Source: an uncultured virus (IMG/VR IMGVR_UViG_3300011912_000001) (Duplodnaviria; Heunggongvirae; Uroviricota; Caudoviricetes). Taken from it: DNA of 64,000 nt. The stretch lies in IMG/VR virus record IMGVR_UViG_3300011912_000001. One strand, given 5' to 3'. This document shows, piece by piece, positions 1 to 64,000 of this stretch. The notes beneath the pieces were generated by a model. It searched no databases. It was not told the DNA's origin and was given only the letters and a program-made list of their open reading frames with translations. Each line of letters starts with the position of its first letter. Position 1 is the first letter of the stretch. Position numbers and translations under genes: made by a program.

Positions 1-587
1 TTTCGTAAAGGTAAGCCTCCTTGATATCAGTGAGTGTTGCTTGGCGGTACTGTTCTTTATAGGCGTTGACGACTTCAGTAATCATAGCATGGTAGCTGTG
101 AGACATTGCTAAGACTTGACGTTCTTGGTCCGCTTGTTTTTTATCAGGTGAAAAGAAATGCGGAGTCTGTGGAATCTTGATGATTTTGTCAGCATAAATG
201 CTGAAGAACATGCGATGTTTGAGAGCGACATGATTGTAGATGTCATTGCCTGTATCATTTTTGAATGAATCGCGCATCCGTTGCAAGTCTGACATGAAAT
301 CACGGTAACTGACAGGTTTTTCATTGTACATAAACAAAGGGTCGTCAGGATTATTGCGTCCCATTAGCTTTTTTCCCATATCGAGCAAAACGTCAGTGTA
401 AGGTGTTAGAATTTTGTAAGCGAAGTCAGAGTCATCGTGTTCTTTAAGAGCAGGATTTTCTTCATGATTCAGTGCAGGGTATTTCTTGTAGATACTCAGC
501 ACATANNNNNNNNNNCCAACTATAAATACCATAAGAAGCGACTATAATGATAACTGCTGAAAGTGTGATGATACCAAAAAGTCCCAT
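1..587 (-). CDS. hypothetical membrane-anchored protein (partial; runs off the window; 10-N gap inside)
   Basis: ATG at 587 after GGAGG; N-terminal hydrophobic helix MGLFGIITLSAVIIIVASYGIYSW; frame read by hand is open to base 1. Confidence 0.6.
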
Positions 588-624
588 AATAAATTTCCTC
601 CCTTAAATAAAATACCCTCCTGTG

Positions 625-1464
625 TTACACAAGAGGGTTGTAGATACGTTCGACGGTCATGTTGCGGTGTTCCCCATTGAAGATAGAATCTGTCGTAAAT
701 ACATGGTCAATCGGTGAACCTTCTTCAAGTAGCTTCCCATCGAGGATGACGTTTTCTGCATGCGCAATCAACAAGAAAACATGCTCAAAACCAGCTTCAC
801 GTAAGGCAATGGCCGAATGATAGAAGGTACCACCATAGGAAGACAAGTCATCAATAATCAAGGCGACGCTTCGGTCTTCTGACACTTCACCCATCAGTTG
901 CAAGTCAAGGATTTCACCGGTCTTGAAGTCCCGGTTCTTTTCCGCATATAAGAACTCACCACGGTGATGTCCTTGATGTTCTTTCGCATAACGTTTGACG
1001 GCGCCCGCATCAGGATAGAATAGAACAGGATTTTGACCAGTCTGTCTTTTGACAGAACCAATTGCTTTTGAGACCAGTCCTAGGTCTTTTAGCGAAGAAA
1101 CCATCAAGCGGTCAAAGAGTGCGAGACTGACATTGGAATGCGGCTCTAAGACATGTACATGCCGGAAGTTTAAATCATTGATGAATTTTGCAAAATACTT
1201 GAGCGTAAAGACTTCAATGCCTTCAGTACGGTCCATACGAGAATAAGGAATATACGGCATGACCAAGTCAATGGGCGTCTGTGGATGTGTAATATCCAAA
1301 TGTTTCTTTATCATGAGTAACTGCATCAGTTCGGCATCGCTTTCAAATCGAAGGGTCAACTTAATCCGTTCCGCATATAAAGGAACGGCTCTCGATAAAT
1401 CATAACGAACTTCTCCGTTGGGAAAAGGAATAATCTGAACGGGTTTATCTTCAATAAGTAACAT
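625..1464 (-). CDS. prs: ribose-phosphate pyrophosphokinase-like protein (candidate Adps of NARP1)
   Basis: FPNGE, PYIPYSRMDR, EPHS, PDAGA, KNRD and IIDDLSSYGGTF PRPP-synthetase motifs. Confidence 0.9.
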   Translation of the reverse strand: MLLIEDKPVQIIPFPNGEVRYDLSRAVPLYAERIKLTLRFESDAELMQLLMIKKHLDITHPQTPIDLVMPYIPYSRMDRTEGIEVFTLKYFAKFINDLNFRHVHVLEPHSNVSLALFDRLMVSSLKDLGLVSKAIGSVKRQTGQNPVLFYPDAGAVKRYAKEHQGHHRGEFLYAEKNRDFKTGEILDLQLMGEVSEDRSVALIIDDLSSYGGTFYHSAIALREAGFEHVFLLIAHAENVILDGKLLEEGSPIDHVFTTDSIFNGEHRNMTVERIYNPLV

Positions 1465-1514
1465 GAAAATCCCTCTTTTCTAAAAAAGTAAGGGAGCGCG
1501 AGGCTCCCTCCTTA

Positions 1515-3117
1515 TTACCAGAGACGTGAACGGATGTCCGCTAACGTCTGTGCATTGTAAGCTTGACCATCCTTGAAGATGGTTTGAAGCAAGAGTTCAT
1601 TGCCTTCAGCAAGCAATTTATCTTCGAATTGTTTTTCGGTTGTTGTCGTTAAGTTATCTTGTTTGTGGACGACACCGTCTTTATCTTTCCAGACGACGAC
1701 ACGACCACGCAAGCTGTTCTTTTTCGCATCTGTTTTCGGTTGTTTGAAAATCATCTTCTCAACATTATCGATAACCGTATGCGTGGCTTTCATTGCCATG
1801 TTGAACGTATCACGTGTCGTATATTGATACGAGAACGAACCGACACCGAAGACGACGTTGCTTGCGGCAAAACCTTTAGCGGCAAGGCCAGAAAGAATCG
1901 CTTCCGCGCGTTCCGGTGTGATGCTATCGCCGTAAATCGCTCCGATGTGTGGGTCAAGGACTTTGTAACCTAGTTCATTGACTTCACCATCAAAGATATC
2001 GTAGAGGCACTCGACAAGTCCTTTGCGTTCGAATGGGTTCTCTGCTTCCGGGTTTCCGACTAAGACAAGAACTGGGTCACCACTATCAGGGCGGATGACG
2101 ACTTTGCCGTCACGTCCTAAGATAACGTCTTTGAGCGCTGGAATCGTGTGTTCGATGTTGCCCCAGAAATCATACGTATCCGATACAATGGAAACGAGTC
2201 CTTCTGGATAAACGACCGTAATCAGACGTTCAAACGTTGAGAGTTCATCTTGACCGTAGGCGCTCATGACAGAGTGTTCTGTAGCTGGAATCGATGCGCC
2301 CACAAGTTCTTTCGTATAATCAGCGAAGTAATTATCTCGAAGGTACATGANNNNNNNNNNNNNNNNNNNNNNNNNNNNNNNNNNNNNNNNNNNNNNNNNN
2401 NNNNNNNNNNNNNNNNNNNNNNNNNNNNNNNNNNNNNNNNNNNNNNNNNNNNNNNNNNNNNNNNNNNNNNNNNNNNNNNNNNNNNNCCATCATCCCACGC
2501 ATACTGAAGTCATGGAACTGGAAGCCAAGATGGTCGGTGTTCCCGTTCGTTTCCATGGCCCATTTCTCACCGATTTGACGGTAACGACGCGCGATGGTTG
2601 CGGCAGTCGAAGGATGCCAGAGTTCAGCTGAAAGTGCGGTTTCCAAGAAGTTCGTCAACCAATAGAAGTATGGATAGCCTTCTGGATTCGTGTTCTCTGC
2701 CACCATCATCGGTGTACCGAATGGAACGATAGTCCCTTCTGGAACCGCTTTGATTTCAAGAGGAAGATAGCCTAGCTCATGAATGGCTTCGATGTGGCTT
2801 TTGTCCGCATCTTCAATCATCATCGTACAAAGTAAGAATTCCTTGTATTCGGCTTTAATCTCTTCAATCGGACGTTTAAAGAAATTGTCTTCCATATAAT
2901 CAAGTAAGAATTCATAGGTAAACCCTTGGAAACCGAAGGCGACGACGCCATCTTGAATAGCGGGAATACGCGTGCCACGTGGAATCCATGTCGTATAGAC
3001 CGTTTCCGTACCTTCAGGATACTGAGCCCGGTGTGATAGTTTATAGAAATCACACATGAGGAAAGGAATGGTCTTATAAGCGCGGCGGGTACGAGTCGTT
3101 GGGATAAGTGATGTCAT
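1515..3117 (-). CDS. nadV: nicotinamide phosphoribosyltransferase-like protein (candidate Namat of NARP1); one gene broken by the N gap
   Basis: DFYKLSH, HDFSMRG, IPATEHS, VSDTYD, RPDSGDP, YGDSIT and GVGSF motifs across the two ORF pieces. Confidence 0.9.
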
Positions 3118-3149
3118 GAGAGAAAACTCCTTTGGCAGTAGGTTTAGTG

Positions 3150-3713
3150 TTAAAGTGAAAGATTCGGTTTGTTGGTAGGATGAAAACTATTCGTGACAAA
3201 GTGTTCAAGTTCGTTAAAGAACTCATTGACCACTCTTGTTGTGTTTTCAGCAACTTTCGGGTCAATTTTTCGTTCGTAGATATGAAGGGTTTGAACCTCT
3301 TGTGTGATACGTTTTCTCAAAGAAGCGTAGCTCGTATCTTCAATGAGCTCAAAGTATTGAGCGTCCACATCATAATATTTCAACTTATTGAGAAAAGAAA
3401 AATCAGAGATAGAAATAACATCATTTCGAAATAGTTTTTCAAAGAAAGGCTCGACTTCATTATTAGCAACTCCGATTTCTTTATGATAAGAATCAAGGAA
3501 TTTGTAGTAAGAAAAAAGAGTATTGGTAGAACCATACAATGGTACGAGAATCAGCTTATCTCCTAGGAGACTGTCATCATGGACTTCTTCGTCAGTGAAG
3601 GAGTTGTAAACTTTGAGGACAAGACCTATAAAAGCATAGGCTTCTTTTGTATAAGCATAACGCGTATTGGTGCTAATGGTGGCGCGGACGATTTGTCCGG
3701 GTTTGAAGTTCAT
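3150..3713 (-). CDS. hypothetical, family A (FKPGQIVRA start, PNLSL end)
   Basis: ORF with RBS; start moved to MNFKPG. Confidence 0.75.
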   Translation of the reverse strand: MNFKPGQIVRATISTNTRYAYTKEAYAFIGLVLKVYNSFTDEEVHDDSLLGDKLILVPLYGSTNTLFSYYKFLDSYHKEIGVANNEVEPFFEKLFRNDVISISDFSFLNKLKYYDVDAQYFELIEDTSYASLRKRITQEVQTLHIYERKIDPKVAENTTRVVNEFFNELEHFVTNSFHPTNKPNLSL

Positions 3714-3729
3714 TGGAAGCACTCCTTTC

Positions 3730-3912
3730 TTAAGCAAGACGTTGTTGCTCAAAAGCTTCAGCGATAACCGTGTTGATAATCGGGTTGTCGTTTGGCGTCG
3801 TTGCCTCCAAGCAAATCAAGTCGATAACAGGTAACGTGCGTAAGACATCTTGCAATTGTCCAAGTTCGCGCATACCTCCTTGTTTTACAGCTGTAATCAG
3901 TTCGTGTACCAT
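3730..3912 (-). CDS. small hypothetical protein
   Basis: AGGAGG RBS before MVHEL. Confidence 0.6.
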   Translation of the reverse strand: MVHELITAVKQGGMRELGQLQDVLRTLPVIDLICLEATTPNDNPIINTVIAEAFEQQRLA

Positions 3913-3926
3913 CAGTAGACCTCCTT

Positions 3927-4550
3927 TCAAAGAGAGAGTTGGGGTGTCGATGAAATATCCATCGGTTTACTTAAGAAGAGCGGAAGAAGATGGTAAAACT
4001 TTTCAAGTTCGTCTCGTTGAACCATATTTCTTTCTCTAGGTCTTCCTATCATATCATAAGAAATTTCTTTCAACTTATCCGGCGTCGGATGGCCAAGGGG
4101 AACGAAATGAGATTGCTCGACGGCGAAACCATTCAAACCAAGAGAAAGAAAATAAGAAATATTCGAAGGAACAGTAGGATTGAATAACGTTTGTAAAGCG
4201 TTACGAAATTCAGAGATTCTAACCGTTTTTGAGTTTCCATAGAAATACAAGTCCATGGAAATCGGAATGTTTTCTTGCCTATTTAAATACGGGTGAAGTT
4301 GTTCCATAATAAAAAGAAGGGAAAGGTCTGCCGCATACAAAGGAATCATTTCAAAAGCTTTTGAAGCATATTCACGCTCTTCATCGCTCGCTTCTTCCTC
4401 TGAAACATAGTATTCGTCACCATCTTCATCTTCGTCGATATAACCAAGAGCGCAGACGATACCGATGAAGGCATTGTCAAAAGTCGTAATCGAATATTGA
4501 TGGACATCTTCTTTTGCGCGGAAAAAATCTCCTAGCTTAGGTTTATACAT
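3927..4550 (-). CDS. hypothetical, family A (KLGDFFRAK start, PQLSL end)
   Basis: AGGAGG RBS before MYKPK. Confidence 0.75.
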   Translation of the reverse strand: MYKPKLGDFFRAKEDVHQYSITTFDNAFIGIVCALGYIDEDEDGDEYYVSEEEASDEEREYASKAFEMIPLYAADLSLLFIMEQLHPYLNRQENIPISMDLYFYGNSKTVRISEFRNALQTLFNPTVPSNISYFLSLGLNGFAVEQSHFVPLGHPTPDKLKEISYDMIGRPRERNMVQRDELEKFYHLLPLFLSKPMDISSTPQLSL

Positions 4551-4563
4551 AAAAATCCTCCTT

Positions 4564-5106
4564 TCATAGAGAGAGCTTCGGGCGAAGTTCAGGAGAAACA
4601 TTAAGAGAGTGTACATGCTTCATCAGAATTAAAAATTGTTTTAAGTTAGATGCAAATTCTTGTGGTGGTAAAGAATTGATTTCATATTTAAATTTGTGTT
4701 CACGAAAAGAGTATTGTACCATGTCTTTCGCATCTTTTACGATTTGTTCGGGGCTTGACCCATTTGCGAGTTCAAAGTAGCGAGCTTCAACGACATACGC
4801 ATAATCTGTATCCATGAAAAATTGAGGAACTTTTTCTTCGGGGTAAGCTTCTGTCGGATTCGAGAACGCGTGACGAAGAAAATGGAATAAGGGTGCAGAT
4901 GTATCGTTCTTTGGATTTAAAAGCGTTTTATTGTAGCGGGTAGGATTACAAGAACCCTCAGAAAAGAATCCACAGACTTCAATTTCTCCTAAGGGTCTGA
5001 CCGAAACCACAACCCCATGAAAACCGCGAATGGGCGTTGTAATCGCATATTTGCCAATACTGTCTCGTTTGGCACGAACAAGGTCTCCGACTTTAAAAGA
5101 TGTCAT
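4564..5106 (-). CDS. hypothetical, family A (FKVGDLVRAK start, PKLSL end)
   Basis: ORF with RBS; N-terminus resembles neighbours. Confidence 0.75.
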   Translation of the reverse strand: MTSFKVGDLVRAKRDSIGKYAITTPIRGFHGVVVSVRPLGEIEVCGFFSEGSCNPTRYNKTLLNPKNDTSAPLFHFLRHAFSNPTEAYPEEKVPQFFMDTDYAYVVEARYFELANGSSPEQIVKDAKDMVQYSFREHKFKYEINSLPPQEFASNLKQFLILMKHVHSLNVSPELRPKLSL

Positions 5107-5121
5107 AAAAAAGCTCCTTTC

Positions 5122-5637
5122 TCATAAATTAAGGCGCGGGTGTTCCGTCGACTGAAAATCAATATGCCGAAGATAAAATGAACGGTTCTTTCCTCGTGAA
5201 GAACTTCCAAAGTGATTATGAAACAAGAACATGGCTCTGTCGTAGGCTTCAAGGATACTAGCCATGTCATTATCTTTAGCAATACGACCTTCATGTCCAA
5301 AACCGATGTAGCGGATGAGTTTGTTTTTGGAACGAGGAAGTGGCAGTTGTTGTCCTAGCATATAATAGGAAGCGGACTCAGACATGGTATCTTTCGTAAA
5401 AGGAGAAGTGTAAGAGAATACAACTTCAGGAGTATAGAAACGACCGATTCCAATCTGTACTCTCCTGTTTTGATAACGAAGAAGGACCACGGAAGGTTCT
5501 TCTCGAATTGAAAAGTGTACAAAGACTGGAAGTTCCATCCAAAATTCTTCCTGTGCTCGATTCGATTGTTGCACGAAAGTCGAAAAGATTTGTCGAACCT
5601 CAGATAGATGTTCGCTTAATGGGCGTTCGGTATGCAT
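5122..5637 (-). CDS. hypothetical, family B (ELP..GIGR..FSY; PRLNL end)
   Basis: ORF with RBS; motifs shared with 6660, 7219 and 7813. Confidence 0.75.
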   Translation of the reverse strand: MHTERPLSEHLSEVRQIFSTFVQQSNRAQEEFWMELPVFVHFSIREEPSVVLLRYQNRRVQIGIGRFYTPEVVFSYTSPFTKDTMSESASYYMLGQQLPLPRSKNKLIRYIGFGHEGRIAKDNDMASILEAYDRAMFLFHNHFGSSSRGKNRSFYLRHIDFQSTEHPRLNL

Positions 5638-5657
5638 AGGAGTCTCCTTTCAAAATA

Positions 5658-6605
5658 TTAGCCAGAATAATGAAAAGCTTTTGTCGCAACTTCTTTGATG
5701 TAAGGTAAATCGAGGGTGCCATTCTTTCCAATGCGTAGGGAATCATTGATGTAGTGCGCGATTGTAGGGAAGTAGAATGGATGGCAACAGAGTTGGGTCA
5801 AGTCAATGTTGTGTTCTTTCATGAAACCAAATAAAGCAGTCAAGCGGAGGGATTGGAACATTAAGACTTTTTCGTCTAAGTCATAGATGACAAAGGACGA
5901 ATGCAATTTTGCGATACCAAAACGCATGTGCGTGTAAACAGGAGGTAGGTTGGTCATGTTTAGATTGTGTGTACGTTTTAGGAATTCTTGTTTGGTAATC
6001 GTCTCTGTTTTCTTATTAAGTGGAATGTATTGAGGAACCGGCATCGTCACCGAAGAAGCTTTCGATTTCGGCATCCCGTGCTTCAAATTAGAAACGACAG
6101 CTTTTTCAACACGACTTCGGTGGAATTCTGTGGTAGCGCCAGACGGTTTTGCGACATTTGCATTAAGACGAGTTAAGTCTTCATCAAGAGATGTTGCCAA
6201 ATCATAGGCTTCGAAGGTCCGGTAATTGTAAGTGAACTTTTTGGAAGTAGGACAAATGTACTTTTGGAAGCTTTTTAGCATAGCATGCGCCCACTCTTGA
6301 TTCTGGTCACACCATGTCACAATGTTTTTTGTACGACGGCGTTGAATCAATAATTGGCGTTGACGGGAAGCAATCTTCGTTAACTCGACAGCCGTACAAT
6401 TTAAGAATTCCAATGTGTGCATATTATCTGTTGAAATCAAGTCATTGGTGACGACATACTGTAACGCTTGTTCTTTTAAGACGTCCATTTGTTGCAATTG
6501 TTCTTGTAACATTCTAAGTGTTTCCGCGATGTCTAATTGTAAGGCATCGACGGAATCCGAAAAGTTCATCACATCTTGGATGTGAGCATCATATGAGCTA
6601 ACCAA
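5658..6605 (-). CDS. hypothetical protein with N-terminal coiled coil
   Basis: 315-aa ORF; TTG start after GGAGG. Confidence 0.7.
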   Translation of the reverse strand: MVSSYDAHIQDVMNFSDSVDALQLDIAETLRMLQEQLQQMDVLKEQALQYVVTNDLISTDNMHTLEFLNCTAVELTKIASRQRQLLIQRRRTKNIVTWCDQNQEWAHAMLKSFQKYICPTSKKFTYNYRTFEAYDLATSLDEDLTRLNANVAKPSGATTEFHRSRVEKAVVSNLKHGMPKSKASSVTMPVPQYIPLNKKTETITKQEFLKRTHNLNMTNLPPVYTHMRFGIAKLHSSFVIYDLDEKVLMFQSLRLTALFGFMKEHNIDLTQLCCHPFYFPTIAHYINDSLRIGKNGTLDLPYIKEVATKAFHYSG

Positions 6606-6617
6606 AATACATAACCT

Positions 6618-6646
6618 CCTATAGGAAGAAGGGGCGTAGCCCCGGC
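6618..6646 (-). promoter_or_regulatory. hairpin element copy (GGGGC-GTA-GCCCC), divergent flanks
   Basis: same stem and loop as the 14.9-22 kb copies; sits just upstream of an RBS; could also act as a terminator. Confidence 0.45.
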
Positions 6647-6659
6647 TTTCTTTTTTATT

Positions 6660-7202
6660 TTAAAGCAAGGAACGTGGAGCAAAGGGAGATTGAAAAGAAA
6701 AAGTATCGAGATATGATTCACGGTCATCGAACTTGATGATAGTATTTGAAAACGTCCTGTTCAGAAATCGTTGGATATTTTGACAAAGTGAAGAAGGGAA
6801 ACTAGGAGAATCGATGGAAGCAAACACATCATTCGTAGAAAGAAAATGAGCCATTTTCAACCCCACGTGTTGGAAAGCTTCTTCCGATTGATTCGGAGTT
6901 AACGGGGTGATTTGATTAAAAGGGACATAGAAGAAAGGAGCTGGATAAGGGTGATAATGTAAAGAATGACTGTAAGAGAAAATTAAATCATCTTCTACTA
7001 AGCGTCCGACGCCAATTCGAACCTTGTATCGCCCTTCTTGGTTAGTGAAGACGACAGCAAGGTGATAGAATTTGGATTGCATTCCAACAAGAACAGGAAG
7101 CTCAAGATAATAAGGAATATTGGGGACGAAGTTCGTATGGGCAATAAAGTGAGCTATCTTTTTCTCGATGAATGACATTTTTTCAGGAGGATAGATATGC
7201 AC
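6660..7202 (-). CDS. hypothetical, family B (PRSLL end)
   Basis: LELPVL, GVGRL, FSYS. Confidence 0.75.
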   Translation of the reverse strand: MHIYPPEKMSFIEKKIAHFIAHTNFVPNIPYYLELPVLVGMQSKFYHLAVVFTNQEGRYKVRIGVGRLVEDDLIFSYSHSLHYHPYPAPFFYVPFNQITPLTPNQSEEAFQHVGLKMAHFLSTNDVFASIDSPSFPSSLCQNIQRFLNRTFSNTIIKFDDRESYLDTFSFQSPFAPRSLL

Positions 7203-7218
7203 AAGAAAAACTCCTTTC

Positions 7219-7800
7219 TTAAAGAGAAGTCGGTGGCATCGCTGATGGGAAGTGATTTTTCCGCATGAACAGATTAAGATAATTCTTACTTAGATATAAG
7301 TTATCAAAATGGGAACAAAAAGACTGAAACTGTTCTTTCAAAAAAAGTTTAGCTTCATCTTTTTCTAAATAAAGAGAAAGAGAGGTTTTTATATGAGCGC
7401 CTCCAAAGCCAGCCATTTCAATAGGGTTAGAGAAAGCATTAAAAGGCAATACCTCGTCCTTTAGTGAAATAAAAGAAGCTTCATGATGTAAGCTCGTATA
7501 ACTAAAGATGTTCTCTACTTTAAATTGTTCGTGTTCAAACGAAACTGCTGTTCGACCTAATACAAAAGCTAAGGAAAAATAAGTCGTGTCAGGTTTAATA
7601 TATGCAGTATACCGAAAAGAAATGAAACATAAAGGTTGAGTATAGCCTGTCTGAATCAAAGCCGGTAATTCCATTAGAAAAGAAGTATTGGAACGAGCAT
7701 GGTGTTTTAAACGTTCAAAGAAAACATCAAAAAAAGCATCTATGAAAACATCGGAGGACTCTACAGGTTTGATTCCATAAGGCATGTCCATAATAATCAA
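7219..7800 (-). CDS. hypothetical, family B (PPTSL end)
   Basis: MELPAL, VLGR, FSYTS. Confidence 0.72.
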   Translation of the reverse strand: MIIMDMPYGIKPVESSDVFIDAFFDVFFERLKHHARSNTSFLMELPALIQTGYTQPLCFISFRYTAYIKPDTTYFSLAFVLGRTAVSFEHEQFKVENIFSYTSLHHEASFISLKDEVLPFNAFSNPIEMAGFGGAHIKTSLSLYLEKDEAKLFLKEQFQSFCSHFDNLYLSKNYLNLFMRKNHFPSAMPPTSL

Positions 7801-7812
7801 CAGGCTCCTTTC

Positions 7813-8307
7813 TTATAAAAAGAGTTTGGGGGCGGAGATAGGGGCGAATACAGAGAAGAAAGCAGGATAAAATTCAGGGAAAAATTGAAACTGATAGGCG
7901 GCATAGAAATCATGCATGGAGAAAAAAGTTTCTGCATATCCTTGTCGAGTTTTTAAGTTGTCTCTAGAATGCAAAGGGGCGTATTTTAATTCGAAGTCGG
8001 TATCTGCTGGTCGAAGAAATATGCCATTAACATGACGATAAAGAGAAGTGTTCCCTAAAGAAACATGACTGTATGAAGAATAAGAAAATTCCTGACGATT
8101 TGCAAACAAACGTCCGACACCTAACATGAGATATTTTTTACCACCAGTAAAACTAGCAGTCACGACGTGGTCACGAAAGGAAATCGGAAGCTCGACACAA
8201 AGTACAGAATCCTTCTCTAATTGAGGAAAATAGTTTTGATGGATATTGAAAAGATGATGAAAAATGCGTTGAACGTCTTGGATTTCTTCTTGTGTTAACG
8301 AGGGCAT
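7813..8307 (-). CDS. hypothetical, family B (PKLFL end)
   Basis: VELPIS, GVGRL, FSYSS. Confidence 0.75.
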   Translation of the reverse strand: MPSLTQEEIQDVQRIFHHLFNIHQNYFPQLEKDSVLCVELPISFRDHVVTASFTGGKKYLMLGVGRLFANRQEFSYSSYSHVSLGNTSLYRHVNGIFLRPADTDFELKYAPLHSRDNLKTRQGYAETFFSMHDFYAAYQFQFFPEFYPAFFSVFAPISAPKLFL

Positions 8308-8497
8308 AATTTTCTCCTTTCCGTGTGCAATTTAAACAAATAGTACGTATTAAATAAAGTAAGACCTCCTAAAAGCAGGAAATGGAAGAACAAATAGAAC
8401 AAGAGAAGCCGGAAACCGCATGGTTAAGCCATTTACCATTAAATGGAAAGAAAAGCGTAACGGTAGTAGGTAAGTGCGATTTCCAGACGAATTGCCG

Positions 8498-9046
8498 TCA
8501 TAATTTTGGTAGATTGGAGATGCGCACAGGACGGACAAGGCTTTGGTTTCTGAAGACAGGATGGCAATCTTTGAAGTAATGGTAGTCTTCAGGTAAGAGA
8601 TAATATACGAGTTCAGGTACGTAGTACGTGCGGTCTCGTTGAGCGACTCTGGTTGGAGTATGAACACCTAAAGAGCGGGACACATAACGGGTTTCTGGAA
8701 CCGGCATTGAAAGTTTGGATTCGATGATATCGTCGTCATTGTCATTGTCACTACGACGGAATGAAAATTGATGGTAGCCCATCTCAAAGAAATTGACCAT
8801 CAAAGAATAATTTTTTGTCGTGTTGTACTTTGAAATTTTTTTAACATCGAGGACAAAAACAAAAGGAGGATTGTCAACAGAATGATTGAGCTTGTTTGCC
8901 TCATAGGTATCGTAGCAATGTTCGTGTCGATAGCGTTCACGATAGAAAGCTCCGCGTTCAGAAATAAAACGTTCGTAAGCGGTAAGAAACAATGAGTTCT
9001 CGTTGTTGAAGAAAAGGAACTTCCTTAGTTCATTTAAAGTAGGCAT
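8498..9046 (-). CDS. hypothetical protein (LPKL end)
   Basis: likely start MPTL after GAAGGAAG. Confidence 0.6.
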   Translation of the reverse strand: MPTLNELRKFLFFNNENSLFLTAYERFISERGAFYRERYRHEHCYDTYEANKLNHSVDNPPFVFVLDVKKISKYNTTKNYSLMVNFFEMGYHQFSFRRSDNDNDDDIIESKLSMPVPETRYVSRSLGVHTPTRVAQRDRTYYVPELVYYLLPEDYHYFKDCHPVFRNQSLVRPVRISNLPKL

Positions 9047-9107
9047 GTACATCTTCCTTCCATGATTATAATGTTTCGATGATATCTTCCATGAGCAAAT
9101 TCCTTTC

Positions 9108-9599
9108 TTAAAGTCGAGCGGTCGGCGTCGTCGCCGATTTAAAGCTAGAAAGTAAAGCATAATCATAGCAGAAAGAAATTTTATGAAGGGGTTTTGCCCA
9201 CGGACTTCGTTCCGCATTGAGTTGATTTAAACGAGACACAGCCTTTTCCATGGTCAGAACCTTTTCAACATGTGCTGTTCGAATGACATAACGCCTACCG
9301 ATACCTCCGGGGACAAGACTCCAAATTTGACGTCCAAGAGCGGCGGTCGGATGATGCATGAATTGTACTAAAAGCGATTGAAATGACCCATCTTTGTCTT
9401 CGAAATAACCAAGAAGGGATTCATGGGAGTGAAGGGTTAAAACCATTACTTTTTGGTCAAGCACTTTTTCTCCTTGGCACTCAATGTAATCCATCCTGAA
9501 GTCAAGGATGACGGCAAAATAGTAATTAGAAACAGTAGTAGCGTACCCAGATTCAGGGTTAATGCCGTAGACGATATCACCGATAGCAAAAGACATCAT
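9108..9599 (-). CDS. hypothetical, family A (FAIGDIVYG start, PTARL end)
   Basis: ORF with RBS. Confidence 0.7.
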   Translation of the reverse strand: MMSFAIGDIVYGINPESGYATTVSNYYFAVILDFRMDYIECQGEKVLDQKVMVLTLHSHESLLGYFEDKDGSFQSLLVQFMHHPTAALGRQIWSLVPGGIGRRYVIRTAHVEKVLTMEKAVSRLNQLNAERSPWAKPLHKISFCYDYALLSSFKSATTPTARL

Positions 9600-9611
9600 G
9601 CATCTCCTTTC

Positions 9612-10112
9612 TTACAAGTTCAATCGGATACGAGACGGTTTGAAATGGCGCATGAAGGTGAATTCCAATTGTTGAAGCAAAGGCAACACATGTTCATTGA
9701 AAAGTTCAAGCTCGCCTTTTTGTTCGGCATGTGCTTGCAAAAGAGAAGTGACACGGCGAAAATCGTTTAGACTTACAATTTGATTATCAAAAGATATGAT
9801 TCCTGTGGTAAAAGCATAGAGGCTGTAAACATGGCTTGCGTCATGAGGTGAAAGGGAGGTGTAACATTCAGAAAAAATACTGTAACGACCTTTTGTACCG
9901 CTCATCCATTCCTTATAATCTTGAATGAATGCATCTTTTGTTTCTTGACTATGAAGATGGAGAGGAGTCGCAATACTATCATACTTTCCAAAAGGGTGTC
10001 TGGAATCATAGAGAACAATGCATTCCATCGTCTTCTTAAACAATTGAATAGGAACGAAAATGTAATGATTGTCATGATGAGTAGTATGGAGAATCATACC
10101 GGGTTCTATCAT
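9612..10112 (-). CDS. hypothetical, family A-like (IEPGMIL start, IRLNL end)
   Basis: ORF with RBS. Confidence 0.7.
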   Translation of the reverse strand: MIEPGMILHTTHHDNHYIFVPIQLFKKTMECIVLYDSRHPFGKYDSIATPLHLHSQETKDAFIQDYKEWMSGTKGRYSIFSECYTSLSPHDASHVYSLYAFTTGIISFDNQIVSLNDFRRVTSLLQAHAEQKGELELFNEHVLPLLQQLEFTFMRHFKPSRIRLNL

Positions 10113-10124
10113 AAAAATCCCTCC

Positions 10125-10418
10125 TTAGAATAAAGCCCAGTCGATATAGATGACTTCTGGTAAGTCTTCATACCATCTGTATTGGTAATCCTTTTCGTTC
10201 AATTTTTTGAATAGATACGGAAGAATTTTTTTGTTCTCGAAACCTTCCGGGGAAATCCGATAGCTGAGTTTGGTATCGCCTTCTTTTGCGGCTCCGATGA
10301 TTTCTTGAAGCATGCGACGAAGCTCGATGGTTTTGAGTTCTTTCGTTGAAAGCGGAACATCCGGGAAACGTCGATATTCTGTCCATTCTTCGACTTGACG
10401 AGCGTTTGGTAAATGCAT
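10125..10418 (-). CDS. hypothetical, family C (terminal Trp motif)
   Basis: AAKEG ... DYQY ... IYIDW. Confidence 0.7.
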   Translation of the reverse strand: MHLPNARQVEEWTEYRRFPDVPLSTKELKTIELRRMLQEIIGAAKEGDTKLSYRISPEGFENKKILPYLFKKLNEKDYQYRWYEDLPEVIYIDWALF

Positions 10419-10432
10419 AATAAAAAACCTCC

Positions 10433-10984
10433 TTATAGGGATAATCGGGGTGGACTGGTGATGCCAAATGTTTTCGGAAACAACGGAATGATTTCTTTTA
10501 GAATCTCAATCTCATGGCTTTTAAAACGTGTGTCTTTTGTCATCTCTTCCAGTAATGCTAAGTATTCAGGAAGAGAATTAACTCTGATGGCGACCTCTTC
10601 GAAACCAAAATCGGGTTGACGAAGATAGAAATGATGGTAAGAGATTTCAAAAGCTTCTGGACCACCTTCGGGAAATTCCGGGTTTGGAGACGTGTAGTCT
10701 TCAGCATTAAGAGAAGTTATTTCTTCGCCTATAAAGGTTTTTGGTAATGGTTTTTGAACATCTTCGATGATATAGGCGCGTGTCTGCTTATTTTGGTCAA
10801 CGAATGGAAGCTCATCCCATTGCATGAAGCTATAGCTAGAATTCCAAAGAAGGAAACAAACAAACTCAGAGTCTTGTTTTTGTTCAAGAATGGAAACATC
10901 CTCGACTACAAGCAATAGTACGACGATACTCCCGTTTTCTTGAATGTAATAGATGTCGCCGGGGCGAACGGGCGTTAGGGCCAT
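10433..10984 (-). CDS. hypothetical, family A-like (VRPGDIYY start, PRLSL end)
   Basis: ORF with RBS. Confidence 0.7.
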   Translation of the reverse strand: MALTPVRPGDIYYIQENGSIVVLLLVVEDVSILEQKQDSEFVCFLLWNSSYSFMQWDELPFVDQNKQTRAYIIEDVQKPLPKTFIGEEITSLNAEDYTSPNPEFPEGGPEAFEISYHHFYLRQPDFGFEEVAIRVNSLPEYLALLEEMTKDTRFKSHEIEILKEIIPLFPKTFGITSPPRLSL

Positions 10985-10986
10985 GA

Positions 10987-11412
10987 CTATTCCTCCATTC
11001 GTTTTTTCTCAGCGTCAGTCGCATCCCGTGTGTTCTCAGGACGAGTGTTTTCAGCATCATCGTCTGCCCGGTACCGAACACCAACTTTGAGTTGTTTATA
11101 GGTTTTCTTGTCGACATAGAAGTCTTCTGTTTCTTTTCCGTTCTTGATGACGACACGGAAGGATTCAGGGTGATGGACATACGTCGGCGTCATAACCGTC
11201 GTCGTCGTTTTCCCTGTACTGATGACCATTGGCATCATGATGACATCACTGTCTTCAGGAAAATGTTCAAGTTTCGTGACGACACCTTCTGTAATGGTAG
11301 GTGGTTTGAATTCTAAATAAAAAGCATAGCCTAAACCGACAATACAAAGAACGATGATACCAATTAAAAAGATTAAAAAGGGAAGAAGTATTTTGTCTAA
11401 GAAGAAGTCCAT
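10987..11412 (-). CDS. membrane protein with one N-terminal TM helix
   Basis: LLPFLIFLIGIIVLCIVGLGYAF helix; RBS AAGGAG. Confidence 0.75.
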   Translation of the reverse strand: MDFFLDKILLPFLIFLIGIIVLCIVGLGYAFYLEFKPPTITEGVVTKLEHFPEDSDVIMMPMVISTGKTTTTVMTPTYVHHPESFRVVIKNGKETEDFYVDKKTYKQLKVGVRYRADDDAENTRPENTRDATDAEKKRMEE

Positions 11413-11425
11413 AATAATTGCTCCT

Positions 11426-11728
11426 TTACCATGCAATGTATAGGGTGCTTGAGAAAAACCCGCGCTCAATCAAAGTATCATATCCTTGTTTGCGTAAATC
11501 TTCTCGAATCATAGCAACAGCTTGACGCTCGACCGATTGTTTATTCTTTGAGACGGAAATGCAACAGGCGGCCTTACCACGTCTGGCTTCCTTTTCAATC
11601 TCAGAGTAAATCTGTTCTTTGAGCTTGTCGATGTGTTTCTGTAAAAGGATTTGCCGCATCAGCGACCGGTCTTGTGAAGATTGACCGGTCATCAAATAGC
11701 GGGCTTCCTTTGCATCTAAGAATTTCAT
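11426..11728 (-). CDS. hypothetical, family C
   Basis: LDAKEAR, EARRG, QGYD, LYIAW. Confidence 0.72.
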   Translation of the reverse strand: MKFLDAKEARYLMTGQSSQDRSLMRQILLQKHIDKLKEQIYSEIEKEARRGKAACCISVSKNKQSVERQAVAMIREDLRKQGYDTLIERGFFSSTLYIAW

Positions 11729-11738
11729 AGCAACCTCC

Positions 11739-12164
11739 TTAATAAAATAATCCGTAACCGGGACCACTGATGTGACGTTGTTGACTATCAAAACCATAGA
11801 AGATGAGCATCGGGCGCTTATCTTCGACAAGTTTTAAAGTCAGCGATGTGTCTGCTTGCTGAAGTAAGAACGCCCACATGCGTGCTATCCCTTCAGAAGA
11901 CGGACAATCATCTTCAAAGTCTTCAAAATCAAAACCCAGTTGCTTTAACTTATCCATGACATCTTCTTTGACAATAGCATCTTCATATTCAGAACAGACT
12001 TCACTGATATCAATACCAGTAGCATTTCGGATTTTGAAATGGGCTTCGCGTACTTCCTCAACAGGTTTGTTCGATTTGAAAATGAAATAGTCACATTTTC
12101 CGTGACCGTCGTCGGACCAGTCCCCAATCGGCATAGTAAATTCATGAGTTAATGTGTTTTCCAT
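11739..12164 (-). CDS. conserved phage hypothetical protein (GDWSxDGH ... GYGLF type)
   Basis: strong RBS; motif pair typical of a widespread phage family. Confidence 0.7.
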   Translation of the reverse strand: MENTLTHEFTMPIGDWSDDGHGKCDYFIFKSNKPVEEVREAHFKIRNATGIDISEVCSEYEDAIVKEDVMDKLKQLGFDFEDFEDDCPSSEGIARMWAFLLQQADTSLTLKLVEDKRPMLIFYGFDSQQRHISGPGYGLFY

Positions 12165-12180
12165 AAATAATTCCTCCTTT

Positions 12181-12492
12181 TTAGTCTACACGATGGTGAG
12201 ACCATGAGATGGTGATGCCTTGTTCTAACGGGTCTTTGTCCATAAAATAAAGGGAAGCTTTATCAATTTCATAACCAAGACCACCTAAGCGTGAAATGAT
12301 GAGATGATAGATACGTGGCGTATTATTGACAGCAGGAGAGAATTGGTGGTCTACATCATAATAACCAAGCGATGCGGCACGGTTAATGGAATCGATGACG
12401 CGGGCAAACTCTAATTCTAAAATGACGTTCCAATCCGATGGTCGCTTCTCAGCACTTTGACGTGCCATATTTTGTGCATTTGCAAGTTTCAT
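12181..12492 (-). CDS. hypothetical, family C
   Basis: AASLG, LGYE, ITISW. Confidence 0.72.
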   Translation of the reverse strand: MKLANAQNMARQSAEKRPSDWNVILELEFARVIDSINRAASLGYYDVDHQFSPAVNNTPRIYHLIISRLGGLGYEIDKASLYFMDKDPLEQGITISWSHHRVD

Positions 12493-12504
12493 AAATATTC
12501 TCCT

Positions 12505-12804
12505 TTACCATGTGATAGTGAAAGAACCTAAGATGAACTGTTTATCATCAGGAGGTGTATAGGTCACTTCGTACCCATTGCGTTCTAAATCCTCTTGAAT
12601 GATAGAAAGCACATCAGAAGCCTCCGATATCATGCGTTGTGTTAAAGAATGGTCTTTACGGATGGCGGCGCATGCGACTTCCTTGTAAATCCCTTCAAGA
12701 TTCACGTAAGCAATACGAGTGGCTTCTTTTTGTCTTTCATCAGGGTCTTCCGCGACAATACGACGTGCTTGAGTTGCCGTCAACGGACGGTAGGTGTAAG
12801 ACAT
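12505..12804 (-). CDS. hypothetical, family C
   Basis: LTATQAR, NGYEV, FTITW. Confidence 0.72.
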   Translation of the reverse strand: MSYTYRPLTATQARRIVAEDPDERQKEATRIAYVNLEGIYKEVACAAIRKDHSLTQRMISEASDVLSIIQEDLERNGYEVTYTPPDDKQFILGSFTITW

Positions 12805-12819
12805 GAATAAAATCCTCCT

Positions 12820-13185
12820 TTACCATTGAATTTGAAGAATATCATAAGACTGAAGTGTGACATGAGAGAAGATGTCATCAGTTTTCACAGTGTAACCAAG
12901 TAAAGGCAACTCATACTTCAACTGCATGAGAATCAATGAGATGTCGGCGGCGTCATCTTCTTCAAAGAAAGATGTCACATTCACGGCATGAACACTTTCT
13001 CCTTTTAATGCCTTATTACGAGCTCCAGTTAAGAGTTCTTGTCTCACAGCATCACATCGTTTGTTGTGAAGAACACTTTGCTCAATACTGAATCCTTCTT
13101 TTGCTTTGTCTAACTTATTCAACTCCGCTTTCAATGTGAGTTCTTTCAATTTGTCTGCTGTGAATATTTTAGCTTGTGTTTCCAT
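12820..13185 (-). CDS. hypothetical, family C
   Basis: FTADKL, ALKGE, LGYTV, LQIQW. Confidence 0.72.
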   Translation of the reverse strand: METQAKIFTADKLKELTLKAELNKLDKAKEGFSIEQSVLHNKRCDAVRQELLTGARNKALKGESVHAVNVTSFFEEDDAADISLILMQLKYELPLLGYTVKTDDIFSHVTLQSYDILQIQW

Positions 13186-13201
13186 AATAAAATCCCTCCT
13201 T

Positions 13202-13546
13202 TTAATAGATGTCGATGCCGCCAGTCGTTGTTCGTAAGTTCACAGTAATCGTACCGTACCCATATAACCGCTCAGGCATCATTTTTTGAAGCGTGACGCG
13301 AAATCCTTTCTTTTGAATGGCATGAGGAAGTAAAGAATGTAACCCTTCATCTTTCTCATCAAGCGTTAAGATGTTGAAGCCGAATTCACGAATCTCTTTA
13401 GAATGATACTGACTACAAATCATATTTCGTACCTCGCGGAAAGAACGCTCCCATACATCTTCAATATCCCGAATGGAATCATCTTTCTCTTCGAAAGGAA
13501 CCTCTTCACAGTGTGGAATCAAAGCGAATAGTTCTTCGATAGTCAT
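13202..13546 (-). CDS. hypothetical protein
   Basis: AAGGAGG RBS before MTIEE. Confidence 0.65.
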   Translation of the reverse strand: MTIEELFALIPHCEEVPFEEKDDSIRDIEDVWERSFREVRNMICSQYHSKEIREFGFNILTLDEKDEGLHSLLPHAIQKKGFRVTLQKMMPERLYGYGTITVNLRTTTGGIDIY

Positions 13547-13595
13547 AGTAAATTCCTCCTTAAAATAGTAGTCGCCGCCGAAACCCTCTAAAACC

Positions 13596-13824
13596 AAGAA
13601 CTCTATTAGTAATAATAGTAAGAGTTATTAAGATTAAGAGAGATAATGAATAAGAATTAAATAGAGTAGTAGATAATCAAGTAAAGATTAGAAAGAGTAG
13701 AATACCTGTAAAAACACCTACATTTGATGAAATATGGCTTAGAAACACCTTAATCCTAATAAATATGGTCTAGAAACACTCACATCTGATGAAAAAATAC
13801 CTACATTCCTATAAATATGGTATC
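13596..13824. repeat. AT-rich purine-skewed tract followed by phased direct repeats (AAACACC...AAATATGG), origin- or operator-like
   Basis: repeat units start at 13712, 13743, 13774 and 13795. Confidence 0.7.
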
Positions 13825-13972
13825 ACGCCCCCAAATAATTGGTGGTCAGAGTAGCGTTTCGAAGGATAAGTGGTCAGTCGTTATTCACTGGTATTGTATA
13901 CTTATGCAGAAAGTGTTCAAAATTCCCGGGGTAGTTGCATACCCTTTCTCGTTTATGCAAGATTGTTGCATA

Positions 13973-14167
13973 TTAGGGGGAATCAAAGAAGCGTCGAATA
14001 GCGTTGTGGTGTTTTTGTTTCATGTGTCGGATGCTTTTAGAGAGGTCGACGACGGTGTGCGGGTTCTTGAGGTGACGGGATTTGAGTTTGCGTTTGAGGT
14101 CAGTGTCTTTGTCGGTGACAATGAATCCGCCATGTTTGGTTTTAGAGATGGTATACTTCTTCTTCAT
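13973..14167 (-). CDS. small basic protein
   Basis: AAGGAG RBS; K/R/H-rich, 64 aa. Confidence 0.65.
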   Translation of the reverse strand: MKKKYTISKTKHGGFIVTDKDTDLKRKLKSRHLKNPHTVVDLSKSIRHMKQKHHNAIRRFFDSP

Positions 14168-14181
14168 GGGTTTCTCCTTTC

Positions 14182-14655
14182 TTAGAGAGATAAGTTCGGT
14201 GGTTGTGTGGACTTGAATTCCATGTGAATGGATTTGAAGAAGCGGATGACGGAAGCGTGCTGATATTCTTGCATGGGTAAGAAGTCTTGTAACGCTTCTT
14301 CTAGGTCTTCAAGGGAACGGATGGGCGTGCACCGTTTCATGTCGAGGCGGGCACAGGTAGGAGTTGTTTTTTGTGTTCCGTGTTCGATGCGGGCGAACCG
14401 TTTCTTATCAAAGTGTTCTTCAGAACCAGAGGCATGCATCTGTTTGATGTAGGCAATGAGTTGTTCTTGTTCTTCGATAGTCCCTCTTGTGATACAGAAG
14501 TTTAAGTCAAAGATGTCTTCTGAGTCTCCGGCGAGCACGAGGGTACGGACTTCTTTCTTTGAAGGAATCATCGATTTCTTTTGGATGGTGACGGCGATGT
14601 AACGGGGTTGTCCTAATGGATTCCGGTATAGATAAAAGTCTCCGACTGTGAACAT
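14182..14655 (-). CDS. hypothetical, family A (FTVGDFY start, PNLSL end)
   Basis: start at MFTVGD after AAGGAAG. Confidence 0.72.
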   Translation of the reverse strand: MFTVGDFYLYRNPLGQPRYIAVTIQKKSMIPSKKEVRTLVLAGDSEDIFDLNFCITRGTIEEQEQLIAYIKQMHASGSEEHFDKKRFARIEHGTQKTTPTCARLDMKRCTPIRSLEDLEEALQDFLPMQEYQHASVIRFFKSIHMEFKSTQPPNLSL

Positions 14656-14686
14656 AGTACATCTTCCTTTCTTACGGCTAGAGTTT

Positions 14687-14770
14687 AAAAAAATCCCTAG
14701 AGAAAAGCCATCACGGATGTGTTTCTCCTTTTTTAGAAAAAGTCCCACAGGGAAGCCATCGCGGATGTGT
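14687..14770. repeat. imperfect tandem duplication (48-bp period), each copy ending in a GGATGTGT box
   Basis: aagccatcacggatgtgt at 14705 and aagccatcgcggatgtgt at 14753. Confidence 0.7.
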
Positions 14771-14784
14771 CTAGGTATGTATCA

Positions 14785-14894
14785 TAAAAAGATGGAAACA
14801 GAGCAGACGCTGTCGCGGAATAAGGAGAAGGGGAAGGCTCCTTACGCCGTGACAACGCCCGCTCCGTTGAGGACGCTGAGATAACGAATCAATC
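14785..14894 (-). ncRNA. putative long-hairpin sRNA with C-rich apical loop
   Basis: ~70-nt stem 14798-14867 with G-U pairs on the minus strand; loop CCUUCCCCUU; 3' U tract; lies directly after a hairpin element. Confidence 0.55.
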
Positions 14895-14920
14895 AAAAGA
14901 AGAGGGGCGTAGCCCCCCGC
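14891..14920 (-). promoter_or_regulatory. hairpin promoter-like element
   Basis: AATCA-N9-GGGC-GTA-GCCC-CCCGC. Confidence 0.65.
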
Positions 14921-14928
14921 CTTTGACC

Positions 14929-15528
14929 TTAAAACGCTTTGTCGCTGATGATTGGCGGAACCGTTGGAGTCTCCGTCGCACCCGCTGTTTGTTCTTGAAC
15001 CTGAGCTTGCGCTTGCGGTTGAACAGCACCAGCGCCACCTGCGCCACCTAGAGCGGCGACGAGGAGGGCGATAGTGTTAGCGTCAAGACCAGCAAGAGCG
15101 GCGAGAGCCGGATTCGCTTGAGCTTGTGCCTGAGCTTGTTGCTCGACAGAAGCTTGTTTACATTTCGAGTGAACATGTTTGAGTACTTGTGCGCGCACCG
15201 ACTGATTCAGACGGTATTCGTCACGGTATTTCTTTTCCCCGTTCTCGATGTACTCACGAGAAGGGAAGACGAGCCGGACAGAGTTCGCGTCTTGTTTCCC
15301 ACGGAAAGCTGAGAAGTAGAACGAACCAACGACAGTGTGCAATTGTACCTGACCGATGACACCGGATTTCGCTTGCGCCTCAGAAGAAGCTGGAACGATG
15401 ACGATGTTTTCGATACCTAGGTCAGCGTTAGAAGAAGCGTCTGTAGACTTTTCGTCTTGAAGATACCAGAGCGGTCCTTTTGTGTCGTTGACTTTCGATT
15501 GGTCGAGTACGAGTCCTTGGATTTGCAT
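14929..15528 (-). CDS. SpoVG-like nucleic-acid-binding protein with Q/A/G-rich tail
   Basis: VRLVFPSREYIENGEKKYRD resembles the SpoVG core. Confidence 0.55.
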   Translation of the reverse strand: MQIQGLVLDQSKVNDTKGPLWYLQDEKSTDASSNADLGIENIVIVPASSEAQAKSGVIGQVQLHTVVGSFYFSAFRGKQDANSVRLVFPSREYIENGEKKYRDEYRLNQSVRAQVLKHVHSKCKQASVEQQAQAQAQANPALAALAGLDANTIALLVAALGGAGGAGAVQPQAQAQVQEQTAGATETPTVPPIISDKAF

Positions 15529-15612
15529 GAGTAATTCCTCCTTTTAACGTCACGTGGACAATTTGTGTACCCAGAAGAACTCCCGTCACCAAAAAGGATG
15601 GAGTGTTCTCTG

Positions 15613-15642
15613 AATCAAGAAAAGAAGGGCGTAGCCCCCCGC
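15613..15642 (-). promoter_or_regulatory. hairpin promoter-like element
   Basis: AATCA-N9-GGGC-GTA-GCCC-CCCGC. Confidence 0.65.
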
Positions 15643-15671
15643 CTTTAAAAGGTTTTAGGGTTTTCCGCTTT

Positions 15672-15733
15672 TCCCTGCCATCATCAGACCTACGGAGGGT
15701 ACCCGTAGATGACGTCTCTCGACGTTTCGGCAT
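15672..15733 (-). ncRNA. type II hammerhead ribozyme
   Basis: UGCC-GAAA-CGUC(GAGA)GACG-UC^AUCUACGG(GUACCCU)CCGUAGGU-CUGAUGA-U-GGCA-GGG; predicted cleavage between 15711 and 15710. Confidence 0.85.
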
Positions 15734-15735
15734 GT

Positions 15736-15765
15736 AATCATTAAAAGAAGGACGTAGTCCCCCGC
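15736..15765 (-). promoter_or_regulatory. hairpin promoter-like element (compensatory stem GGAC/GTCC)
   Basis: AATCA-N9-GGAC-GTA-GTCC-CCCGC. Confidence 0.65.
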
Positions 15766-15767
15766 TC

Positions 15768-15983
15768 TTAAAGGTTTTCATAAAGAATGGAGCCAAAAAA
15801 GACAGTAGCGAATACTGTCATACCAATGCATTTCATCATTTCTTCGAAAGCAAAAGAGCGTTTGACGGTGTCTTTCGAGTATCGGACGCGCCACCACTTG
15901 CCTATGACAATCAAGGTTAAGCGCCACATGTTTAATAACACTACGGCATAGAATGTGACGAATAGGACCGCTAAGATGGACAT
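15768..15983 (-). CDS. small two-TM membrane protein
   Basis: two hydrophobic stretches; RBS AGGAGG. Confidence 0.65.
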   Translation of the reverse strand: MSILAVLFVTFYAVVLLNMWRLTLIVIGKWWRVRYSKDTVKRSFAFEEMMKCIGMTVFATVFFGSILYENL

Positions 15984-15994
15984 GAGGTTTCCTC

Positions 15995-16180
15995 CTACAT
16001 TTGACTGACTTTGTAGATAAAGATGATGCCGATGGCCATGACGCCACCCCATAGCAGAGAGTGGTCGATGACCCGTCTATCGATGTAAGCAATCTTCAAG
16101 AACAATGCCCCTAGAGCGATGATGCATAAACCGATAAGATACAAGAATGATTTGACGAGTTCTAGTTCATCTGATGCCAT
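15995..16180 (-). CDS. small two-TM membrane protein
   Basis: two hydrophobic stretches; RBS AAGGAGG. Confidence 0.65.
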   Translation of the reverse strand: MASDELELVKSFLYLIGLCIIALGALFLKIAYIDRRVIDHSLLWGGVMAIGIIFIYKVSQM

Positions 16181-16232
16181 GGGGATGACCTCCTTATATG
16201 TAAGGGGAGCGGGCTCGTACTCCCCGCGTACC

Positions 16233-16793
16233 TTACGCTTTTACTTCAGAAGTTTCCGCTTCTGCTTGTTTCGCTTCGAAATTTTGATTGAGCACAGAAA
16301 GCAATGATGCCATTTGCGTGCCTAGTTCTTGGAGCGTTTGTTCGTTACGAGCCATGCGTTCTTGCATGCTGTTGTCACCCGTCAGACCTTCCGGTAATTG
16401 GATGTTGATGACCGGTTGTTGGTCGGGTTTAACCGTAGAGCGTGGGTCGACTGGGTCTGCACCCATGAAGCGACGAGCCTTCTCTAAGAGAGAACCGTTC
16501 GCATACTGGTGTTCCCGGTGCTCATACGCTTGGACTTTCTTCTCGAAGTTGCGGGCTTCTTGTTTCATGCCGGCGACTTCGACAGCAGAGTGCTGGACGT
16601 CTTGGAGTTCAAGACCAATGTGAGAAGCAATTTGTTGCAAGAGGATGGCATGTCCTGCCATGTCCACTTTCAGGTTCGAGATTTCATCGTTGAAGACAGT
16701 TTTCGATACCGGGAGCATGCCACCGACACGTTGGATTAAAGGCTTGTCCTGAGGACGCTGATAATATTCTTGTACGAATTGGTTGAGTTGCAT
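16233..16793 (-). CDS. coiled-coil hypothetical protein
   Basis: ORF with RBS. Confidence 0.7.
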   Translation of the reverse strand: MQLNQFVQEYYQRPQDKPLIQRVGGMLPVSKTVFNDEISNLKVDMAGHAILLQQIASHIGLELQDVQHSAVEVAGMKQEARNFEKKVQAYEHREHQYANGSLLEKARRFMGADPVDPRSTVKPDQQPVINIQLPEGLTGDNSMQERMARNEQTLQELGTQMASLLSVLNQNFEAKQAEAETSEVKA

Positions 16794-16827
16794 GGGATAA
16801 CTTCCTTTCTAATGTGGGAGTAGTGAG

Positions 16828-16857
16828 CCCTATAAGAAGGAGGGCGTAGCCCCCCGC
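16828..16857 (-). promoter_or_regulatory. hairpin promoter-like element (CCCTA in place of AATCA)
   Basis: GGGC-GTA-GCCC-CCCGC. Confidence 0.55.
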
Positions 16858-16875
16858 TCTTAAGGTTTTAAGGTC

Positions 16876-16980
16876 TTAATGAAAAGCGAACGATAAAGTA
16901 AAGTACGCCATCGCTAATAAGCCGACGGCGATACTGATACTTTCCATGATATCGTGATAATGCGGATGTTTGCGTTTCAT
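16876..16980 (-). CDS. 34-aa membrane peptide (not in ORF track)
   Basis: MKRKHPHYHDIMESISIAVGLLAMAYFTLSFAFH; TGATG coupling with the upstream gene. Confidence 0.45.
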   Translation of the reverse strand: MKRKHPHYHDIMESISIAVGLLAMAYFTLSFAFH

Positions 16981-17348
16981 CACTGCACCACCGTCAGGAC
17001 TTTGTTGATAGCCCCTAGACGATAGCCTTGCGTGCCATCATTACGGACGTTGCCGTATGGGATGGTATTGCGGACATCAAAGCAATCGATGCAGATGTTG
17101 CCGTCATCACTGTAGACGCGGGCGAGGGCACACGTGTTCATGAATGGATTGACGACAGCATAGCTCGTGTTGTTTGGAAGGTCGAAGGCTTCCGGTGCAG
17201 TCAGCTGTAAGTCCGCCACGATTTCATAGACGCTTAACCCAAACTCTTTGATTTTAGAAAGGACAGTGGGAGTGGCGCCGACGATGACGTCTTGCCCCTC
17301 GATTGTCATAGTATCCTCGAAGTTAAAATGTTTGATAGACGTAGTCAT
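16980..17348 (-). CDS. hypothetical protein
   Basis: AAGGAG RBS. Confidence 0.7.
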   Translation of the reverse strand: MTTSIKHFNFEDTMTIEGQDVIVGATPTVLSKIKEFGLSVYEIVADLQLTAPEAFDLPNNTSYAVVNPFMNTCALARVYSDDGNICIDCFDVRNTIPYGNVRNDGTQGYRLGAINKVLTVVQ

Positions 17349-17385
17349 GATAATAGTCTCCTTTTTGTATGCGATTGAGTTATGG

Positions 17386-17889
17386 TCATTGAGTGACGCG
17401 ATGGCTTTCCACGTAGGTCTTCCACGGGAAAGTATAGCCGGGTTTCTTATTCAGGATGAGCCCACTGTAAGCGTCTTTCTGGGTTCCGTCCCATAACCAG
17501 AGTATCCAGTCACTTTCATGGATGAGCGTCCGGTTTCGTTGGTTGAGCATTTGGTATTGGTCAGAGGTCGGGTTGTCATGGATATAGAGGGCTTGCCCCC
17601 GAAGTTCCAGTTGTTCCCGCACCTTCCGCCAATCTTCTCCCTGTTTATGCCCGAAGCCCGGGAAAGGTAAGATGAGCTGAATCTGGTCGGCGTATCCGTT
17701 ATAGAATAACCATTTCATGGCACGACTGTCCCAGTGGTCCGCACACCCGATTAAGAACGTATGTCCTTGGGGTGCAAGAGCACTGAGGATGTCTTCTTGC
17801 CACTTCCAGATATCATCAAGCTTTGGGCTGTTGCGGTTGTAGTACGGATGGTGTTTCCGCATCCGCATGCCGATGACACCAATTTTCAA
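17386..17889 (-). CDS. YspA-like (DUF1273) SLOG-family protein
   Basis: KIGVIG.R, G.ADHWD, LILPF, QRNRTLIHESD.IL.LWDG. Confidence 0.7.
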   Translation of the reverse strand: MKIGVIGMRMRKHHPYYNRNSPKLDDIWKWQEDILSALAPQGHTFLIGCADHWDSRAMKWLFYNGYADQIQLILPFPGFGHKQGEDWRKVREQLELRGQALYIHDNPTSDQYQMLNQRNRTLIHESDWILWLWDGTQKDAYSGLILNKKPGYTFPWKTYVESHRVTQ

Positions 17890-18203
17890 GGGGTTTCACC
17901 TGCCTCTGCCTTCCATGAAATAAGAAGATGCGCGGGATGCGTTTGATGGACAGTGAACCCACGATAGGTCAATTGTTCCATAATGGCTTCATCGTAAGCA
18001 TGAATGTTTGAGAAAAGGAATTCATAGTCAGACAATGAGATATGGTGCGAGTATAAGCCTCGTGCGGCACGTGGCATGCAGTCCGCTATCATCTCTTCTG
18101 CGGCGTTGATGATTTTTACATTGAGTACGGCGTCCTCATGTTGTTTCTGAAGATTCCGTTCGTTTGCCATAAAACGAAAGATTTCTGCTTCTGTAGACAT
18201 CAT
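17886..18203 (-). CDS. hypothetical, family C
   Basis: AARG, RGFTV, LLISW. Confidence 0.7.
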   Translation of the reverse strand: MMSTEAEIFRFMANERNLQKQHEDAVLNVKIINAAEEMIADCMPRAARGLYSHHISLSDYEFLFSNIHAYDEAIMEQLTYRGFTVHQTHPAHLLISWKAEAGETP

Positions 18204-18221
18204 GGATATCTCTCCTCTCAT

Positions 18222-18252
18222 AATCAAGAACAGGAGGGCGTACGCCCCCCGC
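18222..18252 (-). promoter_or_regulatory. hairpin promoter-like element (GTAC loop)
   Basis: AATCA-N9-GGGC-GTAC-GCCC-CCCGC; RBS begins a few nt downstream. Confidence 0.65.
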
Positions 18253-18261
18253 TCTTTGTTC

Positions 18262-18621
18262 TTAGAATTGGGAGGAAGCGCGTATGACCGCACCCAATTC
18301 TTTGAAGACTTCTTCGAGTTCATCAGGTGTCCAATCAACATGTAAGAAGATAGAACCGGTATGGTTGTCAAGGATGACATGGGCTTTGTAGTCGAACTTA
18401 CGGAGTTCCAGCGCAACCGCCTCTAAGTTTCCTAAGCTTGCGAAGAAGTTGTTGTCAAAAGGCAAATCGCTGATAGGAACTTTCACATAGGTCATCCCTT
18501 TATTGGCTTCTGTTTCAATTAAGCCGGCAAGAGCCGTGACGATTCTTTTGGTAGCAATTTGTTTGGCACGTCGTTTCGTAGCTTCCTGTGTGATGGTGTA
18601 CATTTCCTGTGCGTTTTTCAT
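18262..18621 (-). CDS. hypothetical, family C
   Basis: MKNAQEM, EANKG, FDYKA, LHVDW. Confidence 0.7.
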   Translation of the reverse strand: MKNAQEMYTITQEATKRRAKQIATKRIVTALAGLIETEANKGMTYVKVPISDLPFDNNFFASLGNLEAVALELRKFDYKAHVILDNHTGSIFLHVDWTPDELEEVFKELGAVIRASSQF

Positions 18622-18661
18622 GAGTATCTCCTCCTTTGGGTATGTAAGAGCCAGAAGGCTC

Positions 18662-18967
18662 TTATTGGAACTGGGCTTCGTATTCCTCCTGTAGCGCATT
18701 GACCTTGATAGGGTCGAGCGGAAGAATCTCTGGAAGCAACGGCGTATGACTATAGTCAATCGTGTACGCCAATTGCATTTCCAAGATACGAGCTTTGGCG
18801 ACAGCCGAATACAACCGCTGTTCACTGTTCATACGAATGAAGTCTTGATTCTTCGCAATGAGGTCATTGACAAGACCGTTGACGACAGAGGCTAACCCGA
18901 CAGTGATGTCATCGAACTTCTTTGTGTTGTTGAGGATGTGCTGATACGCGTAGATTTGTTCTTCCAT
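18662..18967 (-). CDS. hypothetical protein
   Basis: ORF with RBS. Confidence 0.7.
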   Translation of the reverse strand: MEEQIYAYQHILNNTKKFDDITVGLASVVNGLVNDLIAKNQDFIRMNSEQRLYSAVAKARILEMQLAYTIDYSHTPLLPEILPLDPIKVNALQEEYEAQFQ

Positions 18968-19011
18968 GGATAATCTTCCTTTCTATAAGGTGAATGGCTA
19001 CAGGCACTGAG

Positions 19012-19041
19012 AATCATTAAGAGGAGGGCGTAGCCCCCCGC
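19012..19041 (-). promoter_or_regulatory. hairpin promoter-like element
   Basis: AATCA-N9-GGGC-GTA-GCCC-CCCGC. Confidence 0.65.
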
Positions 19042-19051
19042 CCTTTATCTT

Positions 19052-19255
19052 TTAAAAGAATAGATTAAGGAATAGAATGCCGAAGAATAAAACGAATTGA
19101 AGTAAGAGATTGAATCGCTGGACCTTCAAGTTCCCTTTAAGTTGTTGGCTGGTCCCATGCTCTTGAATGAGCCGAAGGGCTTTGCGGTAATTGTGTATGC
19201 TTACAATGAGGCATACGAACAACACTACTAAACAAATGATGGTGAAAGTAGACAT
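19052..19255 (-). CDS. small two-TM membrane protein
   Basis: hydrophobic ends; AAGGAGG RBS. Confidence 0.65.
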   Translation of the reverse strand: MSTFTIICLVVLFVCLIVSIHNYRKALRLIQEHGTSQQLKGNLKVQRFNLLLQFVLFFGILFLNLFF

Positions 19256-19256
19256 T

Positions 19257-19302
19257 GGATGTGTCCTCCTTTTGGATGTGTGTTCTCACTGGAGATGTGT
19301 GT
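19257..19302. promoter_or_regulatory. three GGATGTGT boxes (17/19-bp spacing)
   Basis: boxes at 19257, 19274 and 19293. Confidence 0.55.
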
Positions 19303-19306
19303 CCAT

Positions 19307-19331
19307 AAAAAAAGAGAGCCCGAAGGCCCTC
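19307..19331 (-). terminator. intrinsic terminator, cUUCGg loop
   Basis: GAGGGCC-UUCG-GGCUCUC-U7. Confidence 0.85.
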
Positions 19332-19617
19332 AATATTGTTTGAACTTAGCGTGCGTAATCATCATGTTGATGTCTTTACCTTCATGCTCATAATGAACAT
19401 CAAACCCATAAGGAATCTTATAGAAGACCTTTTCTTCTGGGTCGACAGAGACTTCGTAAAGACGCTGACCTTCGTTGTTGAAGGTAACGAGACGAATCGC
19501 GGTGATGCCCTCGTAACGGACACCATCAGCGTAGATAGCAGAGTATTCGCGCGTCTCCGTCGTATCTTCATGTGGAAGTGGTTTGATAGTAGTAGTTGGT
19601 TGGATGACAGGGTTCAT
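19330..19617 (-). CDS. hypothetical protein
   Basis: GAGGAGG RBS before MNPVI. Confidence 0.65.
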   Translation of the reverse strand: MNPVIQPTTTIKPLPHEDTTETREYSAIYADGVRYEGITAIRLVTFNNEGQRLYEVSVDPEEKVFYKIPYGFDVHYEHEGKDINMMITHAKFKQY

Positions 19618-19889
19618 GCTATTGCCTCCTCTAGGATATGGAATGTGACAATACGTTTTGATGGAATGCATGTTTCATTATATTTAACGACAGCTTCATC
19701 GAGAGGCGTGTGCCGTGTATCGACATTCCCCGCAATCGATTGCTGGCTTAAGACTTTCTTCTCAAAGTCAAAAGCGTTGATGCACGAGATATTGTTATTA
19801 ACGAATACCCCGCGCTGACCATTTTCTAACATAACTTCGACGAGCGGACGTTCTACCATTTTAGAAGAATGCGTGTCATAGAATAACAT
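19614..19889 (-). CDS. hypothetical protein
   Basis: translationally coupled on both sides. Confidence 0.6.
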   Translation of the reverse strand: MLFYDTHSSKMVERPLVEVMLENGQRGVFVNNNISCINAFDFEKKVLSQQSIAGNVDTRHTPLDEAVVKYNETCIPSKRIVTFHILEEAIA

Positions 19890-20074
19890 TAGATAGCCCC
19901 CAATTGTTTAAGAGTTTTTTTGAAACCAGCTTGACGTGCTTCGTACTGTTTCGTGAGCTCATCAATCTGAGCGTCGGTCTTCCGTTTTTCTTGGACAATC
20001 GAGTAAGCGGCGACATACATCGCAAACGTATAGAGAATAGCACCTTTAAGTAATAATTTACCAACTTTTTTCAT
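19889..20074 (-). CDS. small membrane-anchored protein
   Basis: one TM helix followed by a coiled coil. Confidence 0.6.
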   Translation of the reverse strand: MKKVGKLLLKGAILYTFAMYVAAYSIVQEKRKTDAQIDELTKQYEARQAGFKKTLKQLGAI

Positions 20075-20088
20075 AATGAATCGCTCCC

Positions 20089-20268
20089 TTAGAATAATGT
20101 ATTTAAAACGAAGATAAGACCGCCGACACCGACGAAGAAACTAGAGAAGGCTAACTTGAAACAATCGCGAAGCAGAAGGTACCGCGCAATATACGCGATA
20201 CCGACGACGTACGCACAAAACACGAGATACATGGATGCCATCATGAAGAAAAGCAATTGGTCGTTCAT
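20089..20268 (-). CDS. small two-TM membrane protein
   Basis: hydrophobic; RBS GAGGAGG. Confidence 0.6.
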   Translation of the reverse strand: MNDQLLFFMMASMYLVFCAYVVGIAYIARYLLLRDCFKLAFSSFFVGVGGLIFVLNTLF

Positions 20269-20591
20269 TTGCTTTCCTCCTCTAGGCGCCACGCTTGAGC
20301 ATATTTCTGATACTCACGAGCAACGTCTTCCCGTTTGCATGTTGCAAGTTCAACCGTATGCCAAAACTGTTTTCCTTGATAAGCCAACTTCACATCTTGC
20401 GTGATGACAGCCATATCCGTGTTCATCGTCATTTTCGGGCATAACCGTTTGATGACATGACAGCGGTGAGGCTTATCCGCTGAAGGTGGGGATTCGATGA
20501 ATTCCCCAGTTGCCGGGTTAACATTGGATGTGTATTTCCCCCGACGGAAGAATTTGTCCATTTCGACTTCCCGTTCAATTTGTTCATACAT
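20265..20591 (-). CDS. hypothetical protein
   Basis: AAGGAG RBS. Confidence 0.65.
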   Translation of the reverse strand: MYEQIEREVEMDKFFRRGKYTSNVNPATGEFIESPPSADKPHRCHVIKRLCPKMTMNTDMAVITQDVKLAYQGKQFWHTVELATCKREDVAREYQKYAQAWRLEEESK

Positions 20592-20620
20592 GTGAATCGC
20601 TCCTTTTCATATAAAGTTGT

Positions 20621-20651
20621 AATCAAAGAAAGGAGGGCTGTAGCCCCCCGC
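20621..20651 (-). promoter_or_regulatory. hairpin promoter-like element (TGTA loop)
   Basis: AATCA-N9-GGGC-TGTA-GCCC-CCCGC. Confidence 0.65.
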
Positions 20652-20653
20652 TT

Positions 20654-20836
20654 TTAATCTTGTTGATGCAGTTGTTCGAACCGAAGCGCTTGCTCCGCTT
20701 GTGCCTGTGTTTTATAGTAGCCGGACTGACGGTCATAGGGAACATCGAAGACCATGCCATCGACTTCATCTTCGCATGTCCGTCCAAGGTAATAACCAGC
20801 ATTAGAATGTAAAACTTGTAGTTCAGAAATGTTCAT
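20654..20836 (-). CDS. small conserved-looking protein (SNAGYYLG ... SGYY)
   Basis: 60 aa; RBS AAGGGGAG. Confidence 0.65.
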   Translation of the reverse strand: MNISELQVLHSNAGYYLGRTCEDEVDGMVFDVPYDRQSGYYKTQAQAEQALRFEQLHQQD

Positions 20837-20862
20837 GTAAATCTCCCCTTTGCATAGATTAG

Positions 20863-20893
20863 AATCAAGAGCAGAAGGCCGTATGGCCCCCGC
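20863..20893 (-). promoter_or_regulatory. hairpin promoter-like element (compensatory GGCC/GGCC stem)
   Basis: AATCA-N9-GGCC-GTAT-GGCC-CCCGC. Confidence 0.65.
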
Positions 20894-20906
20894 CCTTCAT
20901 CATAAA

Positions 20907-20968
20907 GGATATGTATAGCAATTGGATATGTATAGCCGAAGGATGTGTGTGGCTACTGGGGATGTGTT
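20907..20968. promoter_or_regulatory. four GGATRTGT boxes (17/17/19-bp spacing)
   Basis: boxes at 20907, 20924, 20941 and 20960. Confidence 0.6.
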
Positions 20969-20975
20969 CGGGATT

Positions 20976-21000
20976 AAAAAAAAAGGAGCCCGAAGGCCCC
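20976..21000 (-). terminator. intrinsic terminator, cUUCGg loop
   Basis: GGGGCC-UUCG-GGCUCC-U9. Confidence 0.85.
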
Positions 21001-21001
21001 A

Positions 21002-21280
21002 TTAACGCCAAGAACCAACAGGATTACCATGGTAAACGTCCCATGCGTCCATATAGGATTCATCGTATTCATCATGTGTACCGACCATGGATTCAACAGC
21101 AGTAATTGCCCATGTTCCCATTGCCCCAAAATGAGGATACCCGGGAACAAGTAATTCAGATTTATAAGACAGAAGAGCAGGATGTTGATTAGTTAAAGCA
21201 TTTGCCCGGTGGGCATCAACCAGTGTATTAATAGATAGAGCCAAGCGATGTAAACCATCAGAATAATCATATTGTAACAT
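21002..21280 (-). CDS. hypothetical protein
   Basis: likely start MLQYD, downstream of the hairpin element at 21311. Confidence 0.55.
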   Translation of the reverse strand: MLQYDYSDGLHRLALSINTLVDAHRANALTNQHPALLSYKSELLVPGYPHFGAMGTWAITAVESMVGTHDEYDESYMDAWDVYHGNPVGSWR

Positions 21281-21310
21281 TTGAACCATTCCCTTCAGTA
21301 TGAGATTATC

Positions 21311-21341
21311 AATCATATGTAGAAGGGCGGTAGCCCCCCGT
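21311..21341 (-). promoter_or_regulatory. hairpin promoter-like element (GGTA loop)
   Basis: AATCA-N9-GGGC-GGTA-GCCC-CCCG. Confidence 0.65.
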
Positions 21342-21387
21342 TTTAACATTAAATATTTACTATGTGCCGGAGGGTGAGTAAGCCCCC

Positions 21388-21419
21388 GGTCACACAATAT
21401 CCACTGGCGTAGCCCCCGC
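21388..21419 (-). promoter_or_regulatory. degenerate hairpin element
   Basis: GGC-GTA-GCC-CCCGC; AATCA absent. Confidence 0.35.
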
Positions 21420-21687
21420 ACTCCTGCGCGAGACTACACCTAAATCCCTCCTACCCGGTGGAACGGGGGAGACCTAACAATTAAGGGTAAAGCTTATGCC
21501 TCCATCAACTCCCCTGTTAGGAAGAGAGTTGATGTGTGTTGGAGGACTTGTGAACCCCTGACCGAACTCACCCCCAACACATAGGAGTGAGCACAGGAAG
21601 TCCGCCCTTTTGCTCTGAAGAAATCCAATGAGGAGTGGGCGGACTTCTATACCCGAAGGTACATCAGTTCGCATACCTCATTGAATC
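21420..21687 (-). ncRNA. putative structured ncRNA (~265 nt, at least 4 hairpins, 2 possible pseudoknots)
   Basis: UUCG hairpin 21649-21662; 11-bp stem 21597-21607/21637-21647; 9-bp stem 21503-21511/21526-21534; two 8-nt loop complementarities. Confidence 0.6.
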
Positions 21688-21714
21688 AACAAAAGAAGGG
21701 CGTATGCCCCCCGC
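21684..21714 (-). promoter_or_regulatory. hairpin promoter-like element (GTAT loop)
   Basis: AATCA-N9-GGGC-GTAT-GCCC-CCCGC. Confidence 0.65.
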
Positions 21715-21734
21715 CTTTTGCTTTTGAACTTGCC

Positions 21735-21977
21735 CTAAAAGAAGGGCAATCCATTGTCCTCTTTCGGAGGAACGAATGGTTTTTTCTTTAACCGCTCTTG
21801 CAAGCGGCGGTCGTCGGCTTCAAATGCCAACTGTACACGTTTCCGGGAAATGGCTCCCCGGTATTCCGCGTACATTCCGTTCAATTGGTGCAAGGACTTA
21901 CTTTCGTACCAGTGTAACGGGTACGGTAATACCAAACGCAATAAAGAAACAATAAACTCTCGTGACATCGTTGTCAC
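21735..21977 (-). CDS. small basic protein ending DNGLPFF
   Basis: AAAGGAG RBS; SSB-tail-like terminus. Confidence 0.6.
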   Translation of the reverse strand: MTTMSREFIVSLLRLVLPYPLHWYESKSLHQLNGMYAEYRGAISRKRVQLAFEADDRRLQERLKKKPFVPPKEDNGLPFF

Positions 21978-21993
21978 TCCTTTCTAGTTGTAG

Positions 21994-22023
21994 TACCTAA
22001 GCAAGATGGCCGTAGGCCCCCGC
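21994..22023 (-). promoter_or_regulatory. hairpin promoter-like element (GGCC-GTA-GGCC)
   Basis: compensatory stem; CCCGC flank; ACCTA in place of AATCA. Confidence 0.5.
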
Positions 22024-22090
22024 CTGTAAGGGTTTAAAACCCCTAGCCGAAGGCCCAATAGCCAACCGTATAGAAAAAGGGTGCCCACTC

Positions 22091-23179
22091 TTAATGAGTC
22101 GGCGCCCCTGTCACCGGTTTCCCTTCTGCCGCCTTCTTCACGTGCGTCGGGCGGTAATCATTGCCATCTCCCGGTTTCGAGAGACGTTGAAGCCCACCAC
22201 CGACTTCGACGGCAAGTGTCCATGGGCAGATTTGCACACACAGAGACTTGTCTTTGTACAGTGGTGTTGTCGCATCCTGCATCTTAAATGGAGAGATGCG
22301 AACATAGCCGTTGGTATCCTTCGCCACCGCACGACGGACAGCGAAAGCATTCCCCTCGACCATTACTACGCGCGTTGCAATCTTGCGTAGTTGTTGTTGC
22401 AACCGATAAGGAGAGTGAATCTTGAACGATTCCTCATACTCTTCGGTTTTGTACTTCTCGAAGTTATTCTTGCCATTAGAGAACAAGACCAACTTCATGT
22501 CTGGGAACTTAACGAGCACACTCTCCCAGATGAGGGGCATCAAGAACTCGATGCCATCTAGCTCTGCTACGTGTAACTCACGGACGCCAGCTTCCGCAAG
22601 TTTCAGAATGCCGGAGTACATGAAGACACGTAGCTTCTCCAAGTACTCTAATGATTGATGCTTATGACTCATTCGGGCACTGTTTAAAATGATACCCGGC
22701 TGAGCTGGACCAGCGATGAAGCCAGTCTGAGGATTCGGTGCCGTTTTCGGTGGCATGTTCTGCTTCACCTTATCGACAACACGAACCTCTTCTTTAATCT
22801 CCAACTTCAAAGGTTGCACCTCCTCTGGAGTTTCTGTTGCAGGTAAGTCTAGAACAAGCCCCTGCATGACTTGTTCCACTACTGGTAGAGCAGGTCGTGC
22901 AACTTCTTTCTTGACTTCCTTAATCTCCTCGTCAGGAGATGGGATTTCAAGAATCAGTGGTGCAACTTCTTCGGTCTCAGGTAATTCGAGAACCAAAGAA
23001 GCGACCTCTTTCTTCTCTGGTAAAATCGGTGTTGCAACAAACTCAGCAAACATTTCGTGTGCTTGCTGTAATTCTTGTTCTGCTAACGCAATGGCTTTTG
23101 CCATTTTGTTAACTTGTGCTTCGAAGTTGACTGCTGTTGCGTTGACTGCATAACGGTTGATTTTGTTTTGGATTTTCAT
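22091..23179 (-). CDS. protein with P/E/L-rich repeats and a divergent YspA/SLOG-like C-terminal domain
   Basis: repeated LVLELP/LILEIP/LVLDLP; LAEAGVRELHVAELDGIEF...KFPDMKLVLF. Confidence 0.6.
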   Translation of the reverse strand: MKIQNKINRYAVNATAVNFEAQVNKMAKAIALAEQELQQAHEMFAEFVATPILPEKKEVASLVLELPETEEVAPLILEIPSPDEEIKEVKKEVARPALPVVEQVMQGLVLDLPATETPEEVQPLKLEIKEEVRVVDKVKQNMPPKTAPNPQTGFIAGPAQPGIILNSARMSHKHQSLEYLEKLRVFMYSGILKLAEAGVRELHVAELDGIEFLMPLIWESVLVKFPDMKLVLFSNGKNNFEKYKTEEYEESFKIHSPYRLQQQLRKIATRVVMVEGNAFAVRRAVAKDTNGYVRISPFKMQDATTPLYKDKSLCVQICPWTLAVEVGGGLQRLSKPGDGNDYRPTHVKKAAEGKPVTGAPTH

Positions 23180-23230
23180 GATTAATTTCTCCTTTTTGTA
23201 TGTGGATTGAGTGACGGACAATGATAAAAC

Positions 23231-23255
23231 AAAAGACCCTCCGAAGAGGGCCTTC
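23231..23255 (-). terminator. intrinsic terminator, UUCG loop
   Basis: GGCCCUC-UUCG-GAGGGUC-UUUUGUUUU. Confidence 0.8.
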
Positions 23256-23260
23256 CTAAA

Positions 23261-25204
23261 TCAGATGACGAAGTTCGTGCCATCGTGACGCATACCGTCA
23301 AGCGATGACAATTCAACATCCGTCGTAAATGCAAGGTGATGCTGTCCACCTAGTACAATATAGACTTGCGTACCAAGTGGTGAGACTTTCATCTCAAACT
23401 CTTGAGTCAGCAATTGCTCCGGTGAATAGGTCTTGAGTGTTGCATCAATCACCGGTGTTGTTGCAAGAACAACAGGCTGTGGTGCCGCTTCTTCGACGTC
23501 TTCAGAAGCTGTGTCGAATAATGCATCAGCTTCTTCGGCAGGGAAAACAAACCCTTCGTCTGATGCATCGAAACCATCCCATACGTCTTGCTCTTCGACT
23601 GGAGCATCGACGACGTTTTCCTTGATGTCTTCCTCTGTAAAGACAGGTGGCTCCTCAACTGCCCGAATGTCGGACAGCTGAAGAGATAGACCTGCTTTTA
23701 CAGTGTTGTTGTAGGCTGTGACTTTCGCCACATACGAACGACCGGCTGGTAGCCACTTCATACGGTCTGCTCGTTTCTGAAGTGGGAAGAACCCACATTC
23801 AAGTTGAATCCCGACTTCGTCATTGACAGTCACAATTTCGATATCTTGATTCAAGATTCCACGTGCTGTGAGTTCAGCATGTGCTGTTGGAACCAATGCC
23901 ATGTTACCTAGCATTGGCTCGAACAAGAAATAGATTGGTTTGCTTGATGGGACGTAAACAGGAAGTTCTCCTTCTTCCCCCATCATTTTCAAAGCAAGGA
24001 CCAAGCCTTGTTCAAATGCATTCCAGAACACTGACAATCCTTCAAGACCGGACTTCTCGATGCTGTACTGCTGAACGTACATGAGCGTTGCCATCTTGAC
24101 GAGACCGTTCTCGATATCTTTCGTCCATTCATGCATCACAGAAGCGAGCTCTGTGTTCATGTCTTGGTTCAAGATAGCCAAGCGGTCTTTCTCAGCCATC
24201 GTCATGGCTTTACGCAACGCCGCGTTGCGCTTACCAGATGTTGTCATCTGGTTGTTCCAAACATCGTGTCCGATGCGAAGGCAATGCTTCTCCTTCAACT
24301 CTTGGAACGTGTAATTGCCCGTTGCTCGGTCTAACTTGAACTGGGCGTCGTTCGTTAAATTACGTTCTCCTAACATTTCTTTCGCACGTGGTTCAATCCC
24401 ACGCTTAAACGCACGGATTTGCTCCATTGCGTTATTCGAGTACGACAAGAGCGTGGCACCACGTTGTAGAAGCAACTCTTTCTCTGCCTCTGGAATTTCA
24501 AGGCGCTCTTCAAGCGCCATGAACTCTGTCAACATGTTCATGGAACGCTTAAAAGTTTGTCCAATTGCTTGAAGCTCACGGATGACGAATCCGCCGAACT
24601 CCGTGGACAACTGCACAGAAGAATGACGACGGACGACGCGTACGCCCGTTTCCATCTTCTGACCAGCAATGAATGCCGGTCGTAAGATGGGCATCTTCTC
24701 TGCTTTCACAGAGAGATGGAAGTCGACACGCTCCATTGTCTCTTGCCAGACGTTGCGATACGTCACACGTTCTTTCGGCTCGACTTCGAGCTGAGAAGTG
24801 CGGCGTACCTGTCCTTTGAAAATTTGGAACGTCACCTCGTCACGGTCTGTTTCCCATGACAAGATGTCGGAGTCGACGTCATTGTGCCACTCCATTTCCC
24901 CAGCTTCTACAAAAGTTTCAACAGCTTTGTAGAAGTCCTTCAAATCTTTTTCCGTTTGACCATGGATGAACTGCATAGTCGGACCAAACTTCGCGCGAAG
25001 TTCGGATAGAGCGACCAATACCAACTGACGTTGTGGCGAAACAACATCAGTATTTTGATACGTTGTTGCTTCCAGTGACGACACCGCCCATGCTTCTCCG
25101 TTTTCGAAGATGTTTTGTACTGCCTGTTGAGCTTCTTCGAGCGACCACACCTTATCAGCAGTGACATTAGTGTTAGTGTTGTTAGTGTTGTTAGTGTTAG
25201 ACAT
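23261..25204 (-). CDS. large hypothetical protein; candidate second (C-terminal) subunit of the RNA polymerase
   Basis: start moved to MSNTNN; adjacent to the RNAP gene; SVFWNAF motif; acidic tail. Confidence 0.6.
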   Translation of the reverse strand: MSNTNNTNNTNTNVTADKVWSLEEAQQAVQNIFENGEAWAVSSLEATTYQNTDVVSPQRQLVLVALSELRAKFGPTMQFIHGQTEKDLKDFYKAVETFVEAGEMEWHNDVDSDILSWETDRDEVTFQIFKGQVRRTSQLEVEPKERVTYRNVWQETMERVDFHLSVKAEKMPILRPAFIAGQKMETGVRVVRRHSSVQLSTEFGGFVIRELQAIGQTFKRSMNMLTEFMALEERLEIPEAEKELLLQRGATLLSYSNNAMEQIRAFKRGIEPRAKEMLGERNLTNDAQFKLDRATGNYTFQELKEKHCLRIGHDVWNNQMTTSGKRNAALRKAMTMAEKDRLAILNQDMNTELASVMHEWTKDIENGLVKMATLMYVQQYSIEKSGLEGLSVFWNAFEQGLVLALKMMGEEGELPVYVPSSKPIYFLFEPMLGNMALVPTAHAELTARGILNQDIEIVTVNDEVGIQLECGFFPLQKRADRMKWLPAGRSYVAKVTAYNNTVKAGLSLQLSDIRAVEEPPVFTEEDIKENVVDAPVEEQDVWDGFDASDEGFVFPAEEADALFDTASEDVEEAAPQPVVLATTPVIDATLKTYSPEQLLTQEFEMKVSPLGTQVYIVLGGQHHLAFTTDVELSSLDGMRHDGTNFVI

Positions 25205-25329
25205 GATTTTTCCCCTATTCTCCTGCATGTGCAGGGCCTCATACGGTATTTTCCGTCCTGTTGGCAGTAAATAATCAACAAAAAAAGAGGGCATCTCACC
25301 CCTCCACATTCGCTGTTACGATTTGATTC

Positions 25330-28300
25330 TTAGAACATACGACCCATTTTGAAGATACCTGCTTTGATATCTTCGCGGACTTTCGTTGGCGATGGAGCAT
25401 CTGTGAATACGCTGAGCACGTGTGTTAACTCACGAGCGAACGCACCACCGTGTTTTGCTTCATCGATTGCCCAACGGACAACACACGTTAACCATGTTGC
25501 GAGGTCATCGTAGAAACGACCTTCTGCAAGAAGATAACGTTGCTTCTCTGCATGCTGAAGACGAACAGCTAGTTCGTACTCTGCTTGAATCTCAAGCTGA
25601 ATGTCTTCGATGTTCATTAAACGGTTCGTCCACAAACCGATTGATGATGCTTTTGAAGTCTCGACGATGTGGAGTGCCGCCATCCGGTTGAAGACATAGT
25701 ACACGTCTTGTGGACGGTTTAGAACATCTTCTTCGTTGAATTCAAGCTCCCATGTGCGACCGTTGTTGTCTGTACGTTGTACGACTTCAAGGCCTTCTGG
25801 GATATCAACGAAGCGACGTAAATCAACTGCTTCTTTCGGTTCTGACCATGGGCAACCACCTTTTGGAGCAGACGTTCCAGAAAGGTAGAAGTCGAGGATT
25901 GGTGTCTTGTTCTCGAATGGTTCAACCATTAACGAGTTGAAGATGACGAGACACGTATCTCCATCGAAGTCAGCCCCTGACATCGCCTCTGTTGTCATGT
26001 CAACAGAGTTAAACAACACGAGTCCTTTGAAGAAGCCCATTTTCGCGGCTTTCTCATAGTAAGCTCGTGCTTCTTCTGAGCCGAACTTGTCGGTTGCGAA
26101 GACTTTACGAATCTCCTCGCGTTTCAATGCAGGATAACGTGCGGCAATGAACTCTCCTACACGTAAGTTGCCATCTGCATCGACAACGACTGCACAGCCA
26201 GCTGGAATAGACGGTACCCATTCCATCTTCGGTACTGCGACGCCTTCTTTACGTTGACGGTTGATGGACTTCACCGCTGACATCACCATGAAGATGTCAA
26301 AGCCCATATGACGCATTTTAGCGTCGTCAACCAAGACGTTACCTAATACGATTTTCTCAAGTGATTTCGTCAAGAGACTCGCAAGGCGTTGTTTCTGTAC
26401 ACCATCTTTCAGTGCACGTGGTGCTTGTTTGAGAACGGCTTTAACGCCTGTTTCTCCTTCGATGATGTCATTGAACTCTTCGTTCGCATCCAATTCTTCG
26501 AGTTTTGACTCATCGAAGTTGTCTGTAACACCAAGGAGTTTCAAAGCTTTCGATGCAGAGAACAACGATGCTTGAATCCGTCCTTTTGAAATCTGGTGAA
26601 GACGTTTGAGGTTCTTCTTCGGCGTTCCTGTCGCCAAAAGAGCCTGTGTTGCTACAGGCGCGATATCCTCTTTGAACTCTTTACGCGACCCTTGTACGAC
26701 CGCGAACTCGAAGCGTCCTTCGAGCAAAGCAGGAAGCACGTCAAGTTTCAACGCACCAGACATAAGAATCATGTCATATCCTGTTTCTTCTTTAAGCATC
26801 GGTGTACCGTATGCGAACGGTTTAACACCGGCAACACCTCGTCCTTGGAACGATTGTCCTTCATGCTCCAAAATTCCTTCAGCTACAAGGAACTGAGTGA
26901 TTTCAGGAGACACCAAGATACCACCGTCAACGAGGTTCTTTTCGAAGTCTTTTGTAACAGTAGTAATCGCCGGTTTCCCTGTCTTTTCATCCAATTTGTT
27001 GACGACTTTAGCAGTCGCACGAACAAGATGGGTAGGGTCCTCGATGATAAGGATGTTACGTTTGACGCCACCCATCATTTTATTGACAGATGTCAGCTCG
27101 ATTCCCTCTTTATCTTTGTTCTCATCATCTTGATAAGGGAAGCGGTCTGTGATTTCAAGCTGACCGAACAATTTGCCCATCACATTCGATGGACGCGAAC
27201 CAGACGCCGGCATGTCTGTACGCTTAGGGTCTTTATCCATTTTGAAGACCCGTTTGTTCATTGCTTTGTTCAATTTACCGTATTCATGCATACGATACGT
27301 TGCAACAAAGCGGCCATACACCGCAAGCGAACGTGCGGCTTCGTTGAACAAGAGTTTATGCATGTTTGCATACCCTTCTTGCTCTCCGTATTGCCAAAAT
27401 GCCGCCTCTCCCTTACGCGTTTGGGAAGGAGCCGCACTGTTCAAGGTAAAGACCTTGATTTTCTTCTGACTCTCATCAAGCAAGAGAACACCGTTCAAGA
27501 TAGTGTTCTTGATAAGAGCATCAAGCGCATCTTCCGACACTGTGCCAAATTGATTGACGACAGTACTCGATGTGAAGATGTCTGTCAGCTTCTCAACGAC
27601 AAGTGATACTTTGAGGTTGAGTTGCTTTGTGTTGTCATATCCTTCTACTTCTTGGACGATGACATCTTCCCGGTTTAACGGGTCTTTCTTTGTAATAGGG
27701 AATGTCGTTAAGACTTTCGCCGTATCACGGACAAGCATACTTTCACTGTTGCGTTGAACGAGTGTATTCTCGTTCATCACAGAATCTTCTACGCGTGTAG
27801 AACCACGTAGGAACATGAACAATTGAACCGACTCATCGATTGTCAATTGGTTCATATCATCTGTTTTCAACAGGTGCTTGAGTGTTTTAGGCTCAAGACT
27901 CGTGAACTTGCCTTTTGCATCGAAGAATGCAAGATTCACGTTATCAGCTGATAAGTTGAACGACGGTTTCTTCGGACCTGTCGTTTTCTTCAAGCCAGAC
28001 CGTTTGAACAACTCAGCAATAGAGAGTCGTCCTTTCGGTTGTTTTGCTGGTTTCGCTTTCTCAAACTTCGCTTTTGGTGCTTTTGCGAAGAATTGAATAC
28101 GAAGTGCCAACTTGTATTCTGACAAGAAGTTCGGGATTTCAACTTCTGCCATTTGCGTCAACATCAAAAGAAGTTGACGAGCACGTTTTTGAGCCGGTGC
28201 CAAGGCTGTTTGACGTGCTTGTTTGTTGTTTGCACGTCGTTCTTGCTTCTCAGCTGTTTTCATAGCCAAGACTCCTTTCTTAAGCGCTTTCTCTGCGCGG

Positions 28301-28443
28301 TATACACGTGCAGTAGCTTTCGCTACCTTTTTCTCGCGTTTTGAAACACGGATTGAAGCATCTTGCAATTCAGCAAGACGTGCTTTCGCTACTGCTACTT
28401 CGTTTGCCAATACGTTTACTGTTGCTGTTGTTACTGTTTTCAT
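25330..28443 (-). CDS. yonO: YonO/QDE-1-like double-psi-barrel RNA polymerase
   Basis: MSGADFDGD (DFDGD at 25957-25971), LVDGG, FQGR..GVK, ARYP, IDEAKHG; K/A-rich N-terminal extension. Confidence 0.85.
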   Translation of the reverse strand: MKTVTTATVNVLANEVAVAKARLAELQDASIRVSKREKKVAKATARVYRAEKALKKGVLAMKTAEKQERRANNKQARQTALAPAQKRARQLLLMLTQMAEVEIPNFLSEYKLALRIQFFAKAPKAKFEKAKPAKQPKGRLSIAELFKRSGLKKTTGPKKPSFNLSADNVNLAFFDAKGKFTSLEPKTLKHLLKTDDMNQLTIDESVQLFMFLRGSTRVEDSVMNENTLVQRNSESMLVRDTAKVLTTFPITKKDPLNREDVIVQEVEGYDNTKQLNLKVSLVVEKLTDIFTSSTVVNQFGTVSEDALDALIKNTILNGVLLLDESQKKIKVFTLNSAAPSQTRKGEAAFWQYGEQEGYANMHKLLFNEAARSLAVYGRFVATYRMHEYGKLNKAMNKRVFKMDKDPKRTDMPASGSRPSNVMGKLFGQLEITDRFPYQDDENKDKEGIELTSVNKMMGGVKRNILIIEDPTHLVRATAKVVNKLDEKTGKPAITTVTKDFEKNLVDGGILVSPEITQFLVAEGILEHEGQSFQGRGVAGVKPFAYGTPMLKEETGYDMILMSGALKLDVLPALLEGRFEFAVVQGSRKEFKEDIAPVATQALLATGTPKKNLKRLHQISKGRIQASLFSASKALKLLGVTDNFDESKLEELDANEEFNDIIEGETGVKAVLKQAPRALKDGVQKQRLASLLTKSLEKIVLGNVLVDDAKMRHMGFDIFMVMSAVKSINRQRKEGVAVPKMEWVPSIPAGCAVVVDADGNLRVGEFIAARYPALKREEIRKVFATDKFGSEEARAYYEKAAKMGFFKGLVLFNSVDMTTEAMSGADFDGDTCLVIFNSLMVEPFENKTPILDFYLSGTSAPKGGCPWSEPKEAVDLRRFVDIPEGLEVVQRTDNNGRTWELEFNEEDVLNRPQDVYYVFNRMAALHIVETSKASSIGLWTNRLMNIEDIQLEIQAEYELAVRLQHAEKQRYLLAEGRFYDDLATWLTCVVRWAIDEAKHGGAFARELTHVLSVFTDAPSPTKVREDIKAGIFKMGRMF

Positions 28444-28550
28444 GATTAATTACCCCTTTCAATTTGCGTAAGTGCGCCCACGATGTCGTAGTTTAAGGTC
28501 CTCGCCAAGACCGAATCATTTATATAAACTTCTCTTAATAAGAGAAGGGC

Positions 28551-29165
28551 TTAGTACGTGACTAATGTCGTTTTAATGCCAGAGAATAAGCTTGTGAAAG
28601 CAACAGTCGCATCACGGTTTACCCCGCGTGCGATAACGACATGGTGAAGCTTGTGTTTCCGTGCTACTGTGACCGTACGATGCAACGTTTTAAAACCAGC
28701 CCGGTCTGCCAGTTCTAAAACAAAGTGATTATCGGAAACAACAATGACTTCTTTCTCCAATGTGTGAAGGAAATCATACATTGGTTTACGGTACGGCGGT
28801 GTTTTCTTTAATGGATTTGCTAGACCAATCTTTTGGTCATAGGAAACGAAAACAAATCCATCTTTTGCTGTTGTTGCGCCGACCCCGTTTACCATCCGGG
28901 CCATGATGTTGTTGTTAAGACGGTACTTACGGACCATCTCCAATACATCTTGAAGTCCGACATGACAGAAGTGGTGATTTTTGCCGAACAATTCCGCCCC
29001 TTTCACAGCACGGCCTTTTACTGTGAATGCATACAGTGGGAATCTTAGTGCCGGTGCCAATTCAACAGGTGTTACCATTTGCTTGTTCTGGATTGCTGTT
29101 TTCTGTGCAGATGTTACCGATGTTGCTGTTGCTGATACGATTGCTTTAGTTGTTTGAGTTGTCAT
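28551..29165 (-). CDS. basic hypothetical protein
   Basis: AAAGGGG RBS identical to that of the RNAP gene. Confidence 0.7.
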   Translation of the reverse strand: MTTQTTKAIVSATATSVTSAQKTAIQNKQMVTPVELAPALRFPLYAFTVKGRAVKGAELFGKNHHFCHVGLQDVLEMVRKYRLNNNIMARMVNGVGATTAKDGFVFVSYDQKIGLANPLKKTPPYRKPMYDFLHTLEKEVIVVSDNHFVLELADRAGFKTLHRTVTVARKHKLHHVVIARGVNRDATVAFTSLFSGIKTTLVTY

Positions 29166-29212
29166 GAGGAATTACCCCTTTCGTCCGCATCCGGTTTCTC
29201 CGGCTTATTGGA

Positions 29213-29375
29213 TACCCCTTATATATAGGGGCTTATATAGAACCCCCTATATAGACCCCCTTCTATAGAGGGCCTTATATAGAGGCCTTGCTATAGGCAC
29301 CCCTATATAGAGGCACCCATATACAGCACCCTATATAGGCACCCCTCCATATGAGGGCCTACCTATATAGGGATA
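29213..29375. repeat. array of ~11 short palindromes centred on TATA(TA), CCCTATATAGG-like
   Basis: direct inspection; period roughly 13-17 bp. Confidence 0.85.
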
Positions 29376-29379
29376 CTGC

Positions 29380-29571
29380 TCAATACTCTGATGTAGGATA
29401 GGCGATTAATACAATCTCTTCGCCATCTACTACTACATCGTACAAACAGTACCCTTTGTCAGGATACTGTTGCTTGAAGAGGTCAATTACCCCTACCTCA
29501 AGCTCAACATCTTTATCTCCGGTGTATACGTATGTGTATACACCTACTTGGTTGAATACTGGTACTGACAC
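29380..29571 (-). CDS. small hypothetical protein
   Basis: GTG start after GAGGGGAG. Confidence 0.55.
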   Translation of the reverse strand: MSVPVFNQVGVYTYVYTGDKDVELEVGVIDLFKQQYPDKGYCLYDVVVDGEEIVLIAYPTSEY

Positions 29572-29651
29572 AACAAATACTCCCCTCTATAGCTCATGCA
29601 CTATATGTGCCCTATTGCCTACACCCCTATATAAGCGGGTGTTCTTACCAA

Positions 29652-30236
29652 TTAACGAATGATGCTATTAGGACCATGCTGTGCATAGTCATTACCAGCA
29701 CGGCGCCGCATCATCCGTAGCTCCCCATCTGATAAGGATGGGAAACGTACACGCATATCCTCCAACATAGGTACTGTAGGGCAAGGTGTATCCTCACCAC
29801 CTACGTACCATGATGCGAATACACGGGCATCTACTTCTTCCCATGCATTCGCATACTGTAAGGTAGCAATATCTTTGACTACCTTAGCTACTACACGCAC
29901 CATGAATGCATGTAGCTTATTGCGTACAAGTTCTTCATTGCATGCGTTCTCGTACTGCCATGCATGACGCATCTCGTGCGCCAAAGAATCGATGACTTGT
30001 ACGATGTCGCTATCCATACGCACACATACAGTGTGCATAGGGACATCTACACTAGGAGCAATGTATAACCCCTGTGTAGTGAGAGGGTGAAGTGCCAAGT
30101 AACCACCTGACTCCTCACCAAACCAGACTTGTAAACGTACTGGTAGTTCTAACTCTAGTAGCTCTACCATGTCTTGCTTATGACCCTGTAAAGAGTCATA
30201 GATTGCATCTTGCAATTCGTTCATAATAATGAACAC
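29652..30236 (-). CDS. HEXXH zincin-like metallopeptidase
   Basis: SLAHEMRHAWQ and downstream Y....EEVDA; first gene of the left arm. Confidence 0.7.
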   Translation of the reverse strand: MFIIMNELQDAIYDSLQGHKQDMVELLELELPVRLQVWFGEESGGYLALHPLTTQGLYIAPSVDVPMHTVCVRMDSDIVQVIDSLAHEMRHAWQYENACNEELVRNKLHAFMVRVVAKVVKDIATLQYANAWEEVDARVFASWYVGGEDTPCPTVPMLEDMRVRFPSLSDGELRMMRRRAGNDYAQHGPNSIIR

Positions 30237-30663
30237 CTCCTTTTGATAATCGTAGATGGGGGTGGGCGCCGAAAGATGTCCACTTTATCCATATACACTT
30301 ACCATGCCGCTGAGAATTTTTTGTCAATTCCACCATATGTAACCTTTTTCTCGACTCTTGCTCCGTGCCGCTGACAAAGTGTTCGGGCTTGCTATCTTTT
30401 CTCCTCCATCTCTCCCAGTTTCCATCTCCACCCGCTAAGAGCACGATAAAATCCCACATTCTAAGGGGGGGGGTGGGCGGAAATAAAGACCCCTCCCCTC
30501 TAAAACACAAACACACATTCTCAAAATAAAATTTAATTAAAAAATAAGAGTGATAAGGCACAAGTTAGGAAGTAAAATATGGTATTTATTGATAGGAGAT
30601 GATAGGATAAAGGCAAGACAACTAGAGGATTGAGACAACAGGATAGGAGAGGAGAGCATAGTC

Positions 30664-30855
30664 ATGAAAGAGTCTGTTCATTTACATTTTGCCGTCATCG
30701 AAGGGCGCCGCTGTGCTTCCTGTGATACGGTATTAAGAAGCCGCTACACGTCGTATAAGATTGAAGAGAGTCAAGAGATAGTAAGACTTTGTGGGACCTG
30801 TTCAAACGCTGTAGATAGCGTTTTAAGGGCACGTCAGGTAGGTGAAGCTAAATGA
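30664..30855 (+). CDS. small zinc-finger protein
   Basis: CASC ... LCGTC; RBS AGGAG. Confidence 0.65.
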   Translation: MKESVHLHFAVIEGRRCASCDTVLRSRYTSYKIEESQEIVRLCGTCSNAVDSVLRARQVGEAK

Positions 30856-31139
30856 TGAGTGTATTGTTGGATGATGCGTTCGATGTTCGGTATCAAAAGA
30901 AGCCAGATGAGTCCAATGGCGTCTTGTTGTACATGCATCGCATCGATGTCGGCGGGTTAATCGGAGATTTAGAAGATTTATTCTTTAATTATGAGGGAAC
31001 CCACTATGAGTTCTTTGATATTGAGATTGTCGGATGGAAAAAAGAGCATTCTGCCTTTATCTATTACATTCAATTTAAGAGAATGCGGTATACCCGCGAA
31101 AAAGCCCAAAAAGCACCACAAGAAGTGGTCAGTGCTTAA
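30852..31139 (+). CDS. hypothetical protein
   Basis: ATGA-coupled ORF. Confidence 0.6.
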   Translation: MMSVLLDDAFDVRYQKKPDESNGVLLYMHRIDVGGLIGDLEDLFFNYEGTHYEFFDIEIVGWKKEHSAFIYYIQFKRMRYTREKAQKAPQEVVSA

Positions 31140-31145
31140 GATTCA

Positions 31146-31325
31146 ATGACAACATATGACTGGTACGGTATATTTCTGATATGTAGTGTATTTTATCTCT
31201 ATCAAGAGACGTCTATTTACGTCTTAGAGGAAAATCCCGCGAAAATATCGAAGTGGCGGGCGGTATTCCTTTGGATAGGGTTCTTCTGTATCCATGGAGC
31301 CGTCCTTTGCTTATTAAAGGAGTGA
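31146..31325 (+). CDS. 59-aa membrane protein (not in ORF track)
   Basis: MTTYDWYGIFLICSVFY... with two hydrophobic stretches. Confidence 0.45.
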   Translation: MTTYDWYGIFLICSVFYLYQETSIYVLEENPAKISKWRAVFLWIGFFCIHGAVLCLLKE

Positions 31326-31877
31326 GTTCCCTTGAAAGAGAGACTCAAAGACATCACCTTGTTTAAATTGATGTTAGTTGGAATAGGAAGTCTCGGCGGC
31401 GTCACCTGTTTTATCTTAATCACCGACATCTTCAAGTAATACTTATTAAGAGAGTAAGAGAGACGAAAGAGAAAGACCTGATTAGTACAGAGTCGCTATA
31501 GAAAAACCAGTTGGCGGCGGGAACATACTCTTTGTATGTGGGGCGTTAGCCCTCCTATCCCTTATCTAATAGGAGTAGAGAGTAATAAAAGTCTATAGGG
31601 AGATACCTCTATAGAGAGAGAAGTAATAGAACTTCATTACCCTAGTAGTAGGCGAAGCCGGAGATATCTAACCCGGAGCTTCGTCTTTTTGCCGTGTTCA
31701 GCACTTTCTCTTGAGATTTGACGCATAAATGGTTACATTTCAGGCAGAACTTCTCTATGCTTACGCATCAGACCGTAATAAGCACAAATGTCAGGAAAAT
31801 AATCCTGTAAAAATTCGATTCATAAATGAATGGTAATCCTAGACCGTAGCGTGCCAAAAAGGTCAGGAAAAGAAAGG

Positions 31878-32606
31878 ATGTTGAACGTGGAAGAACAACA
31901 AAAACGTAAAGAAGAGCTCTCTTTGTTAGCTCCTAAGAAGTATATGAACATCAAGAAAGAAGCATTACCGTCTTCATGGAAGATTAGTGAGAAAGGCATT
32001 GAAGCCATTAAGTTCGGTGTTGCGATGAATAAGACGAAACATGGGATGTATGCCTCTATCCCTATGCTCTGTAAAGGCGAGGAATGCCAGTATGCGTCCG
32101 TTTGTCCAATTCTAGACCAAGGGTATGACCCGACTGGAGAACGCTGTCCGCTGGAAATCTCATTGATTATGACACGTTATGAGGACTACAAAGAAGAGTT
32201 TGGAGCCAGTGACGATGACTTCGTTGATATGTCTCTTATTAAAGACCTCATTGACTACGATGTTCAGCTCATGCGAGCAGAGAACAAGATGGCAATCGAT
32301 GGCGACTTCGTTGAGGATGTTGTAGTAACCGTCACAGAGAATGGCGACGAAATCACAAACAAACAACTCTCGAAGGCAACCGAATACAAAGAGAAGATTA
32401 CGAATAAACGTCATAAGGTATTAGAACTGATGAACAGTACCCGTAAAGATAAGAGTGGTGCAAAAGTCCAAGTCAGCATGGACCCATCGAGTTATGCGGC
32501 AAGCTTGTTGAAAGAAATCAATGCGGCGCCGGGTGAAATCATCGACGGCGATTACTTGGATGAATTACTAGGAGAAGGACTACCTGAAGAAGCTGATAAC
32601 GAATGA
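31878..32606 (+). CDS. putative terminase small subunit / packaging protein
   Basis: Cys cluster, helical acidic body, first gene of the morphogenesis block; call is positional. Confidence 0.4.
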   Translation: MLNVEEQQKRKEELSLLAPKKYMNIKKEALPSSWKISEKGIEAIKFGVAMNKTKHGMYASIPMLCKGEECQYASVCPILDQGYDPTGERCPLEISLIMTRYEDYKEEFGASDDDFVDMSLIKDLIDYDVQLMRAENKMAIDGDFVEDVVVTVTENGDEITNKQLSKATEYKEKITNKRHKVLELMNSTRKDKSGAKVQVSMDPSSYAASLLKEINAAPGEIIDGDYLDELLGEGLPEEADNE

Positions 32607-33646
32607 GTGAGTTCGAAAAACCTACTATCCCGGATATAATCAATGACTTTGAAAAAAAGCCAAAGAAATCCCCAAAGGTTAATGGCGGAAAGATAATTAC
32701 ACCTCCTGCCGCTTTTAAACTCGATGAATTCCTAGGGGCTTTTCCAAATTATAATGTCTATCATCGTGCCCATGAGATTGAGAAACAACAAAAAGGAGGT
32801 TCCCCGGCGGGAGGTCCACCGAAACCACCAGAACCGCCTAAAGGAGGTGAACGCACGATACGAGGTTCTGTTTCTGGGAACCAATACCGTCGAGCGCAAA
32901 AAGGACTGCAAAAAGCAGAAATAAATGCAGGGAAAGAAGCGTTGATGGGTGTCAGAAGCCGTATCAATAAAATGTCAGGGAAAAGCCGGGTGGGAACGCT
33001 AGCGGCTTTAGGACTCAAGCTAGGAGTCACACACAGCATGCTTGATAATGATGATGATACGGTGATGTCAACGCTAATTACGTCCTCTGTCTACGCTGGA
33101 GGTATCACAGGAGCCGTCTTTGCAGGAAAGAAATACTTAGATGGTGTCGATGAAGCGCAAAAGAAAGAGAAGCTGTACCGCAATCAGTCGGAACGCTTTG
33201 AAGCCGCCGCTTCCGGGGACCAGAAAAAGATTGATGAACTGAAAAAGAAGTACGGAGAAGAAAAAGGCGAAGAAATCCGTAAGCGTAAGAACCTTGAGAC
33301 CAAAGAAGAACGCATCAGCCGAACGTTAACGGCAGATGGAAAAGGTCCTTTGTCCCATGAAGACCGGGTGGTCAAACGAGGAAAACAGATGATGAAAGCC
33401 GGTAGGATTGGTATGGGTGTCATAGCTGTTGGTGGAGTCCTCTCTGCCCTGCATGGGATGAAGCGAAGCGGAGACGTCGAAGACATCAAAGATGACGGGG
33501 AAAAGAAAATCCGTTTAGAAAAACGGGAACAGAAACAAAAAAATAGGGATTATGGATACAACAACCCGACCATGGGGAGTATTGCCTTTGAAATGTTCGA
33601 ACAACGGACAGGGCACTATAAAATGGGCGATTCTAGATTCCAGTAA
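32603..33646 (+). CDS. putative virion internal/membrane-interacting protein
   Basis: Gly-rich hydrophobic helices and charged linkers. Confidence 0.5.
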   Translation: MSEFEKPTIPDIINDFEKKPKKSPKVNGGKIITPPAAFKLDEFLGAFPNYNVYHRAHEIEKQQKGGSPAGGPPKPPEPPKGGERTIRGSVSGNQYRRAQKGLQKAEINAGKEALMGVRSRINKMSGKSRVGTLAALGLKLGVTHSMLDNDDDTVMSTLITSSVYAGGITGAVFAGKKYLDGVDEAQKKEKLYRNQSERFEAAASGDQKKIDELKKKYGEEKGEEIRKRKNLETKEERISRTLTADGKGPLSHEDRVVKRGKQMMKAGRIGMGVIAVGGVLSALHGMKRSGDVEDIKDDGEKKIRLEKREQKQKNRDYGYNNPTMGSIAFEMFEQRTGHYKMGDSRFQ

Positions 33647-33652
33647 GGAGAA

Positions 33653-34825
33653 ATGAAGATGTTAGCTAGAAAAGCAACGAACATGTTAGAAGACTTTCTT
33701 TCAAAAGGAAGAACATTAAATGTTTCTTCAAGACAAGGCATGAAAGACACAATGAAGTTTGGGAATAAGAGTAAAATCGAAACTCCTAGCCAAAACAAAA
33801 TCAATCGTAAGCAAAGAATTCATAATAGCACGAACAAAGCCTATGATGAATACGCACAATTACGTGAAGCCCGACAAGGTAGTCGAAAACGCCAGCCAAA
33901 AACGGAACGTCAGCGTCGTATCAAAACACTGAAACGTCAAAACAATAAACGACGTCAAGGAGAAGAAGCTCAGCGAACTGGTTATAACAGAGAGGCTTCT
34001 CAAAAAGCACAAAATGATTACTTTGACCTAAAAGAAGGACGGGCGGCGAACAAAGAACGTGTCCCAAAAACACAACGTCAAAAGGACATCAAGCGATTAA
34101 GTCGAAAAAACCGTAAAGCACGGGAAGCCCGTATCGAAAAAGAAAATCAATTTGATGGACAAGCGGCAAATCGTTCTCAAAAAGATTATCAAAATCTTCG
34201 AAAAGAACGAGAAGCCCGTCAAGCGGAAACGCCATTAACTCCTCGTCAACAACGTATCAATGATTTGAAACAAGGAAACAATAACCGTCGTCAGAGAGAG
34301 CAAAACATACGAGACATAGAACAACAGGAACGAGAAGCTCAAGTTAATCGGTATAAAGACCAGATTAATAAATCACGGGCTGAAACAGCGGAAACAGCAC
34401 GATTAGCCGCTGGTGGTGGACGTTATGGTACAGGACTTGACGAAGCGACGCAAGCAAGCATGTATGGAGAAGATATGGGTCGTCGCTTTAAAGCCAATGG
34501 TGGCTGGGGCGGTGTCGGTCGTGGTGCTGTTCAAGGTGCCGCTATCGGGGGTCTTGCCGGAGGTACTGTCGAGTCCATGCAAGGTGGAGACTTCTGGGAT
34601 GGTGCCAAATCAGGGGCCATGATGGGAGCAACGGGTATGGCTGGATTGCGTGCCGCGAAACAAGCAACGGGAGCGGAGAAATTCTTCCGTGGTCCAAATA
34701 ACATTGCAAGTACATACAGTAGACAAACAGAACAGTATGGCGTCGGGGTTAAAGCCTTGATGTTAAACAGTGAAATGGCTGGTAAAGCAAAAAGTGTCAT
34801 GAACTGGAGAAAAGACAGACAATAA
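33653..34825 (+). CDS. Arg/Lys-rich repeat protein with C-terminal glycine zipper
   Basis: three ~56-aa repeats; GAAIGGLAGG / GAMMGATG. Confidence 0.6.
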   Translation: MKMLARKATNMLEDFLSKGRTLNVSSRQGMKDTMKFGNKSKIETPSQNKINRKQRIHNSTNKAYDEYAQLREARQGSRKRQPKTERQRRIKTLKRQNNKRRQGEEAQRTGYNREASQKAQNDYFDLKEGRAANKERVPKTQRQKDIKRLSRKNRKAREARIEKENQFDGQAANRSQKDYQNLRKEREARQAETPLTPRQQRINDLKQGNNNRRQREQNIRDIEQQEREAQVNRYKDQINKSRAETAETARLAAGGGRYGTGLDEATQASMYGEDMGRRFKANGGWGGVGRGAVQGAAIGGLAGGTVESMQGGDFWDGAKSGAMMGATGMAGLRAAKQATGAEKFFRGPNNIASTYSRQTEQYGVGVKALMLNSEMAGKAKSVMNWRKDRQ

Positions 34826-34842
34826 GAAAGGAAGTCTAAACA

Positions 34843-35319
34843 ATGAGTAAAGCAGATGGCGCGAAGAAGTTTTTTAATTCAGCAGTCAAACGCCTTCAAA
34901 ATGGAGCAGAACGGGTTGAAACAAAACCGAAACGAATTCTTGATGCTATGAAATCAGATAAAAGTATTCGTAACACAGGCTCTGAGATTTTCTTGAAAAA
35001 AGATAAAGATGGCGAAACCTTTGCCAACCTATATACCGGTAAAAAAGTACGAGGACTTCCGATGCTAGCCATCGGAGGTCTAGGTGCCGCCGCTACCATG
35101 GGTGTTGGTGGCAATGACAAAACAGGGGACGATGGTTTCATGGGTTCTGGAACAGGACTGTTAGATGTTAAACGAATGACGACTCCTCGCATGGGCACAA
35201 TGGAATCAGGAGAGCTTCCAACGTTCTTAGCAGACGGTGGGTCTCGTTCATCGACATCGAATACATTAGGTGCAAGCGGAGACATGGTCTTTGGTATGCA
35301 TAATCGGAGAAAGGGGTAA
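34843..35319 (+). CDS. Gly-rich hypothetical (virion-associated?)
   Basis: ends GDMVFGMHNRR, similar to the end of the 32603 protein (GSIAFEMFEQR). Confidence 0.55.
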   Translation: MSKADGAKKFFNSAVKRLQNGAERVETKPKRILDAMKSDKSIRNTGSEIFLKKDKDGETFANLYTGKKVRGLPMLAIGGLGAAATMGVGGNDKTGDDGFMGSGTGLLDVKRMTTPRMGTMESGELPTFLADGGSRSSTSNTLGASGDMVFGMHNRRKG

Positions 35320-35324
35320 TTTAA

Positions 35325-35762
35325 ATGGCAGGTATGGGTGGAGCATTTAAAGCGGCTCACGGTGGACTCAAAAGTGTCGGGTATCTTGGAGCGGGGATGA
35401 CGGCTCTTGATTTCAAGTCGAATATGGACCAAGGGCAAGGGGTCGGTGAAGCGGCTCTGAAATCATTGACGACCTATGCGGCGTGGTCAGCGGCGGCCCC
35501 AATCATGTGGGCACATACAGCGGCAACGACAGGTGTAGATGCCATTGAGGGCGCTTATAAATGGCGTAAAGAACGTTCAGAGCAAATGCGTCAACAATTG
35601 ACACCTGACCGAAGTGTTGGTGGAAACTATATGGATACTTCCCGGGCTCAGACGATGCGTCAAGCGGCAGTTCAAGCGATTCAAGGGTCTAAACTGAATG
35701 CACGGTCTTCTTTAGGCGGAGAAGCGCGATTGTTCCATAATAATACGCCACGACAGTGGTAA
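35325..35762 (+). CDS. hypothetical virion-associated protein
   Basis: AQTMRQAAVQAIQGSKLNARSSLGGEA. Confidence 0.55.
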   Translation: MAGMGGAFKAAHGGLKSVGYLGAGMTALDFKSNMDQGQGVGEAALKSLTTYAAWSAAAPIMWAHTAATTGVDAIEGAYKWRKERSEQMRQQLTPDRSVGGNYMDTSRAQTMRQAAVQAIQGSKLNARSSLGGEARLFHNNTPRQW

Positions 35763-35775
35763 AAACAGCAATGTG

Positions 35776-35803
35776 TTGACAGACAGGAAATAAAAGGTTT
35801 AAT
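35776..35803 (+). promoter_or_regulatory. possible sigmaA-type promoter
   Basis: TTGACA-N16-TTTAAT upstream of terL. Confidence 0.4.
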
Positions 35804-35856
35804 TCAGGGCGGAAACAAGTTTTCCGCTCTTTTTCGCGTCGAAGAAGAGAAAGGTA

Positions 35857-38800
35857 GTGAAAATCGTGGGAAAACAACACGATAAGGAAGTTATCCAGAT
35901 TATGCGTGACCCAGTAAAATGGGCCGCTAAGCATTTAGGGGGTGACAAACCACGGTGGTATCAAGAGGAGATTTTACGCCATCCACACAACCGTAAAGTT
36001 TTACGATGTGGACGACGTATCGGTAAATGTATTGCCGGTGACCAGCGTATCCTCGACCCTATCACAGGGTCTTATACCGCCATCGAAGAATTATACCAAC
36101 AACAAAAAGAATCAAACAGTGTCAACTTACTGACTTTGAATGAAGCTTATCAATTAGAAAACTCGAACGCCTTCTTCATTGAAGATAATGGTGTCAAAGA
36201 AGTCTTCCGTGTGAAGACAAAACATGGAGCAGAAGTATTGCTCACAGGGAACCATCCTGTCTTGACGATTGATGGATGGGTCGAAGTCGACCTCCTTGAA
36301 GTCGGAGATTCGATTGCGGTTCCGCGCAAGCTTGACCACAAAGGAACGATTACAGAGAACGATTACGTTAAAGGGATTAAAGCTCCAGAACGTGCGGCAA
36401 TGCTTGGGTATTTAGTAGCCGGTGGACGAGTCTTTAAAGATTCTCTCTGTTTAGAATCTCGTTTTGAAAGCGTACAAGAACGGATGCAGAAAGTATTCGA
36501 GAATCATGACGGTGTCTTCGCTAAAATCGAGAAACGCAAGCAAAGTTATGAACTGTGGATTCCACATCACTTGAATGAGTTCAAATTCATTGCAGAAGAA
36601 GCTCGATTGGGGATTTTACCAGAAGAAGTCTATCAATACGATAAAACGGTGCTCGAATGCTTCATTGCCGCTTTATATGATGTCGGAGGCTGGGATTATG
36701 CGAAACGTATCGTTGAAATTGGATATGGGACCCCGCACCATGAATTCGCCCGAAATCTCAAGCACTTACTGCTTCGTTTAGGGATTAAGTCGAATATCTT
36801 GAAAAAACACGTCAATGACACGGAATACTTCCATGTTATGACCTATTACCGGGAGCATGTCATTCGATTCATTGATTGTGTGCGCCAAGGCAATAAAACA
36901 GCACGAGATTACAGTAATACATACCGTCGAGCACTGGAAATGCAGTCGATGGATGAAACGTTACCAAAAGACGTTTGGAAACATATTGAAAAAGAACGAC
37001 GCGAAAAGAAAATGACGAAGACGCAAGTCTCTGGTTCGAAGACAGAACGTCTCCGTATGAACCATGGATTGAGTAAAGGGAAAGCACGTGTCTATGCAGA
37101 CAACATGCAATCAGCTTTCTTGTATGACCTTGTATACAGTGATGTCTTATGGGAAGAAGTCGTTGCCATCGAATCAGTGGGTATGCGCCCAACGTATGAT
37201 GTCTTCGTACCCGAAACACATAACTTAGTCGTAGAAGATATTCTGGTCCACAATACATGGACGATGACAGCACACATGTTATGGGTAGCCTATACCTGTA
37301 ATGGTGGAACAGAGATTGCGAAGGGTGCAACGTGTTTGGTTGCGACACCTTACGATTCTCAGGCACGAGAAATCTTTGACCAGTTGACGAACTTCATTGA
37401 TAACAATGATGCCTTGAAAGCATCAGTACAAGCGGTTCGACGGTCACCTTATGAAATCGTCTTTCATAATAAATCACGTATCAAGCTCTTTACTGCCGGG
37501 ACACGTTCCGGGGCAGAAGGGGGAAGCTTACGTGGTCAAAAAGCCAGTTGGCTCTACATGGATAAACTTTTGTCCCTTATGTTGGTGACAGCATAAGCAA
37601 ATCGGGTGGAATCAGGGAAACCTACACAATGGAGGAATTTACATGCATCAATCAGACAAAGTATATCGGCAAAATCTTCAACACTTATCAGAAACCGTCG
37701 GTCAATCCATCGTCGACATGGTGCGTAATGCTCCATTACATGGCAATCCTGAGGAATGTCCTGTAGCGGTTACAGGATGGTCCGCAACGACTATCTCGAA
37801 AGAGAGTAGAGAGCAAGCGCTCTCGAAGTACCCGACAACTCTTGTGATGATGGAAATGAAAATGCGCGAATCGTTTGGGAACTATAAACGAGGCGGTCAG
37901 TATTATTTCATCGGAGAAGGTAGAGTATTCGACGATATTACGTTTTACCAATGGAAAGCACATGAATTGATTCCAGTGGTCTTGAATGTAACGCAAGAAA
38001 GCGTCGATAGTTTAAAACTCTACACGGATTTGCAGTATGTACCGAAAGAAGATTTCATCGTCTACCGAACGATGGAAATGATGCGTACCGCTTATCAAGA
38101 GTTGATGATATAGTCTCATCCCCGTGCGAAAGCCGGGAGTAAGGGTCGCGCCTTACGTAAGGAATTGGAAGTAGACTATCTAGGCGATAAAGACTTTGAA
38201 GCCATCTTCGCTATTTCGATGGAGGCTCCTAAACGTATCGGTATCATGATGGCCTCAACGCCAACCGGACGACGCGGGAAATTCTATCAAGCGTGCGTGG
38301 AAATGCGCTTCAACCAAGACGATAACGTAAGACCTGTCAAAACACGGGACGGACATCACTACGATGCCCGAAAATATGACCGCATGACAGCCAGTGGCTG
38401 GAAAGAATTCCACTTCCCAACCATGGTCAACCCAGAGTGGTCACCAGAGCTTGAACAAGAGATGCGGACGATGTATACACACGCCGCTTATGAGCACGAG
38501 GTTCTAGCAGAATTTGGTACAGAGGATGCCGGGGTATTTAACAAAGACTTCGTTGACGAAGCTAGTTCGAATGGTTATGGTTACCTTAGCCAGCGGACGA
38601 ATGACGCACCGATTGCAATTGGTGTTGACTGGGATAAAGCAGGGGCGGCAACCCAAATCATCGTGACGCAATGGGACCGATTCGATGAACGACGAATGAC
38701 AGATGCTGACATTGATAGTGAGTTAGCACCATATGGTCGATTCAAAATCATCAATCGCTTCGAAATTGCACGTGGTGAGTATACATATGATAATGCCGTC

Positions 38801-39448
38801 AAAAAACTGCAACAATTGGACAAGATTTACAATCCTTTTGCAATATACGTCGATAAAGGTGCCGGAGACTACCAATCAGAGGTATTACGTAAAACGATTG
38901 GAGATAAGGTACGGGCGGTTGCATTCGGAAGCACAGAGCTTGTACGAGACCCTATCAGCCGAACCCTTGATAAGAAACCACTGAAGGCATTCATGGTTAA
39001 CATGACGACATTATTCCTTGACCGGGGTCAATTACGGATTCCGTCAAAAGACGTCGATGATACCGTCAACCGTCAGATGACAAAATATCAAGTCAAACGG
39101 ATTGCGCCGAAAACTGGCGAACCTACTTACTCAAATGAAGATGAACATGCACTCGATGCATTCATGCTGACACTCTATGCTTTTAATACTGTTTATCCTG
39201 ATTTAGCGAAAGCACTTGAGGTTAAAGATGTGGCAAGACAATTTTCAACTGTGAAACGAGAATTTGTGGACCCGTTAAAAGAAGTCTTTGCGAACAATAC
39301 GTTCTCAGAGAAGAAGGCAGAAGGATGGGACGAGCCGGGGGCTCCGCCGCCGAAGCGGACGACGCTTGGACGGAAGAAGAACCGTGATTCATTGGATTGG
39401 GGAAGTAGAGGGCAACGTTCTTCCTTTAGAGGAAGAGACCATTTTTAA
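35857..39448 (+). CDS. terL: terminase large subunit; join(35857..37563,38168..39448), with intein
   Basis: Walker A GRRIGK|T, Walker B LYMD|EVD after splicing, ASTPTG, nuclease GVDW ... HALDA. Confidence 0.93.
36028..37254 (+). mobile_element. intein (409 aa) with LAGLIDADG-type endonuclease region
   Basis: CIAGD start, TGNHP block B, ILVHN|T end, MLGYLVAGG / FIAALYDVGG. Confidence 0.92.
37564..38167 (+). mobile_element. group I intron in terL (604 nt)
   Basis: P1 GGAU/GUCC with U-G wobble, GGCAATCCTGAG, CAACGACTA, GATATAGTC, terminal G; splicing restores D-E of Walker B. Confidence 0.9.
37643..38113 (+). CDS. intron ORF, possibly a degenerate homing endonuclease
   Basis: GGAGG RBS; overlaps the ribozyme core; YQWKAHEL faintly LAGLIDADG_2-like. 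Confidence 0.5.
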   Translation: MHQSDKVYRQNLQHLSETVGQSIVDMVRNAPLHGNPEECPVAVTGWSATTISKESREQALSKYPTTLVMMEMKMRESFGNYKRGGQYYFIGEGRVFDDITFYQWKAHELIPVVLNVTQESVDSLKLYTDLQYVPKEDFIVYRTMEMMRTAYQELMI

Positions 39449-39503
39449 TGGATGTTAAGGGGCAACCCTTTCATCATATACACCTCCCTCTCCCTTTTTT
39501 GAT

Positions 39504-39545
39504 GTAGCCCCAAGGCCCCCTCCCCTGCCTAGGGGCTACTTTTTT
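39504..39545 (+). terminator. intrinsic terminator
   Basis: GTAGCCCC...GGGGCTAC followed by a T run. Confidence 0.7.
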
Positions 39546-39567
39546 ATGAAAAAGAGGAGGAAACATT

Positions 39568-39873
39568 ATGGAGAAACGTGTAACACGACATGGGGAAAAA
39601 CGTTTAAAAGAACGTATGGGGATTCCAAAGAAATCATGCGAACGCCAATATCAGATGGCGATGGAGCGAGGACTCCCACACGGAAAGATGACGGGTTCTT
39701 TATACAAATGGGTGACGGCACAAGCCTTCAAACAACCAGTAAAAGGACACTACTACATCTACAGCAATAACTTATTCATTGTAAAACAAGAAGCTCTTGT
39801 TACAGTGATTCCGCTACCTGCTAACCTATTAAAAGCGGCGGCAACACAAATCAAGCGCCATTTAGGTCAATAA
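39568..39873 (+). CDS. hypothetical (TRHGEKRLKERMG; RelE-like fold possible)
   Basis: GAGGAGG RBS. Confidence 0.65.
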   Translation: MEKRVTRHGEKRLKERMGIPKKSCERQYQMAMERGLPHGKMTGSLYKWVTAQAFKQPVKGHYYIYSNNLFIVKQEALVTVIPLPANLLKAAATQIKRHLGQ

Positions 39874-39885
39874 GGAGCGTATTCC

Positions 39886-41208
39886 ATGAACGAAGAAGAA
39901 TTTGACAGTGCAACCGGGTATTCCGGGATTGACACGTTAGCAGAACGACAAAAAATCAATTATCGTCCGCTGGAAGTAGAAGAAGAACGTGAACGACGCG
40001 CCTTGATTGATGATTACTTGGATGAAGTAGTCGTCGATGGCAGTGACCCGGTCACAGACACAATGCTTCCAACAGACCTAGCAGAAAACATGGTAGAACT
40101 CGACAACTTGATTCAGACAGTGAAAGAACGTATTGAAGATGCTATCGCTGATATTAAGATTCCGGTGACGAACGATGCGTCCGCTTCACTAGCTCTAGAA
40201 GAACTTGGTATCGACCAAGATTACTTAGATGCTTCTTTATATAAGAAGTTACTTGATGAACCGAAGACTCCTGCTTCAGAGTACTTGATTCAAGTATGGG
40301 AAGACCATGCTGAAGATATCGAAGGTACATTGGCAATGGAATACTACGAAGATATCTTAGAAATCGAAAAAGATTTCAAGACGTATCAGACATTCACCGA
40401 TGAAACAATCTTTAATCTATTAGGGACATCCTTTCAAAACAATGAGGATTTCCTAAAAGAGTTAAAAACAAAAGAAAAAGAATATGGCGAAAGCATGACA
40501 AACGTGCAAAAAGAGAAAACGAAATTGGAAGTACAAGAACGGGCGGCGTTCATCGCCCATGATTTAGCGAAAGTCGTGACTCTAAAAGACGAAAGCCGTC
40601 TCCTTCGTCGAAAAAGTACGAAATATGAAAATGAACGTATTTTGATAAACGAAAGCTTGGATATTTCCAATGATAAGTTAAAAACGTTCTATCAGACGGT
40701 TCGAATGGTCGACCGCAATCTCGACCGTGAAATCTACGAGACCGGTTCTTCTTATTTCTCTCAATTGTTCCCATATTACGAATCAGAAGTCGAACTCAAA
40801 CAAGGGTTGTCAAAAGCAAAAGGATTGTTGAAGCTTTCTGTCGATAAAGAGAATGAGACGAAACAAGAATTAAAAGATATCAATCGTAACCACTTGAGTT
40901 TAGAAAAACGAGTTCGTATGCAGAACACGGTGCTTGACCATGTGGATATCACAAATGAATGGTCAGCCGACTGGAAAGATATGTTGTTAGAGCAGACGAC
41001 ATCAACAGAAGAGCAAGATAAGTTCTTCAATGCGATTGCTGTTGGGATGCATCATAGCTATGAACAACGAGATAAACATATGGAAGATTTCTATCGCATG
41101 AGTATGCAAGATGCACAAGTGCGTGAACAAAAAGTCAGACAAGTATTCCAGAAAGAAATTGCCCGCACGACATACAAAGATATATCGAATTTTATCGAAC
41201 AAATCTAA
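39886..41208 (+). CDS. acidic coiled-coil protein
   Basis: 440-aa ORF with RBS. Confidence 0.7.
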   Translation: MNEEEFDSATGYSGIDTLAERQKINYRPLEVEEERERRALIDDYLDEVVVDGSDPVTDTMLPTDLAENMVELDNLIQTVKERIEDAIADIKIPVTNDASASLALEELGIDQDYLDASLYKKLLDEPKTPASEYLIQVWEDHAEDIEGTLAMEYYEDILEIEKDFKTYQTFTDETIFNLLGTSFQNNEDFLKELKTKEKEYGESMTNVQKEKTKLEVQERAAFIAHDLAKVVTLKDESRLLRRKSTKYENERILINESLDISNDKLKTFYQTVRMVDRNLDREIYETGSSYFSQLFPYYESEVELKQGLSKAKGLLKLSVDKENETKQELKDINRNHLSLEKRVRMQNTVLDHVDITNEWSADWKDMLLEQTTSTEEQDKFFNAIAVGMHHSYEQRDKHMEDFYRMSMQDAQVREQKVRQVFQKEIARTTYKDISNFIEQI

Positions 41209-41233
41209 CACGAATAAAAGGAGCTTATTTCTC

Positions 41234-42124
41234 ATGAAAAAAGATAAATTGGAACGGTTAGTTCAAAAAATGAAAGAAACCGTCAATGCTACAGAAACAT
41301 CTACCAAATCACTCGAACATTTCTACAAAGTCCGTAACGATGTTCCGTTAAAAGGAAAACCGATTCATACATACCAGTTCAACGACCCGATTCACCGGGA
41401 GCAAGGTCTTATCATCGTCCCTATCACTGACGTCCACTTAGGTCATAAAGAAGCCAACATTGAATTGTTCAAAGGATACATTCGCTACATATTGGAAACA
41501 CCGAATGCGGTCACTGTCTTGAACGGTGATTTAGCTGAAACCGCAACGAAAGTATCCGTCGGGAAAGCAATGTTTGAAGAAGCATTCAACTTCCCTGAAC
41601 AAATGAAAATGTTAGAAGAGTTACTCAAACCTTTAGCAGAAGCCGGAAAGATTTTAGGTTGTGGTCCCGGGAACCATGAAGAACGGATTGCGAACATGAT
41701 TGGTATCAACCCAATGCGGATGCTCGCTGAGAAACTGGAAGTCCCGTATTTTGGATACCAAGGATTCTTCCGTGTCGGCGTCGCTGACCAAGTCTACAAA
41801 ATTGTAGCGTTCCATGGAGCAGGTGGCGGGTCGACAACAGGTTCGAAAGCGAACACAGCAGAGAAGATGAATAAGGTACTAGGAAATGCAGATTTATATA
41901 TCTCTGGTCATACACACGGTCGTCAATCTCATACAGACCTCATCTTCATGATGGACGATACAAGCGATGTATTGATTCCACATAAACGGACATACGTTGT
42001 CGGTGGAAGTTTCGTCGATTACTGGGATAGCTACCCAGAGATGAAAGGTCTGGCTCCTGCTTTAACTGGACTCGTTCGATGTGAGCTTCGTGCAGACTGC
42101 AAAGAAATTCGAGTAGACATTTAA
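41234..42124 (+). CDS. calcineurin-like metallophosphoesterase
   Basis: TDVHLG, NGD, GNHE, FHG, GHTH. Confidence 0.85.
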   Translation: MKKDKLERLVQKMKETVNATETSTKSLEHFYKVRNDVPLKGKPIHTYQFNDPIHREQGLIIVPITDVHLGHKEANIELFKGYIRYILETPNAVTVLNGDLAETATKVSVGKAMFEEAFNFPEQMKMLEELLKPLAEAGKILGCGPGNHEERIANMIGINPMRMLAEKLEVPYFGYQGFFRVGVADQVYKIVAFHGAGGGSTTGSKANTAEKMNKVLGNADLYISGHTHGRQSHTDLIFMMDDTSDVLIPHKRTYVVGGSFVDYWDSYPEMKGLAPALTGLVRCELRADCKEIRVDI

Positions 42125-42142
42125 GATAGGAGTAATCACAAC

Positions 42143-44254
42143 ATGAACCCTCTAAAGTTGTTACAGATTCAAGCGAATCGCAATAAACAGAATAAAGCCA
42201 TGCTTCCTGCACCAATCGTTGTGCAAGAGGCAGGGGCTTTGCGTGACCCTAAGAAAACAACGATTAAATCCGTAGCCCAACCAATTACTTCTGGCTCAGG
42301 GACGGGTTTTGAAGAAAGTCCCGTTGACCTTGAACAAGTTAGTCGGGCATACCTTTCTGATTCCTACATTCGACGTGCGGTCGATAGACACGTTGCTGGA
42401 ATGTTTAAATCAGGCTGGGAATTGAAATCAAAGAACGATGCGGCATCGGAATATGTCTGGATGCGCCTGAAATTGATGGCAGAAGCCACAAAGATTCCAA
42501 CCGATGACCTATGGCGTCAAATGGGATATGACTATGTCTTATTCGGGAACGCATTCGTCATTAAAGCACGTGCTAAGAAAGCAGTACAGGTTCCGGGATT
42601 AAATGCCATTGGATATACGAACAAACAACCGATTGCCGGGTACTTCCCCGCTTCGGCGACGACGTTCCAAATCGAACGGGATGAGAACGGAAACGTGACC
42701 AAGTATCAACAATCTTCTGGTGGTGGGTCTGGTGTCGAATATGCAGAGACAGAAGTCGTTCACCTTCCATATAAACGTCCTACTGGGCGAGCATACGGTG
42801 TCCCGATGATTCATAACGTCTTACAAGACGTATTGTTACTTCGTCAGATTGAAGATAATGTGTACCGTCTAATCTATAAGCATTTGTTCCCAAAACAAGT
42901 ATTGACTGTTGGTTTACCAGAAGCAGGATTTGAAGCAACAGCCGAAGAGATTGAAGAAGTACGCGATGAAATCCGATTGATGTCAGCAGATGCAGTTCTT
43001 GTTTTCCCTGAACGCTACAAACTAGAATCGATTGGTGGCGATTCCACAGCTCTTGATGTCTCCAACTATTTGAAGTATTTCCGTCAACGGATTTTCACAG
43101 GACTCAATGTCAGTGACTCTGTCATGGGGATTGGAGATACAGCAAATAAATCAACATCAGATAATATGTCATCGGACTTGAATGACAGCGTCAAAGACTT
43201 CCAAGAGAACTTTGCGATTCATGTCCAACAAAAAATCATCAATGAACTACTGTTTGAAGGTGGATTCGACCCGACACTCAATCCTGATGATGAAGTCATC
43301 TTCAGTTTCACAGAAATCGAACAATCAGCGAAGATTGCACGAGAAAACCATGCGATTCAGTTGTTCACACAGAATGCCATCACATTCGAAGAAATGCGTA
43401 TGGAAATGAACCGGGATGTGACCGTCGACGAAGGACGTCTCTTCTTCCAAATGATTACGGCATCTCAAGCGCAACAAGCGGCAGATTTGGCAACACAAGC
43501 GGCAATGAACCAAACGAGTAACCAGAACCAACCAGAGAATCAGAACGGAAAACAAGAGGCGCCAAATACAAAAAAACGGGAAAATAGTGGGAAAAAAGCA
43601 GGAATACAGGAATCTGAAGAAAAAGATGGCGAAAGTATATTGACGAACCCAGACGAACTGGTTAGTTTTACTTCAGAGCTAGGCATTGACCAATTAGAAA
43701 AGACGTTGACGAAACACTGGTCAGCTTTTAAACAAGACATGGAACAAGAAGCCATTACATCAAAGCAGATTGAATTAGCAAGTCGTTTGCTGACACAGAG
43801 CTTGATGAAGACTTGTGAAGACTACAGTGTTCAAGCGTTAAAAGCAGGATGGGGAAAAAGCCAAAAGCAGGAAGTACATACGAGCCAAGTAGCAGAAGGC
43901 ACGGCTTACATATTGAAAGAAATGAATGCTTCAGTCACTCGTTTGTTCAAGAGCTTGGAATCTCGACTTCAGTCGTCGGAAACTAAGGAGAGTCGAGAAC
44001 GCATATTCCTGTCCCATCAGTATCGTCTTCGGTTAATCAGTAAAATGGAGCTTTATCGCGCCTATAACATTGGTCTTTGCTTGGCCGCACGGGAATCTGG
44101 ACTCCAAAACGTAGGTATTGTCACAAACGAAACAGCTTGCGAAGAATGCAAGAACAAAACATCAGTCGATGTGACTGCCTCTGATTGGATTCAAACAGTT
44201 CCCCCACATCATCCGGGTTGTACCTGTACGATGGATTTAGGAGGTTTGGAATGA
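42143..44254 (+). CDS. portal protein fused to a MuF/SPP1-gp7-like C-terminal domain
   Basis: DYVLFGNAF, EVVHL...YGVP portal motifs; C-terminal CEEC...PPHHPGCTC. Confidence 0.8.
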   Translation: MNPLKLLQIQANRNKQNKAMLPAPIVVQEAGALRDPKKTTIKSVAQPITSGSGTGFEESPVDLEQVSRAYLSDSYIRRAVDRHVAGMFKSGWELKSKNDAASEYVWMRLKLMAEATKIPTDDLWRQMGYDYVLFGNAFVIKARAKKAVQVPGLNAIGYTNKQPIAGYFPASATTFQIERDENGNVTKYQQSSGGGSGVEYAETEVVHLPYKRPTGRAYGVPMIHNVLQDVLLLRQIEDNVYRLIYKHLFPKQVLTVGLPEAGFEATAEEIEEVRDEIRLMSADAVLVFPERYKLESIGGDSTALDVSNYLKYFRQRIFTGLNVSDSVMGIGDTANKSTSDNMSSDLNDSVKDFQENFAIHVQQKIINELLFEGGFDPTLNPDDEVIFSFTEIEQSAKIARENHAIQLFTQNAITFEEMRMEMNRDVTVDEGRLFFQMITASQAQQAADLATQAAMNQTSNQNQPENQNGKQEAPNTKKRENSGKKAGIQESEEKDGESILTNPDELVSFTSELGIDQLEKTLTKHWSAFKQDMEQEAITSKQIELASRLLTQSLMKTCEDYSVQALKAGWGKSQKQEVHTSQVAEGTAYILKEMNASVTRLFKSLESRLQSSETKESRERIFLSHQYRLRLISKMELYRAYNIGLCLAARESGLQNVGIVTNETACEECKNKTSVDVTASDWIQTVPPHHPGCTCTMDLGGLE

Positions 44255-45669
44255 ATCATTTAAAGTATGGCAAGCTCCAAATCGACCCAAAAGAATTACA
44301 TGAATCAACGAAAGTCAAAATGACTTTTGAAAAACCTAGTGTTCGTATGCAGGAGTCGCTCAATGAAGAGCGATTCTTGCTTCCACGGATTGAAGCGATT
44401 CATGAGGGAGCAACACGGAATAACACCGTCTACCAACGTGAGAAATTACGTGGGTCAGTAGAAAACAAGTCTGGTGTCTATTCATGGTTGCACCCGTATC
44501 CAAAACCAGTCATCTACAATCATGACGTCAATACCAATGCAACAGGTCGTATCTATACGGCGGCGTTTGCAGAGTACACACAAGCTGGTCGTCCCGGCAT
44601 CATCGCTGTTCCTAAAATCACAGACCCACAAGCCATCGATGGCATTCTAGGGGAACGATTATTGACAGTATCGATTGGAGCGACGACAGATGAAGTGACA
44701 TGTTCCATTTGTGGAACCCGCATCATCTCAGAAGGTTTCTGTGGACACATGAAAGGTGAAGTCTATGACGGTCGAATGGCGGAATGGATTACAGAAAACC
44801 TTTGGTTCGATGAATTATCATGGGTAAACGTTCCAGCTGATAGCGATGCCATGATTGTAGACTCTCAATCGAGTGTCTTACTGGCGGCGTCGAATGAAAG
44901 CAAGAACGGTATCATCACATTAGGACGTGAAAGCGTCTCAAAACAACAACTGGTGGGCATCACGAAAGAATCGAAAGATGACATCATTATCATGGAAGGA
45001 GAACTTGCAATGACGGAAGCTGAAATCCAAGCATTACAAGAAGAGCTTGAAGCTCTTAAATCTGTCAAAGAAGAACTCGAAAAAGCGCAAGCAGACCTCG
45101 AAACTTCAAAAGAATTGGCAGAAACGCTAGAAAATGAAAAAACTGCGTTGACAGAGTCTCATGAAAAGGTTTTAACAGAGAAGGAAGAGTTAGTTAACTC
45201 TACTACTGCTCTTACAGAAGAACTGGAAAAAGTGCAAGCAACTTTGACTGAAAAAGAAGAAGCGTTGGTTGCTCTGACAGAGGAGAAAGAAACTCTCACA
45301 GCGGCTCTAACGGAAGCAAACGAAGCTTTAGCTCAGACAGAACAAGTTACAGCGGACCTTACTAAAGAAGTTCAAGAATCACATATCAATCATTTAGCAT
45401 CTCTTCGTATCGCCGCTGGCAAAGACACTACATATGAAGAAGCAGTACAAAAGCTCGCTACGCGGGAATTGAACTCTGTCAAAGACGGTATTGAAGATAT
45501 GAAAGAAGAATTGGTGAAACGCGAACAAATTTTAGAAGGTGCGAACACTCTTCGCCAACCAATTCAACAAGGGCAAGACAAAGTAAACACGCAAGAAAAT
45601 ACTAAAGAAAAAGAACTTTCGTTCGAAGATGCACTTAAAGGTCTCTTCTCAGCGAAACGTTCGAATTAA
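44251..45669 (+). CDS. prohead protease with coiled-coil scaffold
   Basis: TRN, YNHD, TVSIG, CSICG, ELSWVNVPAD; Glu-rich tail. Confidence 0.85.
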   Translation: MNHLKYGKLQIDPKELHESTKVKMTFEKPSVRMQESLNEERFLLPRIEAIHEGATRNNTVYQREKLRGSVENKSGVYSWLHPYPKPVIYNHDVNTNATGRIYTAAFAEYTQAGRPGIIAVPKITDPQAIDGILGERLLTVSIGATTDEVTCSICGTRIISEGFCGHMKGEVYDGRMAEWITENLWFDELSWVNVPADSDAMIVDSQSSVLLAASNESKNGIITLGRESVSKQQLVGITKESKDDIIIMEGELAMTEAEIQALQEELEALKSVKEELEKAQADLETSKELAETLENEKTALTESHEKVLTEKEELVNSTTALTEELEKVQATLTEKEEALVALTEEKETLTAALTEANEALAQTEQVTADLTKEVQESHINHLASLRIAAGKDTTYEEAVQKLATRELNSVKDGIEDMKEELVKREQILEGANTLRQPIQQGQDKVNTQENTKEKELSFEDALKGLFSAKRSN

Positions 45670-45687
45670 TCTGAGGAGGAAATCAGA

Positions 45688-46926
45688 ATGGGTTTGTATC
45701 CTAACGTAAACGACTCTTACACTTTTGGTGGTAAGACGCACACTAACCTAGTAGTTTCGGAAGGTAGTGCACCAGCGGAACGCTACGTCGTCGCTAAAGA
45801 CAACAACGTTCGTCAACATGCCGATGGTTCAGTCATCGCACCAGAATTCACGTACGTCTTCGCACCAGAAGGCAACCAAACAGTTCTTATCGCTAAAGGT
45901 AAATTGGTTGAAGGAGCTCCTGCTCAAATCGACCGCGAAACAGGACACAAGTACACAGCTATTCGTGTAGCAGATGAAAACTCTACTAAAGTTGTAGGGG
46001 TTAACCAACACAACGTTTATCAACAACGTCGTGACCGTATGGAAGGTAACTTAACGACTCTTATCCGTCGTGACTACATCGAAGTTCCACTTTTCGAACA
46101 TGGTTCACTTGCAACAGCAGAAGGTTTCGCTAAAGCAATGCATTTCGGTGCCGCTTACGGAACAACTGCTCAATTTGAACCGGGCGACCGCGTTAAGGTT
46201 GGTAAAAACGGTAACTTCGTCAAAGCAGTTATCGATGGTGACACTCCAGATTCAGCTTACGCTGTCGTTGGACAAGTTATCGCTGTAGAGCGTGACCTTC
46301 CACCAGCTGGATTCCTTCAGTACTTCGTTGAAATGCGTAACCCGCAACTCGAAGAAATGATTAAAGCAATGTCGAACGCTCCTACACCGGGCGAAGGCGG
46401 ATACCCAATGGGTTACCCTTACGACATCAAATCTTGGAAACCAGAATTCGAAAAACAATTGGCGCAAGCTAATGACAAAGGAATTCCTTTCCTCACTGAT
46501 GGTTTCTTCCGTGCGAAGAAAGTCCTCACTGGCGTAGATATCAAAGACATCTATGATGCTACAGCTAACAACGATGGTGCTATCGAAGCAGTTCGTGCAA
46601 ACGGCGATGTCGCTTTCGATGCCGCTACTGGTAAAGTAACAGTCGGAGCAAAAGGTGGAGCTATCTTCATCAAGCTTCGTCACAAAATCGACCACACTGA
46701 AGCTGGTAACGTTGTTGCTAAACTCGACGGTGTAAATGTTCACGGAAACGACCTCTTCGTTGACTTCCAGAACAACACAGTTGTTGTTTACTTCGATGAA
46801 GCAGTAGAAGTTACAGCTCTTACACTTGATGTAAAAGCAATCGTCGACCCAGTTGCTGGTATTCCTACTGAGTGGGACTACGCTGGTTCGGTCGGAGCAA
46901 TTCGTATCCAACTTTCTATCCACTAA
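45688..46926 (+). CDS. capsid decoration / minor capsid protein
   Basis: position between protease and MCP; highly-expressed codon bias. Confidence 0.6.
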   Translation: MGLYPNVNDSYTFGGKTHTNLVVSEGSAPAERYVVAKDNNVRQHADGSVIAPEFTYVFAPEGNQTVLIAKGKLVEGAPAQIDRETGHKYTAIRVADENSTKVVGVNQHNVYQQRRDRMEGNLTTLIRRDYIEVPLFEHGSLATAEGFAKAMHFGAAYGTTAQFEPGDRVKVGKNGNFVKAVIDGDTPDSAYAVVGQVIAVERDLPPAGFLQYFVEMRNPQLEEMIKAMSNAPTPGEGGYPMGYPYDIKSWKPEFEKQLAQANDKGIPFLTDGFFRAKKVLTGVDIKDIYDATANNDGAIEAVRANGDVAFDAATGKVTVGAKGGAIFIKLRHKIDHTEAGNVVAKLDGVNVHGNDLFVDFQNNTVVVYFDEAVEVTALTLDVKAIVDPVAGIPTEWDYAGSVGAIRIQLSIH

Positions 46927-46932
46927 TTTTTA

Positions 46933-46964
46933 CGGGAGTGGGTACGATGCTCACTCCCTCTTTA
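46933..46964 (+). terminator. intrinsic terminator
   Basis: GGGAGTGGGTA-CGA-TGCTCACTCCC then T-rich. Confidence 0.65.
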
Positions 46965-47015
46965 TTACTTATTTGAACACATAATGTTAACACCATATTA
47001 GGGAGGACCTACATA

Positions 47016-48134
47016 ATGAACGAAAATCAACTTGCGCTTGTAGAAAAATTCTCAAGCATGATGAAATTTGGTAAAACAAAGGAGAACCGTGTTGACGTCA
47101 CTGAGGCGCTCACAACAGCAGATGCTAACATCCTTTTACCAAAAGTCATCTCTACAGTAATCACAGAAGCGGCTGAGCCTCTTTATCTAGCGTCACAATT
47201 CTTCAAACAAGTCCAATTGACTGAAGGCCGTTCGATGGAATTCATCCACTTCGGCGCTATCCGCGCATTCGAAATCGCGGAAGGTCAAGAATACCCAAAC
47301 CAAACGCTCAACTTAACTAAAGAAGGCGTCGGCGGTCTGGACGTTCGCGTACGTAAGTACGGTTTGAAAGTCCAAATCACAGACGAAATGATTGCTGACT
47401 CACAATGGGATGTCATCGGTCTTCACCTTGAAGCGGCTGGTCGCGCAATGGCTCGTAAAAAAGAAGAAGTTATCTTCCATGAGTTCTCTACTCATGGTCA
47501 CGTTGTCTTCGATGCAAAAGAATACAAACCGGGCGACGAAGGTTACCCAACAGGACGTGGATTCGATGGCGAATTCAACGGTACGCTCTCAGCAGACGAC
47601 CTCGTTGAAATGTCTGTCTCAATCATGTCTGAAGGTTTCACACCAACTGATATCATCATGCACCCACTTTGCTGGTCACTCTTTGCTAAAAACGAAGCTC
47701 TTCAAGGCGCTTCAGTTGCGGCATTCGGTCAAGGCACTGGCGGACGCGACCCACGTTCGTTCTCTGTGAACAACGCACTTGGTATCAACGTCATCTTCTC
47801 ACCATTCGTACCTTTCAAACAAGCTGAACGTCTCTTCGATTTCTATATCGTTGACCGTAACAACATCGGTGTTCTCCTTGTTAAAGATACAATTTCTACA
47901 GAGCAGTTCGATGACCCGCTCCGTGACATCCAATCGTTGAAAGTTAAAGAACGCTACGGCGTCGGTATCCTCAACGGTGGTAAAGGTCTTGCGGTAGCGA
48001 AAAACGTTGCCTTCAAGAAAACATGGCCAGCTCCAGACCGCAAATTCGGCGAAATGCCGCTTCCTAGCGATATGCAACCGAAACTTGCTGATGGCTCTGT
48101 AAACCCAGCGGCTAAGAAACACGACGAAATCTAA
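47016..48134 (+). CDS. major capsid protein (HK97 fold)
   Basis: IAEGQEY, KYGLKVQITDEMI, PTDIIMHP, KERYGVG. Confidence 0.9.
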   Translation: MNENQLALVEKFSSMMKFGKTKENRVDVTEALTTADANILLPKVISTVITEAAEPLYLASQFFKQVQLTEGRSMEFIHFGAIRAFEIAEGQEYPNQTLNLTKEGVGGLDVRVRKYGLKVQITDEMIADSQWDVIGLHLEAAGRAMARKKEEVIFHEFSTHGHVVFDAKEYKPGDEGYPTGRGFDGEFNGTLSADDLVEMSVSIMSEGFTPTDIIMHPLCWSLFAKNEALQGASVAAFGQGTGGRDPRSFSVNNALGINVIFSPFVPFKQAERLFDFYIVDRNNIGVLLVKDTISTEQFDDPLRDIQSLKVKERYGVGILNGGKGLAVAKNVAFKKTWPAPDRKFGEMPLPSDMQPKLADGSVNPAAKKHDEI

Positions 48135-48200
48135 TTGATAGACCCTATAGGGACCCTTCTTATGGGGGTCCCTTATTTTATTATCTAGGAGGAAAAACAG

Positions 48201-48647
48201 ATGAAATATATTGATGTAATCGTATCACCATTCTTTAAAGGTGACCCATTGCTTGAAGAAAAAACAGGTGTCACGTTCGAGCAATATGATATTTATCCAA
48301 CGATTTACCGTATCAACAAAGAAGCAGACTTGTCAGGTATCAAAAGTTTGATTCGCAAAAACATCCTTGTTCTTGTCGAGGGCGAAATGGAAGATGTTGT
48401 TGAAATCAAAGAGCAACCATTGAAACAAGAAAAACTAATTCCTGAGACAGCCGAAGAAGCATTGGCTGAAACGAAAGAGGAAGTCAAAGAGCAAGAAGAA
48501 AAAGAAGAAGCATTGGAAGCCTCTCAGAAGCTTCCTGAAAAACTTGAGGACCTCACAGTTGCTGAATTGAAAGCAAAAGCAGACGAATTAGGTATCGAGT
48601 ATAAAAGCAACATCTCTAAGAGTGCATTACTGAAGAAATTGAAGTGA
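48201..48647 (+). CDS. protein with C-terminal HeH/Rho-N-like domain
   Basis: LTVAELKAKADELGI....SKSALL. Confidence 0.7.
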   Translation: MKYIDVIVSPFFKGDPLLEEKTGVTFEQYDIYPTIYRINKEADLSGIKSLIRKNILVLVEGEMEDVVEIKEQPLKQEKLIPETAEEALAETKEEVKEQEEKEEALEASQKLPEKLEDLTVAELKAKADELGIEYKSNISKSALLKKLK

Positions 48648-48657
48648 GGTGTAACCG

Positions 48658-50259
48658 ATGCCAACGAATAGTTATTTAGTTCTTGGAATGACTCCGGCAT
48701 CGAATGAGATGGGTGTGGCGTTAACCGTCACCCTCACTATCTCATTCCAAAAGAACATGGTGGCGTCTACCTTAAATGCTTCGACATTAAAACTACGTAA
48801 GGTGAATGGAAGCTTGGTCACAACAACCATCACCTACGATAACGTTAATAAAAAAGCATATGTCCGACCTGATGCCCCGTTAGAACCTTCGACGCAATAT
48901 CAAATGGAAATTGTCGGAGGCACTACCGGGATTTTATCTGTTCTTGATGAATACTTACCGGCAAATAAAACCTATAACTTCTATACAAAAGAAGAAGACA
49001 TTGCACTCCCATTGACTAACTTAAAAGCAACGGTCAACAACCAAATGGTATCGGCTTCTTGGGATACGATTGACGCCATGGGCAGTTACCAATATCAAGT
49101 CAAATTGTCGCATTCGAATCTACCAGACAATGCGGGCATTTGGCCCGACAACAATACGTATGAAACGAGTAGCTTAAGCGTTGATATTCCAAAGAAACTG
49201 GAGCCGGGCACTTACTATGTGCATGCTCGTTCTAAGAAAGGCACGTTGCTTTCAGAATGGCGTTCTGTGACGACGGTTGTCGAAGAAGCACCTACGACTC
49301 CTGTTGAAGATGGAAGCGGCTCAGAGGGCTCAGGAGGCGGTTCTACACCATCCTTGAACTTACATCTACAAGTCATGGAAACATACCCAAAAGATGGCGC
49401 CTTCCATATCACTCCTGAGAAGATTGGCGTCCTATTCTCTGAAGCGCTTGACTTAACGAAGTACGATGAATGGTTCCGGGTGGAAGAACTCAGTGGAACT
49501 GAAACGTCTAGCTTTATGAGTTTAGGTTCATCAGTTGTTGCTGGGACGGTACAAGAAGTAGAAGCAGGATTAACAGAATCCCGTGTTCTGACATTCATTC
49601 CGACGGCTCCACTGCAAAAAGACAAAACGTACCAATTGATTGTCAAACAAAGTGCCCAGACGAAAGCGTCTGCTCCAGAAACCATGAACGTTGAAGGTAC
49701 GGTCGTTGTCGTCGACGGACAAGCGAAGACACTCGAAAAAGAATTCCGTAATAGTTTCCAATCTGCTTTCACTTATTACTATGTAACCGTTGATGAAGTC
49801 AAAACAGAACTTCGGTATTTTGGACAGTTCATTGATGATAAGACATTAGCGAAATTGATTGTTGCGAATTCGAAATCTGCTTATCAGATGGCATCGTTAC
49901 TAAAGAACTTTGACGCCAACCTATTCTTGGATGGAGCGGCGCCGTTCTATATGCATGAATACGTCAAATACAAGACAGCCTATGATGTCGGACTCACGAC
50001 GATGGTCGAACTCTCCATCGGAACAGATAAAAATATCCGATTAGGCGATTTGAGTGTGGCAGAGACAGGACGTCAATCATTCGTCCTTCAATCGCTTATC
50101 AATGAGCTCAAAGGCAAAATCAAGCCATGGGAAGACCTCATGCATGGTCGCACAGCTCGTGGGTATGCATCCATGGGTACTGCCGTTTACAGCGAAGAAG
50201 GGAATCCTTACCCAGACTTCTTCGATGGTCGAACAGAGTATCCAGAGTTAGGGAGCTGA
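48658..50259 (+). CDS. Ig-like/FN3 domain head-tail connector protein
   Basis: two Big_5-like domains (PDAPLEPSTQY, PTAPLQKDKTY), FN3 (PGTYYVHARS), connector-like C-terminus. Confidence 0.65.
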   Translation: MPTNSYLVLGMTPASNEMGVALTVTLTISFQKNMVASTLNASTLKLRKVNGSLVTTTITYDNVNKKAYVRPDAPLEPSTQYQMEIVGGTTGILSVLDEYLPANKTYNFYTKEEDIALPLTNLKATVNNQMVSASWDTIDAMGSYQYQVKLSHSNLPDNAGIWPDNNTYETSSLSVDIPKKLEPGTYYVHARSKKGTLLSEWRSVTTVVEEAPTTPVEDGSGSEGSGGGSTPSLNLHLQVMETYPKDGAFHITPEKIGVLFSEALDLTKYDEWFRVEELSGTETSSFMSLGSSVVAGTVQEVEAGLTESRVLTFIPTAPLQKDKTYQLIVKQSAQTKASAPETMNVEGTVVVVDGQAKTLEKEFRNSFQSAFTYYYVTVDEVKTELRYFGQFIDDKTLAKLIVANSKSAYQMASLLKNFDANLFLDGAAPFYMHEYVKYKTAYDVGLTTMVELSIGTDKNIRLGDLSVAETGRQSFVLQSLINELKGKIKPWEDLMHGRTARGYASMGTAVYSEEGNPYPDFFDGRTEYPELGS

Positions 50260-50263
50260 TTAG

Positions 50264-50794
50264 ATGAAACCATTAAAAGACGAATTCAAGGCGATTCTCA
50301 GAGAGTACGGACATCCCGTACTCTTGGTTCGCCAACAAAAACAAGTCGTGTGCAGTTGCTACGACGAAAAGACACAAACCGCCGACCGGGAGTGTCCATA
50401 TTGCTTTGGACTCAAGTATGTCCCGCTTGTTGAGAAACATACGGTCTATGAAATCGATAGCACGGTCCCTGAGACGATGCCGATGATTCAACAAGGTGAG
50501 AACTTCGGGATGATGTCGGTGCCCGCACGAGCCTATTACTTTGCTCCAGAAGCGCGTATTGATGAAGATGATTTAATCATGGATGTCGGTTGGGTCGGAA
50601 ACATTCCTGTTCTAAAGGAAGGATTCATTTGGGAAGTCTCTCATATTGACCCTGCTCGCTTCACAAAAGGTGAACTGGTCTATAAGAAGGTATTCGTCAA
50701 AGCCGAACCAGTCGAAAAGAACATCCGTGGTTTCCATATCCGACAGGTTGGAAATGTCATGAGTTATGAATTGATGGGAGAGAAGCCAGAATGA
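50264..50794 (+). CDS. neck / head closure protein
   Basis: CSC...CPYCFG motif; position. Confidence 0.55.
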   Translation: MKPLKDEFKAILREYGHPVLLVRQQKQVVCSCYDEKTQTADRECPYCFGLKYVPLVEKHTVYEIDSTVPETMPMIQQGENFGMMSVPARAYYFAPEARIDEDDLIMDVGWVGNIPVLKEGFIWEVSHIDPARFTKGELVYKKVFVKAEPVEKNIRGFHIRQVGNVMSYELMGEKPE

Positions 50795-52353
50795 AATATA
50801 GCCAAGGACGTCGGTTCGTTCAAGAGATTGAACCGCAAGGAAAAATCGTACTCGTTGGAACAAGCTATGATGGCATCTCCCATGAAGGCTTTTATCTTCG
50901 AGAAGACCAAGACCCGTATGAAGTCTTAGGAGACTGTGAACTCGCTGACCAGTACGTAACAGCTTTACGAAGTGGATTAACCGCCGCCGACATTCTCTTA
51001 TTCCGATTGAATGGAATCAAAGGAGAAATGACACTCGTTAATAGTCTCGACAATACACCACTGATTCGCATCCAAAGCATTGGCGCCAGTGAAGCTGACC
51101 AAGACATTACCATCATGGTCAATGAACAAGGGCTTGTCGTTTACATGGAACATGAGGAAGTCTTGCAACGAAGCTATCGGTTTGATGATTATGAGAACAC
51201 ACGAGAGCTTGTCGTCGCCATGAACCGGGATGCTGATTTCGGCTTATCGGAAGTCGAAGCCGTATTGCTCAATCAACGCATCCTAAGTACGTGTCAATTC
51301 CAAGAAGTGGCGTATCCGTTCTATATGGCGTCAGGAGAAGAAGAGTTAGTACGGACAGAGGAAACGGATATCGTCGCGTACGCTGAATCCTTCTACCAAC
51401 GTTTTTTAGAAGCAAGCGCCTTAGATGAAACCTTGAATGAAAATTCTCCTGTGATTGCTGGAGAACTGTTTAGTGTTCCAGTAGAAGCTGTTGCTCTCGT
51501 CGGTATTCATCATGATGAACATCCTCTGCTGACAAAAGCATTGGCAGAGTATTGTGAGAGTAAAACAGAAGAAACGAAAATCATGACACTGGGCGTCATC
51601 GGCACAAGCCAAGTCCCTGATAAGACCGAAGAGATGGATTATGGCATCGACGAAGACGGCAACCGTTTTGATGAAGATGGAAACCTCTATGTCTATGAAC
51701 CATGGAAAGCACGACATGATTTCTTGGACAAATTGGCATCTCCTGAGTATACACAAATTGGGGAAGCCGGAATATTCGTACACGTCATCGTCGGACATCA
51801 TCTGACAGTACAAGGTCCAAAATCGATTGCACCAGCGTATGCCGCCAATTATGTCCAAAATCCAGTCGGAAAAAGCTTCACAAACAAAGAAATTAAAGGA
51901 ATTGGCGAATTTCTTTATAACTTCCAGAAAAAAGAGCTTGTAGGACTTGAATCTAATGGTTATATATGTACTGTACCTTCTATCCGTAGGAATGTTGTGT
52001 CCAAAAGAAGTCAAAGTTTCTATACATATGAAGTAAACACGTACAAGGCTAAAACCCATTTGATTCGACTCGCTTACCAAATTGGACGAGATGTCGAGAG
52101 ACAGTTAGACCAATATGTTGGAGAATCAAGCACAATGGACGTCACCGCCTCTGAAACCCTGTTACGCGACCAATTCGATACCTACGTCAAAATGGGTTTA
52201 TTGAAGAGTTATGAGTTGTTGGTGACACGGCCGGAGCTTGCCCGCATGCATGTGCAGGTCAATCTTGTGCCTTATGGGTCTACTGAATCGATTGCCCTTG
52301 AGCAAGACGTTCGGTATGAAGAGAAGGAGGTCTTTAGATGGATGGACGTTTAA
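50791..52353 (+). CDS. divergent tail sheath-like protein
   Basis: IVLVGT N-terminus, SFTNK, YVGE sheath-type C-terminus. Confidence 0.6.
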   Translation: MKYSQGRRFVQEIEPQGKIVLVGTSYDGISHEGFYLREDQDPYEVLGDCELADQYVTALRSGLTAADILLFRLNGIKGEMTLVNSLDNTPLIRIQSIGASEADQDITIMVNEQGLVVYMEHEEVLQRSYRFDDYENTRELVVAMNRDADFGLSEVEAVLLNQRILSTCQFQEVAYPFYMASGEEELVRTEETDIVAYAESFYQRFLEASALDETLNENSPVIAGELFSVPVEAVALVGIHHDEHPLLTKALAEYCESKTEETKIMTLGVIGTSQVPDKTEEMDYGIDEDGNRFDEDGNLYVYEPWKARHDFLDKLASPEYTQIGEAGIFVHVIVGHHLTVQGPKSIAPAYAANYVQNPVGKSFTNKEIKGIGEFLYNFQKKELVGLESNGYICTVPSIRRNVVSKRSQSFYTYEVNTYKAKTHLIRLAYQIGRDVERQLDQYVGESSTMDVTASETLLRDQFDTYVKMGLLKSYELLVTRPELARMHVQVNLVPYGSTESIALEQDVRYEEKEVFRWMDV

Positions 52354-52901
52354 GGTCGAATGGCGCCCTTGATTTTGATGAATTTACGAGCTTGATGCAC
52401 CGGTTACTATCGCTGACATGGGGTGATGAGTGGGGAAGCTTCACCGAAGAGTTTCCGACGACGACAAACGCTGAGAATGTAGTCTACCCTATCATCACAT
52501 ACTCCATTGAATCGATTGAACCCGGCTTGGTCGGCAAGAACGTTCGAGAAATCAAGCCACGTCATCGGAGTTATCAAAAAGATGAGAATAGCAACGAAAT
52601 CATTGAGACTTTCGGACAAACACTCGATTACGTGATTGAATTTCAGTTATTTGAAGAAAACAATAAGAAACTCATGGAGCTACATAAGCGTTTCCGCGAT
52701 TTCATGAAAACTTATACGGGTTACTTCATGCAGAGTGGTGTCAAAACCATTCTCTTTCTGAACATGAAAAAGAAGGAACAAAACCTACGGGATGTCTCTG
52801 TTTCTAGAAGTCACTTCTATTTAGTGCAACTAGAAGAATTAACAGAAATCCCACGTGCAGAGATAAAACGGATTATTCAATCCCTAGAGGAAGAAGAATG
52901 A
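52338..52901 (+). CDS. tail terminator/completion protein
   Basis: YPIITY motif; position before the sheath gene. Confidence 0.55.
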   Translation: MDGRLRSNGALDFDEFTSLMHRLLSLTWGDEWGSFTEEFPTTTNAENVVYPIITYSIESIEPGLVGKNVREIKPRHRSYQKDENSNEIIETFGQTLDYVIEFQLFEENNKKLMELHKRFRDFMKTYTGYFMQSGVKTILFLNMKKKEQNLRDVSVSRSHFYLVQLEELTEIPRAEIKRIIQSLEEEE

Positions 52902-52941
52902 TGCGCTCTAGCCACCCCTTAAAAATCAAGGAGGAATCATA

Positions 52942-54525
52942 ATGTCAAAGTATCCAAACCTTCCCGGCGTTGACGTCAAACTCGCTGATGGTGGACTTGT
53001 TGTCTCACAAGGACAAAACGGACCACGTTTGCTTATCATCGCTCCAGCGAAAACGGCAAACGCTCCAGAAGAACCAGTTTTGATTCAACAAGAATCTGAA
53101 CTTGCTCTCTACGGCTTTGGTGGGACATTCGTCAACGGCGAAGTCAACCCAGTTGCGGCAGAGTGGCGTTTGGCTCAACAATCGGGCGCACGTGAAATTT
53201 TCGTTCTTGCTATCAAAGCATCGACGAAAAAAGAAGCGTTCATCGAATTGTACAACAACCTCTTCGGCATTCTCATCGACTTTGAAACAGAACACGTTGT
53301 GCTCTCTGGTTTCTTCGTAGATGACGAAGCTGAAGTTACAGCCGCTGACTTCCAAGACCCAGAAGATAAAGAAGCATTCCCATCAGTACCGGGTGTTGCG
53401 AAATATGGTGAGTTGTTGAAAGGTACAGAAGTCCCAGCACTTCCACTTGCAATTACAACTGGCACAAACGACACGCTCACAATCGTTGACAAGTCTACAG
53501 GTTCTGTCGACAAAGTCATCACATTGACTGCTAAAACGTATGACGGTACAGAAGGTAAAGACTTGCAAGCTCTTGCAGATGCTCTTACTACACAACTTAA
53601 TACAGCAGTAACTGGATTGAAAGCGGTCGTTTCTGAAGGACGTCTTGTTCTTGTCGGTAAAACGAAATTTGCTGTCAAAGCTTCAACAGCACTTGCAACA
53701 GCGTTGAAACTTCCAGTTGCAACAGACTCTGTTAAAGAAGAAAACGTTGCGGGTGAAGTTATCGTTGGTCAATTCGCAAAACTTCTTGCAGGTTATGCAG
53801 AATACCAATCACTTGGTAACAACGCAACAGTTGCTTACATCGGTACACCAGCACTCGTTGGTCAATCGACACTTACTTCAGTACGTACACACGCGAATAA
53901 ACTGTTAGGACTGAACACGAAATTCTCTGGATTCCTTCAAATTGTCGGACAAGAAGTCGGCATCCAGCTTCCGGGTGGAATCACGCATTACATGAACGGT
54001 GCAACAGCTTATGCTGGTCTCGTCATGGGTCTTGCGCCACAATCAGCGCCTACAAACAAAGTTATTCCGGGTGCAGTTGGTCTTCGTTACCAATACGGTG
54101 CAAGTCAGCGTAATGCCCTCACTGGCAACCGCATCGTCACGTTCTTCGTTAAGAATGGTCAAGTCATCGTCACTGACGGTATCACTTCGGCTCCAAAAAT
54201 TCTTATCGGAAACAAATTGGTCGATTCAGACTACACACGTCTCTCGACAATGCGTATCACAAACTACATCGCTCAAGAAGTTCGTGATGTTTGTGAACCA
54301 TTCATCGGAGAGCCAAACGAGATGCCACAATACAACGCAATGTATGCGGCAATCAAAGGACGCCTTGAAATGGCTGTGAACATGCGTGTCATCCGTGACG
54401 CTCGTTTCTCAGTAGTTCCGGGTCGTGACCTTGGTTCTGCTGTCGTTAAGTTGAAAGTGCTTCCTCAGTTTGAAACACGCCATATCGATGTCGACATCGC
54501 ATTGGCAACTATTGATTCGTTTTAA
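52942..54525 (+). CDS. tail sheath protein
   Basis: PNLPGVDV, SAPTNK, RLSTMRI, PFIGEPN. Confidence 0.85.
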   Translation: MSKYPNLPGVDVKLADGGLVVSQGQNGPRLLIIAPAKTANAPEEPVLIQQESELALYGFGGTFVNGEVNPVAAEWRLAQQSGAREIFVLAIKASTKKEAFIELYNNLFGILIDFETEHVVLSGFFVDDEAEVTAADFQDPEDKEAFPSVPGVAKYGELLKGTEVPALPLAITTGTNDTLTIVDKSTGSVDKVITLTAKTYDGTEGKDLQALADALTTQLNTAVTGLKAVVSEGRLVLVGKTKFAVKASTALATALKLPVATDSVKEENVAGEVIVGQFAKLLAGYAEYQSLGNNATVAYIGTPALVGQSTLTSVRTHANKLLGLNTKFSGFLQIVGQEVGIQLPGGITHYMNGATAYAGLVMGLAPQSAPTNKVIPGAVGLRYQYGASQRNALTGNRIVTFFVKNGQVIVTDGITSAPKILIGNKLVDSDYTRLSTMRITNYIAQEVRDVCEPFIGEPNEMPQYNAMYAAIKGRLEMAVNMRVIRDARFSVVPGRDLGSAVVKLKVLPQFETRHIDVDIALATIDSF

Positions 54526-54580
54526 AGACATGGGGGGTCTTCCCCCCGTTCTTATATAATTACCCCTTTGAAGGAGGAAA

Positions 54581-55168
54581 ATGATAATGGCAGTTAGCTC
54601 ATATCAAAAAACGTACACTACTTTCGGTGGTGCAGACATCGTAGCAACATTCGGTGGCACTATCGTTGGTGAGCTTCAAGCGATTACATACTCTGTAACA
54701 CGTGAGAAAGCACCTGTTTATGTACTTGGCGACCCGAACCCGAAATCATTCTCACGTGGTAAACGTGGTATTGCGGGCTCTCTCGTTTTCACAGTGTTCG
54801 ACCGCGATGCATTGCACCGCATGAAACAAGACGAGAACGTCTTCCGTCATGGATTGAATTCGACGGGTACAAAAAATCCTGTTTCTGTTGACCAAGTTCA
54901 ACGGAACTCAGACAACCTGATTGCCAACTGGAAATCAGCGAAGAAACCAAAATACTCAGATGAAATCCCACCATTCGATATCACGATTAACTTCTTGAAC
55001 GAATATGGTCAAGCGGCAACGATGACTATCTACGGTGTTGAGATTCTCAACGAAGGTATGGGAATGTCGGTTGATGATATCACGACTGAAAAGGCTTGTA
55101 CTTTCATCGCACGTGACATCGACGAAATGAAAGCAAACGACGCAAACGAACCGGGACTCGATTGGTAA
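54581..55168 (+). CDS. tail tube protein
   Basis: follows the sheath gene; YSVTREKAPVY, RGKRGIAGSL, DEIPPFDI. Confidence 0.7.
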   Translation: MIMAVSSYQKTYTTFGGADIVATFGGTIVGELQAITYSVTREKAPVYVLGDPNPKSFSRGKRGIAGSLVFTVFDRDALHRMKQDENVFRHGLNSTGTKNPVSVDQVQRNSDNLIANWKSAKKPKYSDEIPPFDITINFLNEYGQAATMTIYGVEILNEGMGMSVDDITTEKACTFIARDIDEMKANDANEPGLDW

Positions 55169-55173
55169 GACTT

Positions 55174-55202
55174 GGGAGGGGAGAATACTCCCCTCTTTTT
55201 TT
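55174..55202 (+). terminator. intrinsic terminator
   Basis: GAGGGGAG-AATA-CTCCCCTC-T7. Confidence 0.8.
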
Positions 55203-55218
55203 AATGGGAGGATAACAC

Positions 55219-55743
55219 ATGGAACGTAAAAAAATTGAACACAGCCGATTCTCAAACACCTATACTTCTTTTGCAGGGACAGACATCTTAGCAGTGTTTA
55301 CGCCAAAGAATGGGACTCCTGTTGCATTCGGTGAATTACAAACGATTAGTTATTCGATTTACCGTCCGATGACGCAAGTGTACACACTAGGACGTGCGAA
55401 TCCATCTGGCTTTGTGAGAGGACAACGAACGATTGCAGGAAGCTTAATCTTTACAGTATTCGACCGCCATTCTTTGTACACGGCATTGCAAGAAGGATAC
55501 AAACTGCAAGATGAACGGTGTTTGACTTTAAAAGGAGATGAATTGCCACCGTTTGATATTAACATCAACTTTTTGAATGAATACGGACAATCGTCTTCGA
55601 TGGTCATCTACGACGTTCGGCTTCTGTCAGAAGGTCAGACGATGTCGATTGAAGACCGTATCACAGAGAATACCATGCAATTCATCGCCAATGACATTGA
55701 TTTAATGAAACCGGGCAACCCGGCAGACGAAGGGACTTGGTAA
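55219..55743 (+). CDS. tail tube-like paralog
   Basis: RGQRTIAGSLIFTVFDR, DELPPFDI. Confidence 0.7.
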   Translation: MERKKIEHSRFSNTYTSFAGTDILAVFTPKNGTPVAFGELQTISYSIYRPMTQVYTLGRANPSGFVRGQRTIAGSLIFTVFDRHSLYTALQEGYKLQDERCLTLKGDELPPFDININFLNEYGQSSSMVIYDVRLLSEGQTMSIEDRITENTMQFIANDIDLMKPGNPADEGTW

Positions 55744-55744
55744 T

Positions 55745-56518
55745 ATGGCAGAAAATAATCCATTCCAAGAGAGCTTATCGTTTTCAAAAGAATACTTCTC
55801 AGGAGCGCGTGTTCAAATCTATTTTGGAGACACCTTTATTGAGGAAGCGACATCGCTCCAGTACACGTTAACAGAGACGGTTGTGCCGATTTATGGCTTT
55901 GCTTCTTATACATGGGACCGGGTGGCGCGGGGGACTCGTGTCGTTCAAGGAAGCTTTACCATCAACTTCACAGAAGCAGGGTATTTACAAACAGTACTCG
56001 ACAGGTTAAGTAATAAGATGAACAGTGCAAAGGGGATAAGCACTGGTATCAAAGAAGAAGATATCGGAACGAAATACAATGTACGAGGCAACCTCGAAGG
56101 AATGACACTGGAACAGTTACTCAGTGCAGAAAAGAAAGATTTTGATGCATTGATGACAGCGTATGAAGATTCCATCTGGGGTGGCGCTAACTTACAAGAA
56201 GACTTCCGCAATCGGTCACATGATACATACTTTTATCCTCAGAATTTAGAGATGAAGAATACCTCGTATTATAAAGAAATGCGACAAGCCGGTTTTAACA
56301 TCATGGTGGATTTCGGGAAGAACATGGATTTAGGGAGAATCCAGTGCTTCAGCGGATTAGGGGACAAAGAAATGAATGACATCAAAACCCGTCAATCAAT
56401 TATGAATGTCCAACTGACTTCGGTCGGTAAAATGATAGCACCAGATGGACAAGCGGTCCAAGAACAGTATTCATTCATTGCCAAAGACATCGACGGCGTG
56501 TTCGTCGAAAAAATTTAA
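55745..56518 (+). CDS. tube-fold protein (tube initiator/baseplate hub-like)
   Basis: PIYG, RGTRVVQGSF, YSFIAKDID. Confidence 0.6.
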   Translation: MAENNPFQESLSFSKEYFSGARVQIYFGDTFIEEATSLQYTLTETVVPIYGFASYTWDRVARGTRVVQGSFTINFTEAGYLQTVLDRLSNKMNSAKGISTGIKEEDIGTKYNVRGNLEGMTLEQLLSAEKKDFDALMTAYEDSIWGGANLQEDFRNRSHDTYFYPQNLEMKNTSYYKEMRQAGFNIMVDFGKNMDLGRIQCFSGLGDKEMNDIKTRQSIMNVQLTSVGKMIAPDGQAVQEQYSFIAKDIDGVFVEKI

Positions 56519-56542
56519 TCAATTATAGGGAGGCACTACATC

Positions 56543-56986
56543 ATGCCACGAGCTAAAAAAGAAGTAGTCGAACAAGAAGAAATGTTCATGGAGGAAGAAG
56601 CAGAACGCATTGAAGGCGTCAAAGAAGAAGTTGACGCATTTGAAGAAGTCGACGGCGACCAGCCTATCGTTCCAAACGGTCCAACCCTCGACCAAGTCGA
56701 AGAATGGAAAAGCCGTTTCCAAGACAATGTTTTCTTAACAGAGATTCAAGGTGAAATCTACGTATGGCGTCCAATTCGCCGTATCGAATATAAAGGGATT
56801 ATGAAAGTCCCGAATGCAGACCGTTATTTCAATGAAGAAAAGATTTGTGATACATGTATCCTCTTCCCAGCGAACTTCCGTTCAGCGGCAATGTCGAATG
56901 GACTTGCAGGGGTTCCAACAATTTTATCTGAACTTATCTTAGAACAGTCTGGTTTCAATCCAACTGTCAATGCAGTTCGTCTGTAA
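56543..56986 (+). CDS. tail assembly chaperone
   Basis: WRPIRRIEY, AGVP..LSELILEQSGF; position. Confidence 0.6.
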   Translation: MPRAKKEVVEQEEMFMEEEAERIEGVKEEVDAFEEVDGDQPIVPNGPTLDQVEEWKSRFQDNVFLTEIQGEIYVWRPIRRIEYKGIMKVPNADRYFNEEKICDTCILFPANFRSAAMSNGLAGVPTILSELILEQSGFNPTVNAVRL

Positions 56987-57042
56987 CTATACCTAAAGGG
57001 GAGGGCCTTGTCCCTTCCCTTTTTTCTATGAGGAGGAAAATC

Positions 57043-57636
57043 ATGAGTTACGAAAGTTATGAAGACTTCAATGAAGAAATTGAAGAAGAAGAGTTTGAAG
57101 AAATTGATTTTGAATTACTACAAGAATTAAAAGCGAAATACTTTGATATTTATCAGATTGAATTGATGGGAATTGTCATCACCTTCCGCTCACTGAGCTT
57201 TAAGGAATTTGCAGAGCTTCGGGATTCATACTTAGAACGAGAAGAGCAAGAAGAAGAGGTTTGTCGGATGGCGGTGCTCGACCCGATTTTTGATGATTGG
57301 AGCGAGAAGATGCATGGGGTTATCCCGCAATTGCTTTGTCGTCAAATCATGTTCCATTCAGGACTCAGTCCCGACTCTTCAGAAGAAATCAAACGTTACC
57401 GTCGGGAACAAAAGATGGTCGTCGAAAGTAGTATCGAAGAACAGATTGCATGCGTTATCAAAGAAGCGTTCCCCACATTTGAACTGGAACAAATTCTAAG
57501 TTGGAGCATTAAGAAAATGTGTTGGTACGAAGCGCGTGCCCTCTGGTTATTAAAGAACATGCGAGGCATTGAGTTTGAAGATACGAATGAACTCGAAGAA
57601 TTGATTGAGGTACAAAAAGCACAAGCCGGATTATAA
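57043..57636 (+). CDS. tail assembly chaperone paralog
   Basis: FRSLSFKEF, GVIP.LL..QIMFHSG; GAGGAGG RBS. Confidence 0.55.
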   Translation: MSYESYEDFNEEIEEEEFEEIDFELLQELKAKYFDIYQIELMGIVITFRSLSFKEFAELRDSYLEREEQEEEVCRMAVLDPIFDDWSEKMHGVIPQLLCRQIMFHSGLSPDSSEEIKRYRREQKMVVESSIEEQIACVIKEAFPTFELEQILSWSIKKMCWYEARALWLLKNMRGIEFEDTNELEELIEVQKAQAGL

Positions 57637-57649
57637 GGAGAGAAGTTAG

Positions 57650-60600
57650 ATGGCAGATATGCGGGACATGCAGAATCAACAGAAAAGAGAAGAAGTAGCA
57701 CAAACGGCCATTGGTGGACTGAAGGTTATTGGTGCTGGTGCCGTTGGGTATGGTTTGATTCGCAACCGACATGCCATCGGTGCTCCTATCATGAAAGGGC
57801 TTATCAAAAGCAAACGGTTCAATTTAGCAGGAGAAATCGTCGGCGAAGTCTTTGACCGGGGAAGTGTCTATTCTAGCGCTCTAGGGTCTAAGCCCGGGTT
57901 CATGAGTATGCTCAAAGCACAACGAGACCCCGATGAATTCGAACGTCGGATGCGTTTAGCGTTTCGAGCGCAACAAGCGGCACGGAATCAACCAAACCAA
58001 TTAGCAGATACGCCGCTCATGCCTCGTCGTGTCATGGAGCATTTAAGCTCGAAGAAGTCATTGCAAGCGGAAGCTATTAAACGGACACGGATTGATGTCA
58101 ACTTAAAGCAATTAAAAGCCGACCCGACGTTTGCGCCACACTTTGAGACAGGACTCGAAGAACTCTTATTGAAGAGTAACCTCTTATCTCGTTCAAATCC
58201 TTCGGAACGAGAAGTCGTAGACTTTGTTCAAAAGAACGTAACCAAACAAGCGAAGGAAGTTCAGAACCACTTCATCAACATGGAAGGCATGGGACAACAA
58301 GAACGAAGCGATTTCGTCGAAAAGCTGTTCAAGACCGTTGATGAAAACAACCATCGTATTCGTTATACGCAAAAGAATGGGGAAACGAATCTCAATAAAG
58401 CGATGTCCTTGGAAGAACGGCGTTCGGTCGATGCCAGTTATCAGGTCATGCAAAAAGCAAATTTCGAAGCACTCATGCGTGGTCTCCATAAAGACCAGCA
58501 TAGCGGTTTCATGCAAGAGTCGATGGCGCGCAATGGATACCATCAACTGACACTTGAAGATGTGATGAATGATGATGGCGGACTCAAAGCCCGTTATTCG
58601 CCACTTCAGCGAGAAGGTAAAAACCGGAAGCCGATGGACTTTGTAGAAGAAATCGTCAGCAACGCACAACATCTAGGATATGACATGAATGAAGTCAAAC
58701 AAATGGTTGTTGACCCTGCCATCTTCTTAAACAAAGACACGTTACATATTGCTGACTTAACGAACATGCGTCGAAGCATGGATAAATCCGTTGACTTCAT
58801 TCACCAGAACTTCCAAGTTCCATTCTTGAACTTTAACCCGATTGACTTGATTCAATACGGGGCACAAAAAGCCAGCCGGGAAGCACCACTCTTCCGTATG
58901 TTCAAACGAGGAGATATGTCCGCGTTTGCAAGTAAGAAGTTGGCTGATGGCACAAATGCCTATGAGTTGATGGATGAAAACTACATGCGTCGAAATAACG
59001 GCGCCGCCATGACTCCGTTCAAAAAGGATTATATTTATGCCGGTGGCGCATCCTATGATTTAGATGCACTCACAGAACAACTGAAGTCTGGGAAAAACAT
59101 CAAAGACTTAAGTCTTAAAAGTGGTCTGATTGAAGATGACTTGATTCTCGTATCCAGTGAGTTCGGGGTACCAAAACGTTTTGCAGAATCAGTCGCTGGT
59201 CTGACCCAACATGATGGGGACGTCAACATCTTGCATCATATATGGGGTGGGCGCCAAGAGAATGAATCCGTTTTCGGGCGACTCATGCGGGCGGCAACGA
59301 AGAACAGTAGTCCTGATTTCGGTCCAAACCTGATTAAAGACTTAAAGAATCGTCCGAATGAATACTTAGAAGAAACATACAATAAGATGAATAGTCTCGT
59401 CTCTCGAAGTACACGAGGCATGAGCCATGATACTGGTTTCTTCTGGGGTGACGAACTAGGGCAGACGATTAAGAAGCAATACAATGTCGATGTCGATTTC
59501 CATCAATTACGCGATAGTGATGAGTACCTTTTAAACGTCGCACAAGACCTTGTAGGAGCTATCAAGAGTCAAGGCGGGAATAAGCTTAACATTGAACATG
59601 AAGAGCTTGTAGGTGGCGTACAGACGCAACTCGCACAAATCTATAAGAAGTATACGGACGACCCAGCCTTATTCCTTCGTCAGAAGACGACGATTCCTGA
59701 TAAAGCCCTCATTAGTAATGAGATGTTCAATATCGCCGCCATCGGGTACGACCGAATGGTGTCCCAAACTGATGACTTACGGAAAACGATTGAACAATTA
59801 GGATTGATGAACTTCAGTCGAACTTCTGGGAAAAGTGTCAAAGAGTTCATGGGAGAAGCATATGCTCAAGGAAAGATTGGGCAAGCTGAAATCCAAGAAA
59901 CGATGGACCTTGTTAACTTGTCTCACTTGCAACGTTTCCAGAACCAAATTGGACAAAAGGAATACAATGCGAGTAGTGAAGCTTTAGAAAACTTCCGGGA
60001 CTATTTCGGAGAAGGCGAACGACATATGGATATGTTGGGTACGCTGAAACGAAAAGACCCATGGTGGAGCACAGGTCCGGGAGATGAAGTCGTCGACCAT
60101 TACGGAAAAGATGTCCACTTCCATATGATTAAGAAGCACCGGGGGATGCTTGAGAGCATTAACCGGCAATTAGCCGAAGATGGTTCAGAAGGAGCAGTTG
60201 ATAAAACGCTCTCGATTGCGCAAGGTGGCGCGAATTACTTTGGACACCTCTTTGCTGGAAGAAAGAACATAGAGGACATCACAGCAGGTACGATGGTCCC
60301 GTGGTTCTTCGCTTCTCGTCTGGATGATGCGATGGCACAACTGGGTCTTGGATTAAGCAATAGTCTTCGTGGCTCTGCTACTTCCATTGTCATGAATCAG
60401 TGGGGTAGACGGATTGTCCTTCCATATGTAGCGTATCAGCAAGCGATGTATTTCGATGGTCTTTTAGGAGACAAGGTCAGCGATACAGCCGCTGACGGAT
60501 ACGTCAATATGCAGATGGATACGGCAAGCGTCAAAGAGAAGCTAGGCATTAACGCTATTGGTCGTTCATGGAGTCGGGTCTTTGCCGGTACTGACCAAAT

Positions 60601-63600
60601 GGCAGAATGGATTCCGTCGAAAGCCTTCAACTTCGTGACCGGTGGCGCATTCACTGATTTCCGTAGTCCTGAAGAATTACAAGAGTACTATGAGTCTGGT
60701 GAAGATGCGATTCGAAAAGGACGCTACTGGGGCATCGGGTCAACGACACCTTGGATGGGTGGCAAGATAGAACGTTGGCAACCGAACTGGTATCGCCGCA
60801 TGAAATCCGATTACAAGTTCAGTGAGAACGGATATGGTTCAGAATCGGAATACTGGGCAAACCACTGGATGCCGACGTTAACGCATCCATTCGCTCCGAT
60901 TAAACACTTCATTACGGATAGCAAGCACTATGAAAACAAGTTAAAAGATGAACGTCCGTTCGCTGTTACTGGTGGATTCGCCGAACTCGACAACATCCCA
61001 CTCGTCGGTCCATTGATTGATGATACGGTCGGTCGGATTCTCAAGCCACGAACAGAAGACCCACGTTTGAAGAAAGCACACCGGGAATACATTGAAGCGT
61101 ATAACCAACGATTAGCAAGTGCGTATGCGACAGCGAATGCCGGAGCAACCGTTGAAATGATGCCTTCTGGTGGTATCAAACGCATTGATGACCAAGTGAG
61201 CTTAGACTTCAGTGAACAAGTCGAAGGCGAGCAAGACTTCTATGGTGGAGACGCGTATGCTTCTGGTCAAGCCAGTGGTGGATACAGTCCCTCTGGTGGA
61301 CGCTCTGGTGAAGGCGCTGGGACGTCTGTTGCCGGTGGTGGTGGGTACGGTGCTGATGTTACAAGAACACAGCTGACAGCGGAGAATGTGGGGCTTCTCG
61401 AAGCAACGAGTCCTATTAATCGAGGTATCTCTAGTTTAGAGTCTACTCGTGACCCGAATGCGCTTTATGACTTAGGGGATGCCATTAATCGAGACAACCC
61501 ATTCAATCTCCAATACGGAACCATGCGAGACGTTTGGTACAATACATCGGAGATGGCAGGTATCTTCGGTTTCGCCGCTAAGTCCGGGATTGGGTTCGAG
61601 GAGAGTGGGCGTGGAAACACGTTACAAGACTCTGGTCTCATGAGCTCCTATAACCGTCAGTTCTGGGACATGGAGCTAGGTGGATTAGGCGGAGACATCT
61701 CAGAGATTGCCCGTCGTTACCTTGCTCGTGACCCGAACAAGAACTATTACAACCCGATTCGAAACACAATGCCGGAGTGGATAAACTACTGTTCACTATA
61801 AACTTCTTTAACTGCTGGAAACCCCTAAAGCTCTTTCTACCGAAACAAAACCGGAGACGGTAAATGGAAAGGTTTGAGAAAGAAAGAGATGGACAATGGG
61901 CAATCAGCATCTTGACTAGACAAGTTTTCCGTGTAAACATAAGTAAAAGACTTCGAAGGAGGATTTTGCTATGAATTACAGGATTAAAGATATGGAAGGT
62001 TTAAAATATGGACGTCTTGAAGGAATAAAATACATAGAGACGAGAAAAGCTGGAGCTTACTGGCTCTTCCGATGTGATTGCGGAAACGAAAAAATTATCA
62101 ATGCTTCAACAGTACGTTTAGGAAAAGTTAAATCATGTGGTTGTTTAGCAAAAGAAAAAGTAAGTCAGACACATAAAAAACATGGTATGGCAAAAACTAA
62201 AACCTACGATGCATGGATAGGAATTAAACAAAGATGTTTAAATCCAAAATCAAGTAGTTTTCAAAATTATGGTGGAAGAGGAATTACAATATCTGAACAG
62301 TGGTTAGATTTTGAAAAGTTTCTTGAAGACATGGGAGAAGCTCCTGAAGGATTTTCAATTGAAAGAATAGACAATGATAAAGGATATTCTAAAGAAAATT
62401 GTAAATGGGCGACAAGAGAAGAGCAAAATCTAAACAAAAGATATGTAAACAAAACAACAGGAATGCGAAACATTTCATATAATAAACGAGATGATAGCTA
62501 TTCAGTAGGAATCGCAAGAAATGGTAAAAGATATCGTAAAGATTTTAAAACCATAGAAAGCGCTATTGAATGGAGAAATAACATATTAAAAGACTTGAGT
62601 AGTTAAGTTCAACGACTAGAGAAAGGGAAGGTCTTGAAAAAGGCAAACCGACTACCGTACAGCCAAGTGGTGTTCGCTCTCCGTAATCAGGAGAAATCGC
62701 AACATGCGTAGGACTTAAATGGAAAAAAGAAGGATTGAGAAATCAATTAAGATATAGTCTACTCTGCATGGAAAGCATGCAGAAGTTCATTAGAGAACTG
62801 CAATGAATTAACGACTCATTGTGAATATAAGGGCCCGGTGCCGAATACTTCACCGACTTTAAACATGGTGACCCGTATTCTCGTGTAAACGCTGGTTTAA
62901 TGCGTTTGCCGGGAGATGCATACGAGAAGCTCTATAACGTGCGTAAGGATGCAGACGGCAACTACTCTGCTCTTGACCGGTTACGGATTCTAGCAGATGT
63001 CGCGCCATACTCTGACCAATACCGCATGGCGAAGAAACAACTTTCGTTGCTAAACGGAAACGGTGAATTGACGGAAGAACAGAATGAAGAATACCGAACG
63101 ATTCGAGAACAGGTCAAACAAAAGAAAGAAAAGAAACACTTGTATGACCGGAAGTTCCGGGACGTCGAATTAAAAGAAGAAAAAGTAACGGTCACGAAAG
63201 TCTTGGATGCGAATACGTTCGTCACACGGGAGTACGGCGAAGCGAACCCGATTAAGTTAGCGGGTGTCCAAGTGAAGAACAGTGACCAAGAAACCGTCGA
63301 TTTTGTCCGTCAGTTCATCTATGAAGGGGCAACCTTGAAGATTGGACTTGATGGCGACCCACTCAACAGGGAACGTAAAGACTTGATGACGACGATGCGA
63401 GCGGTTGTTTATACGCAACACAATGAAGAAGGGAATCCGTTCTATTTAACGAACAAAGGGTCGAACCTTAACTTCATGTTAGCGAATCGGGCAGAGTCAA
63501 AAGACAAAGTCACGATTCGAGATGATGGGTCTCAAGTTGCTACCGCCGCTCTCTATTCAAAAGACCAAATCACGGTTGGTAAAATGTATGACACCGTCGT

Positions 63601-64000
63601 CCGTGACATTCTGCCAAAGATTCCGATTGCTGGGGTCTTTGCCGATAAGTTCTTGCAAGTTCGTTCTCCTGTAGAATCCTATGAACGAGAACTCTATGGA
63701 AAAGCATGGCGTGACTGGGCAAGTCCATGGTCAGGCTGGATTCAGCCAATGATTGATACGATGGCATCACGGAACCCGTTAATTGCCGCCGCTGAAGGAT
63801 ATGGTATTGGATACATGTTCGGTCGGAACCGGGCACCGGGTATCATCGGAATGGGACTTGGTATGACCGTTGGTTTGATTGCGACTGCTAAGACTGTCGG
63901 TGAGATTGGGAAAGACATCATCGGGGATGATAGCAACTGGATTCCTGCTCGTCGTCGAAAAGAACGAGAAGTCGATGAATACTTCGATAAGCTCAAGTAC
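57650..64000 (+). CDS. giant tape-measure-position virion protein; join(57650..61782,62833..>64000), partial
   Basis: splicing gives ...RNTMPEWMPGAEYFTDFKHGDPY...; exon 2 frame appears open to the window end. Confidence 0.75.
61783..62832 (+). mobile_element. group I intron (1050 nt)
   Basis: P1 GUGGAU/GUUCAC, CTGCTGGAAACCC, GGCAATCAGCA, TTCAACGACTAG, AAGATATAGTCT, terminal G. Confidence 0.9.
61971..62606 (+). CDS. intron-encoded HNH homing endonuclease with AP2-like C-terminus
   Basis: CDCG, SCGC, YGGRGI, SIERIDNDKGY..ENCKWAT..EQNLN; AT-rich. Confidence 0.88.
   Translation: MNYRIKDMEGLKYGRLEGIKYIETRKAGAYWLFRCDCGNEKIINASTVRLGKVKSCGCLAKEKVSQTHKKHGMAKTKTYDAWIGIKQRCLNPKSSSFQNYGGRGITISEQWLDFEKFLEDMGEAPEGFSIERIDNDKGYSKENCKWATREEQNLNKRYVNKTTGMRNISYNKRDDSYSVGIARNGKRYRKDFKTIESAIEWRNNILKDLSS

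Follow-up and report, generated by a model that had tools for sequence, protein, structure and literature searches.

Two Adjacent Genes Encode a Two-Barrel RNA Polymerase and a Candidate Second Subunit

The window, which is the whole 64,000-nucleotide stretch of DNA from an uncultured large phage analyzed here, carries on its minus strand two adjacent open reading frames of 1037 and 647 amino acids; both were confirmed, together with the motifs listed for them in a preliminary description of the sequence. The first gene (25330..28443, minus strand) encodes the catalytic subunit, a two-barrel, QDE-1/RDR2-like RNA polymerase without the C-terminal head/clamp region. The second gene (23261..25204, minus strand) encodes the 647-residue candidate second subunit. 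In the polymerase, both double-psi β-barrels lie on one chain, with the lysine/arginine barrel first and the aspartate barrel second. The motifs were located at D506-G507, Q533-x-R535...G539-x-K541, R769-Y-P771, S822-GADFDGD-829, and I993-DEAKHGG-1000, and all of them (DG, QxR..GxK, RYP, SGADFDGD, and IDEAKHGG) are invariant in the family alignment of 16 sequences. They include QxR..GxK in the first double-psi barrel (residues 533-541; 26821..26847, minus strand; 16 of 16), the metal-binding DFDGD in the catalytic barrel (residues 825-829; 25957..25971, minus strand; 16 of 16), and the bridge-helix-type IDEAKHGG (residues 993-1000; 25444..25467, minus strand). The basic-barrel residues Q533, R535, G539, and K541, invariant like the bridge-helix D..K.G, were matched to QDE-1 residues by whole-model superposition, not by a residue-level check. 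DFDGD is the sole polymerase-type D-x-D-G-D within the window's ORFs of at least 250 amino acids, which contain three further D.D.D strings.

The Pfam RdRP profile (PF05183) matched residues 762-892 of the polymerase with 17.7 bits (E 0.0015), below its gathering cut-off of 23.8, and the same family is found in the precomputed annotation of two family members, P0015 and P0016. Neither a DNA nor a protein match to the polymerase was found in a phage collection of 50,697 records that included SPbeta (tblastn for the protein). The best PHROG for the polymerase was phrog_8308 at E 0.0083, with no PHROG below E 0.008, and the second protein had none. Searches of PDB sequences yielded no meaningful match for the polymerase, the second protein, or the products of the neighboring 204-aa and 376-aa genes. 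YonO, from the Bacillus prophage SPbeta, likewise comes from a phage and belongs to the RdRP-like branch of two-barrel RNA polymerases, as described in PMC5467207. Alignment of profiles with hhalign matched polymerase residues 625-842 to YonO residues 381-552 (E 0.021), covering the connector and catalytic barrel over 172 columns only. YonO differs in being one chain of 839 amino acids with a C-terminal CxxC...CxxC, a pair missing from the C terminus of the polymerase described here, and in having no partner gene of the second-protein family. Judged by sequence, the relation is too weak for membership in the YonO family proper.

The Catalytic Chain Ends Before the Clamp/Head Region

The chain had been described as short relative to YonO and the RdRPs, and this was borne out: 44 residues separate the ID..K.G motif from the C terminus, compared with 214 in YonO (past its DFAKT motif) and 300-373 in eight of 10 complete single-chain relatives; in the remaining two the motif was not located. 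The polymerase model superposes on QDE-1 only to about residues 1149-1164 of 1402. In QDE-1, which extends to residue 1402, PMC9508822 places the trigger loop at residues 1102-1136 and the head and C-tail after it. The C-terminal clamp/head region was not found on the chain that carries the barrels. The polymerase terminates 37-38 residues past IDEAKHGG (38 after G999) in a segment with an invariant R-x-F, and this terminus is common to 16 of 16 family proteins, with sizes of 859-1114 amino acids.

A truncated chain of this kind might be complete. The Thermus phage RNA polymerases comprise the non-virion P23-45 gp64 and P74-26 gp62 and the virion, clamp-less gp96 (PMC10770324; PDB 8f72, 8f5m, 8h2m). 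According to PMC10770324, P23-45 gp96 is likewise without the C-terminal clamp region, and it and its fragments still extend RNA alone. By analogy, the 1037-residue chain would be a self-sufficient polymerase and the downstream gene a conserved neighbor with a separate function. We consider this improbable in light of the interface data given below. Far less probable still, and refuted as far as the sequence can tell, is that the split is an artefact, produced by a frameshift or misassembly or left by a single-chain polymerase gene decaying into a pseudogene. The sole observation related to an artefact is a 105-nt open stretch of the second frame ahead of its likely start, whereas all 16 homologs, on different contigs, stop at the same residue.

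The Intergenic Spacer Is Conserved and Contains Hairpins

The two genes are separated by a conserved spacer/leader of 125 nt (25205..25329, minus strand). It contains a terminator-like hairpin, GGAGGGG-N-CCCTC followed by T7-G-TTGATT (25286-25305, minus strand), a small hairpin that is part of the conserved leader (25243-25256, minus strand), and a third hairpin before the Shine-Dalgarno sequence of the second gene. Upstream of the polymerase gene is an AT-rich hairpin, CTTCTCTT-ATT-AAGAGAAG followed by TTTATATAAATGATT (28529-28547, minus strand). The first and last of these correspond to the two hairpins reported in the preliminary description; both are real, and both are terminator-like elements. 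The AATCA reported with them reads TGATT on the coding strand. A scan of positions 19000-33000 detected 30 terminator-like elements compared with 12.4 ± 3.9 in shuffled sequences. Rfam searches of positions 22000-31800 gave nothing close to a gathering score, and no tRNAs were found in the window. The genes' separation by a terminator-like hairpin plus a distinct leader is a point in favor of a self-sufficient catalytic chain.

Read from its first ATG, the second ORF spans 23261-25309 and encodes 682 amino acids. ATG 25204, which gives the 647-residue form, is the likelier start because homologs start there or eight residues upstream, because a GGGG Shine-Dalgarno sequence sits 6 nt before it, and because the upstream stretch is conserved as DNA or RNA structure and not as protein. 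Three other loci conserve the 125-nt spacer together with its Shine-Dalgarno sequence, and a 959-nt contig from another run (X1) spans the polymerase/second-gene junction; both observations argue against an artefactual split. Contigs of run X12 cover short parts only. Fusion of the two ORFs by read-through or frameshifting was also considered and dropped, as the spacer of locus L002 differs in both length and sequence and no fused protein was found.

The Second Gene Accompanies the Polymerase Gene and No Fused Form Was Found

A homolog of the second protein is encoded directly downstream in all three loci that have a full family polymerase, with identities of 55%, 42%, and 25%; the count stands at three because the metagenome and genome scans contributed only one family locus (L012). 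The neighboring 204-aa and 376-aa genes are also conserved at related loci, so synteny alone could mean a conserved block, as would be expected if the catalytic chain were self-sufficient. A profile search of 1.84 billion representative proteins returned 10 matches to the second protein, none fused to a polymerase: seven stand-alone proteins (605-670 aa), two fragments, and one unrelated Flg_new repeat protein. This last one, P0031, was the one long match of the search; it carries Listeria-Bacteroides repeats and was set aside as noise. Nor was a fused polymerase-partner form present among proteins of 570-1815 aa, and its absence from both sets is further evidence against an artefact of a single-chain enzyme.

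The Second Protein Has a Possibly Head-Like Domain and Additional Modules

The second protein has an N-terminal α/β domain followed by its most conserved motif, RPxFIAxQK...RxSSVQLS (residues 168-224; 24533..24703, minus strand), in which P176, Q182, K183, V197, and Q198 are invariant; the family alignments are shallow, with 16 and 10 rows. Next is a helical domain (residues 223-412; 23969..24538, minus strand) that includes the SVFWNAF sequence at residues 391-397. The remaining modules (23264..23935, minus strand) are a β domain (residues 424-515), an acidic disordered linker (519-576; net charge -19), and a conserved small β domain (580-647). A D-x-D-x-D string (DVDSD) was set aside since it is not conserved in L002.

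An unbiased fold comparison against 48,161 chains ranked QDE-1 residues 1198-1340 first for the helical domain and maize RDR2 third; this QDE-1 segment is the head region, immediately beyond the catalytic chain's end point. The likeness is weak and is equaled by that to an unrelated helical protein. Foldseek gave no match to the second protein at E ≤ 0.001 in the PDB or BFVD, the ESM Atlas gave no usable match, and Pfam gave only DUF6507 at E 0.024, under its cut-off. The partner profile had no match among PDB sequences, and hhalign of the partner family with a single-chain relative family gave E 0.68. With hmmsearch, the partner profile, run against 15 polymerases, gave only weak hints (best domain E 0.011), and those in the single-chain relatives are colinear, falling at residues 749-837 of L003/L013, just after the catalytic chain's end point. 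Sequence or profile homology of the second protein to polymerase C-terminal regions was not found by these searches, and because of this gene fission was not told apart from recruitment of a new subunit. Under recruitment, the second protein would still be a true subunit but would not derive from a split polymerase gene: the C-terminal clamp region of the ancestor would have been lost, and an unrelated protein with several domains, such as a specificity or processivity factor, would have come to use the same docking surface. The lack of sequence homology and the weak, tied head likeness are compatible with this sequence of events, as is size, with the 647-residue protein far larger than the missing region (~170-330 residues), by a factor of two to four, and bearing four modules without a polymerase counterpart. 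On the other side stand the RdRP head as best fold match, RDR2 among the top three, and the colinear hmmsearch hints. We regard recruitment as rather unlikely.

Structure Prediction Places the Second Protein on the Polymerase Clamp Surface

Multimer prediction of the pair, proposed as a check in the preliminary description, gave ipSAE values of 0.74, 0.75, and 0.80 (median 0.75), while the best of three controls reached 0.01. Of 157 solved complexes, 116 attain the pass mark that the pair exceeded, as do two of 215 mismatched pairs; part of this success may come from single-chain RdRP structures that the predictor has memorized. The runs share at least 85% of contacts, with a partner pLDDT of 81. 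The predicted interface comprises polymerase residues 599-627, 666-703, 940-955, and 1012-1037, where the second protein's top-conserved motif docks on the inter-barrel connector, the post-barrel helix, and the C-terminal tail. The connector helices (residues 599-704; 26332..26649, minus strand) form the predicted docking surface, and the tail (1012-1037) brings the invariant R-x-F into the interface. The docking motif itself (residues 168-224) had a pLDDT of 42-60 in the monomer model and makes interface contacts with an expected error of ~1 Å in the complex.

In the second protein, conservation is higher at interface residues than elsewhere (0.589 versus 0.488; permutation p 0.0002), and connector interface residues are more conserved than other connector residues (0.598 versus 0.510; permutation p 0.035). 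Taken together, however, the polymerase interface residues are no more conserved than the remaining core (0.603 versus 0.601; p 0.49). According to PMC10770324, the clamp of two-barrel RNA polymerases consists of the inter-barrel connector, the helix after the catalytic barrel, and a C-terminal region; the predicted interface corresponds to the first two of these three elements. The complex score, the conserved interface on the second protein, and the placement of the invariant R-x-F all argue against a self-sufficient chain with an unrelated neighbor, and we infer that the complex forms in cells.

A Proposed Heterodimeric Polymerase and Its Relation to Known Systems

The interpretation we favor, with some confidence, is a phage RNA polymerase of the two-barrel type built as a heterodimer, in which the product of the second gene is a separate clamp/head element. 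The earlier proposal that the second ORF supplies the missing C-terminal lobe has computational support from the early end of the catalytic chain, synteny in three of three loci, the weak fold match to the QDE-1 head, and the complex prediction. In this heterodimer, the 1037-residue chain would contribute an N-terminal "slab"-like region, the two double-psi barrels, the connector, the bridge-helix motif, and a short tail. The 647-residue protein would dock on the connector helices, the helix after the catalytic barrel, and the tail, providing the third, C-terminal clamp/head element that is carried in cis in QDE-1, RDR2, YonO-like phage enzymes, and P23-45 gp64. The completed clamp would then close over the nucleic-acid cleft, and the second protein's α/β, β, acidic-linker, and C-terminal β modules would remain available to contact template or promoter or to serve in regulation.

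The cellular RNA-silencing polymerases QDE-1 (Neurospora) and plant RDR2 (PDB 2j7n, 7y7p, 7w82, 7rqs) share the order of slab, barrel, connector, catalytic barrel with DxDGD, and bridge helix, and their head is the best, albeit weak, fold match of the helical domain. They differ in being single chains with the head in cis, at 12-15% identity to the phage polymerase; QDE-1 is described as a homodimer formed via its head (PMC1750930). They are also eukaryotic and RNA-templated, whereas the present enzyme belongs to a dsDNA phage and is presumably DNA-dependent. In PMC10770324, gp64 differs in having its clamp in cis, and gp96 in having none, with no separate clamp subunit known in that account and a fusion to the tape measure protein. 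The virion RNA polymerase gp66 of crAss-like phage phi14:2 (PDB 6vr4) belongs to the same RdRP-like two-barrel branch, but it is a virion-packaged giant single chain of 2180 amino acids and the match is marginal (Foldseek E 0.019). The split RNA polymerases of jumbo phages (phiKZ/AR9 type) are, as described in PMC7598289 and PMC7824862, a precedent for a multi-piece polymerase in large phages; they are β/β′-type enzymes with the barrels on separate subunits, whereas here both barrels are on one chain and only the C-terminal clamp element is separate.

Single-chain two-barrel RNA polymerases (YonO, QDE-1, crAss gp66, and P23-45 gp64) serve as minimal models of the universal transcription enzyme. 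A separate clamp element would allow a clean test of the clamp/head contribution, as the core could be assayed with and without it, and would offer an example of polymerase domains turning into subunits. YonO transcribes late genes, and PMC5467207 treats promoter finding by YonO-type enzymes as an open question; the second protein is a candidate promoter-recognition subunit. A bolder version, which we hold as a tentative possibility, is an obligate two-subunit RdRP-fold polymerase whose head/clamp subunit, with added nucleic-acid-recognition modules, acts as a promoter-specificity device, a sigma analog, and an intermediate between single-chain and multisubunit enzymes. For phage genome annotation, the family also stands out as an unannotated family of polymerases.

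The N-Terminal Extension Is Lysine- and Alanine-Rich

Residues 1-160 of the polymerase (27964..28443, minus strand) form an extension present in only three of 16 family members in the alignment. The preliminary description called it histone-H1-like. The compositional part of that claim stood: the extension contains 17.5% Ala and 16.2% Lys with a net charge of +27, compared with 8.0%, 8.1%, and -10 for the remainder. The likeness to linker histone H1 did not extend to structure or family, as neither a winged helix nor an H1-type disordered K/A/P tail accounts for residues 1-160, and no linker-histone match at E ≤ 10, or any other Pfam family, was found for them. Residues 3-98 are modeled as one long helix, and only residues 99-160, a predicted disordered K/P/A-rich linker, have a tail-like composition. 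The polymerase gene lies near the divergence point of the phage's two gene arms.

The catalytic chain ends before the polymerase head

The minus-strand ORF at 25330–28443 encodes a polymerase of 1037 aa. The motifs listed for it in the preliminary description are all present, and every one is invariant in a 16-sequence family alignment: DG (506–507), Q533-x-R535..G539-x-K541, R769-Y-P771, SGADFDGD (822–829), and IDEAKHGG (993–1000). The Pfam RdRP match of this protein was sub-threshold (17.7 vs. 23.8 bits). Structure prediction with AlphaFold2 from 16 sequences (pLDDT 72, pTM 0.63) yielded a model with 21 Foldseek matches at E ≤ 0.001, all to the RNA-silencing polymerases QDE-1 or RDR2; gp66 of crAss phage phi14:2 followed at E 0.019. 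When the polymerase family was compared by hhalign with YonO, the SPbeta enzyme, the match covered the connector and catalytic barrel at no better than E 0.021; the phage protein is a superfamily relative of YonO, not a member of its family.

Domain descriptions of QDE-1 (PMC9508822; PMC1750930) extend that enzyme to residue 1402 and situate its head around and beyond the trigger loop (1102–1136) and C-tail (1373–1402). From the fold match and these domain positions, it follows that this RdRP-fold two-barrel polymerase has the slab, the two barrels with their connector, the bridge helix, and a short tail, and is without the C-terminal head region. Counted from the ID..K.G-type motif, the chain runs on for 44 residues to its end, compared to 214 in YonO (from NC_001884) and 300–373 in eight of ten complete single-chain relatives from other contigs; in the remaining two, the motif was not found by the pattern used. 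Across 5.8 billion clusters, a homologue search limited to lengths of 570–1815 aa returned 15 polymerase homologues (859–1114 aa, 32–67% identity) and no fused form of ~1500–1700 aa. All 16 family sequences end at most 5 residues after an invariant R-x-F, and in a relative ~92% identical the gene junction is bridged by a 959-nt contig of a different sequencing run. The truncation is a family trait.

The opposite end of the chain carries an extension that had been called histone-H1-like. Residues 1–160 contain 17.5% Ala and 16.2% Lys (net charge +27). The extension is real coding sequence, kept in the family proteins P0003 and P0008 and present in only 3 of the 16 family members. The model predicts residues 3–98 as one long low-confidence helix and residues 95–139 as disordered, and no Pfam family, linker histone included, matched at E ≤ 10. 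The H1 comparison is unsupported beyond composition and describes residues 99–160 at most; the extension is most likely a nonspecific nucleic-acid-binding or coiled-coil appendage.

A second gene accompanies the polymerase

The adjoining minus-strand ORF has a longest form of 682 aa from its first ATG (23261–25309); the preliminary description gave a 647-aa form starting at ATG 25204. The latter ATG is taken as the probable start because homologues start at that position or 8 residues before it, a GGGG ribosome-binding site stands ahead of it, and the DNA further upstream is kept as nucleic-acid structure and not as protein. In tblastn searches of all fetched loci, a homologue of this second protein lay directly downstream of the polymerase in all three loci with a full family polymerase (L001, 55% identity; L012, 42%; L002, 25%), and none was found at E ≤ 0.001 in the others, which hold only distant single-chain polymerases. 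The gene upstream of the pair, encoding 204 aa (28551–29165, minus strand; 71% identity in L001 and 28% in L002), and the gene downstream of it, encoding 376 aa (22091–23221, minus strand, likely start 23179; 50% and 33%), are kept in the same order in L001 and L002, so synteny alone would not single out the second gene. No family match exists for either neighbor, and both may be additional subunits or transcription factors. Searched as a profile against 1.84 billion representatives, the second protein found 10 proteins: seven stand-alone proteins (605–670 aa), two fragments, and one repeat protein. The last, a 2040-aa Listeria-Bacteroides repeat protein, was rejected as noise. By this outcome, the second protein is rare, is encoded separately in every case, and has roughly the same spread as the polymerase family.

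A model of the second protein from 10 sequences (pLDDT 70, pTM 0.34) resolved six parts: an alpha/beta domain (20–145), a low-confidence stretch (150–220) holding the most conserved motif of the family, RPxFIAxQK...RxSSVQLS, a helical domain (224–410) that includes SVFWNAF (391–397), a beta domain (424–515), an acidic disordered linker (519–576, net charge −19), and a small beta domain (580–647). Foldseek gave no match in PDB or BFVD at E ≤ 0.001. The top fold match was to the polymerase family that had been predicted in advance, and the matched QDE-1 region begins ~35–50 residues past the end of the QDE-1 alignment of the first protein. We infer that the weight of this likeness to the head lies in its context, namely the advance prediction of the family and the position of the matched region.

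The predicted complex places the second protein at the clamp

The preliminary description had named complex prediction of the pair as a check. Polymerase residues 416–1037 (16-row alignment) and residues 150–520 of the second protein (10-row alignment) gave ipSAE values of 0.74, 0.75, and 0.80 (median 0.75), against 0.01 for the best of three controls. The alignments are shallow, and solved structures exist of RdRPs that carry the head in cis, so part of the score may stem from likeness to them. The ipSAE mark is reached by 116 of 157 solved complexes versus 2 of 215 mismatched pairs. Runs agreed in at least 85% of contacts, with a pLDDT of 81 for the second protein. The model supports, but does not show, binding of the two proteins.

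On the polymerase, the predicted interface comprises connector helices 599–627 and 666–703, the helix after the catalytic barrel (940–955), and the tail (1012–1037), including invariant R1035 and F1037; on the second protein, it comprises residues 150–227 (the conserved motif), 319–324, and 387–408 (around SVFWNAF). According to the clamp description in PMC10770324, the clamp of P23-45 gp64, QDE-1, gp66, and bacterial RNAP is built from three elements: the inter-barrel connector, a helix or loop that follows the catalytic barrel, and a C-terminal region. The first two correspond to the polymerase surfaces in the predicted interface and the third is absent from the catalytic chain. Conservation was higher in the interface than elsewhere for the second protein (0.589 vs. 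0.488, permutation p 0.0002) and for the polymerase connector (599–704; 0.598 vs. 0.510, p 0.035), and virtually equal for the polymerase core overall (416–1037; 0.603 vs. 0.601, p 0.49).

The two proteins are probably the halves of one heterodimeric polymerase, and the second would complete the clamp/head over the nucleic-acid cleft. Independent computed lines support, but do not prove, the earlier proposal that the second ORF supplies the missing C-terminal lobe. Sequence methods did not confirm homology to polymerase C termini. The partner could be a recruited protein; the head match and colinear weak matches in single-chain relatives incline us instead to an origin by fission from a single-chain ancestor. 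The phage setting and the examples of YonO, gp64, and gp66 suggest that the enzyme is DNA-dependent. One might speculate that the extra modules of the partner act in promoter choice; promoter recognition by YonO itself is described as unresolved in PMC5467207. P23-45 gp96 is a clamp-less core able to extend RNA, and the catalytic chain may therefore work alone in scaffold assays even if the heterodimer model is right. In full-text literature searches, no single-chain RdRP-fold polymerase of a phage was found described whose clamp element is encoded by a gene of its own. The present family may be listed in the survey tables (Supplementary Data 3 and 4) of PMC10770324.

Intergenic elements and genome setting

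Both hairpins noted ahead of the two genes are real, and the minus strand has a whole set of such terminator-like elements. At 14898, 15623, 20631, 21694, and 25286, a GC-rich hairpin (GGCGGGGGGC-N-GCCCYTC) is trailed by a T-run and TTGATT, which reads as a putative terminator with a common motif behind it that may belong to a promoter. The 125-nt spacer between the polymerase genes (25205–25329, minus strand) has counterparts in L001 (11055–11190), L012 (5033–5160), and L002 (10960–11135); in L001 and L012 its DNA has stayed far more alike than the flanking genes, and in L002 it is conserved in part. Among the four sequences, two of the four pairs of a 4-bp hairpin (25243–25256) change on both sides and stay paired. 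RNAalifold also paired the CCCUCUUUU arm, the 3′ arm of the terminator, with the ribosome-binding region of the second gene. The spacer had no Rfam match; its features suggest a leader that may set how much of the second subunit is made.

The window is phage DNA. A plus-strand arm from ~31.8 kb carries an intein-bearing terminase-like gene, portal, protease, major head protein, an Ig-like protein, two sheath-like proteins, and a 1383-aa protein; a minus-strand arm from ~30.5 kb downwards is made up largely of small unknown genes together with genes for NAD salvage. The polymerase ranks fourth among the listed ORFs of at least 80 aa when counting starts where the two arms diverge, and the suggestion of early timing found no support beyond this position. 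In the protein database, the polymerase is assigned to a contig of 237,343 bp, and neither its DNA nor its protein matched any of 50,697 deposited phage records.

A nicotinamide phosphoribosyltransferase appears as two overlapping minus-strand ORFs (1515–2348 and 2332–3117), one with a NAMPT_N domain and the other with an NAPRTase catalytic domain, either a split gene or a frameshift; a ribose-phosphate pyrophosphokinase gene (625–1464) adjoins them. The intein of the terminase-like gene (35857–37596, plus strand) contains a LAGLIDADG homing-endonuclease domain, and the adjoining plus-strand genes 50791–52353 and 52942–54525 both match tail-sheath families. Short direct repeats occur in intergenic minus-strand DNA at ~19240–19330, ~20900–21000, and ~29150–29260, with ACACATCC-like units coming after the hairpins at 19331 and 21000 and CTATATA units upstream of the 204-aa gene; these are candidate operator or phage-promoter repeats.
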